Virus record (IMG/VR): IMGVR_UViG_3300028392_000030
Location: 1-64,000 of that record
Origin: a virus
Strand: one strand, 5' to 3'
Length of the DNA: 64,000 bases
The notes under the pieces were generated by a model that ran no database searches, had not been told where the DNA came from, and saw nothing but the letters and a program-made list of their open reading frames with translations. Both the position numbers and the translations under genes were made by a program. How positions within the stretch are numbered: the stretch's first letter is position 1; each line of letters opens with the position of its first letter. Positions 1 through 64,000 of this stretch are shown piece after piece.

Positions 1-2
1 AA

Positions 3-3000
3 CTAGACAAACCTGGCGCAACACAGACCGGCACAGGAACCTATGAACTGTTCGATAGACGCACTGGTGAGGTAATTCCCGACACTGAATTCTCTGCTCG
101 CAATCAATCAGATGTAAACACAAGATTAGATGATTATATCAATTTTGGGCCCCACGGCATAGGCACAGTAGATGCTAGATTGGTGTTTGGTGCCAGACCC
201 GTGGGTGATGCTGATCAAGGCGCCCTGCCTAACAGTCTACGACCCACCGGCCCAGGCCCTTGGGAAATCTACAACAGAGCGACTGGTAACTCGGCTGCCA
301 ACCTCAGTGTGGACGGCCGACCCATAACCGATCGTGCTCAAGCACAACGCATGGCCATGGGAAGCATTGCCGCTGAAAATTATGACCGTTTTGGTGTGAG
401 AACTAGAGGCACCGAATCAAACAGCAACTGGCGCATAATCTACAGTGCCACTGGAGAAACACTGAACACTGTAAGTGGTGCCAGTCGGGATCAGGCTCTA
501 GCCGTGCTACACGACACAGCCCGTAGAAATGGTGTGCGTCCTGACGTGCTGAGCCTGCAGTCTGCGCCAGCCTCGGATGACATTCCTGAAGTGCCTGTAG
601 ACGTGGCACAGAATTTCCCGCAGAACAGGACCGATGGTCGTGACACGAATTACTCATTCAGAGACTTGTTTGGCAACAGATATCAGACCAGTTCAGCACC
701 GGCAGGCAACAGTTTTAGTGGACAGTGGAAAGTCATGTTGGACGGAGAAGAAGTGTGGCGCTTCCGTGGTGTGGGCAACAATCAAGCAGATGCCAATCGC
801 ATTGCTCAAACCTGGTTGCAGGATCAACGCAGTCAAGGATCGTTATCTCCTGCACCGGGTGCAGATGTTGAAGTGGTGCCGATCATGACGGAAAGCGTTA
901 CAGAAAGTGCAAACCCTGCTGATACACTCTACTTCTTTGATGTGGCCAAAGGCGGCCGCAGTTTCGACCATCTTGATTTGAGAATCATGGGCCTAAGACA
1001 AACTCAAAAGGGCCGGTGGTATTATCAACCCGGTCGTGACAGCACTGACCTGCTGACAACGGCCACGCTGAAACATTTGGAAAAAACATTGAATGTGCCG
1101 GCCCGTGCTTGGACCAAGCCTGTGGCAGAAACACGTATCATTGATCCTGAACATGTGGATGTATACTATCGTCCAGTTCCAGGCAGTCAGGGCCGACGTG
1201 TGGTCGCCCAAAATATTCCTGTTGCCACGCTAGATGCACTGTTACAAAAACTCAGTGACAAATATTCAGTGCCAGTTGAAAGTTTCGAATGGACTCCGAC
1301 CGAACCAATCACAGAAGCCTTTGATCAACCTTACACTATACAATGGAGCAAACAAAATGGTGACTGGCATGCCACAGCTGACTTGGATGACGGCAGTGAA
1401 CTGATCGTGCTGTTTATGGCTCAAGGCGACAACAGTTGGATGGTAGAGTTTGAGCGTGATGAAAACATGGAAATCACCGGTGAAGGCGATGCTCCTCGTG
1501 TGTTTGCCACAGTATTGACTGCCATGCAACAATTTATTGCTAAGAAGAAACCAGCGCGGTTAAACTTCAGTGCAGAAAAAGAGGATGACCCTACCGGCAG
1601 CAGAGCTAGACTGTATGATAGAATGCTTCGACGCTACGTCACTGGTAGCGGTTACGATTTAGCAAGAAGCGATATGCCAGGCGGCGCAACTTATACTCTA
1701 ACAAAACAAGCGCCGGCGGTGGCGGAAGGCAAGGTCAAACTCCACACAGATCCTGGCTATTTTGGGGCAGAAGTAGATGACACAGGGTTTGATAGCCTAC
1801 CAGTTGTCAACATACCCGCTAATAAACTTGTGGGCTTTGAGCCAGATTCAAAGATGAATCAACCAAAAAGCCAAGCCAATGTTGAAAAGATTGTTGCTGG
1901 CTTAAAGAAGGGTGACAAGTTGCCACCATTGTTGGTTCGCAAATATAAAAATGGATATCAGGTATTAGATGGTCATCATAGATTCTGGGCATATAAATTG
2001 TCGGGTACAAAAAGTATTCCTGTGCGAATAGTAGCAGACAAGGACATAGAAGAAATTGGCAAACAAGGTGTGGCGGAAGGCAAGTTGACAGAATCTGCCA
2101 TATTCCTAAACCCCAACACCGTAATAGTTGGACAACAACACGGCCAGCCCTTGGAGTTGTCTCCTGAGACATTGAAAAAAGTTCAAGCCATAGCGGCTCA
2201 ACACGGTGCCTGGTACGAAGGCAACGGTGCTGATCGTGCCTACACTCGCGGGGTGATTGACCGCTATGTGGGCAGTTTTGATGACGAGGTAGCAAAAACT
2301 GCCAGCCCCAATGATCCAAAATGGATTTATGTTTTGTTTGCCAATGTAGATGCCAACAATAGAATACAACGAGTAGGTGTGGATCCCAAAGACACCATAT
2401 TCAATAGACTCATGGTCACTGCCCAAGACAACTCGTTCCAAGGCATGGGATTCACTGCCTCGGCACTGGAAAAATTTCTATCATTGGCCAGCGAAGGCAA
2501 ATATGATTTTGTCAAAATGAGTCAACAGCCGGCTACTGAAGAAAATCTCACTCAATTCCTCAAAGCCGGCGAGGCTTTGATGTGGCCCAGCAATTGGGAG
2601 CAATATCCCAATCGTGCAGGCAAGATAGCACGAGCGGCCACAGTTGATACTAGAGACCAATACCTAGCCACAAGAAAAGCCGGAGTCTATGTGGTGGGTG
2701 CTGGACACTTAAAAGCGGTACAAAATATCTCGGGCAAGCAAGGTGTGGCGGAAGGTGTTGACATTGGGCAAGAGTGGATGAGTGACACAGAGTTAGACCA
2801 GTATGTGCCAGATCGATTGCAACAGCAATGGCGTGAATTGCTAGGTTATGATCGGAACGGCAATCCAAGTGCGTTATGGGTCAACTTAACAGGAGGCTAC
2901 GAGCCGGATGTTCGTGATCCACAACATCGTGCCCTTATGGTTAAAGTGGCCAACAAGTGGTTTGCCGCAAAAAAGATTCCCAATGTCAAATTCTATGATG

Positions 3001-3227
3001 TCAAGGATGCTGATGATGAATTAGAGTGGTTGGTTCAAATTGGTCAGCAAGATGTGGCGGAAAACTTTGCTGATGGCAAGGGCCCTGGACGTCCAGGAGA
3101 TAGTCAGCGTCATGGCATACCTAAGGGTGCCACTATGGCTCAACTAGAAAAGGCCAGCCACGCAAAGGGTCGAAAAGGACAGCTGGCCCGTTGGCAACTA
3201 AATATGCGTAGAGGACACAAAAAATGA
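3..3227 (+). CDS. Modular internal-head-type polyprotein (5'-truncated): GNAT-like module, ParB/Srx-like module, TraB/Tiki-like module
   Basis: Frame is open from base 3 (LDKPGATQTG...), so the true start is upstream of the window; modules separated by [VIL]-[AT]-E / QGVAEG linkers; LPPLLV...VLDGHHR ParB/Srx motif. Confidence 0.7.
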   Translation, partial: LDKPGATQTGTGTYELFDRRTGEVIPDTEFSARNQSDVNTRLDDYINFGPHGIGTVDARLVFGARPVGDADQGALPNSLRPTGPGPWEIYNRATGNSAANLSVDGRPITDRAQAQRMAMGSIAAENYDRFGVRTRGTESNSNWRIIYSATGETLNTVSGASRDQALAVLHDTARRNGVRPDVLSLQSAPASDDIPEVPVDVAQNFPQNRTDGRDTNYSFRDLFGNRYQTSSAPAGNSFSGQWKVMLDGEEVWRFRGVGNNQADANRIAQTWLQDQRSQGSLSPAPGADVEVVPIMTESVTESANPADTLYFFDVAKGGRSFDHLDLRIMGLRQTQKGRWYYQPGRDSTDLLTTATLKHLEKTLNVPARAWTKPVAETRIIDPEHVDVYYRPVPGSQGRRVVAQNIPVATLDALLQKLSDKYSVPVESFEWTPTEPITEAFDQPYTIQWSKQNGDWHATADLDDGSELIVLFMAQGDNSWMVEFERDENMEITGEGDAPRVFATVLTAMQQFIAKKKPARLNFSAEKEDDPTGSRARLYDRMLRRYVTGSGYDLARSDMPGGATYTLTKQAPAVAEGKVKLHTDPGYFGAEVDDTGFDSLPVVNIPANKLVGFEPDSKMNQPKSQANVEKIVAGLKKGDKLPPLLVRKYKNGYQVLDGHHRFWAYKLSGTKSIPVRIVADKDIEEIGKQGVAEGKLTESAIFLNPNTVIVGQQHGQPLELSPETLKKVQAIAAQHGAWYEGNGADRAYTRGVIDRYVGSFDDEVAKTASPNDPKWIYVLFANVDANNRIQRVGVDPKDTIFNRLMVTAQDNSFQGMGFTASALEKFLSLASEGKYDFVKMSQQPATEENLTQFLKAGEALMWPSNWEQYPNRAGKIARAATVDTRDQYLATRKAGVYVVGAGHLKAVQNISGKQGVAEGVDIGQEWMSDTELDQYVPDRLQQQWRELLGYDRNGNPSALWVNLTGGYEPDVRDPQHRALMVKVANKWFAAKKIPNVKFYDVKDADDELEWLVQIGQQDVAENFADGKGPGRPGDSQRHGIPKGATMAQLEKASHAKGRKGQLARWQLNMRRGHKK

Positions 3228-4372
3228 AAGCTAATGAATTTATAACTGAAAAGTGGAGTCAAAAATACAAAAGCAGTATCAACTGTAGCCACCCCAAAGG
3301 TTTCAGCCAACGGGCGCACTGTGCTGGTAAGAAAAAGCACAACGAATCGGTTGAGATGGAAATGGTGTGTGAAGACTGTGGCATGTGTGAAACACACGGC
3401 AATGTCATGGAAATCAAGAAAGGTCAAAAAGACGCAAATGGATATACCCGTTGTTGGCCAGGTAAACACGCAGAAGGTACCAAGAAGGGCAAAAATGGTG
3501 GACCAGTTCGTAACTGTGTGCCCAATGAAAGCATTAACGAAGGTCAACAACTAAGTGTTCAACAGTTGGCACAAATTAGTGATGCAGCATTGGATGCAGC
3601 ATATGGTTATGGTCGTAGTAGTCCAGGCAATACATTTGGTTGGCAGGCCAACTTAAAATCTGCGTCCTTTGCCAAACAAATGATTGATCGTGGTGTTACA
3701 GATATTGAGGCAATTAGCGATGCCATCCACAAAGGTTGGAATGTAACAGCACAGGCGTTTGTTAAAAATCCACAGATGTTTGATGATTCCAAAACAATGG
3801 CTCCAGAAAAACTACAAGCCAAGATAGCACAGCGTCAGAAACTAATGACTCAACAGTATGCTCAATTGCCCGAAGATGAAAAAGAAAAAGATCGTGTGGT
3901 TGCTCGTGCTATGCTACAAGCTATCGGGGGTCAACAAGAATTGTCTGAAGAGTTTGATCTAATAGAAAGCATTATAACTGATCTTGCTGATCGCAATGGT
4001 GTAGATGCAGAAGCAATCTGGGAAGATTTAGAAAGTTTGTCAGATGATGAGTTGTATGTGTTTGCTGTGACACAGGAACCTGCCAAAGAAAATCTATCAG
4101 AAACCGAAGCATGGCAAAAAGCCAACAATCGCGACAAAACAGATGGCATGAGTCGTAAGGCTGTTAAAACATATCGCAGAGAACACCCAGGATCAAAACT
4201 ACAAACTGCTGTGACTACCAAGCCTTCAAAGTTGAAGAAGGGTAGTAAAGCATCAAAGCGCCGCAAGAGTTATTGTAGTCGCAGTCGTGGTCAAATGAAA
4301 ATGCACAACATCAGCTGTGCTAAAACTCCAGACAAGGCCATATGTAAAGCACGTCGTAGATGGAATTGCTAA
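3224..4372 (+). CDS. Modular internal-head-type protein with RyR-like domain and basic Cys-rich modules
   Basis: N-terminus MKANEFITE resembles T4 IP targeting peptide; HKGW...YAQLPEDEKEKDR RyR-like motif; very basic C-terminus ending RRRWNC. Confidence 0.65.
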   Translation: MKANEFITEKWSQKYKSSINCSHPKGFSQRAHCAGKKKHNESVEMEMVCEDCGMCETHGNVMEIKKGQKDANGYTRCWPGKHAEGTKKGKNGGPVRNCVPNESINEGQQLSVQQLAQISDAALDAAYGYGRSSPGNTFGWQANLKSASFAKQMIDRGVTDIEAISDAIHKGWNVTAQAFVKNPQMFDDSKTMAPEKLQAKIAQRQKLMTQQYAQLPEDEKEKDRVVARAMLQAIGGQQELSEEFDLIESIITDLADRNGVDAEAIWEDLESLSDDELYVFAVTQEPAKENLSETEAWQKANNRDKTDGMSRKAVKTYRREHPGSKLQTAVTTKPSKLKKGSKASKRRKSYCSRSRGQMKMHNISCAKTPDKAICKARRRWNC

Positions 4373-5299
4373 ATGAGACTACGCGAATTTGCACCCGCAG
4401 GTGGTGACGATAGACAGCCCGACGAAGAAGAAATCCTACGTCAGCTGGCCGCACAATGGTGGCAAGGTGACGAAGATCCACGTGCCGAACGCACACTGGC
4501 GTCAATGGGTTGGGAAATTGGCCAAGACGAAGGATACGACAACGGTGGTGCGTTTGTTGTGCGAGCCGGCGACATCAACGGCAATAGTTTTATCAGTTGG
4601 CCTGCTGAGGAGTTAGAAGAACTAGAAGAAGGATGGAAAAGTGCCCTAGGTGGTGCTGCACTGGCTGGAGCAATGGCCCTAGGTGGTGGCGCAGCAAATG
4701 CAAAAATGACTGCACCTGTTGCACAAGCACCAGCCGCAACAACTGCTCAATCAACAGCAGCTGCACCGGTACGACCAGCTGCCTTAACACAACAAGCGGC
4801 ACCTGCACAACAATCTTCACTAGTAGATCAATTAAAAGCAGTTGCCGTGGCCAGCGGAATCAAAGGTACCGAATTGGCACAGTTTTTGGCACAATGTGCC
4901 CATGAAAGTGCAAACTTTGCCAGTATGGAAGAACGTGGTAGTCCAACTTACTTTACTAAAAAGTACGAACAGAACCCACGCAAGGCACGGATCCTAGGCA
5001 ACAAGGTCAAAGGTGATGGTGAACGTTTCAAAGGACGTGGGTTTATACAATTGACCGGGCGTGACAATTATACTAGAGCTGGTGCTGCATTAGGATTGCC
5101 ATTAGCACAACAACCAGATTTGGCTGCTAGACCCGACGTTGCTGCCAAAGTGGCAGTATGGTATTGGCAAAATCGTGTTGCTACAAAAATAAAAGATTTC
5201 GGCAACACCGCGGCTGTAACTAAAACTATCAATCCTGCCGCAAAAGGCCTACAGTCACGCAAAGACCAATTTAAATCTTATCAAGTAGCACAACGATGA
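4373..5299 (+). CDS. GH19 (chitinase/lysozyme-like) hydrolase with N-terminal head-targeting module
   Basis: AQFLAQCAHES, FKGRGFIQLTGRDNY, AVWYW, TKTIN GH19 motifs. Confidence 0.85.
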   Translation: MRLREFAPAGGDDRQPDEEEILRQLAAQWWQGDEDPRAERTLASMGWEIGQDEGYDNGGAFVVRAGDINGNSFISWPAEELEELEEGWKSALGGAALAGAMALGGGAANAKMTAPVAQAPAATTAQSTAAAPVRPAALTQQAAPAQQSSLVDQLKAVAVASGIKGTELAQFLAQCAHESANFASMEERGSPTYFTKKYEQNPRKARILGNKVKGDGERFKGRGFIQLTGRDNYTRAGAALGLPLAQQPDLAARPDVAAKVAVWYWQNRVATKIKDFGNTAAVTKTINPAAKGLQSRKDQFKSYQVAQR

Positions 5300-6585
5300 A
5301 AGCCCATGAGTTTGTTGTTGAATCTGTTAAAACTGCTTCGGCTCAACAGGTTTGGAATTATGTAGATGGTATACACCCAGACGATCAAAAGGGCGGTGGG
5401 TTCTTAAAAAAATTGATCCTGCGTTATCCGCAGTATGAACTACAACGTGTTTCACTGTCCAGTTTACACTTGCCCGATCAAGAGTATGATGATGAAGAAC
5501 AGGAACCTGAAGCGGATCCTTACAATCGAGTGCAGGTGATAGACCCTGAACATGCTGGCGAATACAGCGCAAACTTTGTAGATCGCAGACCCATTGTGGT
5601 AGATTCAGATGGTTGGATCATCGATGGCAATCACAGAGCCTGGGCTGCTGCCGAGCTGTTGAACAAGACCGATATCATGGCCTGGGTTCCTATTGAGCAA
5701 CTTACAGAATTAGGCAATGCACCAGCTGACTATAAACCCAATAGAAAAAGATCCCGCAGTTTGTTTCACGCCACAGTAGACAATCAATGGGTGGATGTAT
5801 TCTTTGACCGCAGTGAGTTCAATGATACCTTGCATATTACATTTGCCGTAAATGGCGACTATGATACACCTGAAAAACCTACCTCGGCCAGTAAGAGCAC
5901 AGTTCGCATATTGAGCACAGTTCTCAATATTATTAAGCAACAACTGCCCGAATACATAGCAAAATCCCGGCCACCTGGCATATCATTCACTGCCAAAGGT
6001 GACAACCGTGCCAACCTGTATCGCCGATATTTTGTTCCTGTGGTGCAGAACATCTTGGGACCAAAATGGCAGCATGAAGAATATCCCAGCATGGGAATGA
6101 CTGTGTTCCATTGGCGGCCAGTGAAGAAACAAGGTGTCACAGAAGCATTTGACCAACCTTATGCTTTCAGGTGGGACAACAATGACGACCTTGATCCCGA
6201 TCTTGATCGTAGATATGATGCCCTGGCGCGACTGCCAGATGGCACCAATCTAACAATCAATTTCTACACTGATTCTAACTATGCTGACAATGAAGATTGG
6301 ATGGTTGAATTCTGGCGTGGGAATCGTTTGGACATTTCCGGAGCCGGTGATGCTCAGCGTGTGTTTGCCACAGTGTTGACTGCTATTGGTCAATTCATAG
6401 AAATGGAACAGCCTGAAACCATTCGTTTCACGGCCGACAAAGATGTTGAGCCTGGACAAAAAGCCATGAGCCGAAGCAATCTCTATGATCGCTTGGTGCA
6501 ACGCTATGCTCAGTCTTGGGGTTATAGATTGGATCGCAGTGACATGGCCAACACTACAGTTTATCTACTATACCGAATAAGATGA
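5296..6585 (+). CDS. Modular polyprotein: ParB/Srx-like module plus two GNAT-like modules
   Basis: MKAHEFVVES start; RPIVVDSDGWIIDGNHR; EAFDQPY module shared with 3..3227. Confidence 0.65.
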   Translation: MKAHEFVVESVKTASAQQVWNYVDGIHPDDQKGGGFLKKLILRYPQYELQRVSLSSLHLPDQEYDDEEQEPEADPYNRVQVIDPEHAGEYSANFVDRRPIVVDSDGWIIDGNHRAWAAAELLNKTDIMAWVPIEQLTELGNAPADYKPNRKRSRSLFHATVDNQWVDVFFDRSEFNDTLHITFAVNGDYDTPEKPTSASKSTVRILSTVLNIIKQQLPEYIAKSRPPGISFTAKGDNRANLYRRYFVPVVQNILGPKWQHEEYPSMGMTVFHWRPVKKQGVTEAFDQPYAFRWDNNDDLDPDLDRRYDALARLPDGTNLTINFYTDSNYADNEDWMVEFWRGNRLDISGAGDAQRVFATVLTAIGQFIEMEQPETIRFTADKDVEPGQKAMSRSNLYDRLVQRYAQSWGYRLDRSDMANTTVYLLYRIR

Positions 6586-7634
6586 CCGGCGCTCGTCCAA
6601 AGTATACCCTTTTTCACAAGCCCGATCGTGGCATTCTTACCGACATCAAGATGTGGTGGGATATCAATGGTGATGATTATGAGTTTGTAGATAGAGATTA
6701 TACAGGAACTGTTGATTTTTTCGTTCTAAATAGCTACAACAGTTCAGTTCAATTCAATTACCGACAAAAACTTAACTTTAGAATATTTCATGGCTTTGAA
6801 GATTTTGTTAGAGAACAATGCAATCGTCGAGACTGCTGGACAATAACCAATGGTTGGGATCCTACCATTGACAATGATCATGTAATTTTCAATGACTTTT
6901 TGTTCAATAGAACCAAGGCCTATTACAGTCAGTATCCATTCTCACCAGATACACAATTATGGTATTACTATGACGCGATCGCCTACAAGGCACCACGACT
7001 AAGCACAGCTGATGCAAAAAAGAAAATTTTTGTTTCGCCTGGAAAAACATACAATGGTACAAGAAAATATCGCAGTCAACTCGTGTCGAAAATAAGCAAT
7101 TACAGCGAGCTAGGTTATGTCGGCAATCGAGACGACGATCCCAGTTTGTTTTTATACAGCCAAGCTGAATTTCCAGGTGCTTTTACCAACATCGACCAGT
7201 TAGAAAATGCAACACAACCACAATGGGACGATCGTGGTTATTCTCCTCCGCATGTTGAATACTATAAAAATACATTCGTAAGTATCTACGGAGAAACCAT
7301 TGAATACGGCAATACCATTATGATCACTGAAAAAACCTGGGATCCCCTGATCAAAGGACATTTCATTTTACCATTTAGCTCGTGTAACTTTATACAACGA
7401 CTGCGAGACGTTGGTATCCGATTACCTGCATTTATAGACTACTCGTATGATCGTGAACCCGATGTAGAACGAAGATGGCAACTATACAGCGCCGAAATAG
7501 ATAGACTATTAGCAATGGATTTAGACACGTGGCGACAGCATTGGAAAGATAATCTAGCGTTGTTGTTGGCAAATCAAAGATATTTTCAAATTAGAGATTA
7601 TGATCGCGTAGATCTTGCACAACTCTTACCGTAG
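6582..7634 (+). CDS. GT10-like putative glycosyltransferase
   Basis: SIYGET...ITEKTWDPLIKGHFILPF...IDYSYD motif shared with two paralogues in the window. Confidence 0.5.
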   Translation: MTGARPKYTLFHKPDRGILTDIKMWWDINGDDYEFVDRDYTGTVDFFVLNSYNSSVQFNYRQKLNFRIFHGFEDFVREQCNRRDCWTITNGWDPTIDNDHVIFNDFLFNRTKAYYSQYPFSPDTQLWYYYDAIAYKAPRLSTADAKKKIFVSPGKTYNGTRKYRSQLVSKISNYSELGYVGNRDDDPSLFLYSQAEFPGAFTNIDQLENATQPQWDDRGYSPPHVEYYKNTFVSIYGETIEYGNTIMITEKTWDPLIKGHFILPFSSCNFIQRLRDVGIRLPAFIDYSYDREPDVERRWQLYSAEIDRLLAMDLDTWRQHWKDNLALLLANQRYFQIRDYDRVDLAQLLP

Positions 7635-7667
7635 TAATGCGATACAAAAACATATAACGATTCCCAC

Positions 7668-7673
7668 TAAATA
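7668..7673 (+). promoter_or_regulatory. Late-type promoter TAAATA
   Basis: TAAATA 5 nt before ATG at 7678. Confidence 0.55.
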
Positions 7674-7677
7674 CAGC

Positions 7678-7971
7678 ATGACCAAGCAATTCATACGGGT
7701 GTTGTATAATATCGACTGCGAGTGGGAAAGTTTTGAGCCCACGTATCGCACCTATGTCAACGACGAATTATTTGCGGAAAGAACCTGGCGTTGGACTGAC
7801 TGCTATCTTGAAGAAATGTTACAAATTGAAGCAGAGCCGGGTGAGTATGTCATACGTCATGAATTGGTTCCGCCACACTTGGCCACACTCGCTGTAACAG
7901 ACATGCGGGTAGATTTTGGCCCTGCAAATGTAAAAAATAATGTGCTAAGGATTCGCAATGAGACTGCATGA
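7678..7971 (+). CDS. Hypothetical protein
   Basis: ORF; start moved to the ATG after TAAATA. Confidence 0.6.
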   Translation: MTKQFIRVLYNIDCEWESFEPTYRTYVNDELFAERTWRWTDCYLEEMLQIEAEPGEYVIRHELVPPHLATLAVTDMRVDFGPANVKNNVLRIRNETA

Positions 7972-8164
7972 ATTTGTCAACTTACGAGAAGATGGTGCTA
8001 CTGTGGGCAGCACAGTCAGCGGTAGTATAGCCCCTGTAGCCATGCCGCTAGGCGGGATGATTAGTAGAAATGGTGGCCATTTCTTTACGGGTGCTAAATA
8101 CACTACTGACGACGCAACGCCTAACACGCCTGCAGAGTATAAAAAGTATAAACGGAAGAAATAA
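7958..8164 (+). CDS. Small head-targeted-type protein
   Basis: MRLHEFVNLRE N-terminus like neighbours; basic C-terminus. Confidence 0.6.
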   Translation: MRLHEFVNLREDGATVGSTVSGSIAPVAMPLGGMISRNGGHFFTGAKYTTDDATPNTPAEYKKYKRKK

Positions 8165-8604
8165 TGCTAGCTGATTTACTAAAAACTTACTTGGCCTCAA
8201 CATTTGCCTATTACTTAAAGGCTCACATGTTTCATTGGAACGTGGAGGGTCCAGATTTTGGTGAATTGCACGAATTTTTCAGCAACATATATGAAGATGC
8301 ATTTGGAGCAGTAGATCCTATTGCTGAATTTATCCGTACCACAGAAGAATATGCACCCGGAAGCCTGAGTCGCTTCCAAGAATTAAGTCAAATACAGGAC
8401 CAAATCAAGGTTCCTCGTGCCCGATTGATGTTAGAAGAATTACTCGCAGATACACAGACCATGATAGACTTGAGCAAACAAGCGTTTGACGTGTCGACTC
8501 AAGAGGGTCGTGACGATGTTGCTAACTTTGCCGCAGACAGAATGGCTGCACATGGCAAGTATATGTGGCAGCTCAAGAGTTATTTAAAGGCAGTAAGGGC
8601 ATGA
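8164..8604 (+). CDS. dps: Dps/ferritin-like DNA-protection protein
   Basis: KAHMFHWNVEGPDFGELHEFF...VDPIAE...HGKYMWQLKS ferroxidase motifs. Confidence 0.9.
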   Translation: MLADLLKTYLASTFAYYLKAHMFHWNVEGPDFGELHEFFSNIYEDAFGAVDPIAEFIRTTEEYAPGSLSRFQELSQIQDQIKVPRARLMLEELLADTQTMIDLSKQAFDVSTQEGRDDVANFAADRMAAHGKYMWQLKSYLKAVRA

Positions 8605-8607
8605 TCC

Positions 8608-9297
8608 GTGACACAAGACCATAACGATATCTATACTATTGTTGAACGTCTTCGAGTAATTGAAGAAGGACTAAACACGAATCAACGAAGTGTCAATCAA
8701 CTTTCAGCTACATTCAAACCAAAAACTGTGGCAGTGTTGACAGCCAAAACAGATCCTAAGAATCCCTTGGCTGGCAAACTAGTTGGCTGCGAAGAAGGCG
8801 AAGAGCCAGACGAGCCATTGGAAGAAGCTGTTACCAGCGAGGATGTGCTGGACCGAGTCAAATCTTCGTTTGCTGATTACTTGAAAACGGTGTCAGACGA
8901 AATCCGTCAAGACTCAGATCTCAAAGATAAAAAACACGAAGACTCAGACATAAAAGAAAAAAGCACAACAGATCGTGCGCTGGTGGCCAAACAACAAAAA
9001 ATCAAAGAAGCTGACAGTGAAATAGGTGCAGCATTGAGTGGTGAGATTCCTGCCCAACAACCTGCAGGTGAACCAGGTGTAAGTATGAAAGAATCAGCAC
9101 CAGTTAAAACTGTTACCAACGAATGCGGCCTATGGGAAGTGCATGGCAATGAGAAGTCCGGGTTTGAAATTCGTCATGGCAATCGTCGATTGCCCACACG
9201 TTTTAGAAATTTAGATGAGGCCGAAATGGCCTTGGAGATGTTTGCAGCACGTCGTCGCAAAGTAAACGACTCAGCAGATTACATCGACGAAGCATAA
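8608..9297 (+). CDS. Hypothetical acidic protein (possible processed head protein)
   Basis: 229-aa ORF, GTG start, several x-x-E linkers. Confidence 0.6.
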   Translation: MTQDHNDIYTIVERLRVIEEGLNTNQRSVNQLSATFKPKTVAVLTAKTDPKNPLAGKLVGCEEGEEPDEPLEEAVTSEDVLDRVKSSFADYLKTVSDEIRQDSDLKDKKHEDSDIKEKSTTDRALVAKQQKIKEADSEIGAALSGEIPAQQPAGEPGVSMKESAPVKTVTNECGLWEVHGNEKSGFEIRHGNRRLPTRFRNLDEAEMALEMFAARRRKVNDSADYIDEA

Positions 9298-9307
9298 GGA
9301 AAACGAA

Positions 9308-11740
9308 ATGTTTGCATTGGATCTATTCAACACACAGTACGAACGAGCACTCAAAGAAGGTGCAGTAGACAAAGTGGTCAGCGAAGGTGGCCCATACGAT
9401 TTGCCCGGTATTGACTACAACCGTCCTGGAGACGCATCACGTCGACCAAAACCATCCGGCGGCACTACACCGAGACGTCATCCAGATGATCCTGACTTTA
9501 TGGATCCAGACCAACGTAGACTACGTGCCGAACAAGAACGCTTGAAAAAGGCCTGGGCAGAAAAAAACAAAGGTGTAGCAGAAGAAACAGATCCATTCGG
9601 CGGTTACAAACAATCACCCAGAGCATTTGGTGTTGGCAACTTTCAACGCATTGTGAAGGCCAATATGGGCAATCTTCCTACAGTTACCCTGGAGTTTGCT
9701 GATCCCAACGACAACATTGTGTTGGACAGAAAAGGTGTTGACTTAATCAGCGATTACTATGATGGATTAAAAACTGACGCAATTAAAAACCATTTTATCT
9801 ATCGTGTGTTGCCCAGCGCAGATGAAGTGTTGACCATATTGAAACGACTAGGATGGCACGATGCAGTTCAACCCGAACTTCCTGGCATACCTCGACAAGG
9901 CGAACTGCCACTGCAAGAAAAAAAAAGATTAGATCGTAATACAGATGTACCTGCTGGCGATGTCAAGGTTGCTAGAGAACTACAAAAACTTCGTGCCCAA
10001 TATCCTGCAGCACGAAGCGACGTAGAAGTTGTGGCCAAAAGTGAAATAGATTCTAATGAGCGCAGTCAACAGCAATTGGCCGCCATCAAAGGTGCCAACA
10101 ACGAACAAGACCGCTTGCTACAACAACTGGTGGCCCTGGATCGAAAACAAGGTACCGAAATTGGCAGTCTAGACAATGAAAATGATCGTCTTGATCAACA
10201 GTTAAAGCATGTAGAGAAAACCAATGCACGATTAGCACAGGCCATTGGACAGATGAGTGGTCGAGCACAATCAGTTTCGCCGCAATCTCGAGTGGTTGAT
10301 ATTCTCCCAAATGCTCCTGCTGATGCACCAAGCCAACCACAGTCACAAGCGGCTGCTGAGCCAACCGAACCCGTGCAGCAATCAAAATCAAATGCAATAG
10401 GTCGCATGGCTCAAAGTTTAGGTCAAACACGACAAGTTCAAGGCATTGATCAAGGCCCGGCACCCAGCATCAGGGGTGACAACGTAAGTTACATCGATCC
10501 GGTACGACGAGCCCAGGCCGCGATTGCCAAAAAAGACCTAGGGCCCATGGCCAAGCGCATGATCGATAAAGGAGTGCTGACCAGAACCGGTACCGACGAA
10601 GGGCTATTGGGTTTTATAGCAAATAAAAAATCTGAACCAACGAAAAAATCTGAACCGGTTGACCCAATGATTGCAAAAATAGTATCTAATAGACAGAACC
10701 CGCAATCACGAGTTCCTGGAGCAAAAGCCAAAGTGTATCACGGTTACGATGAATACAATCGTGCCAAGGCAGTGGGTGATGTAGAAGAATCCACAGTAAA
10801 TGAATTTGCATCTGGGCAAGGTGGAGATTCAGGCAACTATTTCCAGGCCCTGGCTTCGGCCTGGTATAATGGCACCTTTGACACAGGTAGCCTGCAAAAA
10901 GGTATCAAGAGTCAAGAGGACGTGGAACGCTTGTTGAATCGTGGCGTTGTTTGTCCTGATGGCAAGACTCGTAAACTGCATATTGATTACAATGCCAACT
11001 TTGACGGTGTGGAAATCTACAGTGATGACTATTATGAATACGGTGATCACGATGACACCATAGACAGTCGCACAGGCCAAAAGTGGGGACCATATGACTT
11101 TATGGCATTCTCAGATGAAGACTTGAGTGAAAGTCTGAACGAATTGTCAACAGATAAGTTGGCACAATATAAAACAGCCTCGGCACTTGATGCTGGTGCT
11201 GCTGACAAGCGTGGTGACTACGAGCGTGGTGACAAACGTTTTGCAGGAATCGTAAAAGCAACCAAAAAACAATTTGCCAACGATCTCAAGAAACATGGTC
11301 AGCAAGGTGTGGCGGAAGGCGTCTATCGCGGCGACTGGGTACGACATCCAGACAATCCATGGCAGATAGGTCAAATACAAAGTATTGACAATGGTCAAGC
11401 CGTGGTCACATGGAAAAAGACTGACAAAAGAAAAAAGGCAATGTCATCAACTCATGCAGTTGATGCCCTACAACATGCCAGGCGTGAGTTCTCTCAATTG
11501 ACACAACCCACACATACACCGGGCATGGCGGAAGGCTCCAGCACTGCCAGTGATGCAGTTGAACGGGCTATTCTCAATCGCATCATGGTAGCGCACACAG
11601 ACCTGTTGATGCGGTTTGGACCAGACAAAGTCATGCAGGCCGCTGAAGAAGTTGCTTACGGAGTAGGCGATGTTGATGAAATTGGCACCAGCGATGTCAG
11701 TGCTTATGTCAATCAAGTAAGACAAATACTAGGTGCCTAA
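9308..11740 (+). CDS. Large modular internal-head-type polyprotein
   Basis: GVAEE, QGVAEG, GMAEG, TVNE, SLNE linkers; coiled-coil and SH3-like modules. Confidence 0.7.
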   Translation: MFALDLFNTQYERALKEGAVDKVVSEGGPYDLPGIDYNRPGDASRRPKPSGGTTPRRHPDDPDFMDPDQRRLRAEQERLKKAWAEKNKGVAEETDPFGGYKQSPRAFGVGNFQRIVKANMGNLPTVTLEFADPNDNIVLDRKGVDLISDYYDGLKTDAIKNHFIYRVLPSADEVLTILKRLGWHDAVQPELPGIPRQGELPLQEKKRLDRNTDVPAGDVKVARELQKLRAQYPAARSDVEVVAKSEIDSNERSQQQLAAIKGANNEQDRLLQQLVALDRKQGTEIGSLDNENDRLDQQLKHVEKTNARLAQAIGQMSGRAQSVSPQSRVVDILPNAPADAPSQPQSQAAAEPTEPVQQSKSNAIGRMAQSLGQTRQVQGIDQGPAPSIRGDNVSYIDPVRRAQAAIAKKDLGPMAKRMIDKGVLTRTGTDEGLLGFIANKKSEPTKKSEPVDPMIAKIVSNRQNPQSRVPGAKAKVYHGYDEYNRAKAVGDVEESTVNEFASGQGGDSGNYFQALASAWYNGTFDTGSLQKGIKSQEDVERLLNRGVVCPDGKTRKLHIDYNANFDGVEIYSDDYYEYGDHDDTIDSRTGQKWGPYDFMAFSDEDLSESLNELSTDKLAQYKTASALDAGAADKRGDYERGDKRFAGIVKATKKQFANDLKKHGQQGVAEGVYRGDWVRHPDNPWQIGQIQSIDNGQAVVTWKKTDKRKKAMSSTHAVDALQHARREFSQLTQPTHTPGMAEGSSTASDAVERAILNRIMVAHTDLLMRFGPDKVMQAAEEVAYGVGDVDEIGTSDVSAYVNQVRQILGA

Positions 11741-12375
11741 TGATACTTGCTGATTTTCAAATCAGTAACCATGACAAATTAGATCGTATTCTAGTGCGTC
11801 TATGTGACATGGTTGTTGCGGGTCAACAACAGGCTCCAGATCAATATGGCATGGTTGCAGCCGCAGTATTAGATCCCGACAACCGTTGTGTAATGGGTGT
11901 CAACTATCCTGCCAGAGACGGACGACGAGTTCACGGTGAACGTGCTGCTATTGACAGCTATCATGCTCGTTTTGGTTCTATTCCTGCGGGCAGCATTATC
12001 ATTACAACCTGTAGCCCATGCACTCAAGACATGGCTGAACGTGCAGGCATTAACTGTAGTGATCTTGTTGACGAAGTTGGTGTCCACAAAGTCTATGCTG
12101 GCTATCAAGACCCTAGCCAGGAACGGATACGTAAAAAATATCACATAGAAATCACACGTAATCCCAAAATACAACAACTATGCAAGGCATTTGCTGATAC
12201 GTTTTTAAAAGATGAATTAAACGAACTCACGTTCTTAGGATCGCAATGTACCAAAGACTGTTCAGGTCATAGAGCCGGCTATGCCTGGAGTCAAAGCAAA
12301 GGTGGACGTGTGGCCAACAGTCCATGGAGCCCCAGCTTCAACAAAGGCTCACAACTACACGTGGATGGCAAGTAA
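11740..12375 (+). CDS. Zn-dependent nucleoside/nucleotide deaminase-fold protein with Cys-rich C-terminal module
   Basis: VAAAVLD...GVN...HGERAAI...TTCSPC; tail CTKDCSGHRAGYAW after ELNE. Confidence 0.75.
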   Translation: MILADFQISNHDKLDRILVRLCDMVVAGQQQAPDQYGMVAAAVLDPDNRCVMGVNYPARDGRRVHGERAAIDSYHARFGSIPAGSIIITTCSPCTQDMAERAGINCSDLVDEVGVHKVYAGYQDPSQERIRKKYHIEITRNPKIQQLCKAFADTFLKDELNELTFLGSQCTKDCSGHRAGYAWSQSKGGRVANSPWSPSFNKGSQLHVDGK

Positions 12376-12449
12376 TGGACTATCCATATCCTGTATATCC
12401 CGAAGACGACGGCTATGATCGCCCAAGAAATCCTTACGCCCCTTGTTGA
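12375..12449 (+). CDS. Possible 24-aa Pro/Tyr/Asp-rich peptide MDYPYPVYPEDDGYDRPRNPYAPC
   Basis: TAATG coupling to the deaminase stop; overlaps next gene in another frame. Confidence 0.4.
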   Translation: MDYPYPVYPEDDGYDRPRNPYAPC

Positions 12450-13008
12450 ATTATCTCCGGATACTTTGACCGGTAGCAAAAGCAGTAGTCTTAATCTTGA
12501 AAGATTTTGGGCAGTTGCCACACTATCTCAAATTAAAAACCGCTTTGATACCATTTATATTTTGGGATCTTGGTACGGCAATGTGGCCTTATTGTTGTTC
12601 ATGCTTGACAAGTATATCGCGTTTGATCAAATTGTCAACGTTGATACTAATCCTACCTCACTCAAAGTTGGGCAACAACGACTGAAGCAACTGGGCTTAG
12701 ATAGCAAAACTCAAGCCATGCTCAAAGATGCCAACAAATTAGATTATCAACAACTTGGTCCCAATGGTCTAGTGATCAATTTAAGTTGCCATGACATTGA
12801 AGGACTAGCATGGTTAGATAATATCCCTAAGGGAACCATGGTTGTTCTTCAAGCTCGCAACAATAACCCCGGGGCGGTTAATCAATACAAAGATTTTAAA
12901 CAATTTGATACAGCATTGCCTATTTCTAAAACTATATATCAGGCAACACTTGATCTGATAGACTCAGATGGTCCGTATGAAGATTATATGAAAATTGGTA
13001 TCAAATAG
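12415..13008 (+). CDS. SAM-dependent methyltransferase-like protein
   Basis: YILGSWYG motif I-like, VDTN acidic motif II, VINLSCHDI. Confidence 0.6.
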   Translation: MIAQEILTPLVELSPDTLTGSKSSSLNLERFWAVATLSQIKNRFDTIYILGSWYGNVALLLFMLDKYIAFDQIVNVDTNPTSLKVGQQRLKQLGLDSKTQAMLKDANKLDYQQLGPNGLVINLSCHDIEGLAWLDNIPKGTMVVLQARNNNPGAVNQYKDFKQFDTALPISKTIYQATLDLIDSDGPYEDYMKIGIK

Positions 13009-13049
13009 TATAAGCAAATATTTCTAGTAGTATAGGACACAATAAGTAA

Positions 13050-14108
13050 TTGTATATGCATGTTGATCAATTAAAATTTTACAAATACAGTCCGATCAAA
13101 AAACCCAAATATCAGGGTAAATTTTGTCGCTTACCGTTTGATACTTTACAAATCGACCAAGACGGTGATGTGCAATTGTGTGACTGCCAAGCATTTATGC
13201 CCTACACGATTGGCAACATTTACAAAAATAGTTTACAAGACATTTGGACAAATGAAGCTGCTGATCGTGTAAGACAGTCAGTGGTCGACGAAGAATTTAC
13301 CTACTGTAGTTGGGCCTGTTCTCACTTGGCCACTTTGCCCAACCGTCCGGCAATAGTGCCACTGGTTCAAGATTTTCCAAAAACGATCAAGATAGATATG
13401 GATCGTAGTTGTAATCTAAAATGTCCCAGTTGCAGAGAAGACGTTATTATCGAAAAGCACTCGGATCGCATTGACAAACAAATTGAACTATACGAGCATA
13501 TAAAACAATGGGCTCTCAGCAATCCTACTAAGTTTATACGCCTTATTCCAATGAATAGCGGAGAAATTTTTGCAAGCCACAGCGGATTGGCTTTTTTAAA
13601 GTCTTTGCAAGACTATCCCCACAACAATATCAAATTGACTATTACTACCAATGGAACCTTGATTAGTCGCAATCAAACACTGCTCAGCAACATTGACCAT
13701 TTAATTGACATTTTTACCGTCAGTATCGATGCTAGCACTGCCGAAACCTATGCTCAAGTTAGAGGCGGCAATTGGGATGAACTGTTGCTGGGATTAGATT
13801 TTGTAAGGAATAATTTAAAAAAATCTGTAGACTTTCAATTTTGTATACAAAAAAATAACTATCACGAAATTGAATCATTCGCTGACTTTGCCAATCAATA
13901 CAAAGCCAACATAACTTATCAAAAGCTCACAGACTGGGGACATTGGAATATTGCCTGGTGGCACAACAATAATGTCTTAGATAGATCCAAAGATACATTT
14001 AACTCCGTAATTGACAGTATTATTCGAGTACGAGCTCAATACCCAGGACGAATATCAGTGGCGGCCGGAATTAGTAAGTATTTAGAACAACGTAACAAAT
14101 CAAACTAA
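13050..14108 (+). CDS. Radical SAM protein with N-terminal SPASM/twitch domain
   Basis: CRLPF...GDVQLC twitch; CNLKCPSC CxxxCxxC; GE, TNG motifs. Confidence 0.85.
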   Translation: MYMHVDQLKFYKYSPIKKPKYQGKFCRLPFDTLQIDQDGDVQLCDCQAFMPYTIGNIYKNSLQDIWTNEAADRVRQSVVDEEFTYCSWACSHLATLPNRPAIVPLVQDFPKTIKIDMDRSCNLKCPSCREDVIIEKHSDRIDKQIELYEHIKQWALSNPTKFIRLIPMNSGEIFASHSGLAFLKSLQDYPHNNIKLTITTNGTLISRNQTLLSNIDHLIDIFTVSIDASTAETYAQVRGGNWDELLLGLDFVRNNLKKSVDFQFCIQKNNYHEIESFADFANQYKANITYQKLTDWGHWNIAWWHNNNVLDRSKDTFNSVIDSIIRVRAQYPGRISVAAGISKYLEQRNKSN

Positions 14109-14256
14109 TACTGTAACTTGTTGCGAGGTGGGCCAGGTGCTGGCCTAGTCGAACAATTCGCTACCGTGAAACTAAAAGTGACCATTTATTAGCAATAAGT
14201 AATCAATGCCAACAAAAAAATAACGAGTCAATTGCTCGAATCTTCGAGTTGATCAA

Positions 14257-14284
14257 TTGACTTTATGAAATAATCGTGTATAAT
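14257..14284 (+). promoter_or_regulatory. Sigma70-type promoter
   Basis: TTGACT-16-TATAAT. Confidence 0.6.
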
Positions 14285-14309
14285 AGTGAAACTTACACAG
14301 GAGAAACCA

Positions 14310-14573
14310 ATGTCCAATAGTAGAATTTTTAGCGGTGCAGAACAGGCCAAACTTACCCAAGTGATCAATGAAGGTATGCAGGTCATGATGGAAATCGAAA
14401 CACTAACTGGTGGTCTCAATGACACAGTCAAGGCCATTGCCGAAGAAATGGATATCAAACCCAACGTGCTTAAAAAAGCCATCCGCTTGGCACACAAGAG
14501 CGAATTTGGTCGTGAACAACAGGATCACGAATTGTTAGAAACAATTCTGACTTCGGTAGGCAAGACCTTATAA
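14310..14573 (+). CDS. T4 DsbA/GapR-like dsDNA-binding protein
   Basis: AGGAG SD; helical EIE...LND.VK.IAEE...KKAIRLAHK pattern. Confidence 0.6.
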   Translation: MSNSRIFSGAEQAKLTQVINEGMQVMMEIETLTGGLNDTVKAIAEEMDIKPNVLKKAIRLAHKSEFGREQQDHELLETILTSVGKTL

Positions 14574-14576
14574 ATA
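14569..14576 (+). promoter_or_regulatory. T4-type late promoter
   Basis: Exact TATAAATA. Confidence 0.65.
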
Positions 14577-16451
14577 TTGTTTTCAAACAATCGAGTCGTT
14601 CACGTTACGAACATGAATCATGGCTACCCGGCCATAAACGGAGAATATATATTGCAAGACCAAAAAAAGAAGTTTTTGATTGTTAGATTTGCACCCGGTA
14701 GCGGAGGAAAATTTCTTTCAACATTATTTCAATGCAGTGACTCGGTTCATGCCTGGGACGAGGATCTTACTCTAGCCAAGCAAGAAAAAGATTATGAAAA
14801 AATTTTTAGTTACGTAAGTTCAAAATTTACAACAAACTTTGAAGATTGGCAAAAAATTGAACCGGAAGTCCCTTACCAAACTGATTTTGTAAGTAATCGT
14901 TTCCCTCGTGGTGATGACATCACTTTTGAACAGGCACAAACATTATTGATAAATGATTCAAAATATCAACATGATTTCAATACCAACGGTCAAATAGTTC
15001 TTATTTTAAATAAGTCACAGGTGCCACAGTGGATCTGGGGTCAAGCTAATATTGTCAATATTCTAATAGACAATAACAAGAGCAAAAAATGGTTTCGGGT
15101 TGCAAGACTTCAAAAATTATTTACTAAACTCGACGAACGTTCTTACGTAATCAAACAAGAACATGAAGATTATTGCTCACCCAAACGAGCAAAATTAGCT
15201 GTCAAATTCAATAATGAAAAAACATTTCAAGGATCATGGTACAGTTTTGTAAAAAAATATATCATAAATGATGAAGTTGGGAAACTGTTTACCAGTAAAC
15301 AGTTGATCGAGAATCATCCATCAAATGTTAACGTTGACAATTTCTTTTTTGATCTTTCATTATACGACAACGAAATCAAATTTATAGAACAATTTCAAGA
15401 TCTTTGTAATCAACTTGGAATAACACCAGCACCAGTGTTTTTGATTTCAAAAATATTAAAACACTATCAAAGTATACATCGCCCGGCGTTGAACAACACT
15501 ATTATGTCTGGAACAAGTTATGATTATAAAGACAGGATGCAAGCATCTAAATCTCATGTGCGTAAAGCTGTAAAACATACAAACTATATAGGTTTTCTTG
15601 GTGATCAAGTTGATTCGGTTGTTCTGGATAAATTTTTATCAAATACCAACAAAACAGTGTTGGTGACTGATAACAAAATTACAGTGCCCACAAGTGCCAA
15701 TCAAACAATATTAAATATTTCTCCTGAGTTTTACGGCATACATTATATGCCGTTTAATTTAGAAAATTTACCAAGTCCAGAACGGGCATATAACTGTTTT
15801 ATCAATCGTATTTGTGCAAATCGACAAAGTTGGTTTTACAAATTGTCTGATATTGGGCTAGATAAGGGATTTGTAAGTTTTAATATTGATTATCGACTCA
15901 CACCAAGTCACGCCTATGCCGACAAATTGGCCATATTTGATCGGTTGCATTACGAACATAATACAATATTTCAGCGGCAATATGAAAAAATTAGGCCGTT
16001 GGTTCCTTATTGTAATTTTGAGCAAACCAGCAATATTGAAAATATTATTGCCAAAAGCATGGTCTCTTTGGTAATAGAAACATACTTCGATGATAATCGA
16101 GTCATTGCACTGAGTGAAAAAACTTTTAGGGCATTACAACTACCAAGGCCATTTTTATTGTTTGCCCCTAAGGGCACAATACAATACTTGACAAGTCTTG
16201 GTTTTCGAATAATCAATGATGGACTAGACCATAGTTATGACACCAAAGAACATTGGATTACAAGACAAACATTAATTTTAGAACAGTTAGAAAGAAGTTT
16301 AAGAAACACAGACTACACTATACCTCAAAGTTGGATAGATATAGCAGACCATAATCAACAAATAATGCGTAATTGGGATAAAAGTTGGAACATTAAAATT
16401 CAATCTTCCATAGACAAAGCAACAAATATACTATATAATGAGCTACAATGA
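14577..16451 (+). CDS. Fusion: sulfotransferase/P-loop-like N-domain plus GT10-like C-domain
   Basis: IVRFAPGSGGKFLSTL; SLVIET...LSEKTFRALQLPRPFLLF; start uncertain. Confidence 0.5.
   Translation: MFSNNRVVHVTNMNHGYPAINGEYILQDQKKKFLIVRFAPGSGGKFLSTLFQCSDSVHAWDEDLTLAKQEKDYEKIFSYVSSKFTTNFEDWQKIEPEVPYQTDFVSNRFPRGDDITFEQAQTLLINDSKYQHDFNTNGQIVLILNKSQVPQWIWGQANIVNILIDNNKSKKWFRVARLQKLFTKLDERSYVIKQEHEDYCSPKRAKLAVKFNNEKTFQGSWYSFVKKYIINDEVGKLFTSKQLIENHPSNVNVDNFFFDLSLYDNEIKFIEQFQDLCNQLGITPAPVFLISKILKHYQSIHRPALNNTIMSGTSYDYKDRMQASKSHVRKAVKHTNYIGFLGDQVDSVVLDKFLSNTNKTVLVTDNKITVPTSANQTILNISPEFYGIHYMPFNLENLPSPERAYNCFINRICANRQSWFYKLSDIGLDKGFVSFNIDYRLTPSHAYADKLAIFDRLHYEHNTIFQRQYEKIRPLVPYCNFEQTSNIENIIAKSMVSLVIETYFDDNRVIALSEKTFRALQLPRPFLLFAPKGTIQYLTSLGFRIINDGLDHSYDTKEHWITRQTLILEQLERSLRNTDYTIPQSWIDIADHNQQIMRNWDKSWNIKIQSSIDKATNILYNELQ
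16411..16439 (+). promoter_or_regulatory. Sigma70-type promoter for DNA polymerase
   Basis: TAGACA-17-TATAAT. Confidence 0.65.
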
Positions 16452-19105
16452 GTTACATAGATGCACTATTTGATCGTGAACACGATCGTATTCATGTAGT
16501 TGAACGCCGAGATGGCCAAAGACGCTATCAAGAATATCCAGCCAACTATGTTTTTTATTACGAGGATCCTCGTGGTAAATTTCAAAGTATCTTTGGTACA
16601 CCAGTCAGCAGATTCAGCACTAGAAACAACAAAGAGTTTCGCAAAGAAATTCGTATTCAATCCGGCAAAAAATTATACGAGTCTGATATCAATCCAATTT
16701 TCCGTTGCCTAGAAGAAAACTATAAAGGACAAGACGGTCCTCGATTAAACGTAGCGTTCTTTGACATTGAAGTTGACTTTGACCCTGAACGTGGTTTCTC
16801 ACCAACAACAGACCCATTCAATGCTATCACTGCTATTTCAGTATATCTGCAATGGCTAGAGCAAATGGTCACTCTGGTAGTTCCGCCCAAACACATGAGC
16901 CGTGAGACTGCTGACGAGATTGCCCAGGAGTTTGAAAATTGCGTTGTGTTTGATAAGGAAGAAGAAATGTTAAAAACTTTCTTGGACCTAATCGAAGATG
17001 CTGATGCAATATCCGGTTGGAATAGTGAGGGCTATGATATTCCTTATACTGTGAATCGTGTTACTAGGATTCTCAGCAAAGACGATACACGTAGATTCTG
17101 TTTATGGAATCAATATCCTAAGAAGCGTATATTCGAACGCTTTGGGGCCGAGAATGAGACCTACGATTTGATTGGTCGTGTGCATATGGACTATATGCAA
17201 CTGTATCGAAAATACACTTATGAAGAACGTCACAGTTATTCACTTGACGCCATTGCTGAGTATGAACTACAAGAAACCAAAACAGTATTCGAAGGCACAT
17301 TGGATCAATTGTATAATCAAAACTTTAAAAAGTTTATTGAATACAACAGACAGGACACGATGATTCTGGCTAAGTTGGATAAAAAATTAAAATTCTTAGA
17401 CCTAGCCAACACACTAGCACACGAAAATACTGTGCTACTGCAAACCACAATGGGTGCCGTGGCTGTGACTGAACAGGCAATTATCAACGAAGCCCACGAG
17501 CGTGGCATGGTCGTACCCAATCGCAAGGAACGGTATAGCGATGAGGACACACAAGCCGCTGGCGCTTATGTTGCATTTCCTAAGAAAGGTATCCATGAGT
17601 ATGTAGGGTCAATAGATATCAACTCACTATATCCCAGTGCTATTAGAGCCCTTAACATGGGTCCAGAAACTATTGTAGGACAACTTAGACCTGTAATGAC
17701 GGATCGTTATATCAGTGATAAGATGAGAGGAGGCAGTAGTTTTGCCGCGGCATGGGAAGGTTTGTTTGGCAGTTTGGAATATGAAGCAGTAATGGCTACA
17801 GAGCCAGGAACAGAAATTACCATTGACTGGAAAGATGGTGAAGAGTCAGTTCATAGTGCCGCTGACGTATGGAAGATAATTTTTGACAGCAATCGCCCTT
17901 GGATGATCACTGCCAATGGCACAATCTTTACTTTCGAAAAGGAAGCAGTTATTCCTGGGTTACTAAAACGTTGGTATGCTGAACGTAAAGAGATGCAGGC
18001 CAAATTGAAAGAGTGTAAAAATGCAGAAGATGAAGAATACTGGGACAAACGTCAGTTGGTCAAGAAGATTAACTTGAACAGTTTGTATGGCGCTATTCTT
18101 AATCCTGGTTGCAGGTTCTTTGACAAGCGTATTGGTCAATCCACAACTCTCACTGGTCGTGCAATCGCCCGGCACATGGATGCTCATGTAAATGAGTGTA
18201 TCACTGGCAAATATGATCACGTAGGTGAAGCAATCATTTATGGTGACACAGACTCGTGTTATTTTACAGCCTATCCTGTATTGCAAAAAGAAATAGAAGC
18301 AGGTAATATGACTTGGAATCGAGAAATTGCTGTGCAACTGTATAACAGTATTGCTGACCAAGTTAATGATAGCTTTCCGGGCTTTATGGAACGGGCATTC
18401 CATGTGCCCAGAGAAATGGGATCAGTAATCAAGGGCGGTCGAGAAATTGTTGCAAGCAAGGGCTTGTTCATTACCAAGAAGCGTTATGCTGTCATGTATT
18501 ACGACAAAGAGAATAAACGTGTAGATACACATGGTAGCCCCGGCAAAGTAAAAGCCATGGGTCTTGATCTCAAACGCAGTGATACTCCTAAGGTTATTCA
18601 AGAATTCTTAAGTCAAATTCTCAATGAGGTGCTGATTGGTACAAGTCGCGAGGACATTATTGAAAAGATTCGTGAATTCAAATATGTGTTTAAAGAGCGT
18701 CCAGGTTGGGAGAAAGGTAGCCCAAAACGTGTAAACAACTTGACCAAATATGGCAAAGAAGAAGAACGACTGGGCAAAGCCAACATGCCAGGGCATGTGC
18801 GAGCCGCACTCAACTGGAACAATTTGCGTCGTATGAATGGCGACAAGTATTCAATGCAGATTGTAGATGGTATGAAAACAATTGTGTGTAAATTGAAACA
18901 AAATCCACTTGGATGGACCAGTATCGGTTATCCTACAGACGAAACACATTTACCACAATGGTTTAAAGAACTTCCGTTTGCCGACAGCGAGATGGAAGCC
19001 ACAGTGGTGGACCAAAAATTAGACAACTTGTTAGGTGTATTAGAATGGGACTTGGCTAGTGCCACTAATACAGAAAACACTTTCCAAACATTGTTTGAGT
19101 GGTAA
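16448..19105 (+). CDS. DNA polymerase family B (T4 gp43-like)
   Basis: FFDIE exonuclease, DINSLYPS, KINLNSLYG, YGDTDS; no intein seen. Confidence 0.97.
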   Translation: MSYIDALFDREHDRIHVVERRDGQRRYQEYPANYVFYYEDPRGKFQSIFGTPVSRFSTRNNKEFRKEIRIQSGKKLYESDINPIFRCLEENYKGQDGPRLNVAFFDIEVDFDPERGFSPTTDPFNAITAISVYLQWLEQMVTLVVPPKHMSRETADEIAQEFENCVVFDKEEEMLKTFLDLIEDADAISGWNSEGYDIPYTVNRVTRILSKDDTRRFCLWNQYPKKRIFERFGAENETYDLIGRVHMDYMQLYRKYTYEERHSYSLDAIAEYELQETKTVFEGTLDQLYNQNFKKFIEYNRQDTMILAKLDKKLKFLDLANTLAHENTVLLQTTMGAVAVTEQAIINEAHERGMVVPNRKERYSDEDTQAAGAYVAFPKKGIHEYVGSIDINSLYPSAIRALNMGPETIVGQLRPVMTDRYISDKMRGGSSFAAAWEGLFGSLEYEAVMATEPGTEITIDWKDGEESVHSAADVWKIIFDSNRPWMITANGTIFTFEKEAVIPGLLKRWYAERKEMQAKLKECKNAEDEEYWDKRQLVKKINLNSLYGAILNPGCRFFDKRIGQSTTLTGRAIARHMDAHVNECITGKYDHVGEAIIYGDTDSCYFTAYPVLQKEIEAGNMTWNREIAVQLYNSIADQVNDSFPGFMERAFHVPREMGSVIKGGREIVASKGLFITKKRYAVMYYDKENKRVDTHGSPGKVKAMGLDLKRSDTPKVIQEFLSQILNEVLIGTSREDIIEKIREFKYVFKERPGWEKGSPKRVNNLTKYGKEEERLGKANMPGHVRAALNWNNLRRMNGDKYSMQIVDGMKTIVCKLKQNPLGWTSIGYPTDETHLPQWFKELPFADSEMEATVVDQKLDNLLGVLEWDLASATNTENTFQTLFEW

Positions 19106-19106
19106 C

Positions 19107-20084
19107 ATGAACCTAACTGAATTAATACGCTTACATAATCATTTGGAAGAGTTGACCATGCAAGATCTTCAATATGAATCTAGTAATAGATTCGAGTTGA
19201 TTATTGACCGGGTTGATGTGCCTCAGGCCGGAGTTGATTCAGGATTTCAACAAAGACTTAAAGAAAAAAATCATGCATTACAATCAGTATTTGTCAGTGT
19301 TGAAGAAGAATTAATAGACTTAAAATCTGAAGTATCGCGGTTAATTGCTGAACAAGGGCAAGCGTGGTTACATCGAAATTATACCGAATATGAAAGATAT
19401 TTAGAAACCGACTACGCACAAACCGAAGACTACCTAGGATTACATCGTAATAAACCAATTAGAAGAGATGCAGATACAGAATCAGTATTAAAAAGTCGAG
19501 TTGCTAGTCGATGCGACTGGAAGCATCCGTCAATGGTTATACATCCAATGTTGGAACCGTTTATACACGAAATGACAGCCAGCGATCCATTGTATCTCGT
19601 GGATGAAAGTCATTACTTGCTTGAGCCCACATTGGAACAATTTAACCCAGTATATAAAAATAGACTGCGACCTTATGTGATTAAAGAATCATTTAATCAT
19701 CCAATTTTAAATCGATTGCCTGATCAACAAATTGGTTTTTGTTTGGTCTACAACTATTTAGATTATCGTCCGTTTGAGTTGGTAAAAATATATCTTGAAG
19801 AAATTTATCAGAAGTTGTTGCCCGGCGGTGTTTTGGCCATGACCTTTAATGATTGTGATCGGCACCAGGCCATGCAAGCAGTTGAACAAGGTATTACTGG
19901 TTACACACCAGGCTCGTTGGTTAGAGGCTGGGCTGACTATTTAGGATTTGAAGAAATATTTTGTCACCAGACTGGTAGCCCTAGTGTGTGGATAGAATTT
20001 CAAAAATCAGGTGAGTTTACTTCATTGCGTGGTGGTCAAAGCCTGGCAAAAATATTACCTAAACCCGTTGCAAAATCTAAATAA
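19107..20084 (+). CDS. Class I methyltransferase-like protein with coiled-coil N-terminus
   Basis: YLEEIYQKLLPGGVLAMTF; start at ATG after polymerase stop. Confidence 0.55.
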   Translation: MNLTELIRLHNHLEELTMQDLQYESSNRFELIIDRVDVPQAGVDSGFQQRLKEKNHALQSVFVSVEEELIDLKSEVSRLIAEQGQAWLHRNYTEYERYLETDYAQTEDYLGLHRNKPIRRDADTESVLKSRVASRCDWKHPSMVIHPMLEPFIHEMTASDPLYLVDESHYLLEPTLEQFNPVYKNRLRPYVIKESFNHPILNRLPDQQIGFCLVYNYLDYRPFELVKIYLEEIYQKLLPGGVLAMTFNDCDRHQAMQAVEQGITGYTPGSLVRGWADYLGFEEIFCHQTGSPSVWIEFQKSGEFTSLRGGQSLAKILPKPVAKSK

Positions 20085-20096
20085 ACCCAGTATAAT
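20068..20096 (+). promoter_or_regulatory. Sigma70-type promoter with embedded TAAATA
   Basis: TTGCAA-17-TATAAT. Confidence 0.65.
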
Positions 20097-20115
20097 CAAA
20101 CACAAGGAGAAATAT

Positions 20116-20838
20116 ATGAAAGATCATTTACTAGACTTAGTAGAACACACATTGAAATTGGGTTGTATCGACCTGGTTAAGATCACAGGCGATGATAAGA
20201 CAACTGACATATTTGGTGTTGCCGAGGATCGTAGTGTAGTGGTAGAGGGCGAGTATGCCAACCCAGTCCCAGAATTCATTGGCCTGTTTGGTATGCCAAA
20301 CTTGGCAAAACTTAATATTCTTTTGAACCTTACAGAATATAAAGAAGGTGCTGAACTCAGTGTTACAAAGAAAGCCACAGGCGAGCCCGATGGCATTAGT
20401 TTTCAAAATGCCACTAAAGATTTTAAGAACACCTATCGCTTTATGGCATCGGAGATTGTAACTGAAAAGGCCAAGACTGTTAAATTCAAAGGTGTCAACT
20501 GGCACATCGAATTTGAACCCACAGTGTCCGCTATTCAACGCCTTAAGATGCAGGCACAGGCCAATGCTGAGGAAGTTAACTTCCAGGCCAAAACAGAAAA
20601 TGGTGATCTAAAGTTTTTCTTTGGCGACCATAGCACACACGCTGGCAACTTTGTATTCCAACCTGGTGTCAGCGGCACACTCAAACGCACATGGTCATGG
20701 CCCATCAAAACAGTTATCAGTATTCTGGACCTAACTGGTGACAAAGTTATGCGTATCAGTGATGATGGTGCGGCACAAATCACAGTTGACTCAGGATTGG
20801 CCACTTACACTTACATTATTCCAGCACAAAGCAAATAA
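20116..20838 (+). CDS. Sliding clamp (gp45-like)
   Basis: AGGAG SD; 240 aa; near polymerase; TYRF and ISDDG...VDSG..TYTYIIPA clamp-like segments. Confidence 0.65.
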   Translation: MKDHLLDLVEHTLKLGCIDLVKITGDDKTTDIFGVAEDRSVVVEGEYANPVPEFIGLFGMPNLAKLNILLNLTEYKEGAELSVTKKATGEPDGISFQNATKDFKNTYRFMASEIVTEKAKTVKFKGVNWHIEFEPTVSAIQRLKMQAQANAEEVNFQAKTENGDLKFFFGDHSTHAGNFVFQPGVSGTLKRTWSWPIKTVISILDLTGDKVMRISDDGAAQITVDSGLATYTYIIPAQSK

Positions 20839-21545
20839 TGAAGCGATTTGTAGTTTTAAATTTTTTACCAGGATCAGCCGGAAATTTTATCAGCAGATGT
20901 TTAAATTTGTTAACAGGATTTCATGTTTGGCAACCTAGAGACTCTCTGATGCCCACTGGTATTGATGAAAAACTCGATCAATTGAAATACACGGATGTTC
21001 TTAATTATCCAAATCAAGATAGAAAATATCGACTGAACTGGTCGAGATGGGAACATCATTTTGTAGCGTGTTGTAATGAGTTCAACCATACTGTTAAAGA
21101 TAGCGAGGTTGGAGTTATAGTCGAACATCCTAGTAATAAAATTGCTAGATACATTGATAAAAATGATAAGTTATTTGTTTTCTGTATTGACTCTACTAAC
21201 ATGTGGAATTGGATGATTGTAAGTGCCGAAATAAAAGAGTCTTTTCAGGCTATAAATTGGTTTAACGAATATAAACGAATGTTAGAGGATCCTGGTATTT
21301 TTAAAATAAATCTTAAAAATATAGTCAGCAGTCAAGAAACATTTGTTACAGAGTTTACAAAAATTTGCAATATCATCAACCACGATCTATCTGTAGAAGA
21401 ATTAGCTGCAGTAGTAATTCTATACAATCAATGGAAGACAACTACACCAAGCGATGAAATCGTGCGATCAAAAAAAGCCGAAATGCTTGCGTTAGTAGAT
21501 CGCTGGTACCATGAACTAATCGATAATTTAAATGGCCCAAGATAA
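20838..21545 (+). CDS. Sulfotransferase/P-loop-like hypothetical protein
   Basis: VLNFLPGSAGNFISRCL, similar to the 14577 N-terminus. Confidence 0.45.
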   Translation: MKRFVVLNFLPGSAGNFISRCLNLLTGFHVWQPRDSLMPTGIDEKLDQLKYTDVLNYPNQDRKYRLNWSRWEHHFVACCNEFNHTVKDSEVGVIVEHPSNKIARYIDKNDKLFVFCIDSTNMWNWMIVSAEIKESFQAINWFNEYKRMLEDPGIFKINLKNIVSSQETFVTEFTKICNIINHDLSVEELAAVVILYNQWKTTTPSDEIVRSKKAEMLALVDRWYHELIDNLNGPR

Positions 21546-23214
21546 TTTAACTGCTAAACAAAACGATTACGCTGTGTTTTTGCCGGCTATATCAGGCTTC
21601 TATGCCACTTACATAGGCAAACAACGCGATCCTGTAAACGGTCCTTATGTAGACCCAGCACGTATGCCAGCTGGTATGAAAGACATGGAACAGATGAATT
21701 GGCTTAATAGTTCTAAAGGTCTGTTTCCATACCGATGGAGTTTGTATTCAGGTGGTCACGCCAACTTGGATCTTACTAAGCAAGACTGGTCCGAAGACAT
21801 GGTGCGTAACCGTGAACCAGGCACATTAATGCTAGGTGACTCAGGTGGATTCCAGATTGCTAAGGGCCTGTGGGAAGGCGAGTGGCGTGATCCAACTAGC
21901 TCAGAGGTTGTGACCAAGATGGCCGAATTTCGGGCCAAGGGTATTGAACACGTGCCAGATCTCAAACCCGACGGCACAGCCAAGCATGACAAAAATGGTA
22001 ATATCAAGTATGTCAAGATCGATCATGCAAAAAATTATCAGAACTTGCTGGATGCCGCACAGAAGAAACGTGAAGCTGTGCTCAAATGGTTAGACGGAAT
22101 TGCCAACTACGGAATGACACTAGATATTCCTACCTGGGTTATTCATGACAAGAAAGCCAGCGATGCCTGTGGTATTACCACCTTAGAAGAGGCTGTAGCG
22201 GCCACCAAGTATAACAACGACTACTACATGCGTCATCGCAAAGGTGCTCGGAATGGTGGCATGAAAGTGCTTAACGTGTTACAAGGTGCCAACCATGCCG
22301 ATGCAGATCGTTGGTATGACACAATGAAGCACTATTGTGATCCCAACATGTATCCTGACACACACTTTGATGGTTGGAGCATGGGTGGGCAGAACATGTG
22401 TGACGTTCACTTGGTATTGCGTAGACTTGTGGCATTGCGTCACGATGGATTACTTCAAGAAGGCATTCACGATTGGATGCACTTCTTAGGAACAAGTAAA
22501 TTAGAGTGGGCAGTATTACTAACAGACATCCAAAGAGCTGTGCGTAAGTATGTGAATCCAGCATTTACCATCAGTTTCGACTGTGCGTCACCGTTCCTGG
22601 CTACGGCAAATGGTCAGGTATATCATCATATCGATCTTCCGCACAACGACAAATGGTGCTATAGAATGAGTCCTATTGTAGACGACAAGAAATACAGCAC
22701 AGATACTCGTCCATTTGGTCAGGCAGTGGTAGCCGATAGACTGATTGATCATTTTGATGAAAGTCCGATCAGCCTACAACTGCAAATGAAGGACATTTGT
22801 TATTACAAGCCAGGTGACCTAAACAAGATTGGCAAAGAAGGCAAGACTAGTTGGGATAGTTTCAGTTATGCACTACTGATGGGCCATAATGTTTGGATGC
22901 ATCTCGAAGCAGTTCAACGTGCCAACCGTGAATATGACAACGGATCATGGCCGGCTATGATGTGGAATCAAAACGGAGACCATGCTCGTTTCAAAGACAT
23001 AGTAGATGCTATTTTTGCCACCGCAGATCGCGCCGAAGCCGAAGCTATTATCGAACACTATGATCGTTATTGGATGGACATTGTAGGCACTAGAGGATTC
23101 AAAGGCAAAAAAGCCAAAAATGCACACAGTCAGTTTAATGCATTGTTTGAAGAAGTTGAAGATGAAGATATCGAGTTTGATCAATCTAAATTAGATCAAC
23201 TCGAAGCATCATGA
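21532..23214 (+). CDS. dpdA: TGT-fold DNA deazaguanine transglycosylase (DpdA-like)
   Basis: DSGGFQI, LDIP, VLQG, GWSMGG, HFLG, SFDCASP TGT motifs; FolE/QueD/QueE in the same region. Confidence 0.8.
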   Translation: MAQDNLTAKQNDYAVFLPAISGFYATYIGKQRDPVNGPYVDPARMPAGMKDMEQMNWLNSSKGLFPYRWSLYSGGHANLDLTKQDWSEDMVRNREPGTLMLGDSGGFQIAKGLWEGEWRDPTSSEVVTKMAEFRAKGIEHVPDLKPDGTAKHDKNGNIKYVKIDHAKNYQNLLDAAQKKREAVLKWLDGIANYGMTLDIPTWVIHDKKASDACGITTLEEAVAATKYNNDYYMRHRKGARNGGMKVLNVLQGANHADADRWYDTMKHYCDPNMYPDTHFDGWSMGGQNMCDVHLVLRRLVALRHDGLLQEGIHDWMHFLGTSKLEWAVLLTDIQRAVRKYVNPAFTISFDCASPFLATANGQVYHHIDLPHNDKWCYRMSPIVDDKKYSTDTRPFGQAVVADRLIDHFDESPISLQLQMKDICYYKPGDLNKIGKEGKTSWDSFSYALLMGHNVWMHLEAVQRANREYDNGSWPAMMWNQNGDHARFKDIVDAIFATADRAEAEAIIEHYDRYWMDIVGTRGFKGKKAKNAHSQFNALFEEVEDEDIEFDQSKLDQLEAS

Positions 23215-24272
23215 GGGAAAACTTCTGCGCAGCACCATGGGCAGGATTAAGTTTAGATCCCGACGGCCGTGGTAAAGTATGTTGCATTAACACAGCAACC
23301 GTGCCGATTGAACAGTTTAAGGATGTCAAAAATAATCCTGTGTTTACAGATATAAGAAAATCTGTAATTGACGATAAACAACATCCAAGTTGTCAAACCT
23401 GTTGGGATCGAGAAGCCAGCGGCGATGTCAATAGTCGTAGAAGCATATATCAATACGACAATTTTTTTCATAACCTCAACGGTGCTGATTCTTTTCAACT
23501 GGAGCATTTAGATCTGCGTTGGAGCAATACCTGTAATCTCAATTGTGTGTATTGTGGTCCCAGTTGGAGTAGTAAATGGGCCGAACTCAAAGGAGTGACT
23601 CGAAAGTTTCGAATATTTCCAACTGTCAGTGACGTAGATCTAATCAATTTGAAATTTCTGCAATTGGCTGGCGGTGAACCGTTTTTGATTAAAGAAAATT
23701 TTGATTTACTTGAACGTTTGTCAAAGATCAATCCATTTATCAAAATTGAAGTGACAACCAATTTAACATCAATTCGCAATAATAAAATTTACCAACTGTT
23801 AAAAAACTTTGCTAACGTAACGTTTATAGTTAGTTTTGAGAGCACTGGTTGTCGATTCGAATATATTCGCAATGGGGCTGTTTGGACCGAGTTTAAATCT
23901 AATTTAGAACAACTGTCCAGAGATTTTTCAGACATCCAAACAAATATGGTTTATTTTCCATTGAGTGCTGTTGGCATCGGTGAAGCCATTGATGTTGCGC
24001 TTGAATACACAGGTCCGGACAATATTTTTATTGTTAGCCAATCTGGAGGGCATGGATTTGACTTTGTAGGGCAAAATGTGTTACAATCTGTAAATCACAA
24101 CAACATTGAATACAGTAAGCAACTACCAATGCCGCTGCAAAAAAGATTACTAGATCAAATACACTTGGCTCAAAGTCAAAGAAAAACTACACATCTTCCT
24201 CGGTATGAAGAATTTGATCAACTAACAAATCAAAATCACCGTTCAATTTTTCCGGAATTATATAATGAATAG
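23211..24272 (+). CDS. Radical SAM protein with N-terminal twitch/SPASM domain
   Basis: CAAPW...CC...CQTCW; CNLNCVYC; GGEP; TTN. Confidence 0.85.
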   Translation: MRENFCAAPWAGLSLDPDGRGKVCCINTATVPIEQFKDVKNNPVFTDIRKSVIDDKQHPSCQTCWDREASGDVNSRRSIYQYDNFFHNLNGADSFQLEHLDLRWSNTCNLNCVYCGPSWSSKWAELKGVTRKFRIFPTVSDVDLINLKFLQLAGGEPFLIKENFDLLERLSKINPFIKIEVTTNLTSIRNNKIYQLLKNFANVTFIVSFESTGCRFEYIRNGAVWTEFKSNLEQLSRDFSDIQTNMVYFPLSAVGIGEAIDVALEYTGPDNIFIVSQSGGHGFDFVGQNVLQSVNHNNIEYSKQLPMPLQKRLLDQIHLAQSQRKTTHLPRYEEFDQLTNQNHRSIFPELYNE

Positions 24273-24804
24273 ACCCGAGCATGATAATGTTAAATTTTTT
24301 GTTGGCACCGAAGTTGAACATACTCCTGCCTACGGTAAGAAAACTCTATTTGTAGTTGGTATTCAAGACTATCATAAAATTATTGAAATAGTACGGGATT
24401 CTCGCGCACTACTAGATACCAGTCAACATATTGAACATGTGTATTTTGGAGCAAACATGAGTTTCCCTTGTCTTGCGGTAAACGATGGTGCAGGCTGGGC
24501 TCCGTGGGAAACTATGATTCATTCGGTATTGGAACGTAACATTCTATGTACCTTGGACATTGATAGCACTTGTGTAGAAGGCCTGTTGGAAAGTGGATTG
24601 ACCGAGAACCATAACTTTATTCCAATGATTTCAGTAAAGTTGCCCTACATCAATCAATTGGGTTATAATGCTACACTTAAACTGGACGACAAGGACTTTC
24701 GAGCAACCAATCCCGGAGTATGGTGTCACAGCCTACACGACTTGCAAAAACGATCAGTGTTTACAGACTGGTCTAAATACACACAAGATGAGGTAATAAA
24801 ATGA
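24265..24804 (+). CDS. Hypothetical protein in deazaguanine cluster
   Basis: 179-aa ORF coupled to neighbours. Confidence 0.7.
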   Translation: MNRPEHDNVKFFVGTEVEHTPAYGKKTLFVVGIQDYHKIIEIVRDSRALLDTSQHIEHVYFGANMSFPCLAVNDGAGWAPWETMIHSVLERNILCTLDIDSTCVEGLLESGLTENHNFIPMISVKLPYINQLGYNATLKLDDKDFRATNPGVWCHSLHDLQKRSVFTDWSKYTQDEVIK

Positions 24805-25133
24805 TTAGATGGTTATGGTCAAACTTGATGAAATGGGGTTGGGATTTCAATCGCGACGTTAGAGGATATGAGGAAGAACCCAAGGTTCGTCGAAGAGGAC
24901 GTGGTGCCGTGCCTAGTTCTCTTGCCATCTGTGATGATGAGACCAACAAAATCGACTTACCGGATCCTATCAGGTTCAGTGTGCAGGCTGTCAATGGTGG
25001 CACGATCATTGAAACTCGTTGGTATGATCAACGGAAAGACGAAAGTCGTGTCAAATTACATATCGTCACTTCTGACCAAGACTTGTCAGAATCAATTGGT
25101 AAAATTGTAACTATGGAGTTATTGCAAAAATGA
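24801..25133 (+). CDS. Hypothetical protein
   Basis: ORF with ATGA overlaps. Confidence 0.65.
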   Translation: MIRWLWSNLMKWGWDFNRDVRGYEEEPKVRRRGRGAVPSSLAICDDETNKIDLPDPIRFSVQAVNGGTIIETRWYDQRKDESRVKLHIVTSDQDLSESIGKIVTMELLQK

Positions 25134-25573
25134 TACAAGAACAAAGAGAAACTGTTGAACGCATCAAAGATGCCGCAGGTCGTCAAATTTGGGTTACATT
25201 CCGAAAAGAAGGCATTCACTGCTATCCGGCGGCAGCAACTGATCCACAACTGGCCACCGGAGATGAATACGATGTTAGCTTTTTGGCTAGTCCGCATCGT
25301 CACATATTCCATTTTAAAGTGTCAATTGATGTGTTCCATAATGATCGAGACATTGAATTTATTCAATTCAAACGTTGGTTGGAAAACTTATACAAAGACG
25401 GTGTGTTGCAACTCAACTACAAGAGCTGTGAAATGATTGCAGACGACCTATATGTCCAAATTGCTGCACGTTATCCCAGTCGTTGTGTTACAATTGAAGT
25501 GTCCGAGGACGGTGAAAACGGATGTTCGATCGCTTATAATCTCACCCGTCCTGCTCAATCAATCGTAATTTAA
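25130..25573 (+). CDS. QueD-like T-fold protein, DpdL-like (candidate CDG decarboxylase)
   Basis: LASPHRHIF = LxxxHRHxF; DRDIEF; SCEMIA; distinct from canonical QueD at 34600. Confidence 0.65.
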   Translation: MIQEQRETVERIKDAAGRQIWVTFRKEGIHCYPAAATDPQLATGDEYDVSFLASPHRHIFHFKVSIDVFHNDRDIEFIQFKRWLENLYKDGVLQLNYKSCEMIADDLYVQIAARYPSRCVTIEVSEDGENGCSIAYNLTRPAQSIVI

Positions 25574-25584
25574 AAGGAACTATC

Positions 25585-25809
25585 ATGGGTAAATCCCAAT
25601 ATCGTACAAACCCCCGAGCCCTTCAAGCCTTTGAAGATTTGTCAAACTACTTGGAATTCTGTAAGGACTACGGCTACCGGTATCGAGAAGAAGATTTATA
25701 CAACTTTCGCAGTTATGCTTGGCAACAGTATAACAAGTTTGCACAGGGCAAACATGCCAAGAACATGTGGGACGAAGATGCTCGTAGATTTGCAGGTATT
25801 CGTCGATAA
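25585..25809 (+). CDS. Hypothetical protein
   Basis: AAGGA SD; 74 aa. Confidence 0.7.
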   Translation: MGKSQYRTNPRALQAFEDLSNYLEFCKDYGYRYREEDLYNFRSYAWQQYNKFAQGKHAKNMWDEDARRFAGIRR

Positions 25810-26525
25810 TGCTGTATGTCAACGGCGACAGTTGGACTTGGAATAAAAATTTACAACTGGAAACTCTTTGGTCCAATGTAGTAGCTAAAAAAATAAACAA
25901 ATCTTGTTACAATGAAGCTATGGGATGTGGTAGTAATTCTAGAATAGTCGATTGTTTAAGAAATCAACTTATTTTTGGATTAAAACCAGACTTAATTATA
26001 ATAGCATTAACGGCTCATAATCGATTTCATGTGCCTGCTGAAAATTTTGGTGCATGGAGTATTAGTCCTAGTGTTGCTCGCAATGATCGCGGTAGCGAGG
26101 CCAATGAGCAACTTAAAAATATATTAATTAAGCATTGTTACAATGAAGTAGATAGTGTATATAGATATTATCGAGACATATGGACCATGGATCTACTTTG
26201 TAAACAATTCAACTGTCCATATATTTTTGTTCAATGTTGGGACAGAGAACTGGAAGAATTGGGGTTGCTTCAATCTACTGAAAATATTTATAATTATGTA
26301 AACAAGAAGTATCCAAAAAAAACATATTATTCTCAAGAATATATTCGTGCGTTTGAAAAACTTAGAGAATTAAGTAAAGATTGGCCATATACCGAAACGG
26401 CTTTGAGTAAATTACTAGATGACAGTGTTGACTATGACGAAACCCATCACCCCAACGATCAAGGACATCGCAAGATAGCCGATAAAATTTTAGAACTATT
26501 GGAAGAAAGGTATTACAATGCGTAA
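25809..26525 (+). CDS. SGNH/GDSL-like hydrolase
   Basis: VNGDSW, GCGSN, DETHHPN. Confidence 0.65.
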   Translation: MLYVNGDSWTWNKNLQLETLWSNVVAKKINKSCYNEAMGCGSNSRIVDCLRNQLIFGLKPDLIIIALTAHNRFHVPAENFGAWSISPSVARNDRGSEANEQLKNILIKHCYNEVDSVYRYYRDIWTMDLLCKQFNCPYIFVQCWDRELEELGLLQSTENIYNYVNKKYPKKTYYSQEYIRAFEKLRELSKDWPYTETALSKLLDDSVDYDETHHPNDQGHRKIADKILELLEERYYNA

Positions 26526-27756
26526 ATTATTTTACATGGGCCTGGAAAGTTACGAAGCCCGTTACACATTACAATTGACTGAGTGGAATCGACGTGTGTT
26601 TGATCAACGTGGACTAGATGTAGTCTATGTTCCTGGCACTACCATTGATAACACACAAAGTATCAGTGTAGGACAGGTGCTAGATGCACATGGCCGCAGT
26701 TATTTTGGCATGAGCCAAATGATGAATCTAGTTCAAATGATGCGTAATGGAGAAGTCACACATGAAGATGTTATCTACTTTGAAGACATGTTTCAACCCG
26801 GTATCGAGAGTCTACCTTATATTATGGACCAGATCCCTCAAAATGCTCGGCCTCGTGTGTTTGTTCGCTGTCTTGCTCAATCCATTGATCCTGATGATTT
26901 CGTACATGTATGGGGTATGGCACGATGGATGGGACTCTACGAACAAATGGTTAATGAGTTTGTTACAGGAGTTCTCGCCACAAACGAAGAAATGGTTGCT
27001 CATATGCGGATTGCTGGATGGAGTGCTCCTATATATAATATTAGTGGCCTAGCATTTGGCAAGGCAGAAGTGTTAGAACGTATTGGTGGCGTTCAAAATA
27101 TCAAGCCATTTAACAAGCGTCAGATGCGTGTGGGCTTTGCTGCCCGCTTTGACCAAGAGAAACAACCAGGCTTCTTTATGGACTTGATTGAAATGTATTA
27201 CATTCAAGGCCGTCAAAAGGATATTGAATTTGCTGTGTTCTCGGGTGGCCCATTACGCAGTAATAATCCTGAGTATGTGGCTCGTGCTCGTCAGTTAGCT
27301 GGTGAAGGCAAACTGACAATCTATGAAAACTTAACCAAGAACGACTACTATGCTCTCCTTAACGATACTCGTGTGCTGTTCAATTGTGCTCTACAAGATT
27401 GGGTCTCGAACACTGTGTCTGAAGCAGATACCCTCGGAGCCAACGTTCTATATCCTGCTTATCGCAGTTTCCCTGAAACTTTTGCAGATGATCCTAACAG
27501 GCTCTACGTTCCTTGGTCAATAGATGATGCGTATCACAAGTTAGAAAACTTGTTGCAAACGCCACATCACAACATGGGCTTGATCTCTGATTGGAACGAT
27601 GGAAGCATTGATCGTATCTGTGACATTATTGAAACTGCTGGTACTATTGTGGAAGGCTCTGCAGAATGCAAGGCTACCAAGTGGAATCGTTCTGGCAACA
27701 GATATCGAGACCATGTGAGTCAATCCAAGTATCCGGTAAGGAAAATTGAAGGATGA
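26518..27756 (+). CDS. GT-B fold glycosyltransferase
   Basis: VGFAARFDQEKQPGFF and QDWVSNTVSEA...LYP..RSFPE donor-binding region. Confidence 0.75.
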   Translation: MRKLFYMGLESYEARYTLQLTEWNRRVFDQRGLDVVYVPGTTIDNTQSISVGQVLDAHGRSYFGMSQMMNLVQMMRNGEVTHEDVIYFEDMFQPGIESLPYIMDQIPQNARPRVFVRCLAQSIDPDDFVHVWGMARWMGLYEQMVNEFVTGVLATNEEMVAHMRIAGWSAPIYNISGLAFGKAEVLERIGGVQNIKPFNKRQMRVGFAARFDQEKQPGFFMDLIEMYYIQGRQKDIEFAVFSGGPLRSNNPEYVARARQLAGEGKLTIYENLTKNDYYALLNDTRVLFNCALQDWVSNTVSEADTLGANVLYPAYRSFPETFADDPNRLYVPWSIDDAYHKLENLLQTPHHNMGLISDWNDGSIDRICDIIETAGTIVEGSAECKATKWNRSGNRYRDHVSQSKYPVRKIEG

Positions 27757-28499
27757 CCACCAAGCTATTGGTCACTGGTGGTTGCAGTTTTACAATGCCT
27801 GATGAAAATTCTCCAAGAAAATGGCCAGTTCAACTAGCTGATCATTTGGATGTGCCATTTATAAACACAGCCCTTCAGTCTCAAGGAAATGGAATGATCA
27901 GTAGAAAGATCATACATCAAGTTACTGAGACTTTGAAAACCAACAACGCTTCGGATATTTTAGTTGGTATCATGTGGAGTGGTCCAGATAGACACGATTT
28001 TTATCTAAATAACAATGATAAAAATATTGATGATCATCCTGATTATCTCCACACAAGTTTATCACCCACTACAAATAAAAAATGGATTATACTAAATGCT
28101 CATTGGAAAAATCATTATGCCAAGTCCTATTACAGCACATTCCATGACGATATAGGTTCACTCATTTACACTTATGAGCACATACTTAGAGTGCAATGGT
28201 TTTTGAAATTACATAAGATTCGATACTTTATGACTACGTATATGGGAACTGTGTTTTATAATCAAAATAAGTTGTTTCAAAATAAAATCTTAAGACATGC
28301 TGATACAGCACATCTATACAATCAAATTGATCATGATCAGTTTTTGCCAATTAACGGACAATATGAGTGGGCTGTAGACACAGGATTACCATTTTTTCCG
28401 TGCAAGTGGGGAGTCGATGATCATCCTACCACTGAGCACAACGAAAAATTTGTCAATGAAATTATTATACCGTTTTTGCTGAGAAAAAATTATATATGA
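27753..28499 (+). CDS. SGNH/GDSL-like hydrolase
   Basis: TGGCSFT, SQGN, DDHPT. Confidence 0.6.
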   Translation: MTTKLLVTGGCSFTMPDENSPRKWPVQLADHLDVPFINTALQSQGNGMISRKIIHQVTETLKTNNASDILVGIMWSGPDRHDFYLNNNDKNIDDHPDYLHTSLSPTTNKKWIILNAHWKNHYAKSYYSTFHDDIGSLIYTYEHILRVQWFLKLHKIRYFMTTYMGTVFYNQNKLFQNKILRHADTAHLYNQIDHDQFLPINGQYEWAVDTGLPFFPCKWGVDDHPTTEHNEKFVNEIIIPFLLRKNYI

Positions 28500-29443
28500 G
28501 AGTAATTGTAACTGGCGGTGCTGGATTCATTGGTGGTGAAACTGTTCTTAAATTGCTAGATGCTGGGCACAGTGTCTACGCAATTGATCGTGTCGTGCCC
28601 AGTGAGCGGTTACTTGACTCAGGTGCCAAATGGCTCACCGGAGATTTCAGCGGCGATGTTGCGCTGGATTCGATTGTGTTGTTTAATCCAGATGCTATCA
28701 TTCATTGTGCAGGCACAAGTTTAGTAGGTCCCAGTGTAAAGGATCCTGCCGAATACTACGACAACAATTTTGTCAAAACTAAACGGCTATTGGATCGGTT
28801 GATACAATACAAGATCAGTGCCAGATTTATTTTTAGTTCAAGTGCCGCAACGTATGGCAATCCTATCATGACTCCGATACAGGAGGTCGATCCTACTGAA
28901 CCTATTAGCCCGTATGGCGAAAGCAAGTTGATGACCGATTGGATGTTGAAGAGTTATCATCAGGCTTATGGATTGGACTTTGTGTCATTTCGTTACTTTA
29001 ATGCGTGTGGCGCCGACAGTCAAGGTCGTCATGGACAAGCACCTGGTGCTACACACATTGTGGCTCGCATACTAGAAAGTGTGCGTGACGGCCGCGACTT
29101 TACCATGTATGGCACTGATTACCCTACCGAAGATGGCACCTGCGTTCGTGATTACATCCATGTAGAAGATTTAGCCGAGGCACATATTGCGGCCATTGAC
29201 CCTGCTGTCAAATCAGACATATACAATTTAGGCACCAACCAAGGCCATAGCAATTTACAAATATTACAAGCAGCATCTACTGTGCTGAAACGAGACATTG
29301 CTTATCTACACGGACCAAAACGTGCAGGCGACCCAGCTCAACTGATAGCAGATGCCAACAAATTTATGACCGCAAGTGGCTGGCAACCACGATTTGGATT
29401 AACTGATATCATACAACACGTATGGACCTGGTACGATCAATGA
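28496..29443 (+). CDS. galE: UDP-glucose 4-epimerase
   Basis: TGGAGFIG, SSSAATYG, YGESK, RYFNACGA, RDYIHV. Confidence 0.9.
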   Translation: MRVIVTGGAGFIGGETVLKLLDAGHSVYAIDRVVPSERLLDSGAKWLTGDFSGDVALDSIVLFNPDAIIHCAGTSLVGPSVKDPAEYYDNNFVKTKRLLDRLIQYKISARFIFSSSAATYGNPIMTPIQEVDPTEPISPYGESKLMTDWMLKSYHQAYGLDFVSFRYFNACGADSQGRHGQAPGATHIVARILESVRDGRDFTMYGTDYPTEDGTCVRDYIHVEDLAEAHIAAIDPAVKSDIYNLGTNQGHSNLQILQAASTVLKRDIAYLHGPKRAGDPAQLIADANKFMTASGWQPRFGLTDIIQHVWTWYDQ

Positions 29444-30018
29444 GCTTTAAGACCTTGTTTGACTTTGAATCGGCATTGGCCGAATACACCGGTGCTCCTT
29501 ATGTGGTTGTAACTGATGGTTGCACCCATGCCATCGAACTGTGTATGCGGTATGAGGGTGTTAAAGAATGTCAATTTTCTGCCTACACCTATCTCAGCGT
29601 ACCAATGGCATTGACTCATCTGGGCATAGATTACACCATGACTGACGAGGCCTGGACCGGCGAATATCATTTTATAAACACTCGTATATGGGACAGTGCC
29701 CGTCGACTGGAAAGAAACATGTATCGACCTGGCTCAATGCAGTGTCTCAGTTTTGGATGGACCAAACCATTACAATTAGGAAAGATGGGTGCTATACTGC
29801 TTGATGATCCTGAAGCATATCGCATAATGAGTCGTCAACGTTCAGATGGCCGTGACCTGCATTTACCTTGGCAAAAAGAAACCGAACTAATACTAGGTTG
29901 GCATTACTGCCCTACCTTGGAATTGTGTGCAAAGGGATTGGAATTGTTGCCCGTTATCGAACCAAAAGCACAACCTGGAATCTATCCTGATTGCAGAAAA
30001 ATTACATTTAACCATTGA
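29440..30018 (+). CDS. Short DegT/DnrJ/EryC1/StrS PLP aminotransferase-like protein
   Basis: CTHAIEL, DSA, SFGWTKPL; only ~190 aa. Confidence 0.7.
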   Translation: MSFKTLFDFESALAEYTGAPYVVVTDGCTHAIELCMRYEGVKECQFSAYTYLSVPMALTHLGIDYTMTDEAWTGEYHFINTRIWDSARRLERNMYRPGSMQCLSFGWTKPLQLGKMGAILLDDPEAYRIMSRQRSDGRDLHLPWQKETELILGWHYCPTLELCAKGLELLPVIEPKAQPGIYPDCRKITFNH

Positions 30019-30043
30019 TTTAAATCTAAATACCTGTTACAAT
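30015..30043 (+). promoter_or_regulatory. Sigma70-type promoter for folE
   Basis: TTGATT-17-TACAAT with embedded TAAATA. Confidence 0.55.
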
Positions 30044-30088
30044 ATCAACATGACTGGTCATCCTCGACCCTAACTCGGAGAATAAAAA

Positions 30089-30832
30089 TTGACAGAAAAA
30101 AATGAAACAGCACTGGATGTGATGGATACCAAGGAATACGAAGAAGGTTATCTTGGAGACGCAATTCGTTTTGCAATGAAGCGCGATAAGAAACGTTTTT
30201 GGGCCGGTGACAACATCAGTGACTACCTATTTGAAGGTGATAAGGAAATCTTAATTGATGAAGCCGCAGAAGCATTTGAACTAGTGCTAGACCGATTGTT
30301 AATTGATCGAGAAACGGATCCTAATAGCCAAGGCACAGCACGTAGACTGGCCAAGATGTATTTTAATGAGATAATGGCAGGAAGATATGAACCAGCACCC
30401 GATGCAACAGCTTTTCCAAACGATAGCCCGGATCGTTATGAAGGTATGTTGGTGGTTAGGAGTGAGCTTCGTAGTATGTGTAGCCATCATCATCAGCCTG
30501 TGGCTGGTGTTGCCTACATCGGAATCATTGCAGCCAACAAACTCATTGGACTGTCAAAATATACACGTATTGCCCAGTGGTGCAGTCGTCGTGGAACCCT
30601 ACAAGAAGAACTGTGTAACGACATAGCCCGTGAAATTATGCGAGCTACAGACTCAGAAAACGTCGGTGTTTACATTCAAGCCACACATGGTTGCTGTGAA
30701 AACCGTGGCATTATGGCACATTCAAGTCTAACGCAGACAACTGTATTACAAGGATCATTTAATACAGATCCAGGTACAAAGAAAGAATTCTTTGACAACA
30801 TTAAACTGCAACAGGACTTTGCTCCACGATAA
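30089..30832 (+). CDS. folE: GTP cyclohydrolase I
   Basis: SMCSHHH, GLSK..R, QE, HGCCENRG. Confidence 0.95.
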   Translation: MTEKNETALDVMDTKEYEEGYLGDAIRFAMKRDKKRFWAGDNISDYLFEGDKEILIDEAAEAFELVLDRLLIDRETDPNSQGTARRLAKMYFNEIMAGRYEPAPDATAFPNDSPDRYEGMLVVRSELRSMCSHHHQPVAGVAYIGIIAANKLIGLSKYTRIAQWCSRRGTLQEELCNDIAREIMRATDSENVGVYIQATHGCCENRGIMAHSSLTQTTVLQGSFNTDPGTKKEFFDNIKLQQDFAPR

Positions 30833-30846
30833 CCAAGGAAAATACA

Positions 30847-31071
30847 ATGAAAGATATAAATGATTTGACAGCAGTGGCAATTGAACGAGCCAAACATCTA
30901 CAAGAATTTGCTGTATTTCGTCGAATGGATGAAATTATTTTTTCTGGCAAACCAGCGCCGTATTCTATTCGACACAATATGGGAGAATTGGCCGAAATCT
31001 CAGTGCCAGCTATCACGCAGGCAGAGGCCGAACAGCGTGTTGATGAATGGTTAGAAGGTCAACAAGCATGA
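30847..31071 (+). CDS. Hypothetical protein
   Basis: AAGGA SD; 74 aa. Confidence 0.6.
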   Translation: MKDINDLTAVAIERAKHLQEFAVFRRMDEIIFSGKPAPYSIRHNMGELAEISVPAITQAEAEQRVDEWLEGQQA

Positions 31072-31394
31072 CCTATGTTGTAACCGACGGATGTGTTCTT
31101 TGCAAGCACACCGATTGTGTAGACGTTTGCCCAGTTGATTGTTTTGTAGAAGGCCCAAACTTTTTAGCCATTGATCCAGACGGCTGTATTGACTGTGCAG
31201 TGTGCGTTCCAGAATGCCCCGAAGATGCTATATATGCCGAATCGGATGTGCCAAAGGATCAGCAACAGTTTATTGACCTTAATCGTGAACTGGCTCGAAG
31301 TTGGAAACCCATTACCAAATCCAAAGAATCCATGCCCGATCATGAAAAATGGTCCGGTGTTGCTGATAAACTACAGTATCTAAAGCGCGATTGA
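31068..31394 (+). CDS. fdxA: 7Fe ferredoxin (FdxA-type)
   Basis: CVLCKHTDCVDVCPVDCF...CIDCAVCVPECP. Confidence 0.92.
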   Translation: MTYVVTDGCVLCKHTDCVDVCPVDCFVEGPNFLAIDPDGCIDCAVCVPECPEDAIYAESDVPKDQQQFIDLNRELARSWKPITKSKESMPDHEKWSGVADKLQYLKRD

Positions 31395-31419
31395 CCCAGA
31401 AATAGTCACCTGCTATAAT
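31391..31419 (+). promoter_or_regulatory. Sigma70-type promoter
   Basis: TTGACC-17-TATAAT with extended TG. Confidence 0.75.
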
Positions 31420-31452
31420 AGTTGCATGAACAATTATTCTTAGAGTGACTAT

Positions 31453-34089
31453 ATGAAAAAATCATGTGTAATCAAACCAACTGTTATGGCCTTGGCTGTA
31501 GCGACCGTTTGTTTACTCACAGCCTGTGGCGGTGGTGGTGGTGGCGGTGGTGGCACAACGACTTGGCCCACCAATGGCTCCAATCCGATCCTCAAACGCG
31601 ATGAACCTTATTACAGTTCTGGCACCTTGTCTAGATATGGATTTGCATCCGGCAGCCGCGATACTGTTCCGTTCAGCACACCTACACTGGCCGGCACATT
31701 CAATCCTTACACCGCGGACTCGACCAAAACCGCAGTGAGTCAACAGCATGTGGTAAACAATCTGACCGGTGACGGTGCTGACAGTATGATTGTAACCGGA
31801 CGCATGAGTCAACCGGCTACCAGTGGCGAGTGGGTCAACAGTAGTATACAACTGTTCAATTGGAAAGATGGCAGTTTTGTCAATGAAACAGCCAAATGGT
31901 TTCCCAACGGAACAAACTCAATCCTAGGAGCCGAATCCACAGGTGTGCATTTTGCCGACTTTTTTAAGACCGGCAAGACCGACATGTTGATTGTTCCAGC
32001 CACTGATATGAACTGGTATGGTTCCGCTGGATCTAGTCAGGCTTGGTTGTTTCGAAATACCGGCAGTCAGTTTACTCGTGATACCATCGAATTGGGTGCT
32101 CAGGTTTGGGGGCATGGAAGTACGATTGCTGACCTAACCCGGTCGGGTTGGACCGATGCTATTATCACAGACTATGGTCCCAACACCACATTCTTGATGA
32201 ACAATCGTGTGAACGGATTTACGGTATATCAAGCTCGTGGCAACAATGATCTGTTCTGGGGTGCAAGTAGCATTGCGGCCGCTGACTTCATAAACAATGG
32301 CTCAACACAACTGGTGGCCACTGACAGTAGGGCCTGTGTTGGTGCTACGGCATGGAGTGGATGCGGCAGTAGCACTACCAAAATGTATACCTGGGCTATA
32401 GATCCTGCTACCAACAAACTCAGCATCAATTGGGCCCGAGACTTGCCTGCGCCAATACTGGGCAACAGCAGTCACAATTACTTGATCATAAACTATGATT
32501 TCAATGCCAGTGGCAATCAAAGTTTAATTCTGTTCAGTTCACCCGGCACCAGTGGCGGAGTAAAACAATCAGCCATACAATTTTTACAAAACGACGGCGC
32601 AGGCAATTTCACCGATGTAACAGCGACCATGGTAACCGGTTATAATACCAATACCTATGGTACCTATCGTCCACAATTTGTGGATCTGGGCAACGGCTTT
32701 AAAAGTATGATCCTGAGTGGCACCGACTGGTCTGGTACTGCCAACAGCAGCACACAAATCTTGATCAAACAAAGTACCACAGGTCCTTATGTGGCGGCAT
32801 TCCAAAATATCATCACTGACTTTGCCAGCCAAGCCAACCTGGTTGCCAACACTGCCAACAGCGGCAATCAAGTAGCTGTGGTCAAAGATCGAAGCAACAA
32901 CTTGTATCTGGTCAGCACACTACAATGGCACAACGATGCCACAAGTCCTATGCGGATGTCTACCTATCTCAGTCTCATAGGATCGCAAGTCAGTCCGATC
33001 ACAGCACAAACAGCATTCAATACTGTCAAAGCAACATGGCCATGGATGAGTTCGGCACAGGTCAATCAAGTGTTGGCACAAACATCCAGCACATACCTGA
33101 CCGACGCTGGTTCTGGATTGGTATTGAATCCTGACAAATTACTAAGTCCAGCCGGAGCATTGAGCATTGCCACCCGATCCGGTGCTGTGGCATTGAACAG
33201 TATAACCGGTGGTGTTGCTGGTGTCAACATGTCGGGCTTCAATCAGATGCAGGCATTTGATTCTTTGGGGCGCAATTACAGTTTGAATTTTGCCACCACA
33301 AACTCGGTTGGACCCAACGGTTACACATTCAACACCGAACATATTGATCAATATGATCTTACCAGTCATACTGAATACATGCTGAATAGCAATACACATA
33401 CTGTGTATAATACGCAAGGCATGGCTGTGCGCCTTGGCGCAGAGAACCGTAATCAAACCAACATGATTGGTGCCCCATTACTGCCAAAAGAGTTTGGAGA
33501 ACAATCAGTCGGCATGTATCCCGGACAACCTAGACCCACTAACCAATGGAGCTTTGGTCTACCAGAAATATACCGACGTGGTAACTTTTCTACCGGTCTA
33601 CAGTTTACCAGTCTCAACACCAATCCGTGGTTGAACTTTACTGGATCCTTTGGATCAGTTAACAGTAGTAGCACCTTAGAGCAAGTGATGACATATAAGA
33701 AAGATCGATTCAGTGTTCAAGGCGCCGTGATGATGACCACTACCAATTTTAAATCTGGCATCATAACTGATGTAAGTCCAATCTTTGCTGGATGGGTCGA
33801 AACCGGTTATCGGTATAACGAATTGGGCTTTGGTGATCTTGGTGTGTATGCAGGTGTGAAACCGGTTGTATTGAGTGGCAATGTAACTGCCACTATGCCA
33901 ACTGGTGTTGACAACGCAGGCAATCCAGTGTATACTAACACTAAGATGGGTGTTGTGAGTCAAACCACTCCGTATGTTCGTGCATTATATACCGGTGTTA
34001 TTGATCGACACAATGCCTATAGATTGTCAGGTATGGCCACACAAAACGGTCAGTATCGTGCAATGGCCGAATACAGATATACATTTTAA
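31453..34089 (+). CDS. Lipoprotein with FG-GAP/VCBS-like repeats and C-terminal beta-barrel (autotransporter-like)
   Basis: Lipobox LTAC followed by G9; ADF...G..D repeats; terminal AEYRYTF. Confidence 0.65.
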   Translation: MKKSCVIKPTVMALAVATVCLLTACGGGGGGGGGTTTWPTNGSNPILKRDEPYYSSGTLSRYGFASGSRDTVPFSTPTLAGTFNPYTADSTKTAVSQQHVVNNLTGDGADSMIVTGRMSQPATSGEWVNSSIQLFNWKDGSFVNETAKWFPNGTNSILGAESTGVHFADFFKTGKTDMLIVPATDMNWYGSAGSSQAWLFRNTGSQFTRDTIELGAQVWGHGSTIADLTRSGWTDAIITDYGPNTTFLMNNRVNGFTVYQARGNNDLFWGASSIAAADFINNGSTQLVATDSRACVGATAWSGCGSSTTKMYTWAIDPATNKLSINWARDLPAPILGNSSHNYLIINYDFNASGNQSLILFSSPGTSGGVKQSAIQFLQNDGAGNFTDVTATMVTGYNTNTYGTYRPQFVDLGNGFKSMILSGTDWSGTANSSTQILIKQSTTGPYVAAFQNIITDFASQANLVANTANSGNQVAVVKDRSNNLYLVSTLQWHNDATSPMRMSTYLSLIGSQVSPITAQTAFNTVKATWPWMSSAQVNQVLAQTSSTYLTDAGSGLVLNPDKLLSPAGALSIATRSGAVALNSITGGVAGVNMSGFNQMQAFDSLGRNYSLNFATTNSVGPNGYTFNTEHIDQYDLTSHTEYMLNSNTHTVYNTQGMAVRLGAENRNQTNMIGAPLLPKEFGEQSVGMYPGQPRPTNQWSFGLPEIYRRGNFSTGLQFTSLNTNPWLNFTGSFGSVNSSSTLEQVMTYKKDRFSVQGAVMMTTTNFKSGIITDVSPIFAGWVETGYRYNELGFGDLGVYAGVKPVVLSGNVTATMPTGVDNAGNPVYTNTKMGVVSQTTPYVRALYTGVIDRHNAYRLSGMATQNGQYRAMAEYRYTF

Positions 34090-34107
34090 CTAAAAGGTAA
34101 CGGTAAA

Positions 34108-34266
34108 ATGGTAATAGTTGCAACATGGATAGTGGTTGGTTTCTTTTCAGCTGTTGGCTGGGGAGTTGCACAGAAGACTGTGGTAGAACCATATATCAAT
34201 CCGGCGTTTGATAAGGTTGAGACACAACCTGCAAACACTAACAACACAAATAAAGATAATAAATAG
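34108..34266 (+). CDS. Small membrane protein (52 aa)
   Basis: MVIVATWIVVGFFSAVGWGVAQK..., read by hand. Confidence 0.55.
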   Translation: MVIVATWIVVGFFSAVGWGVAQKTVVEPYINPAFDKVETQPANTNNTNKDNK

Positions 34267-34290
34267 ATTCAACACAATGAAAGACACAAC

Positions 34291-34521
34291 ATGACAGGCC
34301 TCCGCACAGTAAACCTACCACAAGAACGAATTATTCAACTGCGTCTTAAAGATGATTCAGTGATCGAATTCAAGTTTTCGCCCATTGACGCCACCGGCAA
34401 TCGACTTTGGCAAATGTTTGCCACCACCGAGGCCCTTGACACAGTGGAACAATTGATTAAATCAGCTGATGTCACTGACACTAAATCGGCTAGAAAAAAA
34501 GCACCAGATAAGAAAAAGTAA
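34291..34521 (+). CDS. Hypothetical protein
   Basis: 76-aa ORF. Confidence 0.5.
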   Translation: MTGLRTVNLPQERIIQLRLKDDSVIEFKFSPIDATGNRLWQMFATTEALDTVEQLIKSADVTDTKSARKKAPDKKK

Positions 34522-34549
34522 TCTCAGCGGCCTATCGGCATCGTCCCGC

Positions 34550-34578
34550 TTTACAAACTCCGCCGCCTATGCTATACT
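34550..34578 (+). promoter_or_regulatory. Sigma70-type promoter for queD
   Basis: TTTACA-17-TATACT, then AGGAG. Confidence 0.65.
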
Positions 34579-34599
34579 TTAACATAGGAGAAAAACAGC

Positions 34600-35106
34600 A
34601 TGACAACATTAAATCCCGTAGTTTACAAATACACTAGTACCAAAGAGTACCACGACGCATTTCCATGTGCATATAGACAATGGAGGGCAGACAGTCATTG
34701 TAACTTGATACACGGTTATTCGTTTAGTATGAAGTTCTATTTTGGAACTAACGAACTGGATGTGCGTAACTGGGCCGCCGACTATGGTGGACTTAAAGAA
34801 CTAAAGAAAACCCTAGAAGATCAGTTTGACCACACGCTTATTGTGGCACAAGATGATCCCGAGATGGAGACATTTAAGTTACTACAAGAAAAGAATATGG
34901 CCAAGATTGTAGTGCTACCTCGATTAGGGTGTGAAGGACTCAGTGATATGCTTTACAAATACGTCAACGGTGTTTACATTCCAGAGATGTGGGGACCTGG
35001 TGAGGCTGCTCGTTTATGGTGCTATCGTGTAGAAGTGCGCGAAACACAAAGTAACATGGCATTCCGCGAAGGTCATCGTGAATGGGACGAGGATCTGTTT
35101 GCGTGA
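34600..35106 (+). CDS. queD: 6-carboxy-5,6,7,8-tetrahydropterin synthase
   Basis: HCNLIHGY, DYGGLK, FDH, EVRET..N. Confidence 0.85.
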   Translation: MTTLNPVVYKYTSTKEYHDAFPCAYRQWRADSHCNLIHGYSFSMKFYFGTNELDVRNWAADYGGLKELKKTLEDQFDHTLIVAQDDPEMETFKLLQEKNMAKIVVLPRLGCEGLSDMLYKYVNGVYIPEMWGPGEAARLWCYRVEVRETQSNMAFREGHREWDEDLFA

Positions 35107-35831
35107 GCATAAAAAACAGTCGCTTGTTAGCTTCTGGTTGTAGTTATACCTCATACTGCTGGAGCACCTGGGCTGATATTTTAGGACGAGAATTTAATTC
35201 TTATTCTCGAGTTGGCATAGGCGGATGTGACAATGCCACTGTTGCAAGATCTATTGTAAAACATGCACGTCCACAGGATGTAGTTATTGTCCTGTGGACC
35301 AGTTTTGATCGCTGGAGTTTTTATAGCGAGGAGCCATACCTTATGCCCAACAAGGATCCAACAAACCATTGGCGACATCAAGGCAGTGCTGTTTTAAAAA
35401 GCAAAGAGTTTTTTGTTAACTATTATCATCCAGTGGAACGTTTTCAAACCACAATGGATTATATACAGTTGATTGATTTACACAGTAAATCTGTCGGATA
35501 TTCTGCTTATCATTTTGCAGCATTTCCTTTATTTCATGCCGAAACAGATATAAAAAATGATCCAAGGCTGGAGGAAATATATAAAGGATTTCAAATTGAT
35601 AACAATTGTCTATTAGACATTTCACTTGAAACATTTAGACAACAAAATCATAATATACATACCAGTCATAGATACAACAAAAACGACTCGCACCCAACAC
35701 CATTGGCCCACTGGGATTACGTTGAAACTGTTATTGCACCGAGATTAGGCGTAGAATTAGATCCGAGTAACAAGTCCAACATTGTTCAAGAACATGAAAA
35801 TCTTATACAACGTGGAATCACTATTCGATGA
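35103..35831 (+). CDS. SGNH/GDSL-like hydrolase
   Basis: SGCSYT, GGCDN, DSHPT. Confidence 0.6.
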   Translation: MSIKNSRLLASGCSYTSYCWSTWADILGREFNSYSRVGIGGCDNATVARSIVKHARPQDVVIVLWTSFDRWSFYSEEPYLMPNKDPTNHWRHQGSAVLKSKEFFVNYYHPVERFQTTMDYIQLIDLHSKSVGYSAYHFAAFPLFHAETDIKNDPRLEEIYKGFQIDNNCLLDISLETFRQQNHNIHTSHRYNKNDSHPTPLAHWDYVETVIAPRLGVELDPSNKSNIVQEHENLIQRGITIR

Positions 35832-36025
35832 GTGAATTACAAAATCTATTAAACGAAGAAGCCCGGTTCTCTAACGAGGGGTTAGGTAATAGTGAAGAGC
35901 GTATGCAACTTCACACTGTAATTCGATTAAAACGTGGCTCAGAATCACCGTGGTGCTTTGGTCAAGACGACTGTAGCACCAACACATTATCACAGTGTCC
36001 ATGGCGTATAGATTGTGGCACATGA
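35828..36025 (+). CDS. Hypothetical protein
   Basis: ATGA-coupled ORF with C-terminal Cys residues. Confidence 0.45.
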   Translation: MSELQNLLNEEARFSNEGLGNSEERMQLHTVIRLKRGSESPWCFGQDDCSTNTLSQCPWRIDCGT

Positions 36026-36180
36026 AAAGGATCTGGAGACTTTGGGCCAAAGCACTAGGCGAAAAAGCCGGCAACACTGATGCAGAAGCAGATCGTGTTG
36101 CCCGCATCAGAACGGTAATTGTATTGATATACGTCGTCACAAACTTTTTTATAATCGCAGGCGTCGTACGTCATTGGTGA
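36022..36180 (+). CDS. Small membrane protein
   Basis: MKRIWRLWAKALGEKAG... plus one hydrophobic helix. Confidence 0.65.
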   Translation: MKRIWRLWAKALGEKAGNTDAEADRVARIRTVIVLIYVVTNFFIIAGVVRHW

Positions 36181-36213
36181 TGAACAACAAATTATCACTG
36201 AATAAACGGCGCA

Positions 36214-36221
36214 TATAAATA
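36214..36221 (+). promoter_or_regulatory. T4-type late promoter
   Basis: Exact TATAAATA 9 nt before the GT2 ATG. Confidence 0.7.
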
Positions 36222-36229
36222 TTCGCACT

Positions 36230-37051
36230 ATGCCACATGAATACAAAATAGCAATCATATTGCCCACCCGGGGTCGCACTGCGGCATTAACACGCAGTCT
36301 CGTTGGCTTGCTTGAAAAAGCCGCAGATCTGTCTAGCATACAAGTGTTGTTGGGTCTAGACACAGACGACACAGTGGGCTTGGCCCATTTCGAAGAATCA
36401 TTGCAACCGCAACTGGACAAGATGGAGGTCGCATACACTGCTATGACTTTTGAACCACTTGGATACAGTCGTCTTAACGAATACATCAATACCCTAAGTA
36501 AAAATTCAGACGCAGACTGGATATTTTTCTGGAATGACGATGCACTGATGGAAAGTCAAGATTGGGATTTAGAAATTGTCAAACGCACTGGAGATTTCAA
36601 GTTGTTGGCTGTGCATACTCACCAAGACCATCCTTACAGTATATTTCCTATTGTGCCTAGAGCTTGGCTGGATCTTGTTGGACATTTGAGCTTGCACAGT
36701 ATGACTGATGCTTGGTTAAGCCAAATTGCTTATCTAGTAGATATCTGGGAACGTATTGAAGTGAATGTTCTACACGACCGTGCTGACCTCACCGGCAACA
36801 ACTTGGATGCTACCTACAAAGAAAGAGAACTGCTAGAAGGAAATCCCAGTAATCCTAGAGATTTTCACAATCCCAAAATGACTCAATTGCGTATGCAAGA
36901 GTGTGAAATCATTGACACATATTTAAAAAGTCAAGGATCAACTTCAACTTGGTGGGATCGTATCAAAACAGGCAAACAAGATCCCTGGGAAAAGCTAAGA
37001 GAAAACGATATCAACGATCAAATGCGTCAATTTATACTAAAGGCCAACTAA
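36230..37051 (+). CDS. GT-A (family 2-like) glycosyltransferase
   Basis: IAIILPTRGR, LDTDD, WNDD, D.WL. Confidence 0.75.
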   Translation: MPHEYKIAIILPTRGRTAALTRSLVGLLEKAADLSSIQVLLGLDTDDTVGLAHFEESLQPQLDKMEVAYTAMTFEPLGYSRLNEYINTLSKNSDADWIFFWNDDALMESQDWDLEIVKRTGDFKLLAVHTHQDHPYSIFPIVPRAWLDLVGHLSLHSMTDAWLSQIAYLVDIWERIEVNVLHDRADLTGNNLDATYKERELLEGNPSNPRDFHNPKMTQLRMQECEIIDTYLKSQGSTSTWWDRIKTGKQDPWEKLRENDINDQMRQFILKAN

Positions 37052-37059
37052 TCAACATT

Positions 37060-38100
37060 ATGAAAAAAACTATACTGGTAACCGGAGGCGCTGGATTTAT
37101 TGGTCATCATATGATTCGTCGATTGCTCAAACACGACGAATATAACATCATCAGCATGGATCGTTTAGACTTTTCAGGAAATTTAAATCGTTTACATGAA
37201 CTAAGTCAAGAGTTTGGAACCGATGCAATGAGTCGGTTACGAGTAATTTATCATGACCTACGTGCAGAGATTAATCCGCAATTGGCTGCACAAATCGGAC
37301 CGGTAGATCTTATTATCCATATGGCTGCAGGTAGCCATGTTACTCGTTCAATTGAAAATCCCATGTTGTTTGTGCAAGACAATGTGGTTGGTACTTGTAA
37401 CTTGCTGGATTATGCTCGACGTTATTTGCCCGACTTGGAAAAATTTATTAACTTTGGCACCGACGAAGTGTTTGGGTCAGCACCCGACGGTGTAGAATAT
37501 AAGGAGTGGGATCGTTACAACAGTCGCAGTCCATATAGTGCCACTAAAGCTGGCGCAGAAGAGTTATGTGTAGCATACGAAAACACGTTTGGCATGCCCA
37601 TCTACTGCACACATACAATGAATGTGTTTGGCGAACGTCAACTGCCAGAAAAGTTCATCGGCATTGCCATGCGCAAGATTCTAGCAGGTGAGCCAGTTTC
37701 TATCCACTGCGATGAAGAAACCGGCACCCGGAGTGGACTACGTCACTGGGTCCATGCCGCAGATGTTGCCGATGCCACTATGTTTATTATGGCGTTGCCG
37801 CACCAAGGCTTTCCACTAGCCGACGACTTTGGAGGTGCTACCTGTCCCAAGTTCAACATTGTAGGTCAACAAGAAGTCTCAAACTTTGATGTGGCACAAA
37901 AAATTGCTGACATACTCGGCAAGGAATTAAAATACACCATGGTCGGAGTTGATACACAACGTCCTGGGCATGACTTCCGTTATGCTCTCAGTGGTGAATA
38001 TATGAAACAGCTGGGTTGGGAGCCCAAGTATAGTTTTGATACTAGAATTGAGCAAATGGTTACCTGGACCTTAAAGAATGATCGCTGGTTAAAATTATGA
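37060..38100 (+). CDS. rfbB: dTDP-glucose 4,6-dehydratase
   Basis: TGGAGFIG, HMAAGSHV, TDEV, YSATK, HDFRY. Confidence 0.85.
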   Translation: MKKTILVTGGAGFIGHHMIRRLLKHDEYNIISMDRLDFSGNLNRLHELSQEFGTDAMSRLRVIYHDLRAEINPQLAAQIGPVDLIIHMAAGSHVTRSIENPMLFVQDNVVGTCNLLDYARRYLPDLEKFINFGTDEVFGSAPDGVEYKEWDRYNSRSPYSATKAGAEELCVAYENTFGMPIYCTHTMNVFGERQLPEKFIGIAMRKILAGEPVSIHCDEETGTRSGLRHWVHAADVADATMFIMALPHQGFPLADDFGGATCPKFNIVGQQEVSNFDVAQKIADILGKELKYTMVGVDTQRPGHDFRYALSGEYMKQLGWEPKYSFDTRIEQMVTWTLKNDRWLKL

Positions 38101-39329
38101 ATCACGTCGTAGAAAATACACATTGTTTGGCCTGTGGGTCAGCGGATATTCATACTGCATTAGATCTTGGACAACAGCCCCTGGCTAACAGTTACAGAGA
38201 TTCAGCCAATGCAACAGAAGACCGTTATCCATTGGCTGTAAGTCTTTGCCATGATTGTTTTCACCTACAACTAAGCCACACAGTAGATCCTGCGATCATT
38301 TACAAGAATTATCTGTATGCCACTGGCACCAATCAAACCATACAGGACTATTGTAAATGGTTTGCTGATTTTTGTTTAGAGTCGTGCATCGGAGTTAGCA
38401 ATGTATTAGACATTGGATGCAACGACGGAACTCAACTTAATTATTTTAAAACAGCAAGAAGTCAACAGTTACAACCAATCAACACATACGGAATCGATCC
38501 TGCTGAAAATCTTTTTCTCCGTAGCAGTGCTAGCCATTCAGTGATTTGTGATTTCTTTGGGCCAGCCGCTGTTGAAAAATTAAAACAAGTCAACTACGAC
38601 ATTATCATAGCACAAAATGTCTGTGCCCATAATCCAGATCCTTACGAATTTATAACATCATGTGCTGAACTAATGACCGACAATACTGTGTTGTTTATAC
38701 AGACCAGTCAGGCCGACATGGTGTTGAACAATGAGTTTGATACCATCTATCACGAGCACGTTAACTTTTTTAATGTTAACTCAATGAGCCGCCTGGCCGA
38801 ACGTGCTGGTTTACATTTGGTTGACACAATTAAAACTCCTATACACGGCAACAGTTATATTTTTATTTTAAGCAAAGCCTCTGTCAATAAAAATCGTGTA
38901 AAGAATGCTATTGATCTTGAAGCTGCATATGGCTTGTTGAACAAGGATACATATACTCGTTGGGAATCTACTGTCAAGAGCAACATGAACCAGTTGATTG
39001 AGACCATCGGCGAATATCGTCGTGATGGATATACCCTAGTTGGATATGGAGCTGCGGCCAAAGGCAATACACTATTAAACTTTGGTGATATCCGGTTAGA
39101 TTTTATCATTGATGACAATCCACTCAAGCAAGGCAAGTTTACCCCCGGTACCGGTTGTGCCATTGTCGGAGTAGATCGACTTGCCGAACTTGATGCCAAT
39201 TGCCGAATCCTGTTTGTACCATTGGCCTGGAATTTCTTTAAGGAAATTAAATCAAAGATTCAAACTGCTAGAACCAATTCCAATGACCGCTTCCTTAGAT
39301 ATTTTCCAGAAGTGGAAGTTACACAGTGA
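38097..39329 (+). CDS. NDP-hexose C-methyltransferase
   Basis: CLACG Zn finger, DIGCNDG, IYHEH, YGAAAKG, PLKQG. Confidence 0.85.
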   Translation: MNHVVENTHCLACGSADIHTALDLGQQPLANSYRDSANATEDRYPLAVSLCHDCFHLQLSHTVDPAIIYKNYLYATGTNQTIQDYCKWFADFCLESCIGVSNVLDIGCNDGTQLNYFKTARSQQLQPINTYGIDPAENLFLRSSASHSVICDFFGPAAVEKLKQVNYDIIIAQNVCAHNPDPYEFITSCAELMTDNTVLFIQTSQADMVLNNEFDTIYHEHVNFFNVNSMSRLAERAGLHLVDTIKTPIHGNSYIFILSKASVNKNRVKNAIDLEAAYGLLNKDTYTRWESTVKSNMNQLIETIGEYRRDGYTLVGYGAAAKGNTLLNFGDIRLDFIIDDNPLKQGKFTPGTGCAIVGVDRLAELDANCRILFVPLAWNFFKEIKSKIQTARTNSNDRFLRYFPEVEVTQ

Positions 39330-40093
39330 AAAATTATCTAATCAAAGGTCTACATCGCATTGGCAGCACCAAATGGTGGCCTGGACGTGATCGAGCCGAC
39401 GAAGGTGACTTGTATTCATACTATGAAAAAATGGCCGTGCTAAGTGAAGCCAGCTTCTTTCATAACCTACAAGGCGATTGGGAATTGATCCGACTAGAAT
39501 CAACAGCCACAGATGTCAATCATGTGTTTCGTCAACAGTTTCGTGCCATATGGGATATTTGGAGCACAGAACCTTGTAACATTTACTACTGTGGCAGTGA
39601 TGTGCAGGTATTAAAGCCAGTCGAAGTGTTTGGTCGATACCAACACTTTCTAATGTTCAACTACACCGATCCTAAAACCTTAGACGAACTGCCGCATTTT
39701 CTAAACGCCGATATACGTTATTACCCAGCCGAAATGGATCGTGCCATGTTCGAAGCGGCTCTTGGTAAATTAAGCAACTGCACTGAATGGAATGGTGATC
39801 AGAAATTGTATAACCACATGGTCTGGGGACAAGGACTAACTACAGAGCAAGTGATTGATCCCACAATGGCCTATCAAGGGCCTTGGTTGCTTGGTAACGA
39901 AGAAGCTCAACAATTTACCGACACATGGAACGGTTGTACCCTAAACGATGCCAAAATTGTTCACTGGCACGGTAGTAGACATGCTCCTTCAAAGTTACAT
40001 TTAATGAAAGCCATTAATGATCAGTTAGGTATACCCGACGTTCCGGTAAGGCCTAGACCAACAAAAACCTTAGATATCTCTCATTTGCCTTGA
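39326..40093 (+). CDS. Nucleotide-diphospho-sugar transferase-like protein
   Basis: GSDV, NADIRYYP, GDQ, VHWHGS; paralogue at 55491. Confidence 0.55.
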   Translation: MKNYLIKGLHRIGSTKWWPGRDRADEGDLYSYYEKMAVLSEASFFHNLQGDWELIRLESTATDVNHVFRQQFRAIWDIWSTEPCNIYYCGSDVQVLKPVEVFGRYQHFLMFNYTDPKTLDELPHFLNADIRYYPAEMDRAMFEAALGKLSNCTEWNGDQKLYNHMVWGQGLTTEQVIDPTMAYQGPWLLGNEEAQQFTDTWNGCTLNDAKIVHWHGSRHAPSKLHLMKAINDQLGIPDVPVRPRPTKTLDISHLP

Positions 40094-40118
40094 CACTTGT
40101 GATTATAAATGTTAAAAT
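40090..40118 (+). promoter_or_regulatory. Sigma70-type promoter (leaderless start)
   Basis: TTGACA-17-TAAAAT; ATG 7 nt downstream. Confidence 0.7.
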
Positions 40119-40124
40119 AGTAAC

Positions 40125-40325
40125 ATGAAAATACATTATAGAAAACCTGATTTGTTAGAAGAAATGAAAAAAGCCATTGCTGACAGCAAAGAGCCTATTG
40201 ATCATTTTGAACTAACCCCTGAAGAATTTAATCAACACTTTAGTAGTTTTGATAAATCATTCCTAAGAGACAATAGTGTGCAATACATGTTCAGAGGCAT
40301 TCCATTAAAGGTTAACAATGAGTAA
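40125..40325 (+). CDS. Hypothetical protein
   Basis: 66-aa ORF. Confidence 0.6.
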   Translation: MKIHYRKPDLLEEMKKAIADSKEPIDHFELTPEEFNQHFSSFDKSFLRDNSVQYMFRGIPLKVNNE

Positions 40326-41175
40326 ATTAAAAATAGCAGAATTATTCTATTCAGTGCAAGGCGAAGGACGCTATATGGGTGTGCCGTCGGTATTCTTGCG
40401 TGTGTTTGGATGCAACTTCAAATGCGCTGGCTTTGGCATGCCACGTGGTGAGTTGAGCGCAGAAGCCGAAGAGCTTGCTGAAGTAGCACATCTATATAAT
40501 CGATATGAAGAACTACCATTAGTAAGCACGGGTTGCGACAGTTATGCCAGTTGGCACCCTAGTTTTAAAGACCTAAGTCCAATGCTTACAACTGATGCCA
40601 TTGTAGAACGTATTATGGAAATACTTCCACACGGTGAATGGCGTGATGAACACCTGGTCATTACAGGTGGTGAGCCGTTGTTAGGTTGGCAACGTGCTTA
40701 CCCAGATTTGTTAGATCATCCCAAGATGCAAGGGCTTAAAGAAATTACGTTTGAAACCAATGGCACTCAAGAGATATCCAAAGAGTTTGCTTCGTATTTG
40801 CATACCTGGGCACACCATCATGACCGAGACTTTTGGCGAGAGATTACATTTAGTGTCAGTGCCAAACTGCCATGCAGTGGAGAAAAGTGGGAAGAAGCCA
40901 TCTTGCCCAAGGTAGTTTGTGACTATGAAGAATATGGCACAGCATATTTAAAATTTGTTATTGCCACTGAACAAGACTTTGCAGATGCTGAGTGTGCTAT
41001 CGCCGCATATCGTAAGGCGGGTTTTACCGGACACGTTTATCTAATGCCAGTGGGTGGTGTTGAAACGGTATACGCTATGAACAATCGTAATGTAGCATTA
41101 TTGGCAATGAAACACGGACTTCGTTACAGTGACAGGCTACAAGTTCCACTCTTTAAGAATGAATGGGGGACCTGA
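40318..41175 (+). CDS. queE: 7-carboxy-7-deazaguanine synthase (radical SAM)
   Basis: FYSVQGEG, FLRVFGCNFKC...CDS, TGGEP, ETNG. Confidence 0.88.
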   Translation: MSKLKIAELFYSVQGEGRYMGVPSVFLRVFGCNFKCAGFGMPRGELSAEAEELAEVAHLYNRYEELPLVSTGCDSYASWHPSFKDLSPMLTTDAIVERIMEILPHGEWRDEHLVITGGEPLLGWQRAYPDLLDHPKMQGLKEITFETNGTQEISKEFASYLHTWAHHHDRDFWREITFSVSAKLPCSGEKWEEAILPKVVCDYEEYGTAYLKFVIATEQDFADAECAIAAYRKAGFTGHVYLMPVGGVETVYAMNNRNVALLAMKHGLRYSDRLQVPLFKNEWGT

Positions 41176-41930
41176 TGCCTATAACATTACAAGATCGTAT
41201 TACTGATTGGATTCGAGACTATGCTGAACAGGCCGGCATGAAATCCTTAGTTGTAGGTATCAGTGGTGGTATTGATAGTGCTGTAGTCAGCGCACTCTGC
41301 GCTAGAACTGGATTACACACAGTGGCAGTAACTATGCCTATACGTCAACGTCCCGACTTACACGATCTCAGTCTGCAACAAGGTGTTTGGTTGACACAGA
41401 ACTTTGATAATGTGCGCCACGACATTATTGATTTAACTAGTACCTTTGATGAGTTTGAAAGTCGGTTAGCCACTTATCCAAACTTGTTAGGATTGGCCAA
41501 CAGCCGCAGTCGACTACGTATGGTTACCTTGTATCAAATTGCTCAAAGCGTAAGTGGACTTGTGGTAGGCACCGGCAACAAAGTTGAAGATTTTGGTGTA
41601 GGATTTTATACCAAGTATGGTGACGGTGGCGTGGATATTAGTCCTATTGCTGACTGTTACAAAACAGAAGTATGGCAAATGGGACGTGAGCTAGGAGTGC
41701 TAGATGATATTATCAACGCGGCGCCCACAGATGGCTTATGGGATGATGGACGCACTGACGAAGATCAACTGGGCATGAGCTATGCTGATCTTGAGGTTGC
41801 TATGCGTATGGATCTTGGAGAAATTCAATCCACAGAGCCAGAACTTGTGGCTAATCTAGAAAAATTCCGTGCTATACAAGCTCGTAGTTTACACAAAATG
41901 AATCCTATTCCTGTGTTCAAGAAATCTTAA
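41175..41930 (+). CDS. nadE: NH3-dependent NAD+ synthetase
   Basis: GISGGIDS, RSRLRM, GTGNKVE, TKYGDG, PTDGL, DEDQLG. Confidence 0.92.
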   Translation: MPITLQDRITDWIRDYAEQAGMKSLVVGISGGIDSAVVSALCARTGLHTVAVTMPIRQRPDLHDLSLQQGVWLTQNFDNVRHDIIDLTSTFDEFESRLATYPNLLGLANSRSRLRMVTLYQIAQSVSGLVVGTGNKVEDFGVGFYTKYGDGGVDISPIADCYKTEVWQMGRELGVLDDIINAAPTDGLWDDGRTDEDQLGMSYADLEVAMRMDLGEIQSTEPELVANLEKFRAIQARSLHKMNPIPVFKKS

Positions 41931-41983
41931 TCACTGTTCAAAACACGGATAAATTATTATATCATTTATCTTTAAGGACTTAC

Positions 41984-43225
41984 ATGAAAAAAATTGGATT
42001 TGTAGGAATTGGGAAATTAGGATTAGACTGTGCTGAAGTATTTGCTGAAAAACACGAAGTTCGTGGTTACGACATTCATCCACGTGTTAGCAATACAGTA
42101 AAAGTATGTGACATCAGTGAAGTAGTCAACGAAAGCGAATGGATCTTTATCGCTGTTCCTACTCCACATGCTGAGGGCTATGACGGGTCAGTTCCGTCAA
42201 GTCATATGACTCCTAAAGACTTTGGGCACGATGCAGTTATTGATGCTATTACCAAGGTAAACCAATACGCTACTAGCCCTAAAAAAGTAGTGTTAATTTC
42301 TACAGTATTACCCGGAACCACTCGCAACAAATTTGTTCCGTTATTAGATAAAAAACATCAGTTTGTTTACAATCCTTATTTGATTGCCATGGGGTCAGTC
42401 AAGTGGGACATGGTCAATCCTGAAATGATTATGTTAGGTACCGAAGATGGCAATCTGACCGGAGTTGCTGGTGAACTGCGAGACTTGTATGAAACAATCA
42501 TGCAAAATAATCCACGTTATGAAATTGGCACATGGGATGAATGCGAAGCTATTAAAATTTTCTACAATACATTTATCTCGGCCAAGGTTGGGCTTGTAAA
42601 TATGATTCAAGACTTTGCTATGAAGATTGGTCACATCAATGTTGACGTGGTTACAAATGCTCTAGCACGATCAACTATGCGAATAATGGGTCCTAAATAC
42701 ATGACAGCAGGTATGGGCGATGCTGGTGCTTGTCATCCACGTGATAACATTGCCTTACGTTGGTTAGCGGAAGAATACAACATTGGGTATGACTTGTTTG
42801 ATACAGTGATGCATGCCAGAGAGATACAGGCAAAAAACTTGGCCTTGTTCCTGGTTGATCAAGCGCAACGACTCAGTTTGCCAATTGTAATTCATGGCAA
42901 GGCCTACAAGCCCGATGTTGAATACTGTATCGGCAGTTACTCAACACTGGTAGGTTTCTATATTCGTGAAGCCGGATTACCGGTAGTTTACGTTGATCCA
43001 TTAGCCGACGATCGCACCCATTGCTTGGATACCATTGACGGTCCAGCAGTATTTTTATGGGCACACAATCGTAAGATCACATACGAATATACCGGTAATA
43101 CCCCTGATACACAACCCTATTGTGAAATTCAACCGGGCAGTGTCATAGTCGATCCGTGGCGCAAATTGCCATTTGACATGCCTGGCATTGCTGTGTTACA
43201 CTACGGCAATACCAGAACTCAATAA
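41984..43225 (+). CDS. UDP-glucose/GDP-mannose dehydrogenase family protein
   Basis: GIGKLG, IAVPTP, ISTVLPGT, K..YN, GACHPRD, AYKP. Confidence 0.85.
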   Translation: MKKIGFVGIGKLGLDCAEVFAEKHEVRGYDIHPRVSNTVKVCDISEVVNESEWIFIAVPTPHAEGYDGSVPSSHMTPKDFGHDAVIDAITKVNQYATSPKKVVLISTVLPGTTRNKFVPLLDKKHQFVYNPYLIAMGSVKWDMVNPEMIMLGTEDGNLTGVAGELRDLYETIMQNNPRYEIGTWDECEAIKIFYNTFISAKVGLVNMIQDFAMKIGHINVDVVTNALARSTMRIMGPKYMTAGMGDAGACHPRDNIALRWLAEEYNIGYDLFDTVMHAREIQAKNLALFLVDQAQRLSLPIVIHGKAYKPDVEYCIGSYSTLVGFYIREAGLPVVYVDPLADDRTHCLDTIDGPAVFLWAHNRKITYEYTGNTPDTQPYCEIQPGSVIVDPWRKLPFDMPGIAVLHYGNTRTQ

Positions 43226-43233
43226 GGAACCCA

Positions 43234-43626
43234 ATGGGACTATTTGATCGCTTTAAAAAGAAGCCAGATGCGGTTGCGCCCAAACCTGAGGCTAAGCCCA
43301 AGAAGGCAGAAAAAACTGCTAAAGAGTTGGCCACAGAAAAAGGCGAGCCTTATGTAACTATCCTCAGCATGGAAGTTGATCCTGAGAATATGCAAAATGG
43401 TGCTTTTGAACTTGATTGGAATGACAAGTTTGTGGCCAATCTTGTTCGTGCCGGTTATCGAATGAATCCCAAAGATACCGATTCGGACATTGTGGACCGT
43501 TGGTTCACTGCGGTATGTCGCAATATTGTGTTGGAGACATATGAGCAATACAAAGCCATGGACCCGGAACGTGATCGCGTAGTTAAATCACGTAACATTG
43601 GTGACGGAAGGTCAGAAGTGTCATGA
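43234..43626 (+). CDS. Hypothetical protein
   Basis: AAGGA SD; 130 aa. Confidence 0.7.
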   Translation: MGLFDRFKKKPDAVAPKPEAKPKKAEKTAKELATEKGEPYVTILSMEVDPENMQNGAFELDWNDKFVANLVRAGYRMNPKDTDSDIVDRWFTAVCRNIVLETYEQYKAMDPERDRVVKSRNIGDGRSEVS

Positions 43627-44273
43627 TCCTAGCTATTGGCGACAGTAATTTATATCCGGCCTGCACCGAGTCAGAGCAACCAGTGGACCTTGATAATATG
43701 ATTGTGGTGTTTAGTCGGCAGTTTGCTGAATCATTCAGTTGCTGGGCTAAAAATGGTGCCAGCAACTATTGGATTGAAAACCATATAGATTATTTCTTGG
43801 CTGACGAAAGATGGGAACCCAACACAATGTTGTTCATCGGCTGGACCAGTTTTGAACGAGAAGAATGGCCTTGGTTGTATAACAATATTAGCGTTTGTGG
43901 TGGCCCAGACTTTGGTATGCCAGAACCAATGAAGGCTCGATTCAACCAATGGAAAACAACATTAACCGGCGACTACTATCGTAAAATGACACAGTTGTGG
44001 CATGACAGAATTCATGCCATGCATTTAAAATTGCGTGAGCGTGGCGTACCACACCTGTTTTGGACTACCTATAACAACTTCGACACCATCGCTAATCATC
44101 AAGATTGGCACGGGAGTTTTTATAAACCTTACGATGCCAACGGGTGCATGGCCAAATGGTTCGAATCAAACAATATCTTAGCCAATGCCGGTGACCCATT
44201 TCACTATGGTTCTGCTGCTCAAGCAGCCTGGGGCACTGAATTAAGTCTCCATGCTCGAAAATTCGTTCTATGA
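43623..44273 (+). CDS. SGNH/GDSL-like hydrolase
   Basis: IGDSN, NGASN, PFHYG. Confidence 0.6.
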   Translation: MILAIGDSNLYPACTESEQPVDLDNMIVVFSRQFAESFSCWAKNGASNYWIENHIDYFLADERWEPNTMLFIGWTSFEREEWPWLYNNISVCGGPDFGMPEPMKARFNQWKTTLTGDYYRKMTQLWHDRIHAMHLKLRERGVPHLFWTTYNNFDTIANHQDWHGSFYKPYDANGCMAKWFESNNILANAGDPFHYGSAAQAAWGTELSLHARKFVL

Positions 44274-44974
44274 TTTTGTATGTCAACGGTGACAGTCATA
44301 CTGCTGGCGCCGAAGCGGTAAATGCTCATGCATTTGCTGAAGACGATCCCAAATTATATTACCTAGGGCGTCTACCGCATCCAGAAAATCTTCAAGTCAC
44401 TTGGGGTAAACTATTAAGTCTTGCGCTTAATGCTGGATTTCAATGCGAAGCAGAAAGTGCCAGTAGCAATGCTAGAATACTAAGAACTACCCGTGCTTGG
44501 CTTGCAGAACAAAAAAATAACCTACAAAATATGTTAGTTGTTATTCAATGGTCAACCTGGGAACGAGAAGAATGGTTGTATGATGGCATTTATTATCAAG
44601 TTAACGGCAGTGGTATTGATCAAGTTCCGTCCGAAGCTGCTGAACGGTATCGCAACTATGTTGTCGGGCTCGATTGGCGACAAAAAACACAAACCGCACA
44701 CGATGAAATTTGGATGTTTCATCAAGAACTTGTGTCTCAAGATATTCCTCATATTTTCTTCAACGGTAATAGTGATTTTTCATCCATCCAAGATCAAAAG
44801 GATTGGGGCGTTAATTATATTGGACCTTATGATCCAGCCAGCACATATCATGCTCAATTACAGGCTGCAGCAATCGAAACAGTCATGCCCGATTCATATC
44901 ATTATGGACGGGATGGACATGCATGGTGGTTCAAACACCTGCTCAAATACATAATGTCCAATCAGTTTGTATGA
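44270..44974 (+). CDS. SGNH/GDSL-like hydrolase
   Basis: NGDSHT, ASSN, SYHYGRDGH. Confidence 0.6.
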   Translation: MILYVNGDSHTAGAEAVNAHAFAEDDPKLYYLGRLPHPENLQVTWGKLLSLALNAGFQCEAESASSNARILRTTRAWLAEQKNNLQNMLVVIQWSTWEREEWLYDGIYYQVNGSGIDQVPSEAAERYRNYVVGLDWRQKTQTAHDEIWMFHQELVSQDIPHIFFNGNSDFSSIQDQKDWGVNYIGPYDPASTYHAQLQAAAIETVMPDSYHYGRDGHAWWFKHLLKYIMSNQFV

Positions 44975-45729
44975 TATTCAAAACAAGAAATATTCCAAAA
45001 CAAGTCAGCACAGTTTATAATTTTGGAATTAAAAAATTGATTGTAAGTGGTTGCAGTTACACTTACAATCAACTTGAAAATGTCGCAGACACTTGGCCGT
45101 ATTATCTAAGAGACCTTGGTGGATTTGAACAAGTTTTGGACAGCTCTTTGCCGGGCGCTGGCAACAGTCATATTTCAAATTCATTGATTTGGGGGTTAGA
45201 AATAGATCAACCAGATCCGGCCACAAGTCTGGTAATAGTAATGTGGTCTGGACACGACAGAGATGATTATATAGTGCCCAAGGACTATATCAACGAACAT
45301 TCATATCAATTTTATTATACTCAAAGCGTGATGTCGGCTATCAACAAGGCAGCTGACAATCACAGTGTTCAAGAAGAATTAAAGACGTTTGCTTTGGCAA
45401 AAAACAATGAATCTAGAGCTGTAGAGAGTTATCTTAACATGGTTAAAACCTACCAGTATCTAAAATCATTGAATTATAGGTTTTTATTTTTAAACTTTAT
45501 AGACACAAAAAATCCAGTGGGCGGTACAAATTCTTTTGAAATTAGAAAATATTTGCCAGAATCAGCACAGCAAAAATACAATTCAATGATCACTGATATC
45601 ATGGATCCTTATCATTTTTCGGTCAGATACAATCTATTGTCCGACGACAATTTTCATCCTAATGAATACGGGCAGTTACGGTGGACCAGATCGGTATTGA
45701 TGCCATATTTACAAACCGTAATTGTTTGA
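44971..45729 (+). CDS. SGNH/GDSL-like hydrolase
   Basis: SGCSYT, GAGN, NFHPN. Confidence 0.6.
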   Translation: MIFKTRNIPKQVSTVYNFGIKKLIVSGCSYTYNQLENVADTWPYYLRDLGGFEQVLDSSLPGAGNSHISNSLIWGLEIDQPDPATSLVIVMWSGHDRDDYIVPKDYINEHSYQFYYTQSVMSAINKAADNHSVQEELKTFALAKNNESRAVESYLNMVKTYQYLKSLNYRFLFLNFIDTKNPVGGTNSFEIRKYLPESAQQKYNSMITDIMDPYHFSVRYNLLSDDNFHPNEYGQLRWTRSVLMPYLQTVIV

Positions 45730-45754
45730 CAACTTAGTCAATATCTGCTATACT
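45726..45754 (+). promoter_or_regulatory. Sigma70-type promoter (leaderless start)
   Basis: TTGACA-17-TATACT; ATG 7 nt downstream. Confidence 0.75.
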
Positions 45755-45760
45755 AGCAGT

Positions 45761-46771
45761 ATGAAATATGTTCTTATTGATACAGCTAATATGTTCTTTC
45801 GTGCCAGGCACGGTGCTTTTCGTGCCAGTGACACGTGGGAGAAAATTGGATTTGCCCTCCATGTGACCCTGATGAGTGCCAACAAAGTAGCCCGGCGCTT
45901 TGAAGCAGATCACGTGGTTTTTGCCCTAGAAGGGCGCAGCTGGCGTAAGGACTACTACAAACCCTACAAAAATAACCGTGCAGTGGCCCGTGCTGCCTTA
46001 ACCGAAGCCCAAGCAGACGAAGACAAGATGTTTTGGGAAACTTATGATAGTTTGACTAAATACCTGGCTGAGAGGACCAATTGCTCAGTGATTAGATGTC
46101 CTACAGCAGAAGGCGACGATATTATTGCTCGCTGGATTGCACTACACCCCCAAGACGAACATATTGTTATCAGTAGCGATACAGATTTTGTTCAATTAGT
46201 AGCACCCAATGTCACGCAATACAACGGTATCACCGACGAACTAATTACCACGGAAGGAATCTTTGATGCTAAAGGTAAAGCGGTCATTGATAAAAAAACT
46301 AAAGAAGCGAAAACAATACCCAATCCGGAGTGGTTACTGTTTGAAAAGTGTATGCGAGGCGACAGCTCAGACAATGTGTTTTCAGCTTATCCGGGTGTTC
46401 GAACTAAAGGAACAAAAAATAAAGTTGGTCTCCAAGAGGCATTTGAAGATCGTAAAACTCGCGGATATAATTGGAACAACATGATGCTGCAACGCTGGAT
46501 CGATCCAGATGGTGTAGAACACAGAGTGTTGGATGATTACGAACGCAACCGAGAACTGATCGACTTGACAGCACAGCCCGAAGAGATCAAAGCCACCGTG
46601 GATGCAGCCATATGTGAACAGATCAGTCACAAAGACATCGGCCAGGTGGGTGTGCGTTTCATGCAGTTCTGTGGCAAGTATGAATTAAACAAGTGCAGTG
46701 AAAGTGCCGACAGTTTCGGCCGTTGGATGAACGAAACATACAAAGGAGTGTTAAATGACATTAATAGCTAA
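45761..46771 (+). CDS. rnh: T4 RNase H / 5'-3' exonuclease (FEN family)
   Basis: LIDTAN, WRKDYY..YK.NR, EGDDII, SSDTDF, GDSSDN. Confidence 0.9.
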   Translation: MKYVLIDTANMFFRARHGAFRASDTWEKIGFALHVTLMSANKVARRFEADHVVFALEGRSWRKDYYKPYKNNRAVARAALTEAQADEDKMFWETYDSLTKYLAERTNCSVIRCPTAEGDDIIARWIALHPQDEHIVISSDTDFVQLVAPNVTQYNGITDELITTEGIFDAKGKAVIDKKTKEAKTIPNPEWLLFEKCMRGDSSDNVFSAYPGVRTKGTKNKVGLQEAFEDRKTRGYNWNNMMLQRWIDPDGVEHRVLDDYERNRELIDLTAQPEEIKATVDAAICEQISHKDIGQVGVRFMQFCGKYELNKCSESADSFGRWMNETYKGVLNDINS

Positions 46772-47213
46772 ACCTGTAGTAGACAAGCAGTTCTGGATCT
46801 TGCAAGAGAACAATCAAAAGGTCGGCAACATTGAAGCCTGTGCTGGCGGTTTCCAAGTAAAGATCAACAATCAAATCGCTCAATACAAAACTATAAAATT
46901 GGCGGCTCGCAATGCCAATATCAAATTCGAACCGGCAATAAAGATTACCCGTCCCAAGACCACCGTGGATCATGTGCATGGATATCCAGTGTCGGGCCGT
47001 GTGTGCAACCCCATGTGGGATGTCAGTCAACAGTTGCCGGTTTATACCAAGACAAACAAGAGCAAAAGTTGGTTTAGTGCCGGATGGTACAATGTTCGTA
47101 AAGGTCGCAATTGGCGCACAGTGCTGGCACCCAAGTTGATTGTGTTGCAACGCTATCCATACCAAGGTCCCTACTACTCAGAACAACAAGCTCATGACAA
47201 TTCATCTCAGTAA
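46755..47213 (+). CDS. Hypothetical protein
   Basis: AAGGAG SD; 152 aa. Confidence 0.7.
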   Translation: MTLIAKPVVDKQFWILQENNQKVGNIEACAGGFQVKINNQIAQYKTIKLAARNANIKFEPAIKITRPKTTVDHVHGYPVSGRVCNPMWDVSQQLPVYTKTNKSKSWFSAGWYNVRKGRNWRTVLAPKLIVLQRYPYQGPYYSEQQAHDNSSQ

Positions 47214-47409
47214 GTTTATTGAACGTGTGCAAGGCCAACAGGCTCGAGGCGCTCGAGACTTTATCATGAGCTTGAAAGATGCACAAGATCTACATGCCGA
47301 TATCACTAGACTATTGTTAGAACTTCAGGCTTTACGTGAACATGCAGTAGCAACCCTACAAAAAGACACAGAAACAATCACGGTAAAAATGGATGGTGGA
47401 ACATTCTAA
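47194..47409 (+). CDS. Hypothetical protein
   Basis: MTIHLSKFIERVQ..., coiled-coil. Confidence 0.6.
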   Translation: MTIHLSKFIERVQGQQARGARDFIMSLKDAQDLHADITRLLLELQALREHAVATLQKDTETITVKMDGGTF

Positions 47410-47428
47410 AACTACCTATATTTCTAGA

Positions 47429-47434
47429 TAAATA
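47429..47434 (+). promoter_or_regulatory. Late-type promoter TAAATA
   Basis: TAAATA then AGGAG. Confidence 0.55.
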
Positions 47435-47454
47435 AAATATAGGAGTTTAATGAT

Positions 47455-47742
47455 ATGAGTCGTCCAAAACCCAATGTATTGATCGAGCACACTAACAAGC
47501 TCACTTACAAGAGTGAACAGGTTTTGTCCTCGGAGGGCGTATGGGCAGTGTTCTATGATGCCAAGCCGATTAATCTCAAAACATCAAACCTATTGGTTCA
47601 ATATCCAGGTCCAAAATACAAAAAGGTTTCATTCTCAAATCCGGGCCATGCCAAGAACCTGGCAAAAAAATTAAACACACAATTTAAAACCGAAAAGTTC
47701 ACAGTGGTGTTGTTGACCGCAGGCAATCAAATTTATCCTTGA
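47455..47742 (+). CDS. Hypothetical basic protein
   Basis: AGGAG SD; 95 aa. Confidence 0.75.
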   Translation: MSRPKPNVLIEHTNKLTYKSEQVLSSEGVWAVFYDAKPINLKTSNLLVQYPGPKYKKVSFSNPGHAKNLAKKLNTQFKTEKFTVVLLTAGNQIYP

Positions 47743-47743
47743 T

Positions 47744-48115
47744 GTGCGCGACAAACGTAAACTCACAGAAGAACTAATTGCACTGCTGCCTGAGGAAGAC
47801 CGTATTGGTTTAAAATTTGCCATGAGTGCTTGGTGGTTTAATTTACGCCGTAATGGTGGCATGAGATTGACCAGTGTAGGTTATTCGGCATTGGCCGACA
47901 TGCTTGATCTAGAACACCACGCATACAGCATTGATGATCCATACACGTTTGACAAACACCTTATACTAAAATTAGATCGTAAAATGCAAATGCCTTATTA
48001 TATTCATGCAGTCAAAGGCATACCTAAACGGATCGTATTTTTTGGTGGCCGAGAAGCAGTTATGGTAAATCTATACGGAAATTTACAACAATTTCTTGAC
48101 AACTACGAGCCCTAG
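47744..48115 (+). CDS. Hypothetical protein
   Basis: GTG start; 123 aa. Confidence 0.65.
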   Translation: MRDKRKLTEELIALLPEEDRIGLKFAMSAWWFNLRRNGGMRLTSVGYSALADMLDLEHHAYSIDDPYTFDKHLILKLDRKMQMPYYIHAVKGIPKRIVFFGGREAVMVNLYGNLQQFLDNYEP

Positions 48116-48124
48116 TGTTATACT
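48096..48124 (+). promoter_or_regulatory. Sigma70-type promoter for tRNA
   Basis: TTGACA-17-TATACT. Confidence 0.75.
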
Positions 48125-48132
48125 GTATTACA

Positions 48133-48207
48133 GGGCCAGTAGCTTAATGGTAAAGCAACCGACTCATAATCGGTCGAGTCTTGGTTCAATTCCAAGCTGG
48201 CCCACCA
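48133..48207 (+). tRNA. tRNA-Ile2 or elongator Met (CAT)
   Basis: G1-C72, ACCGA-CTCATAA-TCGGT, GGTTCAA T-loop, CCA. Confidence 0.88.
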
Positions 48208-48313
48208 AACATGCTAAATAACATGATCGTACGAGGCAATCTCGAGGTTGACAGCAAGGTTGTAAAAGGTTACAATTAGCACTCATGTTTAATTTAAAAG
48301 GAAGCAGTATATT

Positions 48314-48517
48314 ATGGTAGTAGGTAAAGTAAAATGGTTTAATGACGCAAAAGGTTTCGGATTCATTACACCAGATGACGGGGGTGAGGATGTATTTGCA
48401 CATTTTTCAGCAATCAATATTAATGGATTCAAAACATTAAAAGAAAACCAAGTGGTAAAATTTGACTTGGTTCAGGGCCCAAAAGGCAAGCAGGCATCAA
48501 ATATTATGCCTGCTTAA
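48314..48517 (+). CDS. csp: Cold-shock protein
   Basis: [24 protein letters not shown]. Confidence 0.95.
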
Positions 48518-48555
48518 TAAATGATAAATAATAGACACAAAAAAGGAGTTTTGTT

Positions 48556-48840
48556 ATGGCATGTGTAGCATCAGCAACATTTCTTGCGTTTGCTCGAACC
48601 AAAGTGGTTTTTGATCGAGAGTTAACTGAAGAAGAAGAAGTTTTGATAAAAATCAAATTGAAAAATACCCTTTGGGATGGATCAACCTGTATGGTCACTG
48701 ATCGTCAAGTTGATGCCAGTCACTACACCCCAACGACCATGTGGTCTCATTTGTCTGATGCGGAAGAATACATATCAATTGTGAATGGATTTAATCCGCC
48801 GCCAACAAGTGTAAGTTTAGAAGACATGAGTTACAAATGA
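48556..48840 (+). CDS. Hypothetical protein (paralogue of next gene)
   Basis: AAGGAG SD; shared DA.E..S..N.F.PPP motif. Confidence 0.65.
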   Translation: MACVASATFLAFARTKVVFDRELTEEEEVLIKIKLKNTLWDGSTCMVTDRQVDASHYTPTTMWSHLSDAEEYISIVNGFNPPPTSVSLEDMSYK

Positions 48841-48872
48841 GTTACAAGTTAAAATAATCAAAGGAGTTTTAT

Positions 48873-49139
48873 ATGTCAAAAGTCGATACTACTTTTCTCT
48901 TTCCTGCTACGGCAGAAAGCGTAATTACATGGGGCAGATCATTGACTGATACTGAATCAGCATTAGTCCAGTCCAAAAAAGGTGCAATGTTTGCGGCTGG
49001 AAATTTTGGGTCTTTTCCAGCCACAGTCAATGGCGTCAGCACATTTGCATGGGTGTCGTCGGATGCAGCGAACGAATTTGTAGCATTTTGCAATACGTTC
49101 ACTCCGCCGCCGGAATCGGCCGTAGTTAATAGTCTGTAA
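48873..49139 (+). CDS. Hypothetical protein (paralogue of previous gene)
   Basis: AAGGAG SD; shared motif. Confidence 0.65.
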   Translation: MSKVDTTFLFPATAESVITWGRSLTDTESALVQSKKGAMFAAGNFGSFPATVNGVSTFAWVSSDAANEFVAFCNTFTPPPESAVVNSL

Positions 49140-49153
49140 AGAATTGTTGTAAT

Positions 49154-49185
49154 CCCTTCCGAGTGAAGGCATTCTGGACGGGGGT
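49154..49185 (+). pseudogene. Truncated tmRNA acceptor-piece relic
   Basis: GCATTCTGGACGGGGGT matches TGTTCTGGACCCGGGT of the intact copy and breaks in the T-loop beside the HNH stop. Confidence 0.5.
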
Positions 49186-49186
49186 G

Positions 49187-49663
49187 TTAGACCCTGCGGA
49201 CCATAAATCCACCATTGGTTACACTACCTCTCAAACAAGCATTTCCAAAGTTGTTAGGATTATAGCCTCGGTCTACACACCACTGGCGTAATCCTTCAAC
49301 TGTTTCCACAGTCCCATCTGGGTGAGTTATTTCGTATAGTTTGCCCTGCCAAGTTTTGCCTCTATTGGCACATACTACTTTCATCTTCTTACTGGCTAAT
49401 TCTCGTTGTATCGGATCCTTCCAACGAAGGTTAGACCTTGCGGCACCTTTTCTACCACCTTCGATCATTGACTGTTTGGCAGCATCAAAGTTAGCATCAA
49501 GTTTGCTTAATCCTTGCCAGGCAACATAATCTTGCCAGTTACCGTGTTGTTCGTATAACAAACGATGTGCTTCAGCATGTTGGTCTACAGTGAGATCAAC
49601 AAGATTACTTGGATCATCTGTGCCTCCTAAATATTTTGGGACAATGTGGTGTTTGTGTAGCAT
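49187..49663 (-). CDS. HNH homing endonuclease
   Basis: HKHHIVPKYLGGTDDPSNLVDLTVDQHAEAH; opposite strand; TAAATA upstream. Confidence 0.85.
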   Translation of the reverse strand: MLHKHHIVPKYLGGTDDPSNLVDLTVDQHAEAHRLLYEQHGNWQDYVAWQGLSKLDANFDAAKQSMIEGGRKGAARSNLRWKDPIQRELASKKMKVVCANRGKTWQGKLYEITHPDGTVETVEGLRQWCVDRGYNPNNFGNACLRGSVTNGGFMVRRV

Positions 49664-49694
49664 AATATTATTTAGTCGAAACCACAGTAAATGG

Positions 49695-49723
49695 TTGACA
49701 AGATTCGACAACTATGCTATACT
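49695..49723 (+). promoter_or_regulatory. Sigma70-type promoter
   Basis: TTGACA-17-TATACT with extended TG. Confidence 0.75.
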
Positions 49724-49798
49724 GTTAGCATATTGATATTATTTCGATATATTTTTAATCCGCCCTTACTGCTAGGGTATTAACCAAAGGAAATTATT

Positions 49799-50122
49799 AT
49801 GGCAAGAAAACACCTATATACTTGGAACAATGGCGAAGACAAAGAGCTGTTTGAGTCTTTGAAACTGATATTAGGGCCCGTGAAAAATTGGAAAGGACAA
49901 ACTTATAAAAGAACTCTTTCGTTTTTAGCGGAAACCAAATATGGAAATTCTAACACAGACATTGGAGCACTTGAAATGAGAGTTGCTTTCTTAACTAGTA
50001 AACAAAAGGCATCTTATTATAGAACTCGTGGCAGAGAAAATGTATTCAAACAAGTTGTAGTTGGTGCTGTGGCGTCGGGTGTAGCAAGTTATAAGGACCT
50101 AGCGCCAAGATTAAATGGGTAA
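49799..50122 (+). CDS. Hypothetical basic protein
   Basis: AAGGA SD; 107 aa. Confidence 0.6.
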   Translation: MARKHLYTWNNGEDKELFESLKLILGPVKNWKGQTYKRTLSFLAETKYGNSNTDIGALEMRVAFLTSKQKASYYRTRGRENVFKQVVVGAVASGVASYKDLAPRLNG

Positions 50123-50140
50123 ATAAAAGTATTGCTGTAA

Positions 50141-50451
50141 AGCCCGTAAGGGAAGAAGCAAAGAGAAAAGTGTTCTGGACCCGGGTTCGACTCCCGGCAT
50201 CTCCACCTAAGTGTATGGGGTATATTTAGGTGGGGATGACTTGGTTTTCGACAGGGCAAAGAGTAACAGAGTGGACAGCACGGTAGGCGATGACCGTAAA
50301 TCAAGCAAATCAAGTAAATGCAAAAGCATCTACAGGCGAAGTAACTGTTTCTGGTAAGAACGTCAAGTTCTCTGCTCGCACAGTGAAAGCCGAATCTTTC
50401 GCAGTTTAATCGCCGCGATAGGGCAGGAAATGCCTCGTAACAGAAACTACC
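50141..50451 (+). ncRNA. ssrA: Circularly permuted (two-piece) tmRNA
   Basis: T-arm and CATCTCCA (to 50205) precede GGGGATG (50232); G3-U70 pair; hairpin intervening segment; tag frame 50320-50409; outer ends approximate. Confidence 0.85.
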
Positions 50452-50454
50452 AGA

Positions 50455-50477
50455 ACCCGCTTCGGCGGGTCTCTTTT
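50455..50477 (+). terminator. Intrinsic terminator
   Basis: ACCCGC-TTCG-GCGGGT then CTCTTTT. Confidence 0.8.
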
Positions 50478-50522
50478 CGACTGTTTGAGTGGATAAAAAT
50501 TACTGTGTATCAGTAAAACCAC

Positions 50523-50528
50523 TAAATA
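50523..50528 (+). promoter_or_regulatory. Late-type promoter TAAATA
   Basis: TAAATA upstream of porin SD. Confidence 0.5.
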
Positions 50529-50570
50529 ATATGTTGGGCACACGTCCACATTCTTATAAGGAAAAACTAA

Positions 50571-51119
50571 ATGAAGAAAATCTTCGCAATCTTGTCTTTG
50601 GCTGTATCAGGTTTGGCCGTTGCTGGCGACAGCGTGACCCTAGAAAGTCAACACATCAACAACGTTACTGGAAACGCACAACAGGTATATCTGTTAGGTG
50701 TTAAGAAAGAAATCAATCAAAACTTTGCCGGTGACGTGCTTATCAGTAATGCTGTAACCGACAACACCAATGCCTTGAGCACACGCATCGAAACAGGTGG
50801 CACTGTTACTGCACCGTTGTATGGTATTGTAAACGGCTACACTCGTGTTGCATTGGGACAAAAGTATAGCAATACTGCCAACTTTACATACTACTCAATC
50901 GAGCCTGGAGTTAGTGTTCCATTTGGTCCGGTGACAGCCAAAGTGGGTTGGCGCACTCGTACTGCTGTTGACAGCGGCAACAACGACCAAACACACACCA
51001 TGCGCTATACATTGGCTTATGCAGTGACTAAAGTTGATACTGTTGCTGTAAGATATGATCGTGTCAATGGCGATAACGATCAAAAGATCTGGACCGTTAA
51101 TTACACACGCGGTTTCTAA
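50571..51119 (+). CDS. Outer-membrane beta-barrel (OmpL/KdgM-like porin)
   Basis: Signal peptide, alternating amphipathic strands, C-terminal NYTRGF. Confidence 0.65.
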   Translation: MKKIFAILSLAVSGLAVAGDSVTLESQHINNVTGNAQQVYLLGVKKEINQNFAGDVLISNAVTDNTNALSTRIETGGTVTAPLYGIVNGYTRVALGQKYSNTANFTYYSIEPGVSVPFGPVTAKVGWRTRTAVDSGNNDQTHTMRYTLAYAVTKVDTVAVRYDRVNGDNDQKIWTVNYTRGF

Positions 51120-51135
51120 AATTTAAAAATCTAAC

Positions 51136-51159
51136 AAAAGGCTCTTCGGAGCCTTTTTT
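51136..51159 (+). terminator. Intrinsic terminator (possibly bidirectional)
   Basis: AAAAGGCTC-TTCG-GAGCCTTTTTT. Confidence 0.85.
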
Positions 51160-51181
51160 AATGATCAACGGAGTTAGCAGA

Positions 51182-51904
51182 ATGGCAAAATTAATAGTAT
51201 GCGGATGTAGTTTGAGTGCTGATAGCATTGACAGGCCAGGAACAGGCTATGGCCATCAAACAGCCAAGCGGTTGGGTTGGGACGTAGAGATACTGGCACG
51301 GCAAGGATGCAGTAACGGTGGTATCCGTATACAAATAGATGAAGCACTACGCCAACAGCCTGATTTTGTCATTGTGGCACCAACATTTTGTGATCGTATA
51401 GAGATTCCTGCTGCCACTGACTGTGGCTACGATAAAACAGCCGGTATTGATAATGTTAACTATGGCACAAATCCATATCGCATGATTTGTGAAAATATAA
51501 CTACGTTGGTTGGGAATTATAACAATCCATATCGCACAGGTGAACTAGATAAAAATACACAGGAGGCGATTCGACAATACATTAACCACATATACGATGT
51601 CAATTGGAAGCGACAGCAAGATGAATGGATCATGCGCGATGGCATTATGCAGTTGTTCTATTCTGGTATACCATTTTTGATTATCGCCGGCGAACTTTGG
51701 AATACCGGAAATATACGCCAAGCTATACCTAAAGTAGTAGACGATCGATACTTGACCCTTGACTACCAAGAAACACCTAATTATGCAATAACCAATTGGC
51801 CGTTTGAAAGCACAGACCCTGGATACCACGGTAGTCCGGCTGGTCAGGAATATTTGGCAGAAATCTATGCCGACAAGATACGCAATTGGCAATATGCCAG
51901 TTGA
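51182..51904 (+). CDS. SGNH/GDSL-like hydrolase
   Basis: CGCSLS, QGCSN, GYHGS. Confidence 0.6.
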   Translation: MAKLIVCGCSLSADSIDRPGTGYGHQTAKRLGWDVEILARQGCSNGGIRIQIDEALRQQPDFVIVAPTFCDRIEIPAATDCGYDKTAGIDNVNYGTNPYRMICENITTLVGNYNNPYRTGELDKNTQEAIRQYINHIYDVNWKRQQDEWIMRDGIMQLFYSGIPFLIIAGELWNTGNIRQAIPKVVDDRYLTLDYQETPNYAITNWPFESTDPGYHGSPAGQEYLAEIYADKIRNWQYAS

Positions 51905-51929
51905 CAAATCATAAATAACCATGTATAAT
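51901..51929 (+). promoter_or_regulatory. Sigma70-type promoter with embedded TAAATA (leaderless start)
   Basis: TTGACA-17-TATAAT consensus. Confidence 0.85.
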
Positions 51930-51935
51930 ACTACT

Positions 51936-52040
51936 ATGAAAACTAATAAATTACATCCTTCTTTAGGAAATAACCCAGTAATTGGACAAGCCGATTTATG
52001 GGTCTATGGCTGTGAAGATCGTAGAGTGGGTTTTGAATAG
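51936..52040 (+). CDS. Putative attenuator leader peptide (34 aa)
   Basis: MKTNKLHPSLGNNPVIGQADLWVYGCEDRRVGFE read by hand; starts at predicted +1. Confidence 0.55.
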   Translation: MKTNKLHPSLGNNPVIGQADLWVYGCEDRRVGFE

Positions 52041-52065
52041 CAGTAAGTTTTAACTTTTATTCAAC

Positions 52066-52096
52066 AACCCCGAAACTGAACATTCCGGGGTTTTTT
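52066..52096 (+). terminator. Intrinsic terminator/attenuator
   Basis: AACCCCG...CGGGG then T6. Confidence 0.75.
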
Positions 52097-52110
52097 ATTG
52101 GAAGAAAAAT

Positions 52111-52269
52111 ATGGAAAATAAAATACAAGATAAAATTTTTTTAGCACCCGAAGAGCGTGTGGCCTTAATTGAACGCAAGCTCGAACGTGCCCGTGTGCAA
52201 GTTGACGCAATGATAGCTCAAATGGAAGCAGTAAAAAAAGTAAAGAACAATGAACAAACTAATTCGTGA
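52111..52269 (+). CDS. Small coiled-coil protein (52 aa)
   Basis: MENKIQDKIFLAPEERVALIERKLER..., read by hand. Confidence 0.5.
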   Translation: MENKIQDKIFLAPEERVALIERKLERARVQVDAMIAQMEAVKKVKNNEQTNS

Positions 52270-52555
52270 TGGCAAGGTGGCTGTGTTGGTATCACCCGGT
52301 TATGGGGCTGGTTGGTACAGCTGGCACGGTAATGAGGAATTGCTTTACGATCCCAGTATTGCGGAATGGGTCGAACAACAAGCGTTTGATAAAGTTCTTA
52401 CCTATATGGAATTAAAGCATCCAGATGTTTATTGCGGAGGATTAGAAGACTTAGAGGTCAATTGGGTCTCAACCGGAGATCGTTTCCGTATTGATGAACA
52501 CGACGGAGCAGAAAGTTTGGTGCTGGAAAAAAACGAATATTGGCTAACTGCTTGA
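52250..52555 (+). CDS. Hypothetical phage protein
   Basis: VAVLVSPGYGAGWYSW...IDEHDGAE. Confidence 0.75.
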   Translation: MNKLIRDGKVAVLVSPGYGAGWYSWHGNEELLYDPSIAEWVEQQAFDKVLTYMELKHPDVYCGGLEDLEVNWVSTGDRFRIDEHDGAESLVLEKNEYWLTA

Positions 52556-52586
52556 TGGTAATACAAAAGTATTACAAACAATTTGG

Positions 52587-52615
52587 TTGACCCAAAATAG
52601 CTATTCGGCTATAAT
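52587..52615 (+). promoter_or_regulatory. Sigma70-type promoter
   Basis: TTGACC-17-TATAAT. Confidence 0.75.
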
Positions 52616-52642
52616 AGAGTAACAGTTAGAAGAAAGGAGGGC

Positions 52643-53248
52643 ATGATGCCTAGTGTATTTTTAGTAAGCGACACGCATTTCGGACATACCGGCGTCTGCC
52701 GCTTCACCCGTAATGACGGTGTTACAAAGTTAAGGCCGTGGGATAGTCCTGAAGAAATGGACGAAGCCATGGTCAAGGCCTGGAACGAACGTGTTAAGCC
52801 CACAGACAAGGTCTACCATTTGGGTGACGTTGTGATCAATCGTAAGGCCTTGGGTATTATGCATAGATTGAACGGTGATAAGGTGTTGATCCGTGGTAAT
52901 CATGACATCTTCAAAGATGCCGACTATCGTGAACATTTTCGTGAACTTCGTGCATACCATGTGATGAATGGTATGATCTTGAGTCATATTCCTGTTCACG
53001 CAGAAAGTCTTGGTCGTTTTGGTGTTAACATTCACGGACACTTGCATGCCAACCGTGTCAAGCGGGCTCGTGGTGTTGATGCTAGAACCGGAGAAGTTTT
53101 ATACAGTGATGAGAACGACGTTCGTTATCATTGTGTCTGTGTAGAGCAAACTGATTTTGCACCCATCTTGTTTGAAGACGTGATCAAGCGAATTGAAGCA
53201 GAAGGTGGTGCAGTAGGTTTTAGGAACGGAAATGGTCCTACGATGTAG
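52643..53248 (+). CDS. Calcineurin-like metallophosphoesterase
   Basis: SDTHFGH, LGD, GNHD, SH, HGHLH. Confidence 0.9.
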   Translation: MMPSVFLVSDTHFGHTGVCRFTRNDGVTKLRPWDSPEEMDEAMVKAWNERVKPTDKVYHLGDVVINRKALGIMHRLNGDKVLIRGNHDIFKDADYREHFRELRAYHVMNGMILSHIPVHAESLGRFGVNIHGHLHANRVKRARGVDARTGEVLYSDENDVRYHCVCVEQTDFAPILFEDVIKRIEAEGGAVGFRNGNGPTM

Positions 53249-53253
53249 TTTTT

Positions 53254-53327
53254 GTATCCCTGATGTAATGGCAGCATAGCGGTCTCCAAAACCGTTCGTC
53301 GGAGTTCGAGTCTCTGGGGGTATGCCA
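53254..53327 (+). tRNA. tRNA-Trp(CCA)
   Basis: GCGGT-CTCCAAA-ACCGT; cloverleaf; CCA. Confidence 0.9.
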
Positions 53328-53335
53328 AAAATAGT

Positions 53336-53364
53336 TTGACAAGATATAGGAGTTAGTGTAAAAT
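53336..53364 (+). promoter_or_regulatory. Sigma70-type promoter for tRNA array
   Basis: TTGACA-17-TAAAAT. Confidence 0.7.
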
Positions 53365-53375
53365 ACAAATTCAAT

Positions 53376-53449
53376 CGCGGATTAGAGAAACGGTATCTCG
53401 GGAGTCTCATAAGCTCCAGTTGGTGGTTCGATTCCATCATCCGCAACCA
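53376..53449 (+). tRNA. tRNA-fMet-like (CAT)
   Basis: C1:A72 mismatch; GGAGT-CTCATAA-GCTCC. Confidence 0.85.
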
Positions 53450-53463
53450 ATCGAAAGGTAAAC

Positions 53464-53667
53464 ATGGACATTGATCAAGCGGCAGTATTTTTAGCAGGTA
53501 GTATTTTAACAGCACTGGGATTTATTATTATTGTAATAGCGGCAGTTGTTATTAATAATATCATTCACAAATATTGGAAAAGTTTTGGTTGGAATTTTTT
53601 TCCAGCTTATGTGCAAAAAGAAGAAAAAGAAGTGGTTTACGAAGAACCCAAGTTGGATAAGAAATAA
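53464..53667 (+). CDS. Small membrane protein
   Basis: One long hydrophobic helix. Confidence 0.6.
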   Translation: MDIDQAAVFLAGSILTALGFIIIVIAAVVINNIIHKYWKSFGWNFFPAYVQKEEKEVVYEEPKLDKK

Positions 53668-53669
53668 GT

Positions 53670-53746
53670 CGGAGTGTAGCACAGCCTGGTAGTGCGCCTG
53701 GTTTGGGACCAGGAGGTCCGAGGTTCGATCCCTCGTACTCCGACCA
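53670..53746 (+). tRNA. tRNA-Pro(TGG)
   Basis: CCTGG-TTTGGGA-CCAGG; CCA. Confidence 0.92.
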
Positions 53747-53753
53747 AGAGTTT

Positions 53754-53828
53754 GGCTTCATAGTATAATGGTTAGTACGGTGGCTTGTCACGCCACTAAT
53801 AGGAGTTCGATTCTCCTTGAAGCCGCCA
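53754..53828 (+). tRNA. tRNA-Asp(GTC)
   Basis: GTGGC-TTGTCAC-GCCAC; CCA. Confidence 0.92.
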
Positions 53829-54234
53829 AGTTAGGGTGCCTGAACATAAATGCATAAGACAGTTCAGGTTAAGTGGTATCCCGTTATGGGGCCAGCCCAC
53901 CTAACGTGCCAACTGTCATTGGCTAGTCTGACCCAGACGATGAGAAGTGGTATGACAACCACGGGTGGTTCTGAAACGAAAAGTTTCACACAGAAGCCAT
54001 GATAGAACATGGATGTATGTGCGGTCCAACCTAACCGGCGCTAGCAATGCGAGAACGGTCCCTGTCGGGAAGCGGGTGGAAGGTGTAAGTGACGAACAGA
54101 CTAGTTAGGGCAACTTGACGAAATTTCTGATACACTATAATTACCGCCGGGGGACGCAGAGCATATATGAACACATTCGGTTGGCCCATAGCCAACAGAG
54201 ACATCAGAAACGTGAGTGTGTTCTTATATGTTTT
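53829..54234 (+). ncRNA. Candidate large structured ncRNA (GOLLD/ROOL-like context)
   Basis: No convincing ORF; many hairpins and nested long-range helices between tRNA-Asp and tRNA-Tyr. Confidence 0.55.
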
Positions 54235-54320
54235 GGAGATGTAGGAAAATTGGTAACCCCAGTGGACTGTAAATCCGCCGCCTTCAGGCACTGTTGGTTC
54301 GACTCCAGCCGTCTCCACCA
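54235..54320 (+). tRNA. tRNA-Tyr(GTA)
   Basis: GTGGA-CTGTAAA-TCCGC; long variable arm; CCA. Confidence 0.92.
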
Positions 54321-54325
54321 AACAT

Positions 54326-54401
54326 GCTCGGTTCGTCTATCGGCTAGGACACTGCCCTTTCACGGCAGGAAGGAGGGGTTCGATTCCCCCACCGAGTACC
54401 A
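54326..54401 (+). tRNA. tRNA-Glu(TTC)
   Basis: CTGCC-CTTTCAC-GGCAG; CCA. Confidence 0.92.
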
Positions 54402-54408
54402 GTCAGTC

Positions 54409-54492
54409 GCGATTGTGGAGAAATGGTATACTCAGCAGACTTAAAATCTGCCGTCAAAAGACATGCTGGTTCGAGTCCAGCCAGTCGCACCA
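54409..54492 (+). tRNA. tRNA-Leu(TAA)
   Basis: GCAGA-CTTAAAA-TCTGC; variable arm; CCA. Confidence 0.92.
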
Positions 54493-54511
54493 ATACAATG
54501 GTACTTTAACG

Positions 54512-54517
54512 TAAATA
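54512..54517 (+). promoter_or_regulatory. Late-type promoter TAAATA
   Basis: 7 nt before ATG 54524. Confidence 0.55.
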
Positions 54518-54523
54518 CATAAT

Positions 54524-55501
54524 ATGCCAAAAATACTTAATTTCCAATCCGAGTTAGGCCCATTTGCAATAGAATTACTAGACAATTTATTTGTTAATCA
54601 ATGGCTAGAACATTTCTTAAAGATAGTTAACAAATATCATCTAACTGGTAGATCTGTGTCGTGGCCATTTGTTACAGACAGTATCAAGTCTACTGACTGT
54701 ATTGAAAATCTAATGAAATCAATAGAGCTGGCTAACAGTTTAACTTATATAAGTCCGTTTCCTGAAACAGTATCCAAAAATGAACTTGCACTTTTAAATT
54801 TGGATACACAAAAAATACTGAACAGACTTCATCGTTACTGTGTCGCTGCAGCTGATACGCGAAATCGCTGGGTGCGGGACCAAGAACCTACATTTGACTG
54901 GGTGCCTTATGAAGTTGAACAATTCAATTATACAGTAGACCTAATTAATCAAAATATACATCGTTTGGAACTGTATGTGCATACACCGCATAAAGATAAA
55001 TTTCGTAAGCCAGGATGGCATACCACTGAACTTATTTTTAATGCCTCGAAATATGATGATGTCACTGTGTATCATGATGATGTTGATGTCATCATCGACG
55101 ATGCCATGTTTGAATATTTACGGTTATCTGGATATGATGTTTGGATCAAAAAAGATCTATTAGGAAAAGATTTTATCACAGGGTTTGCCGATCATGACGA
55201 TCCTGGGCAAATAGACATTCGTCCACCAACTATGTATTCAGGAGGTATTCAAATCGACAATAACAACGGCAAGGAAACTATATATCAAAGTTCAGAATTT
55301 ATAAATTGGCTGGGCAAATACCCCAACAACTTTCATGGAAATTATCCATTGGGCAATGTTGTTAGTAACAAACAAAACTCACTTGCTAAACAGATACAAT
55401 TTGTTGGAATAAGTAATAGCTCACAGGTGTTTACAGACACAATAATGTCTGTTGCCCCGGTGCTTGATAAATTGTCACAAGGCCAATCAAATGAAAATTA
55501 A
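54524..55501 (+). CDS. Hypothetical protein
   Basis: 325-aa AT-rich ORF inside tRNA array. Confidence 0.7.
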   Translation: MPKILNFQSELGPFAIELLDNLFVNQWLEHFLKIVNKYHLTGRSVSWPFVTDSIKSTDCIENLMKSIELANSLTYISPFPETVSKNELALLNLDTQKILNRLHRYCVAAADTRNRWVRDQEPTFDWVPYEVEQFNYTVDLINQNIHRLELYVHTPHKDKFRKPGWHTTELIFNASKYDDVTVYHDDVDVIIDDAMFEYLRLSGYDVWIKKDLLGKDFITGFADHDDPGQIDIRPPTMYSGGIQIDNNNGKETIYQSSEFINWLGKYPNNFHGNYPLGNVVSNKQNSLAKQIQFVGISNSSQVFTDTIMSVAPVLDKLSQGQSNEN

Positions 55502-56156
55502 AAATTATATAGTAAGATCTCTATACAAAATCAACAATGGAGTAGAAATTTATCCCAGTGGACAACCGTCTATAACATCTACAGATTATCGTGTATATAA
55601 AAAAATGCACGACTTAACTCTTCCTACATTGCAAAAACACATAGGTGGCGAATGGGAATTGGTATTGTTTGAAGGCGAAGTGGACTATGCTCAAGAAATG
55701 CATAGGGATGTTTTTATGAGAACTTATCAATTATGGTCCGAGCAACCATGCAATATACTTTTTGTTGACTTAGATATCATGGCATTTGGATCGATTGATT
55801 TTTTTGATCAATATAAAAATTTCGCAATGTTTACCGAAATAAGAGAGCAATTTTACAATTGCGGATTGCGTTATTTTCCTCATACTATGGATCCAGCTGT
55901 TTGGGCTGTCGGGTTAGAATTATATAAAGAGTGGGGCAATGATACCGAATGGGATAGAGATCAATTGGTTTATTCTAAAATGATATGCAGCCAACCGGAT
56001 TTTGTTTTTAAACAAGTGCCTATAAATTCTCAATTTGACGGAATTCGGTATGATCCTGAGTATGCCAATCAATACAAACTGTTACATTTTCACAGTTCAA
56101 AAGGCCCCAAACCGGTCTATGCATTGATGAAAAAATATGCCGAGCAATCGGTTTGA
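55491..56156 (+). CDS. Nucleotide-diphospho-sugar transferase-like protein
   Basis: FVDLD DxD, NCGLRYFP, WDRDQ, LHFHSS; paralogue of 39326. Confidence 0.55.
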   Translation: MKIKNYIVRSLYKINNGVEIYPSGQPSITSTDYRVYKKMHDLTLPTLQKHIGGEWELVLFEGEVDYAQEMHRDVFMRTYQLWSEQPCNILFVDLDIMAFGSIDFFDQYKNFAMFTEIREQFYNCGLRYFPHTMDPAVWAVGLELYKEWGNDTEWDRDQLVYSKMICSQPDFVFKQVPINSQFDGIRYDPEYANQYKLLHFHSSKGPKPVYALMKKYAEQSV

Positions 56157-56162
56157 CAATAT

Positions 56163-56236
56163 GCGGGGTTAGTTTAATGGTAAAACGAGATCCTTCCAAG
56201 TTCAAGTCAGGAGTTCGATTCTCCTACTCCGCTCCA
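56163..56236 (+). tRNA. tRNA-Gly(TCC), imperfect anticodon stem
   Basis: GCGGGGT acceptor, CTTCCAA loop, CCA; two stem mismatches. Confidence 0.8.
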
Positions 56237-56250
56237 ACCCAAGGTAATTT

Positions 56251-56502
56251 ATGTTAGAATATGCGGTTACATTCTTTGCAGTATTTGCTACTGACTTGAT
56301 TTATGTGTATTTTGTCAAGTCGATCCAGGACAACCGACCCTTGATGGCCGCTTGGTGGAGTATGGCAGTGACTTTCACTGCCAGTGTAGCAGTGATCAAT
56401 TATACTGCTGATCACTGGGCCTTGATTCCGGCCTTGGCCGGTGCCTACTGTGGCACCTTGTTTGGCATGTGGATCAAGCGAAAGATCAACGTAGGACCTT
56501 AG
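56251..56502 (+). CDS. Small multi-pass membrane protein
   Basis: Three hydrophobic segments; stop codon lies inside tRNA-Val 5' end. Confidence 0.65.
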   Translation: MLEYAVTFFAVFATDLIYVYFVKSIQDNRPLMAAWWSMAVTFTASVAVINYTADHWALIPALAGAYCGTLFGMWIKRKINVGP

Positions 56503-56568
56503 CTCAGTTGGTAGAGTGTCTGCCTTACAAGCAGAATGTCGTCAGTTCGAACCTGGCAGGTCCTACCA
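56493..56568 (+). tRNA. tRNA-Val(TAC)
   Basis: TCTGC-CTTACAA-GCAGA; CCA. Confidence 0.9.
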
Positions 56569-56575
56569 GTATTAT

Positions 56576-56653
56576 GCAACGGTGGCAGAGTGGCCCAATG
56601 CAACGGATTGCAAATCCGTAAAACCGCTGGTTCAAATCCAGCCCGTTGCTCCA
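56576..56653 (+). tRNA. tRNA-Cys(GCA)
   Basis: ACGGA-TTGCAAA-TCCGT; U73; CCA. Confidence 0.9.
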
Positions 56654-57657
56654 GTTTCGACAGATCGTAAGTATTCAGTAAGAGGATGCATCCAGTCAGT
56701 TGATAAAAAATGTTGTTGATTGTGTGTGAGTACCGACTGCAACTTTTGCATCACTGTCTCGGGATCCAACCGACACAAGAGTTCAACTTGCTGCCATGCC
56801 TGGGCAAAACGTTCAGTCTCATCATCAATAGTATCATAATTTTCGTCAATCACTGAGTTAAAAGTTTGAAAGCCTAAGCTGCGCAAATTACGTAAAAAAT
56901 ACTGGCCGCTGAACACTATAAAAGGTCTACCAGCTACAATGGGTTTGGCAGTTTTTTCAGTAAATTGACTGTAATAATTAGTGCATACCGTTTCAGCCAC
57001 TATACTATAAAAAGTTTGATTGTAGATATCAACCGGTAACAAGTTGCTGATTGCAACAAAATTTCCGTGCGTGTCCATGCGAACTCGATGTGTAGTTGCT
57101 TGAGCACCATTGATATTCTGTGACCATATGCCTTGACCAATTTGGTCTTTGAAATAGTTATACACAATATGATCTTGACAGCCACTGGATTTATACAGTT
57201 GTTCAATTTGATCTCTGTGTGATTTTTTTGTGCCCAGTAAACAATCAAAGCGTTTCGGCCGATTTGATTCAATATGCAGTTGTGACTGTAACTTTTTTGC
57301 CCAAGCGTCGGTCGCGTAGTAATTGTTGGATTGACCAAACCAACTGATCAATGGAACAACATTGGTAGTAGAAAAATTTGCAATCACAGGAGAAAAAATA
57401 ATAATTTTAGAGCTACTGTGTGCCTGAACAAACTGATAAAAATCTCCGGTAGGTTCATCAACTATCACTATCAGCAATCGAGTTTTATCTAACAATTGCT
57501 CAATCACCTTGGCATGTGCTGAATAGTTACTGTTGTAAAACGTAATTGAAATCAAATCACATGCATTGGAAATTTGGTCAATGTGTTGATAGTTTTTATA
57601 TACGTCTGAGGTCGATTCAACCAACGAGAAACAAAAATTGTCTAAAAAAAACTTCAT
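56632..57657 (-). CDS. GT10-like putative glycosyltransferase
   Basis: SIVAET...FTEKTAKPIVAGRPFIVF...GFQTF...IDENYD. Confidence 0.55.
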   Translation of the reverse strand: MKFFLDNFCFSLVESTSDVYKNYQHIDQISNACDLISITFYNSNYSAHAKVIEQLLDKTRLLIVIVDEPTGDFYQFVQAHSSSKIIIFSPVIANFSTTNVVPLISWFGQSNNYYATDAWAKKLQSQLHIESNRPKRFDCLLGTKKSHRDQIEQLYKSSGCQDHIVYNYFKDQIGQGIWSQNINGAQATTHRVRMDTHGNFVAISNLLPVDIYNQTFYSIVAETVCTNYYSQFTEKTAKPIVAGRPFIVFSGQYFLRNLRSLGFQTFNSVIDENYDTIDDETERFAQAWQQVELLCRLDPETVMQKLQSVLTHNQQHFLSTDWMHPLTEYLRSVETGATGWI

Positions 57658-57661
57658 TTTA

Positions 57662-58360
57662 TTATAGTTTTGAAAGAAACATATCTGCAATGTGACGATT
57701 GGTAATTTCACCATAGTGTTGTAAATCTCTGGCTCGATCTGTCATTGTGATAGCAGATGCTTCTTGTTGAATGTATTTGATGCCGCGATCACTGCACAGT
57801 TGTTTAATGGCCAGCGTATTTTTTAAATAATTCATACTGCTGTTGGTATCATTACTGAGCCAACTTCTTGCAAAAGAGTCTACCATTGGAAAACCAATTG
57901 GCCAACAGCTGAGATCATAAAGTTGGTCTTCGTCAATGTGTAGTTCAAGTCTGGTTCTCTCTGTAGATAAAAAAATTACCAAGTCCGGTTTTAATTGTTC
58001 TATCCAATGGTGTGCCAAACGAAAAGCTGTGTCATTGGATGCACCCCCTACTCCAAGATTGTAGTTTTTGAGTTTCAACGCGGTGCTGACTCGATGTGCC
58101 CAGGTAGACTCAACAGGCAATCCCATACCCAGTGTGTGACTACAGCCAATGAACATCACACCAGAGCCAGCTGAATCAAATTCATCTGCTCGAAATCCAT
58201 GACTGTTAAATTTATATGTGATTGGTCGATTGATCCAATTGTATTGATCCAATTGTGTTCGATTTCGAACTAAATTTTTTTGGTATAACTCTTCCGAATC
58301 GGTTCCGTGCCACAGTATTTCTTGATTGGCCAAGGATGAATTAGAGTGTCGAGGTGTCAT
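57662..58360 (-). CDS. SGNH/GDSL-like hydrolase
   Basis: IGCSHT, GGASN, DLQHYG; start after TATAAATA. Confidence 0.6.
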   Translation of the reverse strand: MTPRHSNSSLANQEILWHGTDSEELYQKNLVRNRTQLDQYNWINRPITYKFNSHGFRADEFDSAGSGVMFIGCSHTLGMGLPVESTWAHRVSTALKLKNYNLGVGGASNDTAFRLAHHWIEQLKPDLVIFLSTERTRLELHIDEDQLYDLSCWPIGFPMVDSFARSWLSNDTNSSMNYLKNTLAIKQLCSDRGIKYIQQEASAITMTDRARDLQHYGEITNRHIADMFLSKL

Positions 58361-58364
58361 TGAA

Positions 58365-58372
58365 TATTTATA
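58365..58372 (-). promoter_or_regulatory. T4-type late promoter
   Basis: TATAAATA on minus strand. Confidence 0.7.
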
Positions 58373-58377
58373 GGGGC

Positions 58378-58406
58378 TTGACCAGCAACGTTTTTTCGTA
58401 TATAAT
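58378..58406 (+). promoter_or_regulatory. Sigma70-type promoter for rpoZ-like gene
   Basis: TTGACC-17-TATAAT. Confidence 0.75.
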
Positions 58407-58429
58407 ACACTTTTACAACAGGAGATATT

Positions 58430-58651
58430 ATGAAACCAGTTACTCTCAGTCGCGGCACCCAAATTGACCTTGAAAAATGTGTTGGTTTAGCTGACTCACG
58501 TTATGACATGGTCATTGCTGTGTCGCAACGCCTGCGTGAACTCAAACGCCGAGCCAGAGAAACCGGTGCGTATGTTACTGCTGTTGATGCCTTGTTGGAA
58601 ATGCAAGAAGGAAAAATTGATATGATTCGATACATGTCCAAAGTGAAATAA
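58430..58651 (+). CDS. rpoZ: RNA polymerase omega subunit homologue
   Basis: SRYDMVIAVSQRLREL...VDALLEMQEGKI matches omega core NR(F/Y).LV..A..RAR...AL.EI..G; AGGAG SD. Confidence 0.65.
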   Translation: MKPVTLSRGTQIDLEKCVGLADSRYDMVIAVSQRLRELKRRARETGAYVTAVDALLEMQEGKIDMIRYMSKVK

Positions 58652-58653
58652 TG

Positions 58654-59085
58654 TCACTTGTAGATGTAGTTGATGGTGTCGCGGTTTTCTCTCAATTCTC
58701 GAGCGCCGTTTTTCAAATGAAAGCGTCGAGCCATTTCGGTCTTAGGACTCAATGTCACGTAGGTTTGAATCTCTGGAAACTCTGATTCAATTGACCGTTG
58801 AGCTGCTACAATAAGGTCTCGACCGGCCCCGGCTGTGTAACTCCAGATAGTATAAAATACCGCGGTTGTTGCACCACCAATTATCACAACCAAATCATCA
58901 ACTGCTGAAGGAATTGTTTCTAAGAATTTAACACAGGTAACGGCTAATGTTTGATCACCATCCTTTAACATGTAAATTCGACTGTTTGAGTTTACACGTT
59001 CCGACAAGGGTATCTCTGGGCGCACCGGATCGTCCTTGATAAGGCTAGCAAGATCGTCTGATATGGTGGTGATTGTGTGTAACAT
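58654..59085 (-). CDS. GNAT-fold-like protein
   Basis: AVFYTIWS..AGAGRDLI...VTLSP...RRFHLKNGA. Confidence 0.5.
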   Translation of the reverse strand: MLHTITTISDDLASLIKDDPVRPEIPLSERVNSNSRIYMLKDGDQTLAVTCVKFLETIPSAVDDLVVIIGGATTAVFYTIWSYTAGAGRDLIVAAQRSIESEFPEIQTYVTLSPKTEMARRFHLKNGARELRENRDTINYIYK

Positions 59086-59146
59086 TATATACGCCGTTTA
59101 TGTTTTATAAATTTATTTATCAAATTATGTGTGACAGTAAAATTAC

Positions 59147-59236
59147 GGAGAGTTGGGTGAGCGGCTGAAACCAACGGTCTACTAAACCGTCATAGTGGCA
59201 ACACTATCGTGGGTTCGAATCCCACACTCTCCGCCA
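59147..59236 (+). tRNA. tRNA-Ser(ACT), unusual A34
   Basis: ACGGT-CTACTAA-ACCGT; long variable arm; G73; CCA. Confidence 0.88.
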
Positions 59237-59239
59237 ATT

Positions 59240-59317
59240 AGGACCTTAGCTCAGTTGGATTAGAGCATGGAGCTTCTACCTCCAGGGTCGTGGGTTCGAA
59301 TCCAGCAGGTCCTACCA
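59240..59317 (+). tRNA. tRNA-Arg(TCT)
   Basis: TGGAG-CTTCTAC-CTCCA; A20-containing D-loop; CCA. Confidence 0.9.
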
Positions 59318-59461
59318 GATAAACCCTATCAGTAAACCTAGACCAAATGCAACTATACCAAGTAAAATCATTATTGTGGCATACCAGCCAGTATGATCGA
59401 TGTAATATTCAGGCTGTTCAAATTTGGTGTGGTATCCTGTGTTGTCATAGTAAATTTTCAT
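59312..59461 (-). CDS. Small membrane protein (49 aa)
   Basis: MKIYYDNTGYHTKFEQPEYYIDHTGWYATIMILLGIVAFGLGLLIGFIW read by hand; TAAATA upstream. Confidence 0.55.
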   Translation of the reverse strand: MKIYYDNTGYHTKFEQPEYYIDHTGWYATIMILLGIVAFGLGLLIGFIW

Positions 59462-59505
59462 TATGATATTTATGGATAGGGTTTGTGACAAATAAGTAGT
59501 AATAC

Positions 59506-59579
59506 GCCCTTTTAGTTAAATGGTATAACAGTTGATTTGTAATCATCAATTGGCAGTTCGATTCTGTCAAGGGGCACCA
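59506..59579 (+). tRNA. tRNA-Thr(TGT)
   Basis: TTTGTAA loop; GCCCTTT/AAGGGGC acceptor; CCA. Confidence 0.88.
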
Positions 59580-59608
59580 AAAATATTTTTATAAAGGAAA
59601 TTATAACA

Positions 59609-60457
59609 GTGAACTCTGTTGTTAAAAACTTAATAGCATCCTACAACGCTATTAAAGACGAGTCGTGGCCCGATTGTGTTAGTTATGCTGAGTTGGAACA
59701 GTTACCAAAACACATCATTGATGAATGCAGAGATGTTCACGGATTTGATTTTTTGATTAATAGAAGCCAATTAAAATTGTTGAATCCATATTATCCAGGT
59801 GTTCCTTTTGAAACGTATCCTGATCTTGACAATAGATTATCTCAACATTTTGATTACATATACGATTCTTATTTCCCATTTTCAATAAGTCCTAGATTTT
59901 TTTACCAAAGCGGTATAAAATTTACCTTAAGAGATACCTACTGGTATATTGATCAATTATATAAATCAAACCCGACATCGGTAATCGATCTAGGTTGCGG
60001 AGAAAATGGGTTTAAAAATTGGTTCCCACACATATTTGGTGTAGATCAAGCTACTAATCCGTGGAGTCAAGCCGATCTCATTGGCGATGTAGATGATAAG
60101 TTTTTTAAAGAACATCAAGGCCGATATGATTGCGGAATGTGTATTCATGCTGTATTTTCTGGTTGGCACCGTTTTACAGATCTTATACATTCAATGATGG
60201 GTTTGGTTAACAATAGTTTTTTCTTTGCTTGTCCAATAATTACTGAAACATTTAACGATTTGCCGCTTGAGTTAAAGTCTAACTTTGATTTAATGATAAC
60301 AACACTTATTGATAGAATTTATAATTCAGGCTATGAAGTAACCCTTTTAGATTTCCCTGACTACTTAACATTAAATTGGGATACAAGTTGGCAAGGTGTA
60401 TCATACCGACGGGCACCCCATTCTAATTTAAGATTCATGTTAAAACATAAGAAGTAA
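59609..60457 (+). CDS. Methyltransferase-like protein
   Basis: VIDLGCG motif I; AAGGA SD with GTG start. Confidence 0.55.
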   Translation: MNSVVKNLIASYNAIKDESWPDCVSYAELEQLPKHIIDECRDVHGFDFLINRSQLKLLNPYYPGVPFETYPDLDNRLSQHFDYIYDSYFPFSISPRFFYQSGIKFTLRDTYWYIDQLYKSNPTSVIDLGCGENGFKNWFPHIFGVDQATNPWSQADLIGDVDDKFFKEHQGRYDCGMCIHAVFSGWHRFTDLIHSMMGLVNNSFFFACPIITETFNDLPLELKSNFDLMITTLIDRIYNSGYEVTLLDFPDYLTLNWDTSWQGVSYRRAPHSNLRFMLKHKK

Positions 60458-60465
60458 CAAAAATT

Positions 60466-60666
60466 ATGACATTGAACGATTTACAAGAACGAGATGTAGC
60501 AGTGATTACCAGTGTTGCCAATGAACGGTTGCAACAAATGGGCATTGTTGCTGCGCAGACTGTGACTGTGTTAAGACGCATGGCCTGTTGTCTTCACATA
60601 CGTGTGGGTTCAACTGAATGGGCCATACGTGATCAAGATGCTAGAGCAGTAAAAATTGTCAGATGA
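60466..60666 (+). CDS. FeoA-like SH3 domain protein
   Basis: RLQQMGI..AQTVTVLRR...IRVG..WAIR...A..VKI. Confidence 0.65.
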   Translation: MTLNDLQERDVAVITSVANERLQQMGIVAAQTVTVLRRMACCLHIRVGSTEWAIRDQDARAVKIVR

Positions 60667-60675
60667 GCTATTAGT

Positions 60676-61296
60676 ATGCATGTCAAACTCAACTTACCGC
60701 CACCATCAAATGCCGTAATTGAACAGATCAAAGCATGGGCCAATTCTGTTCAATTTGATCCTAGTAAAAAACAATGGCTTGAACAATTTCACAATGGTGC
60801 TATAACTGCACCTTTGCATTTGCTAGGAGTCAAAGACAAAATTATATCTGAACAGATGATTTTGGAGTTTCAAAAATTCTTTCCAAAGCACACAATTACA
60901 TCAACTGTTTGTATTATGAAAAGCCATGACAATATTCCGTCCTGTTTGCCACCACACATTGATCGAGGGCGAGCACTGGGTATCAATTATTTTGTTGAGC
61001 TGGGCGGGGATCGCGTTGAAACAATATTTTATAATTTTACAAAACAAGCAAAAGATTCAGAGGCCTCTAATATTCCATTTGATCAGACCGGTGGCATTCG
61101 AACCAAAACAGTATTTACACAAGGCTGGCATGCATTTGCGGCCGACCAATGTCATGCTGTTGATAACCTTACCGCAACTAGAATATTTACAACCATCAGA
61201 ATACTGACCAGCGACGCCGAAACAGAAGTCAACTACAATCTTGACAGTTTCATAAAAGATTATCCAGAATTAGTTGAGTTTCAACTGACAAGCTAA
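60676..61296 (+). CDS. 2OG-Fe(II) oxygenase-like protein
   Basis: PPHIDR HxD, INYFV, distal HAVDN. Confidence 0.6.
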   Translation: MHVKLNLPPPSNAVIEQIKAWANSVQFDPSKKQWLEQFHNGAITAPLHLLGVKDKIISEQMILEFQKFFPKHTITSTVCIMKSHDNIPSCLPPHIDRGRALGINYFVELGGDRVETIFYNFTKQAKDSEASNIPFDQTGGIRTKTVFTQGWHAFAADQCHAVDNLTATRIFTTIRILTSDAETEVNYNLDSFIKDYPELVEFQLTS

Positions 61297-61346
61297 ATAA
61301 ATCTAGCAACGCCGGGTTCATCCGACGTCGGGTTTCGCAACGAAAC

Positions 61347-61451
61347 AGACGCTTGACATAGTGATGTCTTTACTGTAGAATATACTACAGAACGCCAAAA
61401 AAGACGCTTGACATAGTGATGTCTTTACTGTAGAATATACTACAGAACGCC
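61347..61451 (+). repeat. Two identical 50-bp units (61347-61396, 61402-61451), each a TTGACA-17-TAGAAT promoter with two inverted repeats
   Basis: AGACGCTTGACATAGTGATGTCTTTACTGTAGAATATACTACAGAACGCC twice, separated by A5. Confidence 0.9.
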
Positions 61452-61538
61452 TACCGTAAGTAGAGTTCTCTACCAGCAATTATAATTGTGTAATTAAACA
61501 GTCAGGTGTATTGACTGCTACTTTTGGTGTGGAGAAAT

Positions 61539-62210
61539 ATGATTAAGTGTCATCAAATAATGAATCATTTGCCGCCGGTGCCTGACCATTTTGTGCAACA
61601 GGCACTGAGCATTGCAAATGCTTGGCAAAACAATCTCGATAATCTAATCACCGGCGCTGGGAGTATACAGTCCAAACCTCCTGCTGTCGACAACGATGGT
61701 AAGAAATACAGCGGCAGAAATATTCCTAGAATTTTTATCGGAAAGCAATGGGAAGAATGGGTCAACAACAATATTTCTGACTGTTATATCAACACAGGTG
61801 TAGCACAAAGTTTGTTGGTGCCACAGGACGGAGTAGAAGACACACAAGCAACATCGCTGCACAATGACACAGAAAGAAAATTTTGTTTGTTCTACCTGGT
61901 CAAGAAAGACAATGACGATCAATGGACACGATGGTATTGTCTTAAAGACGGACCGTTGATTCCAGCTAAAAAACAAGTTTATGCCTTGCAAAAAAATACA
62001 ATAGATCAAATTGTCAGCACAACCGGAGAGGAATTCCAGTTGATTGATGAAATTGTTATGCCATTGTATACCTGGGTGTATGCCGATGTAAGAATTCTTC
62101 ATCAGGCCACCAACCATCAAGGCCAACGCATTGCCATACATGTGAGTTTCAATGAAGATGTGTTTGGCCTGTTTGATCGTACCGACAAAACAAACAAGGA
62201 AGTGGTATGA
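61539..62210 (+). CDS. 2OG-Fe(II) oxygenase-like protein, paralogue 1
   Basis: LHND, FCLFY, RILHQ; GGAG SD. Confidence 0.6.
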   Translation: MIKCHQIMNHLPPVPDHFVQQALSIANAWQNNLDNLITGAGSIQSKPPAVDNDGKKYSGRNIPRIFIGKQWEEWVNNNISDCYINTGVAQSLLVPQDGVEDTQATSLHNDTERKFCLFYLVKKDNDDQWTRWYCLKDGPLIPAKKQVYALQKNTIDQIVSTTGEEFQLIDEIVMPLYTWVYADVRILHQATNHQGQRIAIHVSFNEDVFGLFDRTDKTNKEVV

Positions 62211-62869
62211 TTAAATGCCATCATGTCATGGATCATTTACCAGCTGTTCCTAAGCATTTTGTTCAGCAGTCCATATCAATTGCTGAAAATTGGCAAGAAA
62301 ATCTTGTGGATCACCCTGTATTAAATTCTACCTTGGAACCCAGTATCAATCCCAGATTGATAGTCAACAACAACGGGGATTACGAAACATTGAGATGGAT
62401 TCCAAGATTTCAACTTGACAACGAATGGGAACAATGGGTTGGAGAAAATATTTCAGATAAATTCACCGACACCGGAGTGGCATCTAGTGTGGTAGTTCCT
62501 AGCGACGCATATAAAGATTCTGGCCTATCATCAATTCACAGTGACAAAAATAGAAAATTCGCATTGTTCTACACAATAAAGCAAGGCAATGCTGATCAAT
62601 GGACTCGATGGTATCATCAGTCAGGCCAACCATTGCGTAGACCGCTTGCTATCACATTGACCGGTCAGCAAGGCATAGAGAAAATTGACCAGGCCTACAT
62701 GCCATTGGTAGAGAAAATCGACCAAGCCTACATGCCATTGAACTCATGGGTATATTGTGAAACCGGTATACTACACCAAACTGGTAACCATCAAGGCGAA
62801 CGCATTGCCATACATGTGAGTTTCAATGAAGATGTGTTTGGCCTGTTTGAACACAACAATCAACCCTAA
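62207..62869 (+). CDS. 2OG-Fe(II) oxygenase-like protein, paralogue 2
   Basis: IHSD, FALFY, ILHQ; internal 11-aa duplication. Confidence 0.6.
   Translation: MIKCHHVMDHLPAVPKHFVQQSISIAENWQENLVDHPVLNSTLEPSINPRLIVNNNGDYETLRWIPRFQLDNEWEQWVGENISDKFTDTGVASSVVVPSDAYKDSGLSSIHSDKNRKFALFYTIKQGNADQWTRWYHQSGQPLRRPLAITLTGQQGIEKIDQAYMPLVEKIDQAYMPLNSWVYCETGILHQTGNHQGERIAIHVSFNEDVFGLFEHNNQP
62676..62740 (+). repeat. In-frame 33-bp tandem duplication (EKIDQAYMPL x2)
   Basis: Copies differ at two synonymous positions. Confidence 0.85.
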
Positions 62870-62879
62870 AAGGACACAT

Positions 62880-63521
62880 ATGACTAAATGCTATCAAATC
62901 ATGGACCAACTGCCGGCAGTGCCCGAGCATTTGGTACAGCAGGCTCTGACTGCAGCTCGCAAGGCCAAACAGGATTGGTACGATCCAGACAAAAGACCAC
63001 CTGTGGTCAATACCGGCGGTTCCGGCATTGTGTTTGGTACCAAAATAGTGTATGATCAAGATGATCAACCAATTGTTACCAGAAGCAATCCGAGATTTCC
63101 TCTAGACGATGAATGGAACACCTGGGTGCGAGACAACATTGCGCCAGTAGTGGTCGAGTCTGGAGTCAGTGTGTGTCTCATGCCCAGAGCCGACGACACA
63201 GAAACCACCATGGGCGGGCCACACACAGATACCACTAGAAATTTTGCCTTGTTGTATCTAATAGAAAAAGGCAACGATGATCAATGGACTGAATTCTATC
63301 AAGAAACAGGAGAGGATGTATACCGACCTTACAACTGTAGGCCAACCCAATTGGCCAAGTTGACCTTGATCGACCGAGTATGTGCCCCACTACACAAATG
63401 GCTCATGATCGATGGTAGAATTTTACACGCACAAAAAAATATCTCCAAGGATCGTATTGCCTTGCAAGTCAGTCTTGCGTATGATCCATACAATGTGTTT
63501 GACCGTCCAGTAGTGGATTAA
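62880..63521 (+). CDS. 2OG-Fe(II) oxygenase-like protein, paralogue 3
   Basis: PHTD, FALLY, RILHA. Confidence 0.6.
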   Translation: MTKCYQIMDQLPAVPEHLVQQALTAARKAKQDWYDPDKRPPVVNTGGSGIVFGTKIVYDQDDQPIVTRSNPRFPLDDEWNTWVRDNIAPVVVESGVSVCLMPRADDTETTMGGPHTDTTRNFALLYLIEKGNDDQWTEFYQETGEDVYRPYNCRPTQLAKLTLIDRVCAPLHKWLMIDGRILHAQKNISKDRIALQVSLAYDPYNVFDRPVVD

Positions 63522-63540
63522 CATTTAAAAAGGAAAACGT

Positions 63541-64000
63541 ATGAACTTGAGAATTTTGTTTGCAACTGTATTGTTTTGTGTTTCTCTCAATGCTTTGGCC
63601 GCAGAATATCGTGCCATGCTGCCGTGGCCAGTTGGCTCACTGTCTGATACCGTGCTGAGAAAAATTGCCGAAACATTCAAGAACAACACTGGCGATACCA
63701 TTGTGGTAGAAAACGTACCAGGTGCCAGTGGATTGATCGGAACCGAACGCTGGAAAAGCAGCAGAGATATAGAAATATATCTAACTACAACCTCGTCACT
63801 GGTTGCAGACCCGGTGATACGACCTGAACAATTGACTTACACCGACGATGATTTTGACCTAGTGCTAAACATCTTCACTGGAACAGGAGTATGGGTAACT
63901 AGGCCCGATACCAATATCAAACGTCCAGCAGACTTGATAACTCGCATGCCAGATCTAGTCGGCGGCTACAGTCCATACTGGGATTTAAATACGCAGGCCA
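63541..64000 (+). CDS. Bug/TctC tripartite tricarboxylate transporter substrate-binding protein (3'-truncated)
   Basis: Read by hand: signal peptide MNLRILFATVLFCVSLNALA; PWPVGSLSDTVLR; VVENVPGASGLIG. Confidence 0.75.
   Translation, partial: MNLRILFATVLFCVSLNALAAEYRAMLPWPVGSLSDTVLRKIAETFKNNTGDTIVVENVPGASGLIGTERWKSSRDIEIYLTTTSSLVADPVIRPEQLTYTDDDFDLVLNIFTGTGVWVTRPDTNIKRPADLITRMPDLVGGYSPYWDLNTQA

Follow-up and report, generated by a model that had tools for sequence, protein, structure and literature searches.

In the polymorphic toxins of bacteria, the junction motifs VENN (CdiA) and PxxxxDPxGL (Rhs) border the variable module and serve as recombination homology, and the Rhs motif is also a cleavage site; each gene has one variable tip and an immunity gene. 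Integrons hold an array of exchangeable cassettes between copies of a repeated site. In the gp38 adhesin of T-even phages, hypervariable segments are exchanged by crossovers in small conserved coding motifs (glycine-rich motifs [GRMs]; Tetart 1998, cited in PMC3157838); the GRMs form the structural core of one folded domain, with loops between them. In the PeSL cassettes of T4-type hyperplastic regions, short repeats, each an intergenic promoter plus terminator hairpin, flank non-essential genes and mediate their shuffling, and exchange between neighboring direct repeats predicts excised circles (PMC2839356, PMC4122927). Polyvalent proteins are multidomain proteins of phages and conjugative elements, presumed to be delivered together with the DNA and then processed into units; Iyer et al. 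(2017, PMC5512222) bring up cassette-like variability and assign the processing to a built-in MPTase domain, and a repeated linker is not among the features in their article, which nowhere uses the word “linker.” The T4 internal proteins IPI, IPII, IPIII, and Alt, whose leader is removed by gp21, are separate small genes with one leader each; these capsid-targeting leaders and the variable cargo repertoire between relatives are reviewed in PMC9026906.

The phage considered here is an uncultured giant T4-like (jumbo) phage, with its nearest cultured capsid proteins (66% identical) in Vibrio phage 2.275.O and the PA5oct group. We analyzed a 64,000-nt stretch (the window) of a 197-kb record that is 57% complete, such that absence from the record does not equal absence from the whole phage. 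Two large genes in the window are chains of unrelated small proteins, whose recurrent joint is the six-residue linker QGVAEG, encoded by CAA GGT GTG GCG GAA GGY (17-18 nt); we found no published description of it. As in polymorphic toxins, variable modules are bordered by a short conserved motif, but these are viral multicassette chains that lack immunity partners. The linker resembles the gp38 GRMs in being a short in-frame coding motif between variable segments of a T4-type phage, here conserved in nucleotides; unlike the GRMs, it joins independent, unrelated proteins (about 70 module families) and is, from its sequence, a likely protease site. It has in common with PeSL the pairing of short repeats with modular shuffling, but it is coding, 17 to 18 nt long, bound to the frame, and devoid of a hairpin. 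The polypeptides are similar to polyvalent proteins in combining many unrelated conflict-type domains, with ParB-like nucleases and lysozymes, in a phage late or virion context; by contrast, a Pfam search (E up to 0.1, in a database that may have no MPTase model) found no peptidase family in either polyprotein, and the joint fits a prohead protease and is conserved as DNA.

Gene 1 (positions 3 to 3227, + strand) has 1,074 codons in the record, its 5' end being lost at the contig end, and comprises at least eight modules, with borders after residues 142, 295, 376, 432, 575, 692, 917, and 1020, where the tblastn match ends of relatives accumulate. Gene 2 (9308 to 11740, + strand; 810 amino acids) comprises at least four modules, with linkers after residues 92, 670, and 742. 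Three adjoining cargo-type genes (3224-4372, 4373-5299, and 5296-6585; overall 3224 to 6585, + strand) follow gene 1, the second of which encodes a Glyco_hydro_19 lysozyme-like domain; the conflict-type domains of the polyproteins include ParB-N-like, DUF6934, and DUF3553 modules.

The 17-mer CAAGGTGTGGCGGAAGG occurs exactly at 2064-2080, 2739-2755, and 11303-11319, all on the + strand, and with three mismatches at 3048-3064, whereas shuffled sequence contains on average 0.08 matches and none of 100 shuffles attains 4. All linker copies are in frame within the open reading frames (ORFs) 3-3227 and 9308-11740. Along gene 1, all on the + strand and with a slash marking the joint after Glu, a degenerate linker KPVAE/T (1116 to 1133; GTG GCA GAA) lies at the border between residues 376 and 377. 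Farther along lies a DUF6934-like module (1299 to 1727, + strand), which Vibrio nt-1-like phages encode as a stand-alone ORF and which has a paralogue at the C terminus of ORF 5296-6585 (repeat D2). The linker PAVAE/G (1713 to 1730; CCG GCG GTG GCG GAA GGC), containing the partial copy GTGGCGGAAGG from 1719, and the canonical QGVAE/G (2064 to 2081; CAA GGT GTG GCG GAA GGC) flank a ParB-N-like (nuclease-type) module (1728 to 2078, + strand), which, scanned on its own, matches Pfam PF02195 at 26.7 bits (cutoff, 26.3). A second canonical linker (2739 to 2756) ends in GAA GGT, and the variant QDVAE/N (3048 to 3065) precedes the basic C-terminal tail module FADGKGPGRP… (3063 to 3224, + strand), which also ends polyproteins in relatives, after [V/M]AE/N (8 instances, 7 partners). 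In ORF 5296-6585, the linker-like QGVTE/A (6130 to 6147, + strand; GTC ACA GAA), with the looser copy KQGVTEA at 6127-6145, precedes the DUF6934 module. The + strand joints of gene 2 are the degenerate KGVAE/E (9569 to 9586; GTA GCA GAA; looser copy NKGVAEE at 9566-9584), a canonical QGVAE/G (11303 to 11320), and the variant PGMAE/G (11519 to 11536; CCG GGC ATG GCG GAA GGC), with the partial copy GGCATGGCGGAAGG at 11522-11535. The original prediction had placed three exact 17-mers and several partial and looser copies in this region, and we located every one of them at its reported position.

That prediction had also held that the best copies keep a minority Ala codon, and the counts bear this out. 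GCG GAA occurs in 6 of the 6 best copies (all [V/M]-A-E sites of the window), compared with 6.7% GCG among the 4,768 Ala codons of the 197-kb record and 12 of 175 in the two ORFs when the motif is excluded; the chance of six GCG codons is 0.069^6, about 1e-7, assuming independent sites. All five Val codons in the copies are GTG, a codon with a background share of 26 to 44%. The rest of the genome has 17 V-A-E sites, none of them with GCG, and a codon-pair effect therefore does not explain the bias. Related IMG/VR contigs yield 103 nonredundant linkers, in which Ala is encoded by GCG in 78, GCA in 22, GCC in 3, and GCT in none (GCG background, 8%), Val is GTG in 65 and GTA in 15 (GTG background, 31%), the preceding Gly is GGT in 70 and GGC in 17, and Gln is CAA in 68 and CAG in 2; with one count per upstream module family, GCG remains in 53 of 68. 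A second, independent set of 80 loci, fetched by the exact 17-mer, gives GCG in 78/102, GTG in 73/92, and GGT in 74/78 of its other linkers. Conservation thus lies far above genomic codon usage, both here and in about 200 linkers of relatives, as had been predicted for a motif maintained as DNA.

Translational selection, in which the codons pause the ribosome between modules, ensure accurate decoding, or allow a restart at GTG or ATG, is a very unlikely source of this pattern. No Ala codon is rarer than GCG, most linkers have GTG or ATG at the V/M position, and third-base variation appears to stay within codon sets that one tRNA can read by wobble; however, the common codons GGT, GAA, and CAA are equally fixed, GCA, which the tRNA for GCG can read and which the genome uses five times as often, is in the minority, and GTA, which is no start codon, occurs in 15 to 20% of linkers. 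The sole Shine-Dalgarno-like AAGG is 1 nt from the GTG, and this codon choice is absent from the noncanonical borders ([I/V]-T-E).

The silent sites could also be constrained by a nucleotide word with a function other than recombination, such as a site for binding or cutting by a factor (Chi-like, nuclease, or modification) or an RNA signal. This reading, which we consider improbable, draws on the strictly strand-specific conservation, the purine/pyrimidine pattern at third positions, and the location of all copies per record on one strand in five related records (two of them 97 to 99% complete). Yet 102 of 103 exact 17-mer copies in the second set are in the single reading frame that gives QGVAEG at a module joint, and the remaining copies of TGGCGGAA genome-wide, all in other reading frames, are few and scattered. 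The word, which is no palindrome, lacks a complementary partner in the 197 kb; homologues of the gene that contains its one inverted near-copy (7868-7883) do not retain that copy, and the unrelated flanks preclude any local fold at the linker.

Divergence of the silent sites of the linker is decoupled from that of its flanks. Fourfold sites of the linker are 64% identical across junctions with unrelated flanks (chance, 31%), and linker identity stays at 0.5 to 0.8 while the fourfold identity of the flanks ranges from 0.18 to 0.91. Variants of the linker are mainly transitions (about 122:12), as in pairs >95% identical (165:32), even where the flanks are saturated. We infer that recombination maintains this DNA identity. 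Passive descent with a functional filter, in which the linker does no more than offer a protease site or flexible joint, all copies stem from one ancestor, and other junctions were lost, would yield DNA identity with no role in recombination. Linker variants are single transitions away from one consensus, which is what such descent predicts, but it does not account for silent sites that fail to diverge with their flanks.

The arrangement of modules in relatives bears further on this choice. Internal match ends from tblastn are concentrated at linkers (p = 4e-26 and 5e-6), the first value being that of gene 1, where 43 of 119 fall within 6 amino acids of a canonical linker, and in rows of aligned DNA the homology between relatives stops at the linker edge, to the nucleotide. 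Selection for intact modules alone would enrich breakpoints at linkers. The 107 linker instances join 68 x 68 module families in 104 different junctions: the module VDIGQE… downstream of the linker at 2739 has six different upstream partners in relatives, …LVQIGQ upstream of that at 3048 has eight different downstream partners, and …TQPTHT upstream of that at 11519 has four, while the linker at 11303 and the 48 nt downstream of it are identical to a related locus whose upstream sequence is unrelated. The first two linker codons and the third base of Val follow the upstream module, the residue after Glu follows the downstream module, and the third base of Ala is intermediate; as the halves of the linker travel with different modules, crossovers must fall in the GTG GCG GAA core. 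Two loci (L019 and L021) with flanks 93 to 96% identical differ by one 414-nt (138-residue) module between linker direct repeats, and a 70-residue module present once in L115 (98.8% identical) is tandemly duplicated in L157, the middle linker being a hybrid of the outer two. Comparative footprints of this kind point to crossover within the motif, and the breakpoints of gain, loss, swap, and duplication do lie inside it at nucleotide resolution, as foreseen by the original prediction.

For passive descent, which we judge unlikely, it can be said that selection for intact modules must operate anyway and that shuffling or splitting also affects the borders after residues 142, 295, and 432 of gene 1, which have no DNA motif. 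Against it stand the perfect register at all 104 junctions, since random breaks would rarely match in two 18-nt targets, and the hybrid linker of L157 and clean indel of L019/L021, which are footprints of repeat-to-repeat crossover. Every relative is a metagenome assembly and the joint is a repeat, so that assemblers might have joined contigs there; such an artifact is highly improbable, in that the repeat of 17 to 25 nt is below the usual final k-mers of assemblers, which are longer, that arrangements recur across samples (L014/L015, L016/L017/L018, and L035/L036), and that modules are in frame with ORFs open across every junction.

The record encodes a T4 gp21-type prohead protease (Peptidase_S77, PF03420; 79.7 bits, E = 1.9e-23; record positions 157715-158155), upstream of and adjoining a gp23-type capsid gene. 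T4-family prohead proteases cleave after Glu in x-X-E motifs (PMC5694885), and [V/M]-A-E at every canonical joint agrees in sequence with such a hydrophobic-x-Glu motif. The three adjoining ORFs begin with MKANEFITE, MRLREF…, and MKAHEFVVE, leaders that resemble the T4 capsid-targeting sequence, and in relatives separate genes open with MRAxEFxxE precisely at the point where gene 1 is fused. This combination of protease gene, motif, and T4-like leaders on neighboring genes makes it plausible that the linker is a cutting site of the head protease, and the polyproteins may accordingly be cleaved and packaged; the N terminus of gene 1 is cut off by the contig end, and that of gene 2 (MFALDLF…), unlike such a leader, counts against the cargo reading. 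The parallels to T4 IPI, IPII, IPIII, and Alt are thus a gp21-family gene with a predicted cut after Glu, adjoining genes with MKxxEF[I/V]xE leaders, and cargo that varies between relatives (PMC9026906). The differences are that many unrelated modules share one ORF and that a repeated internal linker, the predicted cut site, is fixed as DNA and marks points of exchange.

The original prediction had likened the linker to an integron inside polyprotein genes. Its silent-site conservation and its breakpoints in the motif hold, and an array of exchangeable cassettes between copies of a repeated site is likewise found, but the likeness goes no further: exchange is in frame inside an ORF, no tyrosine recombinase of the IntI type (PF00589) was matched in the 197-kb record (57% complete), and the 17-mer, read directly, has no internal or adjacent inverted repeat that could form an attC-like imperfect palindrome. 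With neither integrase nor attC-like structure, the comparison is an analogy only; copies of the linker number only about 3 to 6 per genome.

We favor, as the moderately probable reading, cargo polyproteins with protease-cut joints whose DNA doubles as a short-homology crossover patch. The two genes would encode polyproteins that are probably packed into the prohead, where the gp21-type protease probably cuts the chains after the Glu of [K/Q]-Q-G-[V/M]-A-E/G. The same 17 to 18 nt coding for the joint would serve as the patch, and crossover there, between co-infecting relatives or between copies within one genome, would thereby swap, delete, or duplicate whole modules in frame. Presumably a module could enter further genomes only with a linker that agrees with the common sequence, and linker halves would be mixed in every exchange; the linker DNA would therefore act as one shared, homogenized pool, which would hold silent positions, the rare GCG included, near one consensus. 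Short-homology recombination is the most likely mechanism, and in its general form it explains the data without a dedicated enzyme. As a point against, 17 to 18 nt is short for homologous recombination; no RecA/UvsX recombinase was found in the 197-kb record (57% complete).

A stronger version, which we advance tentatively and at somewhat less than even chance, is that of a true in-frame cassette joint: modules would be semiautonomous, moving among the cargo genes of co-infecting giant phages via the 17- to 18-nt word, possibly through excised circles, and silent positions would be under frequency-dependent selection on modules, a drifted linker meaning no spread. If so, exchange at the linker would be a counterpart, within coding sequence, of cassette exchange in integrons or PeSLs, and giant phages would gain a rapidly reassortable arsenal of injected proteins.

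The 17-mer CAAGGTGTGGCGGAAGG, the DNA word of the six-residue linker QGVAEG that joins unrelated polyprotein modules, occurs exactly at positions 2064, 2739, and 11303, where 0.08 matches would be expected, and partial copies at 1719, 3048, and 11522, together with looser ones at 6130 and 9569, lie where the original prediction had placed them. The linker copies are all in frame within two long ORFs, gene 1 (3 to 3227, truncated by the contig end) and gene 2 (9308 to 11740), and follow the peptide pattern [Q/P]-[G/A/D]-[V/M]-A-E-[G/N]; other genomic copies of TGGCGGAA are few, and all are in different reading frames. Each of the six best copies encodes Ala with GCG, as had been claimed, and GCG is indeed a minority codon, accounting for 6.7% of Ala codons across the genome and for 12 of 175 in both ORFs outside the motif (P of ~1e-7 for six of six, given this ORF background). 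Codon-pair context as the cause is ruled out, since none of the 17 V-A-E sites elsewhere in the genome uses GCG.

This linker feature is real and family-wide. Among 50 related IMG/VR loci, retrieved using both polyproteins as queries, TGGCGGAA appears in about 85 forward copies and 3 reverse copies, and the 103 linkers in unique contexts show the synonymous conservation that the prediction implied: Ala is encoded by GCG in 78, GCA in 22, GCC in 3, and GCT in none, Val by GTG in 65 and GTA in 15, the preceding Gly by GGT in 70 and GGC in 17, and Gln by CAA in 68 and CAG in 2, against a background in the same ORFs of 8% for GCG, 31% for GTG, and 38% for GGT. Counting each upstream module family once leaves GCG in 53 of 68. 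In IMG/VR, the exact 17-mer occurs in at least 120 stretches, on contigs of up to 343 kb; in 80 loci among these, 102 of 103 exact copies encode QGVAEG in frame, and the other linkers of these loci, which played no part in fetching them, have GCG in 78 of 102, GTG in 73 of 92, and GGT in 74 of 78. Five related records (two of them 97 to 99% complete) hold 2 to 5 strict copies each, within each record all on one strand and in one to three clusters.

Several other sources of constraint on the linker were considered. Internal translation starts at GTG or ATG were rejected, as GTA occurs in 15 to 20% of linkers and the AAGG is 1 nt away from the start, and a rare-codon pause or selection for accuracy leaves unexplained both the fixed common codons and the preference for GCG over GCA. 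A search of the 197-kb record for an antisense or trans-pairing partner, with G:U pairs allowed, found only the linkers' own complement. The window does contain an inverted near-copy at 7868 to 7883 (TTCCGCCACACTTGGC), 14/16 complementary and inside a conserved 118-codon gene (7615 to 7971), but it is not kept in homologues of that gene in relatives and is probably due to chance, so that, with no other partner in the 197 kb, pairing was set aside.

The breakpoints between modules fall in the motif, in agreement with the proposal that it serves as a crossover site. Ends of tblastn matches in relatives cluster at gene 1 residues 575, 692, 917, and 1020 and at gene 2 residues 92, 670, and 742, that is, at linkers (P = 4e-26 and 5e-6 for the two proteins), and DNA identity between relatives ends at the linker edge. 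In one related contig (L010), compared with the window at 11303, the linker is identical and the downstream module is identical for at least 48 nt, while the upstream DNA is unrelated. Drawn from 68 families of upstream modules and 68 of downstream ones, the 107 linker instances make 104 different pairings; the module ending in LVQIGQ has 8 different successors in 8 instances, and that starting with VDIGQE has 6 predecessors in 6. Position-by-position comparison shows that inheritance with the upstream module covers the first two codons of the linker and the third base of Val, that the residue after Glu goes with the downstream module, and that the third base of Ala goes with neither, which places crossovers inside GTG GCG GAA.

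Recent events display the same borders. Two related loci (L019 and L021), 93 to 96% identical on both sides, are set apart by a single 414-nt (138-residue) module lying between direct repeats of the linker, the two alignments overlapping by 25 nt. Another (L157) carries in two tandem copies a 70-residue module that is single in its relative L115 (98.8% identity), and its middle linker is a hybrid, the distal linker contributing the 5' part and the proximal one the 3' part, the outcome expected of unequal crossing-over. The first and middle joints of L157 (~815 to 835 and 1025 to 1045) share the unusual spelling GGT GTC GCA GAA GGT, and the distal joint is consensus; a minority variant was thus copied along with the duplication.

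Silent sites of the linker are uncoupled from the flanking sequence. Between junctions with unrelated flanks, 4-fold sites of the linker are 64% identical (31% by chance), and with one homologous flank, linker identity remains at 0.5 to 0.8 for flank 4-fold identities anywhere from 0.18 to 0.91. Conservation of the linker thus exceeds that of saturated flanks and falls slightly short of that of near-identical ones, as would be expected if linker sequence came from a shared, well-mixed pool. Linker variants are nearly all transitions, a pattern that might have indicated a purine/pyrimidine constraint or selection on wobble pairing. In these phages, transitions outnumber transversions 5.2-fold at >95% identity, the ratio falling to ~1 at 70 to 80%, and the linker counts (122:12, a ratio of ~10) do not clearly differ from those of pairs >95% identical (165:32; P = 0.07). 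The pattern is thus no independent sign of a purine/pyrimidine constraint, and the idea of wobble-pairing selection was dropped; the linkers read as kept young, with no special purine/pyrimidine rule.

The window comprises positions 1 to 64,000 of the source record (197 kb, 42% G+C, CheckV completeness of 57%), in which the genes for a major capsid protein of the T4 gp23 type and a prohead protease of the gp21 type (Peptidase_S77; 157658 to 158302) lie at 157 to 160 kb. The nearest cultured capsid proteins, 66% identical, belong to Vibrio phage 2.275.O and the Pseudomonas PA5oct group, jumbo phages of 285 to 350 kb. The 12-kb region gave no DNA-level match to phage records by megablast, and protein searches for cultured relatives matched single modules only. 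In bacterial genomes (596 Gb), the exact 17-mer occurs only as single copies in unrelated, mostly high-GC bacteria, at about the number expected by chance, and gives no clue to the host. The window also carries, at 48133 to 59579, fourteen tRNA genes, including tRNA-Val(TAC), tRNA-Gly(TCC), and tRNA-Glu(TTC) and without tRNA-Ala, and a two-piece tmRNA with a 29-residue tag.

Cleavage by T4-family prohead proteases occurs after Glu in x-X-E motifs (PMC5694885), a rule that the V-A-E|G of the linker (bar, predicted cut) fits. The N terminus of the capsid protein (159432 to 160628 of the record, outside the window) is extended by ~50 residues, in which L-L-E|G occurs twice (residues 5 to 8 and 17 to 20), candidate maturation cuts by the same protease. 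The ten-residue capsid-targeting sequence of T4 internal proteins, removed by gp21 (PMC9026906), is resembled by the N termini of neighboring genes (MKANEFITE, MKAHEFVVE, and MRLREF), and we infer that linkers are cleaved and modules packaged into the head. At window 870 to 905 (residues ~290 to 301), gene 1 runs continuously in frame through VVPIM-TESVTES, whereas in five relatives the ORF stops at this point (PVMI*) and an overlapping gene starts with a capsid-targeting-like leader, MRAxEFxxE (L022, 7137; L028, 6690; L006, 369; L008, 10785), which reads as a gene fusion or fission.

Among the modules, one is ParB-N-like and one DUF3553-like, and most have no family match; stand-alone homologues exist in other phages, of DUF6934 in Vibrio nt-1-like phages and of another module in a Synechococcus phage. 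The DUF6934-like module occurs twice in the window (1299 to 1727 and 6148 to 6582; 77% identity over 70 nt, 1468 to 1537 versus 6329 to 6398); in one gene P-I-T-E|A stands in front of it, in the other Q-G-V-T-E|A. A basic tail of ~54 residues beginning FADGK/R (3063 to 3224) is the last module of many polyproteins, with varying modules in front; it follows [V/M]AE|N in eight related loci (L007, L010, L012, L022, L028, L043, L047, and L051) and may be a DNA-binding or core-anchoring piece. The ORF at 3224 to 4372 ends in a similarly basic DUF6321 domain, and the cargo genes include a Glyco_hydro_19 (lysozyme/chitinase-type) protein with the MRLREF leader (4373 to 5299) and a ferritin-like protein (8164 to 8604).

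The likeness to an integron that had been proposed fails for both the integrase and the site structure: no tyrosine recombinase was found in the 197 kb of this 57%-complete record, and the linker is not palindromic and has no attC-like fold. RecA/UvsX was likewise not found in the record. For targeting and processing, the closest precedent is the T4 internal proteins; for crossovers that swap segments within small conserved coding motifs, it is the glycine-rich motifs of T-even gp38 (PMC3157838). PeSL cassettes (PMC2839356) and polyvalent proteins (PMC5512222) are further precedents; the paper on the latter relies on a built-in peptidase and does not mention a repeated linker. A literature search did not find QGVAEG in a phage context.

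We thus regard the linker as reasonably likely to be a dual-use joint, a probable prohead-protease site that also supplies short DNA homology for in-frame module exchange. Of the two uses originally predicted, crossover is supported by the in-motif breakpoints, and proteolysis is suggested by the fit to the gp21 rule; our confidence is much higher than this for linker conservation and the breakpoints, and lower for their causal link and for cleavage.

In giant phages, many proteins enter the cell together with the DNA, and how such arsenals diversify is poorly understood. A simple rule for this seems to be in place here: one short word doubles as the joint between proteins, as a likely protease site, and as an address for recombination, so that any module can adjoin any other with the reading frame intact. 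The linker is a clear example from nature of silent codon positions being constrained by something besides the protein, and with it the old "linker" idea of modular phage evolution can be tested within a gene. Its design could be adapted to load chosen proteins into T4-type capsids. Because linkers set the module borders, small stand-alone proteins can also be listed directly from them (~70 families in these loci); these proteins are likely early-acting factors for host takeover or anti-defense.

Follow-up and report, generated by a model that had tools for sequence, protein, structure and literature searches.

Why should a giant phage place a consensus promoter, an ORF of only 34 codons and an intrinsic terminator ahead of its tRNA genes? 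Why phages carry tRNA genes at all has been under debate for 50 years; codon compensation is one of the main ideas, and to our knowledge the regulation of these genes is almost unexplored. Escape from tRNA-cleaving host defences is the other main idea (PMC10264068). Here, we analysed a stretch of 64,000 nt from an uncultured giant lake phage (hereafter the window; its positions serve as coordinates throughout, and all features discussed lie on its plus strand). An initial annotation, made from the sequence alone, had read the element in question as a complete ribosome-controlled attenuator. Our comparative analysis backs every part of that interpretation (open ORF, helix co-variation, stop placement and Trp codon), and we consider it probable that the element is a ribosome-mediated, i.e. 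leader-peptide, transcription attenuator heading the phage tRNA-gene region.

The element opens with a sigma-70-type promoter, TTGACA-17-TATAAT, at 51901–51929 (−35 box at 51901–51906, −10 box at 51924–51929), which matches the consensus at 12/12 positions and was the sole 12/12 match in a promoter scan of 49500–60000. The promoter hexamers with their spacer block, TCATAAATAA, are identical among five close relatives, whereas the sequence upstream differs, and the left border of the homology to relatives falls exactly on the −35 box. The ATG of the leader ORF (51936–51938) lies 6 nt past the −10 box and opens a frame of 34 codons plus TAG, MKTNKLHPSLGNNPVIGQADLWVYGCEDRRVGFE (51936–52040), with the stop codon at 52038–52040. 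Promoter and ORF were found precisely where the initial annotation had placed them. The program-made ORF list starts the same ORF further upstream, at an ATG within the −10 box. Judging from the fixed spacing of 6–10 nt between −10 box and ATG across the family of related elements, the transcript in the window is presumably leaderless, starting at or next to the AUG. Codon 22 of the leader (W22, 51999–52001) is a Trp codon that is conserved among the leaders and represents the candidate regulatory codon.

The final codons of the ORF together with its stop codon form the 5' strand (GGGTTTTGAATAG, 52028–52040) of a predicted antiterminator, whose 3' strand (TTATTCAACAACCC, 52057–52070) overlaps the first three C of the terminator 5' arm. 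The resulting helix of 13 pairs, in which C52065 is bulged, spans the stop codon and is present in the minimum free energy fold of the whole 170-nt transcript (z = −3.1). The predicted intrinsic terminator (52068–52096) consists of the hairpin CCCCGAAACTGAACATTCCGGGG (52068–52090), with C52068–G52072 paired with C52086–G52090, followed by T6 (52091–52096). Since C52068–C52070 are common to both helices, the two structures are mutually exclusive, and the 13-bp antiterminator that had been described as competing with the terminator is reproduced to the base. The terminator itself had been claimed without reservation; hairpin and T6 are indeed in place, but the hairpin is weak (5 G-C pairs, 13-nt loop, −7.0 kcal/mol for the hairpin alone) and a generic terminator scan of the region did not pick it up.

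The initial annotation had named conservation in relatives as a check, and the same layout recurs in 58 related loci. The family was gathered via the terminator hairpin pattern, so the hairpin is shared by construction; the pattern is present as a single copy in the window's genome and, with its conserved loop, in more than 119 viral-contig stretches. A comparable promoter is found in 60 of 87 hairpin loci, and 58 of the 59 promoter-bearing relatives carry an ORF of 21–48 codons whose ATG lies 6–10 nt past the −10 box. Throughout the family, the leader stop codon ends 24–32 nt upstream of the conserved terminator hairpin. Altogether, 58 elements with 56 distinct peptides were recovered, falling into about 12 subfamilies with one common layout, a recurrence that is more than chance. 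Elsewhere, the same hairpin acts as a plain gene-end terminator. The comparative data come exclusively from uncultured giant-phage contigs, because megablast and blastn searches of the region against 50,697 GenBank phage records returned nothing relevant among cultured phages.

The leader ORF bears the signature of a coding frame. Alternative frames 2 and 3 of the leaders contain 3.4 and 2.3 stops on average, and differences between leaders are distributed over the three codon positions as 74/73/116 (p = 0.001), with third positions varying most. An in-frame 3-nt indel was seen among the relatives' leaders, and conserved residues show synonymous TGT/TGC and GGA/GGC changes. Codon changes comprise 60 synonymous versus 118 non-synonymous ones; the ORF thus appears to be kept open while the peptide is weakly constrained, as expected of a leader. 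This weak constraint bears on whether the ORF could instead be a free-standing micro-protein gene with its own strong promoter and its own terminator, which yields a 33–35-aa Trp-containing peptide as its functional product and whose stop-codon hairpin merely stabilises the 3' end or tunes termination independently of translation. Such a gene would fit the conserved ORF, its nearly universal Trp, the motifs of individual subfamilies (W-x3-C-G/E, NSIPG) and the promoter-ORF-terminator arrangement of a monocistronic unit, but we regard it as unlikely: non-synonymous changes outnumber synonymous ones, the subfamilies are barely alignable, and a helix that is preserved by co-variation, exceeds the unit's own terminator in strength and competes with it would serve no purpose in a plain gene. 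It also leaves unexplained why the stop is held at its distance from the hairpin across 12 subfamilies, and why the unit lies ahead of tRNA arrays without another promoter.

A nearly universal feature of the leader peptides is a Trp, which is located at codon 18–24 in 53 of the 56 distinct leaders. It is single, and the leaders show no tandem run of regulatory codons; likewise, the window leader has one Cys codon and no Cys run of the kind that marks mycobacterial polycysteine ORFs. An arrest peptide resembling TnaC or SecM was considered for the conserved Trp and appears unlikely, because the distance from Trp to stop ranges from 10 to 25 codons across the leaders and does not fit arrest at the stop with a fixed tunnel contact. 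A hairpin containing the UGG (51973–52003 in the window) is predicted in 50 of 53 leaders; 80% of shuffled sequences behave alike, and the mean energy z is −0.47. This candidate for a pause or anti-antiterminator hairpin, being no better than shuffles, was dropped as a supported part of the element, and we read the conservation of Trp as a codon-level constraint. Apart from Trp, the leaders are broad in composition. All 20 amino acids occur among the 34 residues of the window leader (p = 0.0008–0.004), and family leaders average 17.6 distinct residues versus 16.1–16.4 expected, with 14 of 56 at p below 0.05. Representation of all amino acids is only partly true as a family rule, and diversity is significantly lower in the short leaders that lack Trp.

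Conservation of the antiterminator was assessed with a count of named structures and with alignment-free tests, since RNAalifold proved uninformative for this helix: it returned the terminator stem alone as consensus of 18 full-length subfamily members, and for the antiterminator region, aligned with MAFFT from 48 sequences, it predicted no pairs because the subfamilies are misaligned. In the alignment-free comparison, duplexes of each 5' strand with its own partner reach −15.0 kcal/mol versus −10.6 kcal/mol with the partners of other members (Wilcoxon p = 9e-13; 0 of 10,000 permutations). In an alignment made by MAFFT from sequence only, 72.9% of cells are paired versus 26–58% when partners are slid, and U-A to C-G exchanges occur at two helix positions in 10–12 sequences. 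When the RNA is folded as it would exist before the terminator 3' arm is made, 54 of 55 members have the terminator 5' arm sequestered (mean energy z −2.9), and this sequestering fold exceeds the terminator hairpin in stability in 55/55 (−21.1 versus −10.4 kcal/mol). A test for the longest contiguous helix, which is crude since bulges break helices, gave p of 0.05 or less in 20 of 37 cases. The stop codon always falls within the antiterminator, and in most relatives where the 5' strand could be located, it starts 8–31 nt upstream of the last base of the stop. From standard ribosome footprints, a geometry follows in which a terminating ribosome would mask the antiterminator 5' strand and not the terminator.

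Conservation of both competing structures would also fit a switch operated by RNA only, be it riboswitch-like, T-box-like or protein-binding, in which the choice of structure falls to a ligand, to uncharged tRNA or to a protein of phage or host, and the ORF is incidental. The tRNA-gene context suits this idea, and the unusually conserved terminator loop, AACUNAACA, could mark a binding site; however, loop conservation is not specific to a switch because at other loci this hairpin is found as an ordinary terminator at gene ends. No Rfam family, T-box (RF00230) included, matches 51900–52100 at E up to 1, no region conserved like a ligand pocket is apparent, and the interior of the antiterminator varies freely among relatives. 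The start of the ORF is moreover fixed at the 5' end of the transcript, and that frame alone is open in all members and shows the third-position bias. We therefore judge an RNA-only switch to be improbable, somewhat more so than a micro-protein gene. The poorest candidate is a small regulatory RNA gene whose terminated transcript of roughly 160 nt acts in trans, read-through being irrelevant. A strong promoter, a short structured transcript (with the z score of its fold given above) and an intrinsic terminator are the usual anatomy of such genes, but no single-stranded seed is conserved, the regions between and around the helices drift in the manner of an ORF under weak constraint, and the naked RNA prefers the antiterminator, which would make the terminated product a minority without translation. 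We consider this explanation very improbable.

Which genes would a leader-peptide attenuator at this position control? The window terminator is separated from the first tRNA gene by three protein genes, with an 11/12 promoter between the second and the third, and a terminator scan found no strong plus-strand terminator between 52100 and 53254. The first gated gene, d1 (52111–52269), encodes a 52-aa helical protein with a homologue directly after the terminator in 36 family members, and the second, d2 (52250–52555, 101 aa), is located behind d1 in 8 loci of the window's subgroup. Neither has relatives in Pfam, PHROG, NCBIfam or PDB sequence searches. The internal promoter, TTGACC-17-TATAAT (52587–52615), is kept in the window's subgroup about +497 past the terminator; it precedes the third gene and bypasses the switch. 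This gene (52643–53248, 201 aa) encodes a calcineurin-like metallophosphoesterase (Pfam PF00149, E = 1.7e-5) with weak matches to PDB 1xm7 and, below its cutoff, to TIGR04123, and the Pfam, PHROGs, NCBIfam and PDB sequence searches were uninformative as to its specific role. In three loci (L086, L134 and L198), the phosphoesterase gene is situated between d1 and the first tRNA without an intervening strong promoter. The array itself (53254–59579; ARAGORN and Rfam) comprises tRNAs for Trp, Met, Pro, Asp, Tyr, Glu, Leu, Gly, Val, Cys, Ser, Arg and Thr, of which tRNA-Trp comes first. The initial annotation had cautioned that the array can also be driven from promoters at 52587 and 53336, which holds: both can supply the tRNA genes without the switch. 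In the window, the switch would directly gate the two small genes d1 and d2, with further promoters also feeding the tRNA array.

At the level of the family, the proposed link to tRNA genes holds. tRNA genes on the same strand follow nearly every member with enough downstream DNA, and the arrays are on the same strand in 47/47 members in which any downstream tRNA was found; in 31 of these 47, no promoter-like site of 10/12 or better precedes the first tRNA. In 12 loci of subfamily b, tRNA-Trp is the first or second tRNA, 180–300 nt past the terminator. The three Trp-less leaders lie 19–34 nt upstream of tRNA-Gly, and their arrays are without tRNA-Trp. The residues of a leader fit its own array better than they fit other arrays (0.673 versus 0.607, p about 0.001), leaders surpass neighbouring ORFs in their match to the array (0.71 versus 0.63, p = 0.008), and synonymous choice in leaders favours the array's anticodons (67.5% versus 57.1%, p = 0.0045). 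The enrichment is modest, about 7–10 percentage points, and it may be inflated by relatedness because leaders and arrays are inherited together. In the window alone, the match of codons to phage tRNAs is not significant (16 of 33 codons versus a 41% background, p = 0.24); within codons 14–30, a range chosen post hoc, 11 of 17 match (p = 0.04). Stalling had originally been envisaged near W22-V-Y-G-C26, with the remark that the five corresponding tRNAs are encoded downstream. All five are in the array, but GTC (Val23) and GGC (Gly25) are non-cognate to its tRNA-Val(TAC) and tRNA-Gly(TCC).

From this arrangement we infer translation of the leader, termination, the direction of the switch and its physiological signal. 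Host RNA polymerase would start at the consensus promoter and produce a transcript beginning at or adjoining the AUG, onto whose leaderless 5' end a 70S ribosome would load to translate the 34-codon leader. A ribosome keeping pace to the stop would cover the antiterminator 5' strand with its footprint (about 52023–52050), leaving the 3' strand unpartnered; the terminator stem would form and transcription would stop at the U-tract. Without a ribosome, or with one that lags or stalls upstream, e.g. at the conserved Trp codon, which precedes the 5' strand by 27 nt, the antiterminator, being the more stable structure, would form first and sequester C52068–C52070, and the polymerase would continue into d1, d2 and onward toward the tRNA genes. 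The net logic would be that slow decoding leads to more downstream transcription. In most relatives it is the tRNA array itself that lies downstream, so that the element would act there as negative feedback on tRNA supply. The signal may be general translation speed, Trp-tRNA or the depletion of tRNAs by defence systems. We tentatively suggest, with less confidence than we place in attenuation as such, that the leader senses the tRNA pool by codon sampling: translation of a test peptide that is rich in codons served by the phage's own array, with Trp as a near-universal checkpoint, would gauge decoding capacity in every infected cell, and tRNA transcription would be raised only when decoding is slow. 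Possible triggers would be a mismatch to host codon usage, starvation or host anticodon nucleases that destroy tRNAs in defence.

Attenuators of the classical type (trpL, hisL, pheL, leuL, thrL) govern amino-acid operons of enterobacteria. The phage element shares with them a short leader ORF, an intrinsic terminator, an antiterminator that shares the terminator 5' arm, a Trp codon upstream of the antiterminator and, as proposed here, the logic that a ribosome at the stop causes termination and one stalled upstream causes read-through. Unlike in these systems, the mRNA is probably leaderless and has no Shine-Dalgarno sequence, the leaders have a single Trp codon instead of a run of regulatory codons, and many of them sample most or all amino acids. 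Given that a 1:2 anti-antiterminator or pause hairpin is not supported here, untranslated RNA should read through and not super-attenuate as in the classical case. The controlled genes differ as well, being phage tRNAs and small unknown proteins in place of biosynthetic enzymes, and we found no published case of trp-operon-style control of tRNA genes in the literature. T-box riboswitches, which control aminoacyl-tRNA synthetase and amino-acid genes, would have in common with the phage element a terminator/antiterminator switch reporting on the tRNA pool; they bind uncharged tRNA directly, are untranslated, span 200–300 nt and possess Stem I and the T-box bulge.

Leaderless short polycysteine ORFs of mycobacteria are reported to act as cysteine-responsive attenuators (bioRxiv 10.1101/834739). 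Like the phage element as proposed here, they are leaderless short ORFs that head an operon and whose translation governs downstream expression. They have Cys-codon runs, control cysteine-related genes and reside on a bacterial chromosome, whereas the phage leaders are of mixed composition with one Trp codon, are combined with an explicit terminator/antiterminator pair and lie in a phage genome ahead of tRNA genes. Antibiotic-responsive attenuators based on ribosome stalling are known from vmlR of B. subtilis (PMC9226507) and from a computational survey (PMC5314783). There, as would be the case here, a ribosome stalled on a short upstream ORF permits the antiterminator, and impaired translation activates the downstream genes; those elements answer ribosome-bound drugs and control resistance factors, while the phage element shows no sign of a drug and has a tRNA region as its target. 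The trn tRNA operon of Anabaena is induced by translational stress through the repressor TrcR (PMC10272220) and is comparable in that a dispensable tRNA array is turned on there when translation is compromised, as would be the case in the phage. Control in this cyanobacterium is exerted by a ribbon-helix-helix DNA-binding repressor, and in the phage it would be exerted by a cis-acting leader peptide and terminator.

If our reading is correct, leader-peptide attenuation, which is known from bacterial amino-acid operons, would extend to phages, to leaderless transcripts and to operons of non-coding RNA. Giant phages would then regulate their tRNA supply by demand, gauged via the speed of a test translation, and would possess a compact natural sensor of decoding capacity. 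Should the codon-sampling reading be true in addition, the element would constitute a cis-acting feedback loop for tRNA supply, a principle of regulation not known to have been reported for tRNA genes of any kind. Identifying the stress under which the switch opens would then provide a direct test of both hypotheses on why phages carry tRNA genes.

Re-reading of positions 51700-52700 confirmed the coordinates that the initial annotation had proposed for promoter, leader ORF, antiterminator and terminator, all on the plus strand. The promoter (TTGACA 51901-51906, 17-nt spacer, TATAAT 51924-51929) is the single 12/12 match of the promoter scan in 49500-60000. Six nucleotides separate the -10 box from the ATG at 51936; as this is the usual position of a transcription start, the mRNA would be leaderless. 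The ATG opens an ORF of 34 codons ending with TAG at 52038-52040. The antiterminator helix is formed by pairing of GGGTTTTGAATAG (52028-52040) with TTATTCAACAACCC (52057-52070), while the predicted terminator consists of the stem C52068-G52072/C52086-G52090 followed by T6 (52091-52096). Since C52068-C52070 are common to both helices, the two structures are predicted to be mutually exclusive. In the minimum free energy fold of the 170-nt full transcript, the antiterminator is present and the terminator absent (z = -3.1). By itself, the terminator hairpin has little stability (-7.0 kcal/mol vs -14.4 for the antiterminator segment) and is not among the matches of a generic terminator scan. Its one copy in the window's own genome, a giant T4-like lake phage represented by a 197-kb IMG/VR contig estimated to be 57% complete, indicates that it is not the generic terminator of this phage.

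No match to the region was found among cultured phage records. We sought relatives in uncultured viral contigs via flanking proteins, the promoter pattern and the terminator-hairpin pattern, the last of which gave more than 119 stretches among the matches listed. Five close relatives share homology with the window from exactly the -35 box onwards, even when the upstream gene differs, and the leader ORF stays open in close relatives despite a 3-nt in-frame insertion. Filtering the hairpin loci on the presence of a U-tract left 87 distinct loci, 60 of which are preceded, at 90-200 nt from the hairpin, by a sigma-70-type promoter. Of these 60 loci, 58 have an ATG 6-10 nt after the -10 box and an ORF of 21-48 codons, whose stop codon ends 24-32 nt 5' of the hairpin. 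A promoter and a terminator would also fit an sRNA gene, a reading to which we give very little credence. The layout, whose conservation the initial annotation had named as a check, thus recurs in 58 loci, with 56 distinct leader peptides in about 12 subfamilies.

Both ends of the element are also found in other contexts. In more than 12 contigs, a protein gene (...GFKLTT*) ends immediately before the conserved hairpin (CCCCGGAACTAAAAACTCCGGGG plus T-tract), and neither promoter nor leader ORF is present, e.g. in the viral contig stretch L099 (3051-3073, minus strand) and in L103, L104, L133, L136 and others. There the hairpin simply closes the gene, in support of a genuine terminator function, and these differing contexts imply that a single terminator with a conserved loop serves the lineage in more than one setting. 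The promoter spacer block TCATAAATAA (51907-51923 in the window) is identical in L087, L089, L092, L094, L097 and L098, giant-phage contigs in which such promoters drive unrelated genes, suggesting that it is part of an extended early-promoter consensus; in L097, what lies after such a promoter is a tmRNA-like sequence whose tag reads ...APFEIALAA.

When the RNA preceding the terminator 3' arm was folded, the terminator 5' arm was paired in 54 of 55 distinct members, its partner being a G-rich strand located at the stop codon or immediately 5' of it. Compared with dinucleotide shuffles, the folds average z = -2.9 (42/55 below -2), and they surpass the terminator hairpin in stability in 55/55 members (mean -21.1 vs -10.4 kcal/mol). 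The helix differs widely in sequence among subfamilies (e.g. GGGUUUUGAAUAG, GGGGUCC, GGGGUUCUGAGUAGAA, AGGGUCUUAGUUAA), and its strands co-vary in an alignment-free test: upstream regions pair with their own 3' strand at a mean of -15.0 kcal/mol vs -10.6 with those of other members, the own strand being favoured in 40/40 comparisons (Wilcoxon p = 9e-13) and the own-pair mean being reached by 0 of 10,000 permutations. Folds and co-variation thus bear out the mutually exclusive antiterminator. When all 48 sequences were aligned with MAFFT on sequence alone, pairing held in 72.9% of cells vs 26-58% with slid partners, with U-A to C-G exchanges at two antiterminator positions; RNAalifold gave no helix support from this divergent alignment.

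Four observations point to translation of the predicted leader ORF. Only the frame set by the 5'-terminal ATG is kept open; the other two hold 3.4 and 2.3 stops on average and are open in 0/57 and 9/57 leaders. Differences at codon positions 1/2/3 amount to 74/73/116 in 15 independent sequence pairs (p = 0.001), and 60 codon changes are synonymous vs 118 non-synonymous. This looks like an ORF kept open with a weakly constrained peptide, as expected for a leader and not for a functional protein; a micro-protein gene, which would equally keep the frame open, is therefore unlikely. A Trp codon occurs at codon 18-24 in 53/56 leaders, at a variable distance of 10 to 25 codons from the stop. A UGG-closed hairpin is predicted in 50 of 53 leaders, but also in 80% of shuffles (energy z = -0.47), so that the Trp constraint looks codon-level. 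Next to these signs of translation, a switch made of RNA only, with which the stable pre-terminator folds would agree, appears quite improbable. The window leader holds all 20 amino acids within 34 residues (p = 0.0008-0.004), as do several other leaders, with no rule for the family.

Leaders were further compared with the tRNA arrays downstream of them in 12 subfamily representatives. Leader residues with a tRNA in their own array made up 0.673 vs 0.607 with permuted arrays (p about 0.001), and the own-array fraction was higher in leaders (0.71) than in long ORFs nearby (0.63; Wilcoxon p = 0.008). Where the array has a tRNA for the amino acid, an array anticodon directly reads 67.5% of leader codons vs 57.1% of those in background ORFs (p = 0.0045). 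Most striking is the viral stretch L178, where 20/21 post-Met residues are served by an array starting 19 nt downstream (0.95 vs background 0.60). Given the modest size of the effects and the joint inheritance of leaders and arrays, we regard the match as supportive, not decisive. For the window leader alone it is not significant (16/33 codons vs 41%, p = 0.24). The proposed correspondence between its W-V-Y-G-C codons and the phage's own tRNAs held only in part, Val23 (GTC) and Gly25 (GGC) being non-cognate to Val(TAC) and Gly(TCC).

From standard ribosome footprints we infer that a ribosome whose A site holds the stop codon would cover about 52023-52050, masking the whole 5' strand of the antiterminator and freeing the terminator, and that the footprint of one held at the Trp codon (51999-52001) would end well short of 52028. 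Across the family, the 5' strand, where located near the stop, begins 8-31 nt before the stop-codon end; even at the shortest Trp-stop distance of 10 codons, a calculated 19 nt or so would still separate UGG from this strand, and the 24-32 nt between stop and hairpin would leave the terminator free of a terminating ribosome. By this geometry, read-through is expected of naked RNA, and termination when the leader is translated. The comparative data support the attenuator interpretation of the initial annotation, and we consider a ribosome-mediated attenuator the probable nature of the element.

In the window, the terminator is followed on the same strand by two small protein genes, d1 (52111-52269, 52 aa) and d2 (101 aa), an internal promoter at 52587 (11/12 match), a metallophosphoesterase gene and 13 tRNA genes, which start with tRNA-Trp at 53254 and extend to 59579. 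The promoters at 52587 and 53336, raised earlier as a caveat because they could also drive the array, are both present. Across the family, tRNA genes are tied to the element much more closely: same-strand tRNA genes lie 19-1,766 nt downstream in all 47 members with any downstream tRNA found, and a promoter-like site of at least 10/12 before the first tRNA is absent in 31 of them. In 12 loci of one subfamily, the array has tRNA-Trp in first or second place, 180-300 nt from the terminator; after the three Trp-less leaders, tRNA-Gly starts 19-34 nt from the hairpin, in arrays without tRNA-Trp. A conserved stretch of ~170 nt between terminator and tRNA-Trp (L102:4680-4851; also L113, L117, L123, L128, L139, L142, L196, L203; blocks GCAAYGGCAACGMGAGCC ... 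GGGCGGCCTGTAGGAT ... CACACATT..CAGTGTGT) has no convincing ORF, promoter or Rfam match and may represent a further stable RNA, transcribed together with the tRNAs. ARAGORN also predicts a tRNA-Ser with anticodon ACT, i.e. A at the wobble position, at 59147-59236 of the window. Such A34 tRNAs, unusual outside Arg in bacteria and their phages, also concern L049, L051, L054, L093, L147, L153 and L197, and relatives carry Phe(AAA) and Leu(AAG).

The element would work like the classical trp/his/phe leader-peptide attenuators, but differs in being leaderless, in having one Trp codon and no codon run, in lacking a supported 1:2 hairpin and in gating tRNA genes in a phage. Leaderless short ORFs that attenuate are described from mycobacteria (10.1101/834739), and stalling-dependent attenuators from antibiotic resistance genes (PMC9226507). 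A tRNA operon of Anabaena is likewise induced by translational stress, but via a DNA-binding repressor (PMC10272220). Rfam holds no family for the element, and a full-text literature search of partial coverage found no description of a leader-peptide attenuator of phage tRNA genes.

Genes for tRNAs also occur upstream of the attenuator, in L102 (914-1745 and 4358-4430) and in the window, where tRNA-Met (48133-48207) and a two-piece tmRNA gene (50110-50409) flank an HNH-type homing-endonuclease-like ORF (49187-49711, minus strand; HHIVPKYLGG...DPSNLV...HAEAH). The element thus appears to head a sub-cluster inside a larger translation-RNA region and not the whole region. Homologues of d1 (49-62 aa, helical, motif L-S/T-x-E-x-x-x-x-L-I-x-x-K-x-x-R-A) lie directly 3' of the terminator in 36 loci. 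In most subfamilies, the gene order after the attenuator begins with d1. As this protein has no relative in Pfam, PHROG, NCBIfam or PDB, it may be a partner in the function of the tRNA region.

Follow-up and report, generated by a model that had tools for sequence, protein, structure and literature searches.

An uncatalogued family of structured non-coding RNAs within the tRNA arrays of uncultured giant phages

The species 1 and species 2 RNAs of phage T4 (rnaC and rnaD) are small stable RNAs of unexplained function, encoded inside the phage tRNA cluster on the tRNA strand and thought to be matured from a tRNA precursor. They measure 119 and 139 nt, rnaC has a tRNA-like T-arm, and the first of the two abuts a tRNA gene: rnaD begins 1 nt past the end of tRNA-Arg, and rnaC comes 6 nt behind rnaD. 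ROOL, about 580-660 nt long, and GOLLD, which has a conserved 3' domain, form homo-oligomeric cages. Both are ornate RNAs of phages and prophages, also unexplained in function and often found beside tRNA islands (PMC12286853). The HDV-like theta ribozymes of gut phages are structured RNAs lying immediately 3' of phage tRNA genes (PMC10879173).

The DNA analyzed here (the window) comprises the first 64 kb of an IMG/VR record of 197 kb, estimated to be 57% complete. Its source is a giant lake phage, whose relatives are uncultured phages of ~340-360 kb. A gap of 406 nt between tRNA-Asp and tRNA-Tyr (53829-54234) is the site of a structured RNA candidate, which an initial annotation, made from the letters alone, had described as ~400 nt long. 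The gap sits among 14 tRNA genes and a permuted tmRNA that follow one another in the same orientation, identified by ARAGORN and Rfam; the candidate had thus been correctly placed inside a tRNA array, where the RNA is embedded and co-oriented with the tRNAs. The type of the tmRNA suggests Betaproteobacteria as candidate hosts. The immediate surroundings are as follows.

53336..53364, + strand: promoter-like site TTGACA-17-TAAAAT, 11/12 (consensus scan; consensus match only)
53754..53828, + strand: tRNA-Asp(GTC), CCA encoded, upstream neighbour (ARAGORN; Rfam tRNA, 67.8 bits)
54235..54320, + strand: tRNA-Tyr(GTA), downstream neighbour, beginning right after the UUUU that ends the gap (ARAGORN; Rfam)

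The promoter-like site could drive a unit running from tRNA-Met through the RNA to tRNA-Leu. Among ten neighbouring ORFs, the Pfam matches were limited to a calcineurin-like phosphoesterase and a weak hit to an MCD domain; none is RNA-related. Relatives of the downstream 325-aa ORF were not found in viral contigs by a pattern scan, and the sole megablast match of the 8 kb around the gap was the tRNA-Leu of Ralstonia phage RP13.

When the whole window was searched with Rfam 15 at the gathering score, only tRNAs and the tmRNA were reported. At the permissive threshold of E<=10, both the region 53700-54350 and a minimal, 198-nt copy of the RNA from another locus (L142:5666-5863, searched as L142:5655-5875) yielded tRNAs and noise only. 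The family is therefore uncatalogued, matching no Rfam family: membership of GOLLD or ROOL, one of the two options left by the initial annotation, is not borne out, and its other option, a new class, is the one in keeping with the Rfam result. Literature searches returned no description of this RNA; the 8,495 unnamed candidates of an IMG/VR candidate-RNA catalogue (PMC10690425) lay outside that comparison.

Folding of the whole 406 nt was compared with that of shuffled sequences, giving z = -2.9 on the + strand and z = -1.5 on the - strand. The absence of a credible ORF, noted at the outset, extends to the family: none is conserved in any of the six frames of the homologues, where the longest stop-free run has a median of 28-46 codons across all six frames. 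The gap is a real RNA gene, but a composite one, made of a core and two accessory modules, in the order: rare 74-nt module, core, optional closing hairpin.

53829..53902, + strand: accessory module X1, 74 nt, two hairpins including CCTGAAC/GTTCAGG, outside the core (present in 3 other loci)
53903..54163, + strand: conserved core RNA, 261 nt here and 171-278 nt in relatives (nhmmer, alignment A2, covariation)
53970..54020, + strand: optional insertion domain within the core, 51 nt, two hairpins (TGAAAC/GTTTCA and CCATG/CATGG); a gap in most rows of A2
54158..54234, + strand: 3' extension, a long AU-rich closing stem enclosing the hairpin GTTGGC/GCCAAC and ending in UUUU (folding, recurrence)

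All hairpins listed by the initial annotation lie exactly where it had put them, with different fates. The core, which matches the family profile over positions 1-199 (nhmmer E = 2.8e-52), is the only part conserved throughout, so that the proposal of a non-coding structured RNA gene holds for a conserved RNA of ~200-260 nt and not for the full ~400 nt. The two hairpins of the insertion are real and their fold is stable (z = -4.3), but they belong to an optional element: the minimal family members, of ~198 nt, lack it, and other members carry different inserts, or none, at the same site of A2. Module X1 was found elsewhere only in L003, L096 and L221, each time directly 5' of the core. Its hairpin CCTGAAC/GTTCAGG is present as described, and the first hairpin of the module shows a compensatory change in L221, but the module folds no better than its shuffles (z = -0.9), and other relatives have different modules, of ~70 or 122 nt, in its place. 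The 3' extension, made of the AGAGCA tail of the core and the 71 nt after it, folds at -30.8 kcal/mol (z = -5.7); its outer pairing CATATATGAACAC/GTGTTCTTATATG (54162/54218), already pointed out, proved to be a conserved closing stem. A complementarity score of at least 15/18 was reached by the closing segment in 32 of 88 downstream contexts, a few of them probably by chance, and the stem occurs in 24 distinct forms, with compensatory stem variants and mutually unrelated interiors. It is a conserved but optional extension, found in about one third of downstream contexts.

The neighbouring phosphoesterase gene led to 80 related loci, only three of which contained recognizable copies of the gap sequence. 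The copy in L023 is flanked by different tRNAs, and three of its hairpins show compensatory changes. A 19-mer of the core is present, letter for letter, in 61 viral loci, and a second motif in at least 120; an nhmmer profile built from these loci recognizes the core in 162 of the viral loci fetched, with 138 full-length copies corresponding to 100 distinct sequences, which were aligned to give A2. Nearly all copies come from uncultured giant phages, and the carriers number well over a hundred. No copy of the 406 nt was found in cultured phages (blastn, word size 11, 50,697 records). Genomes of 185,579 bacterial and archaeal species, one per species, were scanned with a two-part motif; the 14 stretches returned are attributed to chance because the nhmmer profile confirms none of them. 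Four of five near-complete relatives carry one or two copies; one near-complete relative (356 kb, 96% complete) has no BLAST match to the RNA, which suggests that the RNA is dispensable to this phage group. The family exists, it is restricted to phages, and its fold is under selection.

Genomic context was counted over the 98 distinct contexts with enough flanking sequence. A tRNA gene on the same strand lies within 400 nt in 92 of them, and a neighbouring tRNA on the opposite strand in none. The first conserved base of the core falls 0-3 nt past a tRNA 3' end in 56 contexts, and in 29 a tRNA starts 2-10 nt past the last conserved base; in 17 there is no upstream tRNA within 400 nt. The identity of the flanking tRNAs varies by locus (upstream Tyr, Ser, Asp and Cys among others; downstream Cys, Ala and Ile). 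Two divergent members, L104 and L132, belong to a GC-richer phage lineage encoding a GroEL-like protein; their RNA stands outside tRNA arrays, after a protein gene, and is equipped with a terminator-like hairpin of its own. Since the flanking tRNAs differ and these two members stand apart from arrays, the RNA gene is a self-contained module that favours tRNA arrays and is able to do without them.

Helices were drawn by eye and from a mutual-information scan with APC correction, and were then evaluated by counting pairs on A2. The elements of the resulting model are listed below; pair frequencies refer to the homologues in A2.

53905..53907, + strand: 5' strand CGU of helix P1, predicted to pair with ACG 54055-54057 (RNAalifold; weakly supported)
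53908..53923, + strand: helix H1, GCCAA/UUGGC, loop GUC 53915-53917 (5/5 pairs with double changes, 100% paired)
53926..53938, + strand: helix H2, GUCUG/CAGAC, ACC loop (outer pair GC 54 / CG 44 / UA 2; 99.8% paired)
53939..53946, + strand: near-invariant junction GAUGAGAA (conservation in A2)
53947..53962, + strand: helix H3, GUGGU/ACCAC, loop GAC 53954-53956 (40-45 double changes at each of 3 pairs, columns 50-52/60-62)
53963..53969, + strand: GGGUGGU segment (six of seven bases invariant; middle U replaced by C in L155 and L216)
54021..54038, + strand: helix H4, here CGGU/ACCG (54022-25/54034-37), conserved AACC loop (CG 68 / GC 22 / AU 10; UA 69 / GC 30)
54039..54051, + strand: helix H5, CGC/GCG (CG 74 / UA 26)
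54058..54063 with 54150-54155, + strand: helix B, GUCCCU/GGGGAC (100% paired; UA 87 / AU 8 / GC 2 / CG 1 and CG 86 / AU 5 / UA 5)
54072..54075 with 54144-54147, + strand: helix A, GCGG/CCGC (99% paired; CG replaced by UA in two sequences)
54082..54136, + strand: arm H7, with basal helix 54082-86/54132-36, K-turn-like loop and variable tip (17-35 double changes at basal pairs)
54156..54163, + strand: conserved 3' tail GCAGAGCA (AGAGC invariant in A2)

The 46 proposed pairs, in 12 helices, are 97.5% paired over the 100 sequences, compared to 83.6% in shuffles, and only 34-50% in controls in which the partners were slid by 1-3 columns. Changes on both sides affect 29 pairs and 602 cells, against 20.5 pairs and 152.7 cells in shuffles; the covariation that the initial annotation had asked of a homologue collection is present. 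RNAalifold, run blind on A2, returned the same helices plus the short P1, with 24 of 42 pairs compensated, and the modelled pairs come at the top of the APC-corrected scan. Pairs of the G-U type are frequent (for example GU 98, UG 71 and UG 65) and would become A-C mismatches on the opposite strand, which establishes the + strand as the transcribed one, and all neighbouring tRNAs share this strand.

As modelled, the fold consists of eight nested helices, a loop-loop kiss between H1 and H3, a GGU:ACC pseudoknot and a K-turn-like loop, organized in a 5' domain of five hairpins (H1-H5) and a 3' domain formed by a single long arm (B, A and H7). In the kiss, the GUC loop of H1 pairs with the GAC loop of H3 (columns 15-58: GC 74, AU 17, GU 8). 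In the pseudoknot, GGU 53964-53966 pairs with ACC 54029-54031 in the loop of H4; U-A is found in 98 sequences and C-G in 2, the latter (L155 and L216) in unrelated backgrounds. The last loop base of H5, U54048, covaries with A54055, just before CGG (UA 93 / CG 7). The two termini are predicted to meet, the strand ACG|GUCCCU pairing with the 5' end through P1 and with the 3' end through B; in P1, the C-G and G-C pairs are 98-99% paired, the third is U-A in 93 and U-G in 7, and double changes are lacking.

Two items of the initial annotation can be read against this model. Its hairpin GTGGT/ACCAC (53947/53958) is the core helix H3, with its strong compensatory variation. The nested long-range pairing proposed between 54021-54040 and 54145-54157, on the other hand, fails: over the 100 homologues it is 67.5% paired, compared to 67.7% in shuffles, with covariation equal to that of shuffles, and its bases form instead H4, helix A and helix B, all of which covary. 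An alternative helix GGUGGU/ACCGCC was also dropped, in favour of GCGG/CCGC, given the variants GUGG/CCAC (L083, L130) and GCUG/CAGC (L098, by eye).

A K-turn consists of a three-nucleotide bulge followed by tandem sheared G-A and A-G pairs between two helices. In arm H7, the bulge would be 54088-90, with G54091 facing A54130 and A54092 facing G54129; the bulge and GA/GA signature, a feature of sequence only, is found in 75 of 96 members, the copy in the window included. In about ten members GAGG / UUUCU replaces GA/GA and, by eye, could form a plain helix, so that the K-turn-like feature does not appear to be essential.

Several resemblances noticed in the core were discarded. The AAGU strand recalls CR-I of bacterial RNase P RNA, whose P4 is a long-range helix of CR-I (GGAAAGUCC) and CR-V (ACAGAA..GGCUUA); here it is the 5' strand of the local, strongly covarying hairpin H3, and Rfam gives no RNase P match at E<=10. 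The stretch GGUCCC-UGUC-GGGAAGC is similar to SRP domain IV, but the covarying partner of GUCCC is the 3' end. A hammerhead was rejected by eye, since the CU is missing from GAUGAG and the stems on either side do not fit; a group I P3-P7 topology was considered by eye and dropped. An 11-codon ORF in arm H7 was discarded because the indels of the arm are not multiples of three.

The same data bear on the most sceptical readings, that a known family (GOLLD, ROOL, RNase P RNA, SRP RNA, 6S or tmRNA) has been missed, or that the gap holds nothing functional, only decayed tRNAs, a small protein gene or hairpins that arose by chance. A relative in permuted order would escape covariance models, and the permuted tmRNA of the window tells that rearranged RNA genes do occur; the accessory modules are, moreover, about the size of a tRNA. 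The lack of any Rfam match for two copies and the local pairing of AAGU speak against a missed family, the lack of a conserved ORF against a protein gene, and neither chance nor decay is compatible with the covariation and conservation of 100 distinct sequences. Taken together, these readings are highly improbable.

By genomic arrangement, the closest analogues are T4 rnaC and rnaD, whose spacing from a tRNA is like the 0-3 nt abutment seen here. The likeness is one of arrangement only: the family profile finds no match at E<=10 in T4 70000-72500 (nhmmer --max), and, unlike the shorter T4 RNAs, the RNA described here has a pseudoknot, kissing loops and a K-turn-like loop. With GOLLD and ROOL it has in common that it is encoded by phages, adjacent to tRNAs and endowed with extensive covarying structure including pseudoknots; it is 3-4 times smaller, its helix layout is another, and no covariance-model match links it to them at E<=10.

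This common habitat (PMC12286853) raises the idea that the RNA assembles with itself into an RNA-only particle, as a smaller counterpart of ROOL and GOLLD, in which the H1-H3 pairing might be intermolecular. Covariation is blind to whether a loop-loop pair forms within or between molecules, peripheral sites tolerate insertions, and no protein partner emerged from the searches reported below, all of which would suit such a particle. Against it stand the small size and the missing sequence or structure match, and multimerization would be a prediction from analogy; we regard this reading as unlikely.

The near-invariant junctions (GAUGAGAA, GGGUGGU, GUCGGGAA and UAUAAUUA), together with the tertiary pairs, speak for a precise shape in three dimensions, which would resemble, by analogy, those of ribozymes, aptamers and the cores of RNA-protein machines. 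RNAs of ~200 nt whose complex fold combines pseudoknots and kissing loops with near-invariant junctions have mostly proved to be ribozymes, riboswitch-like binders or cores of RNA-protein machines. A ribozyme that processes the precursor containing it, for instance through a cut at its 5' edge that produces the 3' end of the upstream tRNA, as the small theta ribozymes do, deserves mention in this respect: a pseudoknotted kissing-loop fold with near-invariant junctions is typical of catalytic or ligand-binding RNAs, the core follows the tRNA CCA end by 0-3 nt in 56 of the 98 contexts, and theta ribozymes (PMC10879173) provide a precedent directly 3' of phage tRNAs. Theta ribozymes, however, are shorter than 100 nt and share the nested double pseudoknot of HDV. 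In HDV-like ribozymes, the cleavage site marks the start of P1, whose pairing partner lies downstream of P3. The RNA described here opens with three local hairpins; its first helix, H1, is local and not part of an HDV-like P1-P2 nest, so that membership of the HDV-like or theta group was rejected on topology and because Rfam, searched at E<=10, returned no ribozyme family. The distance to the tRNA is not fixed (0-3 nt), core positions 1-2 vary, and 17 contexts have no upstream tRNA within 400 nt. To our knowledge, self-cleaving RNAs are far smaller than ~200 nt, with the exception of glmS and VS. A self-processing ribozyme is accordingly held to be improbable.

The T-box sequence is AGGGUGGNACCGCG, and GGU:ACC pairing is the way in which T-box leaders and L15 of RNase P read tRNA 3' ends. 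In T-box leaders this sequence is contiguous and forms an antiterminator, in competition with a terminator that precedes a gene related to aminoacyl-tRNA. The RNA shares with both a conserved single strand containing GGU and a K-turn-like loop; it differs from both in that one GGU pairs with its own ACC loop and in the lack of a model match, and from T-box leaders in having no obligatory terminator or downstream gene. These traits would suit a cis-acting sensor, similar to a riboswitch or T-box, which would gate read-through of the 54158-54234 hairpin and U-run into the downstream tRNAs. GGGUGGU and the later ACCGCC are reminiscent of the T-box sequence, and the AGAGCA of the 3' tail is one strand of the downstream hairpin that ends in UUUU. 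The two motif halves are, however, more than 100 nt apart and paired elsewhere, CCGC with GCGG and one GGU with the internal ACC loop; no T-box or riboswitch of Rfam matches at E<=10; about two thirds of contexts lack the hairpin; the next tRNA, at 2-10 nt in 29 of the 98, leaves no room for an expression platform; and the downstream genes are mutually unrelated. A T-box leader was rejected on these grounds, and a cis-acting sensor of any kind is very unlikely.

A further-reaching reading would be a new functional class acting on tRNA ends, either as a ribozyme that matures or repairs the flanking tRNAs or as an RNA that uses GGU to capture or shield CCA ends. Such an action, if true, would explain why giant phages keep the RNA inside their tRNA arrays, and shielding of CCA ends could offer protection against host defences that attack tRNA. 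The idea of CCA-end capture is weakened by the internal use of at least one of the two GGU triplets, and we consider action on tRNA ends unlikely.

The reading that we favour, with a probability of roughly 0.55, is that 53903-54163 is the gene for a predicted stable, compactly folded non-coding RNA, excised from its transcript and acting in trans as a scaffold linked to tRNA or translation. The RNA would be co-transcribed in a polycistronic tRNA precursor, perhaps from the promoter-like site at 53336. RNase P, acting at the 5' end of the downstream tRNA, would cut it free on the 3' side, and the tRNA 3'-end pathway, acting on the upstream tRNA, would free its 5' side; release by tRNA processing on both sides, as the initial annotation had also envisaged, is plausible because the cores of many relatives directly abut tRNAs. 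Where present, the closing stem (54158-54234 here) may be cut by RNase III or another nuclease specific for double strands. In the excised RNA, the 5' domain would be locked by the H1-H3 kiss and the GGU:ACC pseudoknot and stacked on the long 3' arm, in which B and A are followed by H7 with its K-turn-like bend. The folded scaffold would then bind a partner connected with tRNA or translation, a link suggested by its production in step with the phage tRNAs and by near-invariant junctions such as GGGUGGU. An L7Ae-type K-turn protein is encoded neither in the window's record nor in the five near-complete relatives, and RtcB and a CCA-adding enzyme are not encoded in the window's record; these results were not used as evidence against binding.

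What is new here are the boundaries of the RNA in the window, the rejection of the long-range pairing of the initial annotation, the H1-H3 kiss, the GGU:ACC pseudoknot and the K-turn-like loop, each with counts, the optional 3' closing stem, the statistics of genomic context and the lack of a confirmed match when cellular genomes were scanned for the motif. About 400 nt of seemingly empty spacer in many giant-phage genomes correspond to an RNA gene with accessory modules, which fills a gap in their annotation. The RNA occurs only in giant uncultured phages equipped with tRNAs and a tmRNA of their own, and shares the habitat of tRNA arrays with the still unexplained rnaC and rnaD of T4, GOLLD and ROOL. 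Its compact fold is backed by covariation, and its size of ~200 nt brings it within reach of crystallography, cryo-EM, SHAPE and in vitro assays; it offers a tractable route to an old question, the role of the non-tRNA RNAs in phage tRNA clusters.

In relatives of the window's DNA, the slot between the tRNA and the conserved core RNA, filled in the window by a 74-nt accessory module, is occupied by no fewer than three additional unrelated modules, of about 70, 74 and 122 nt. They were found in the following loci (L-numbers denote fetched viral loci used as relatives).

Modules between tRNA and core in relatives
Group 1: L138, L140, L151 and L216, about 70 nt from tRNA to core
Group 2: L158, L212 and L230
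Group 3: L124, L139 and L197

Each module has a closing stem of its own, in which compensatory changes are visible, as in GAAGCCAC/GUGGCUUC versus GAGAGUC/GUCUCUC; the modules are probably more small structured RNAs. Downstream of the core, in L084, L085, L101, L114 and L122 and among the closing stems collected from the downstream contexts, long AU-rich stems with conserved arms enclose mutually unrelated interiors; two types of arm were seen, CAUAUUGAAGCACA...UGUGUUUCAAUAUG and UAUAGUUAAGCACCGA...UCGGUGCUUAACUAUA. Conserved arms around unrelated interiors are reminiscent of the processing stems that flank rRNAs and, by this likeness, the AU-rich stems may serve as cassettes from which small RNAs are excised.

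Within the core, three changes occur together in L155 and L216, whose backgrounds are otherwise different, in the alignment of 100 distinct homologues: GA-CCC to GGUCCC in the loop of hairpin H2, GGGUGGU to GGGCGGU in the near-invariant segment, and AACC to AGCC in the loop of hairpin H4. Since the three sites change together, a three-way tertiary contact between the GGU repeat and the two ACC loops is hinted at.

Divergent copies of the core were found in a phage lineage of higher GC (L132:5863-10123 and L104), where the RNA comes after a conserved 338-aa ORF and has no flanking tRNAs. The same lineage encodes a GroEL-like chaperonin of 544 aa, along with a protein that, on inspection of the translation by eye, resembles a peroxiredoxin.

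The tRNA region of the window contains the following additional features.

Features of the window's tRNA region
50110-50500, permuted (two-piece) tmRNA gene (ARAGORN and Rfam)
51901 and 52587, two further promoter-like sites (consensus scan)
53336-53364, near-consensus sigma-70-like promoter candidate, TTGACA-17-TAAAAT, between tRNA-Trp and tRNA-Met (consensus scan)
53464-53667, ORF of 67 codons, encoding a small hydrophobic peptide and without Pfam match, between tRNA-Met and tRNA-Pro, within the array
59147-59236, tRNA-Ser whose anticodon, ACT, is unusual, separated by 3 nt from tRNA-Arg(TCT)

The region may be split into several transcription units. In the closest relative, L003, whose core is 93% identical to that of the window, ARAGORN finds no tRNA at 7512-7604, where the window has tRNA-Tyr; the two differ in the D-arm region, and L003 may have a decaying or atypical tRNA here.

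The tmRNA scores 98.5 bits for tmRNA_permuted and 89.1 bits for beta_tmRNA (Rfam), and its tag, as read by ARAGORN, is 29 residues long and ends in ESFAV. These results suggest that the host or a donor is betaproteobacterial.
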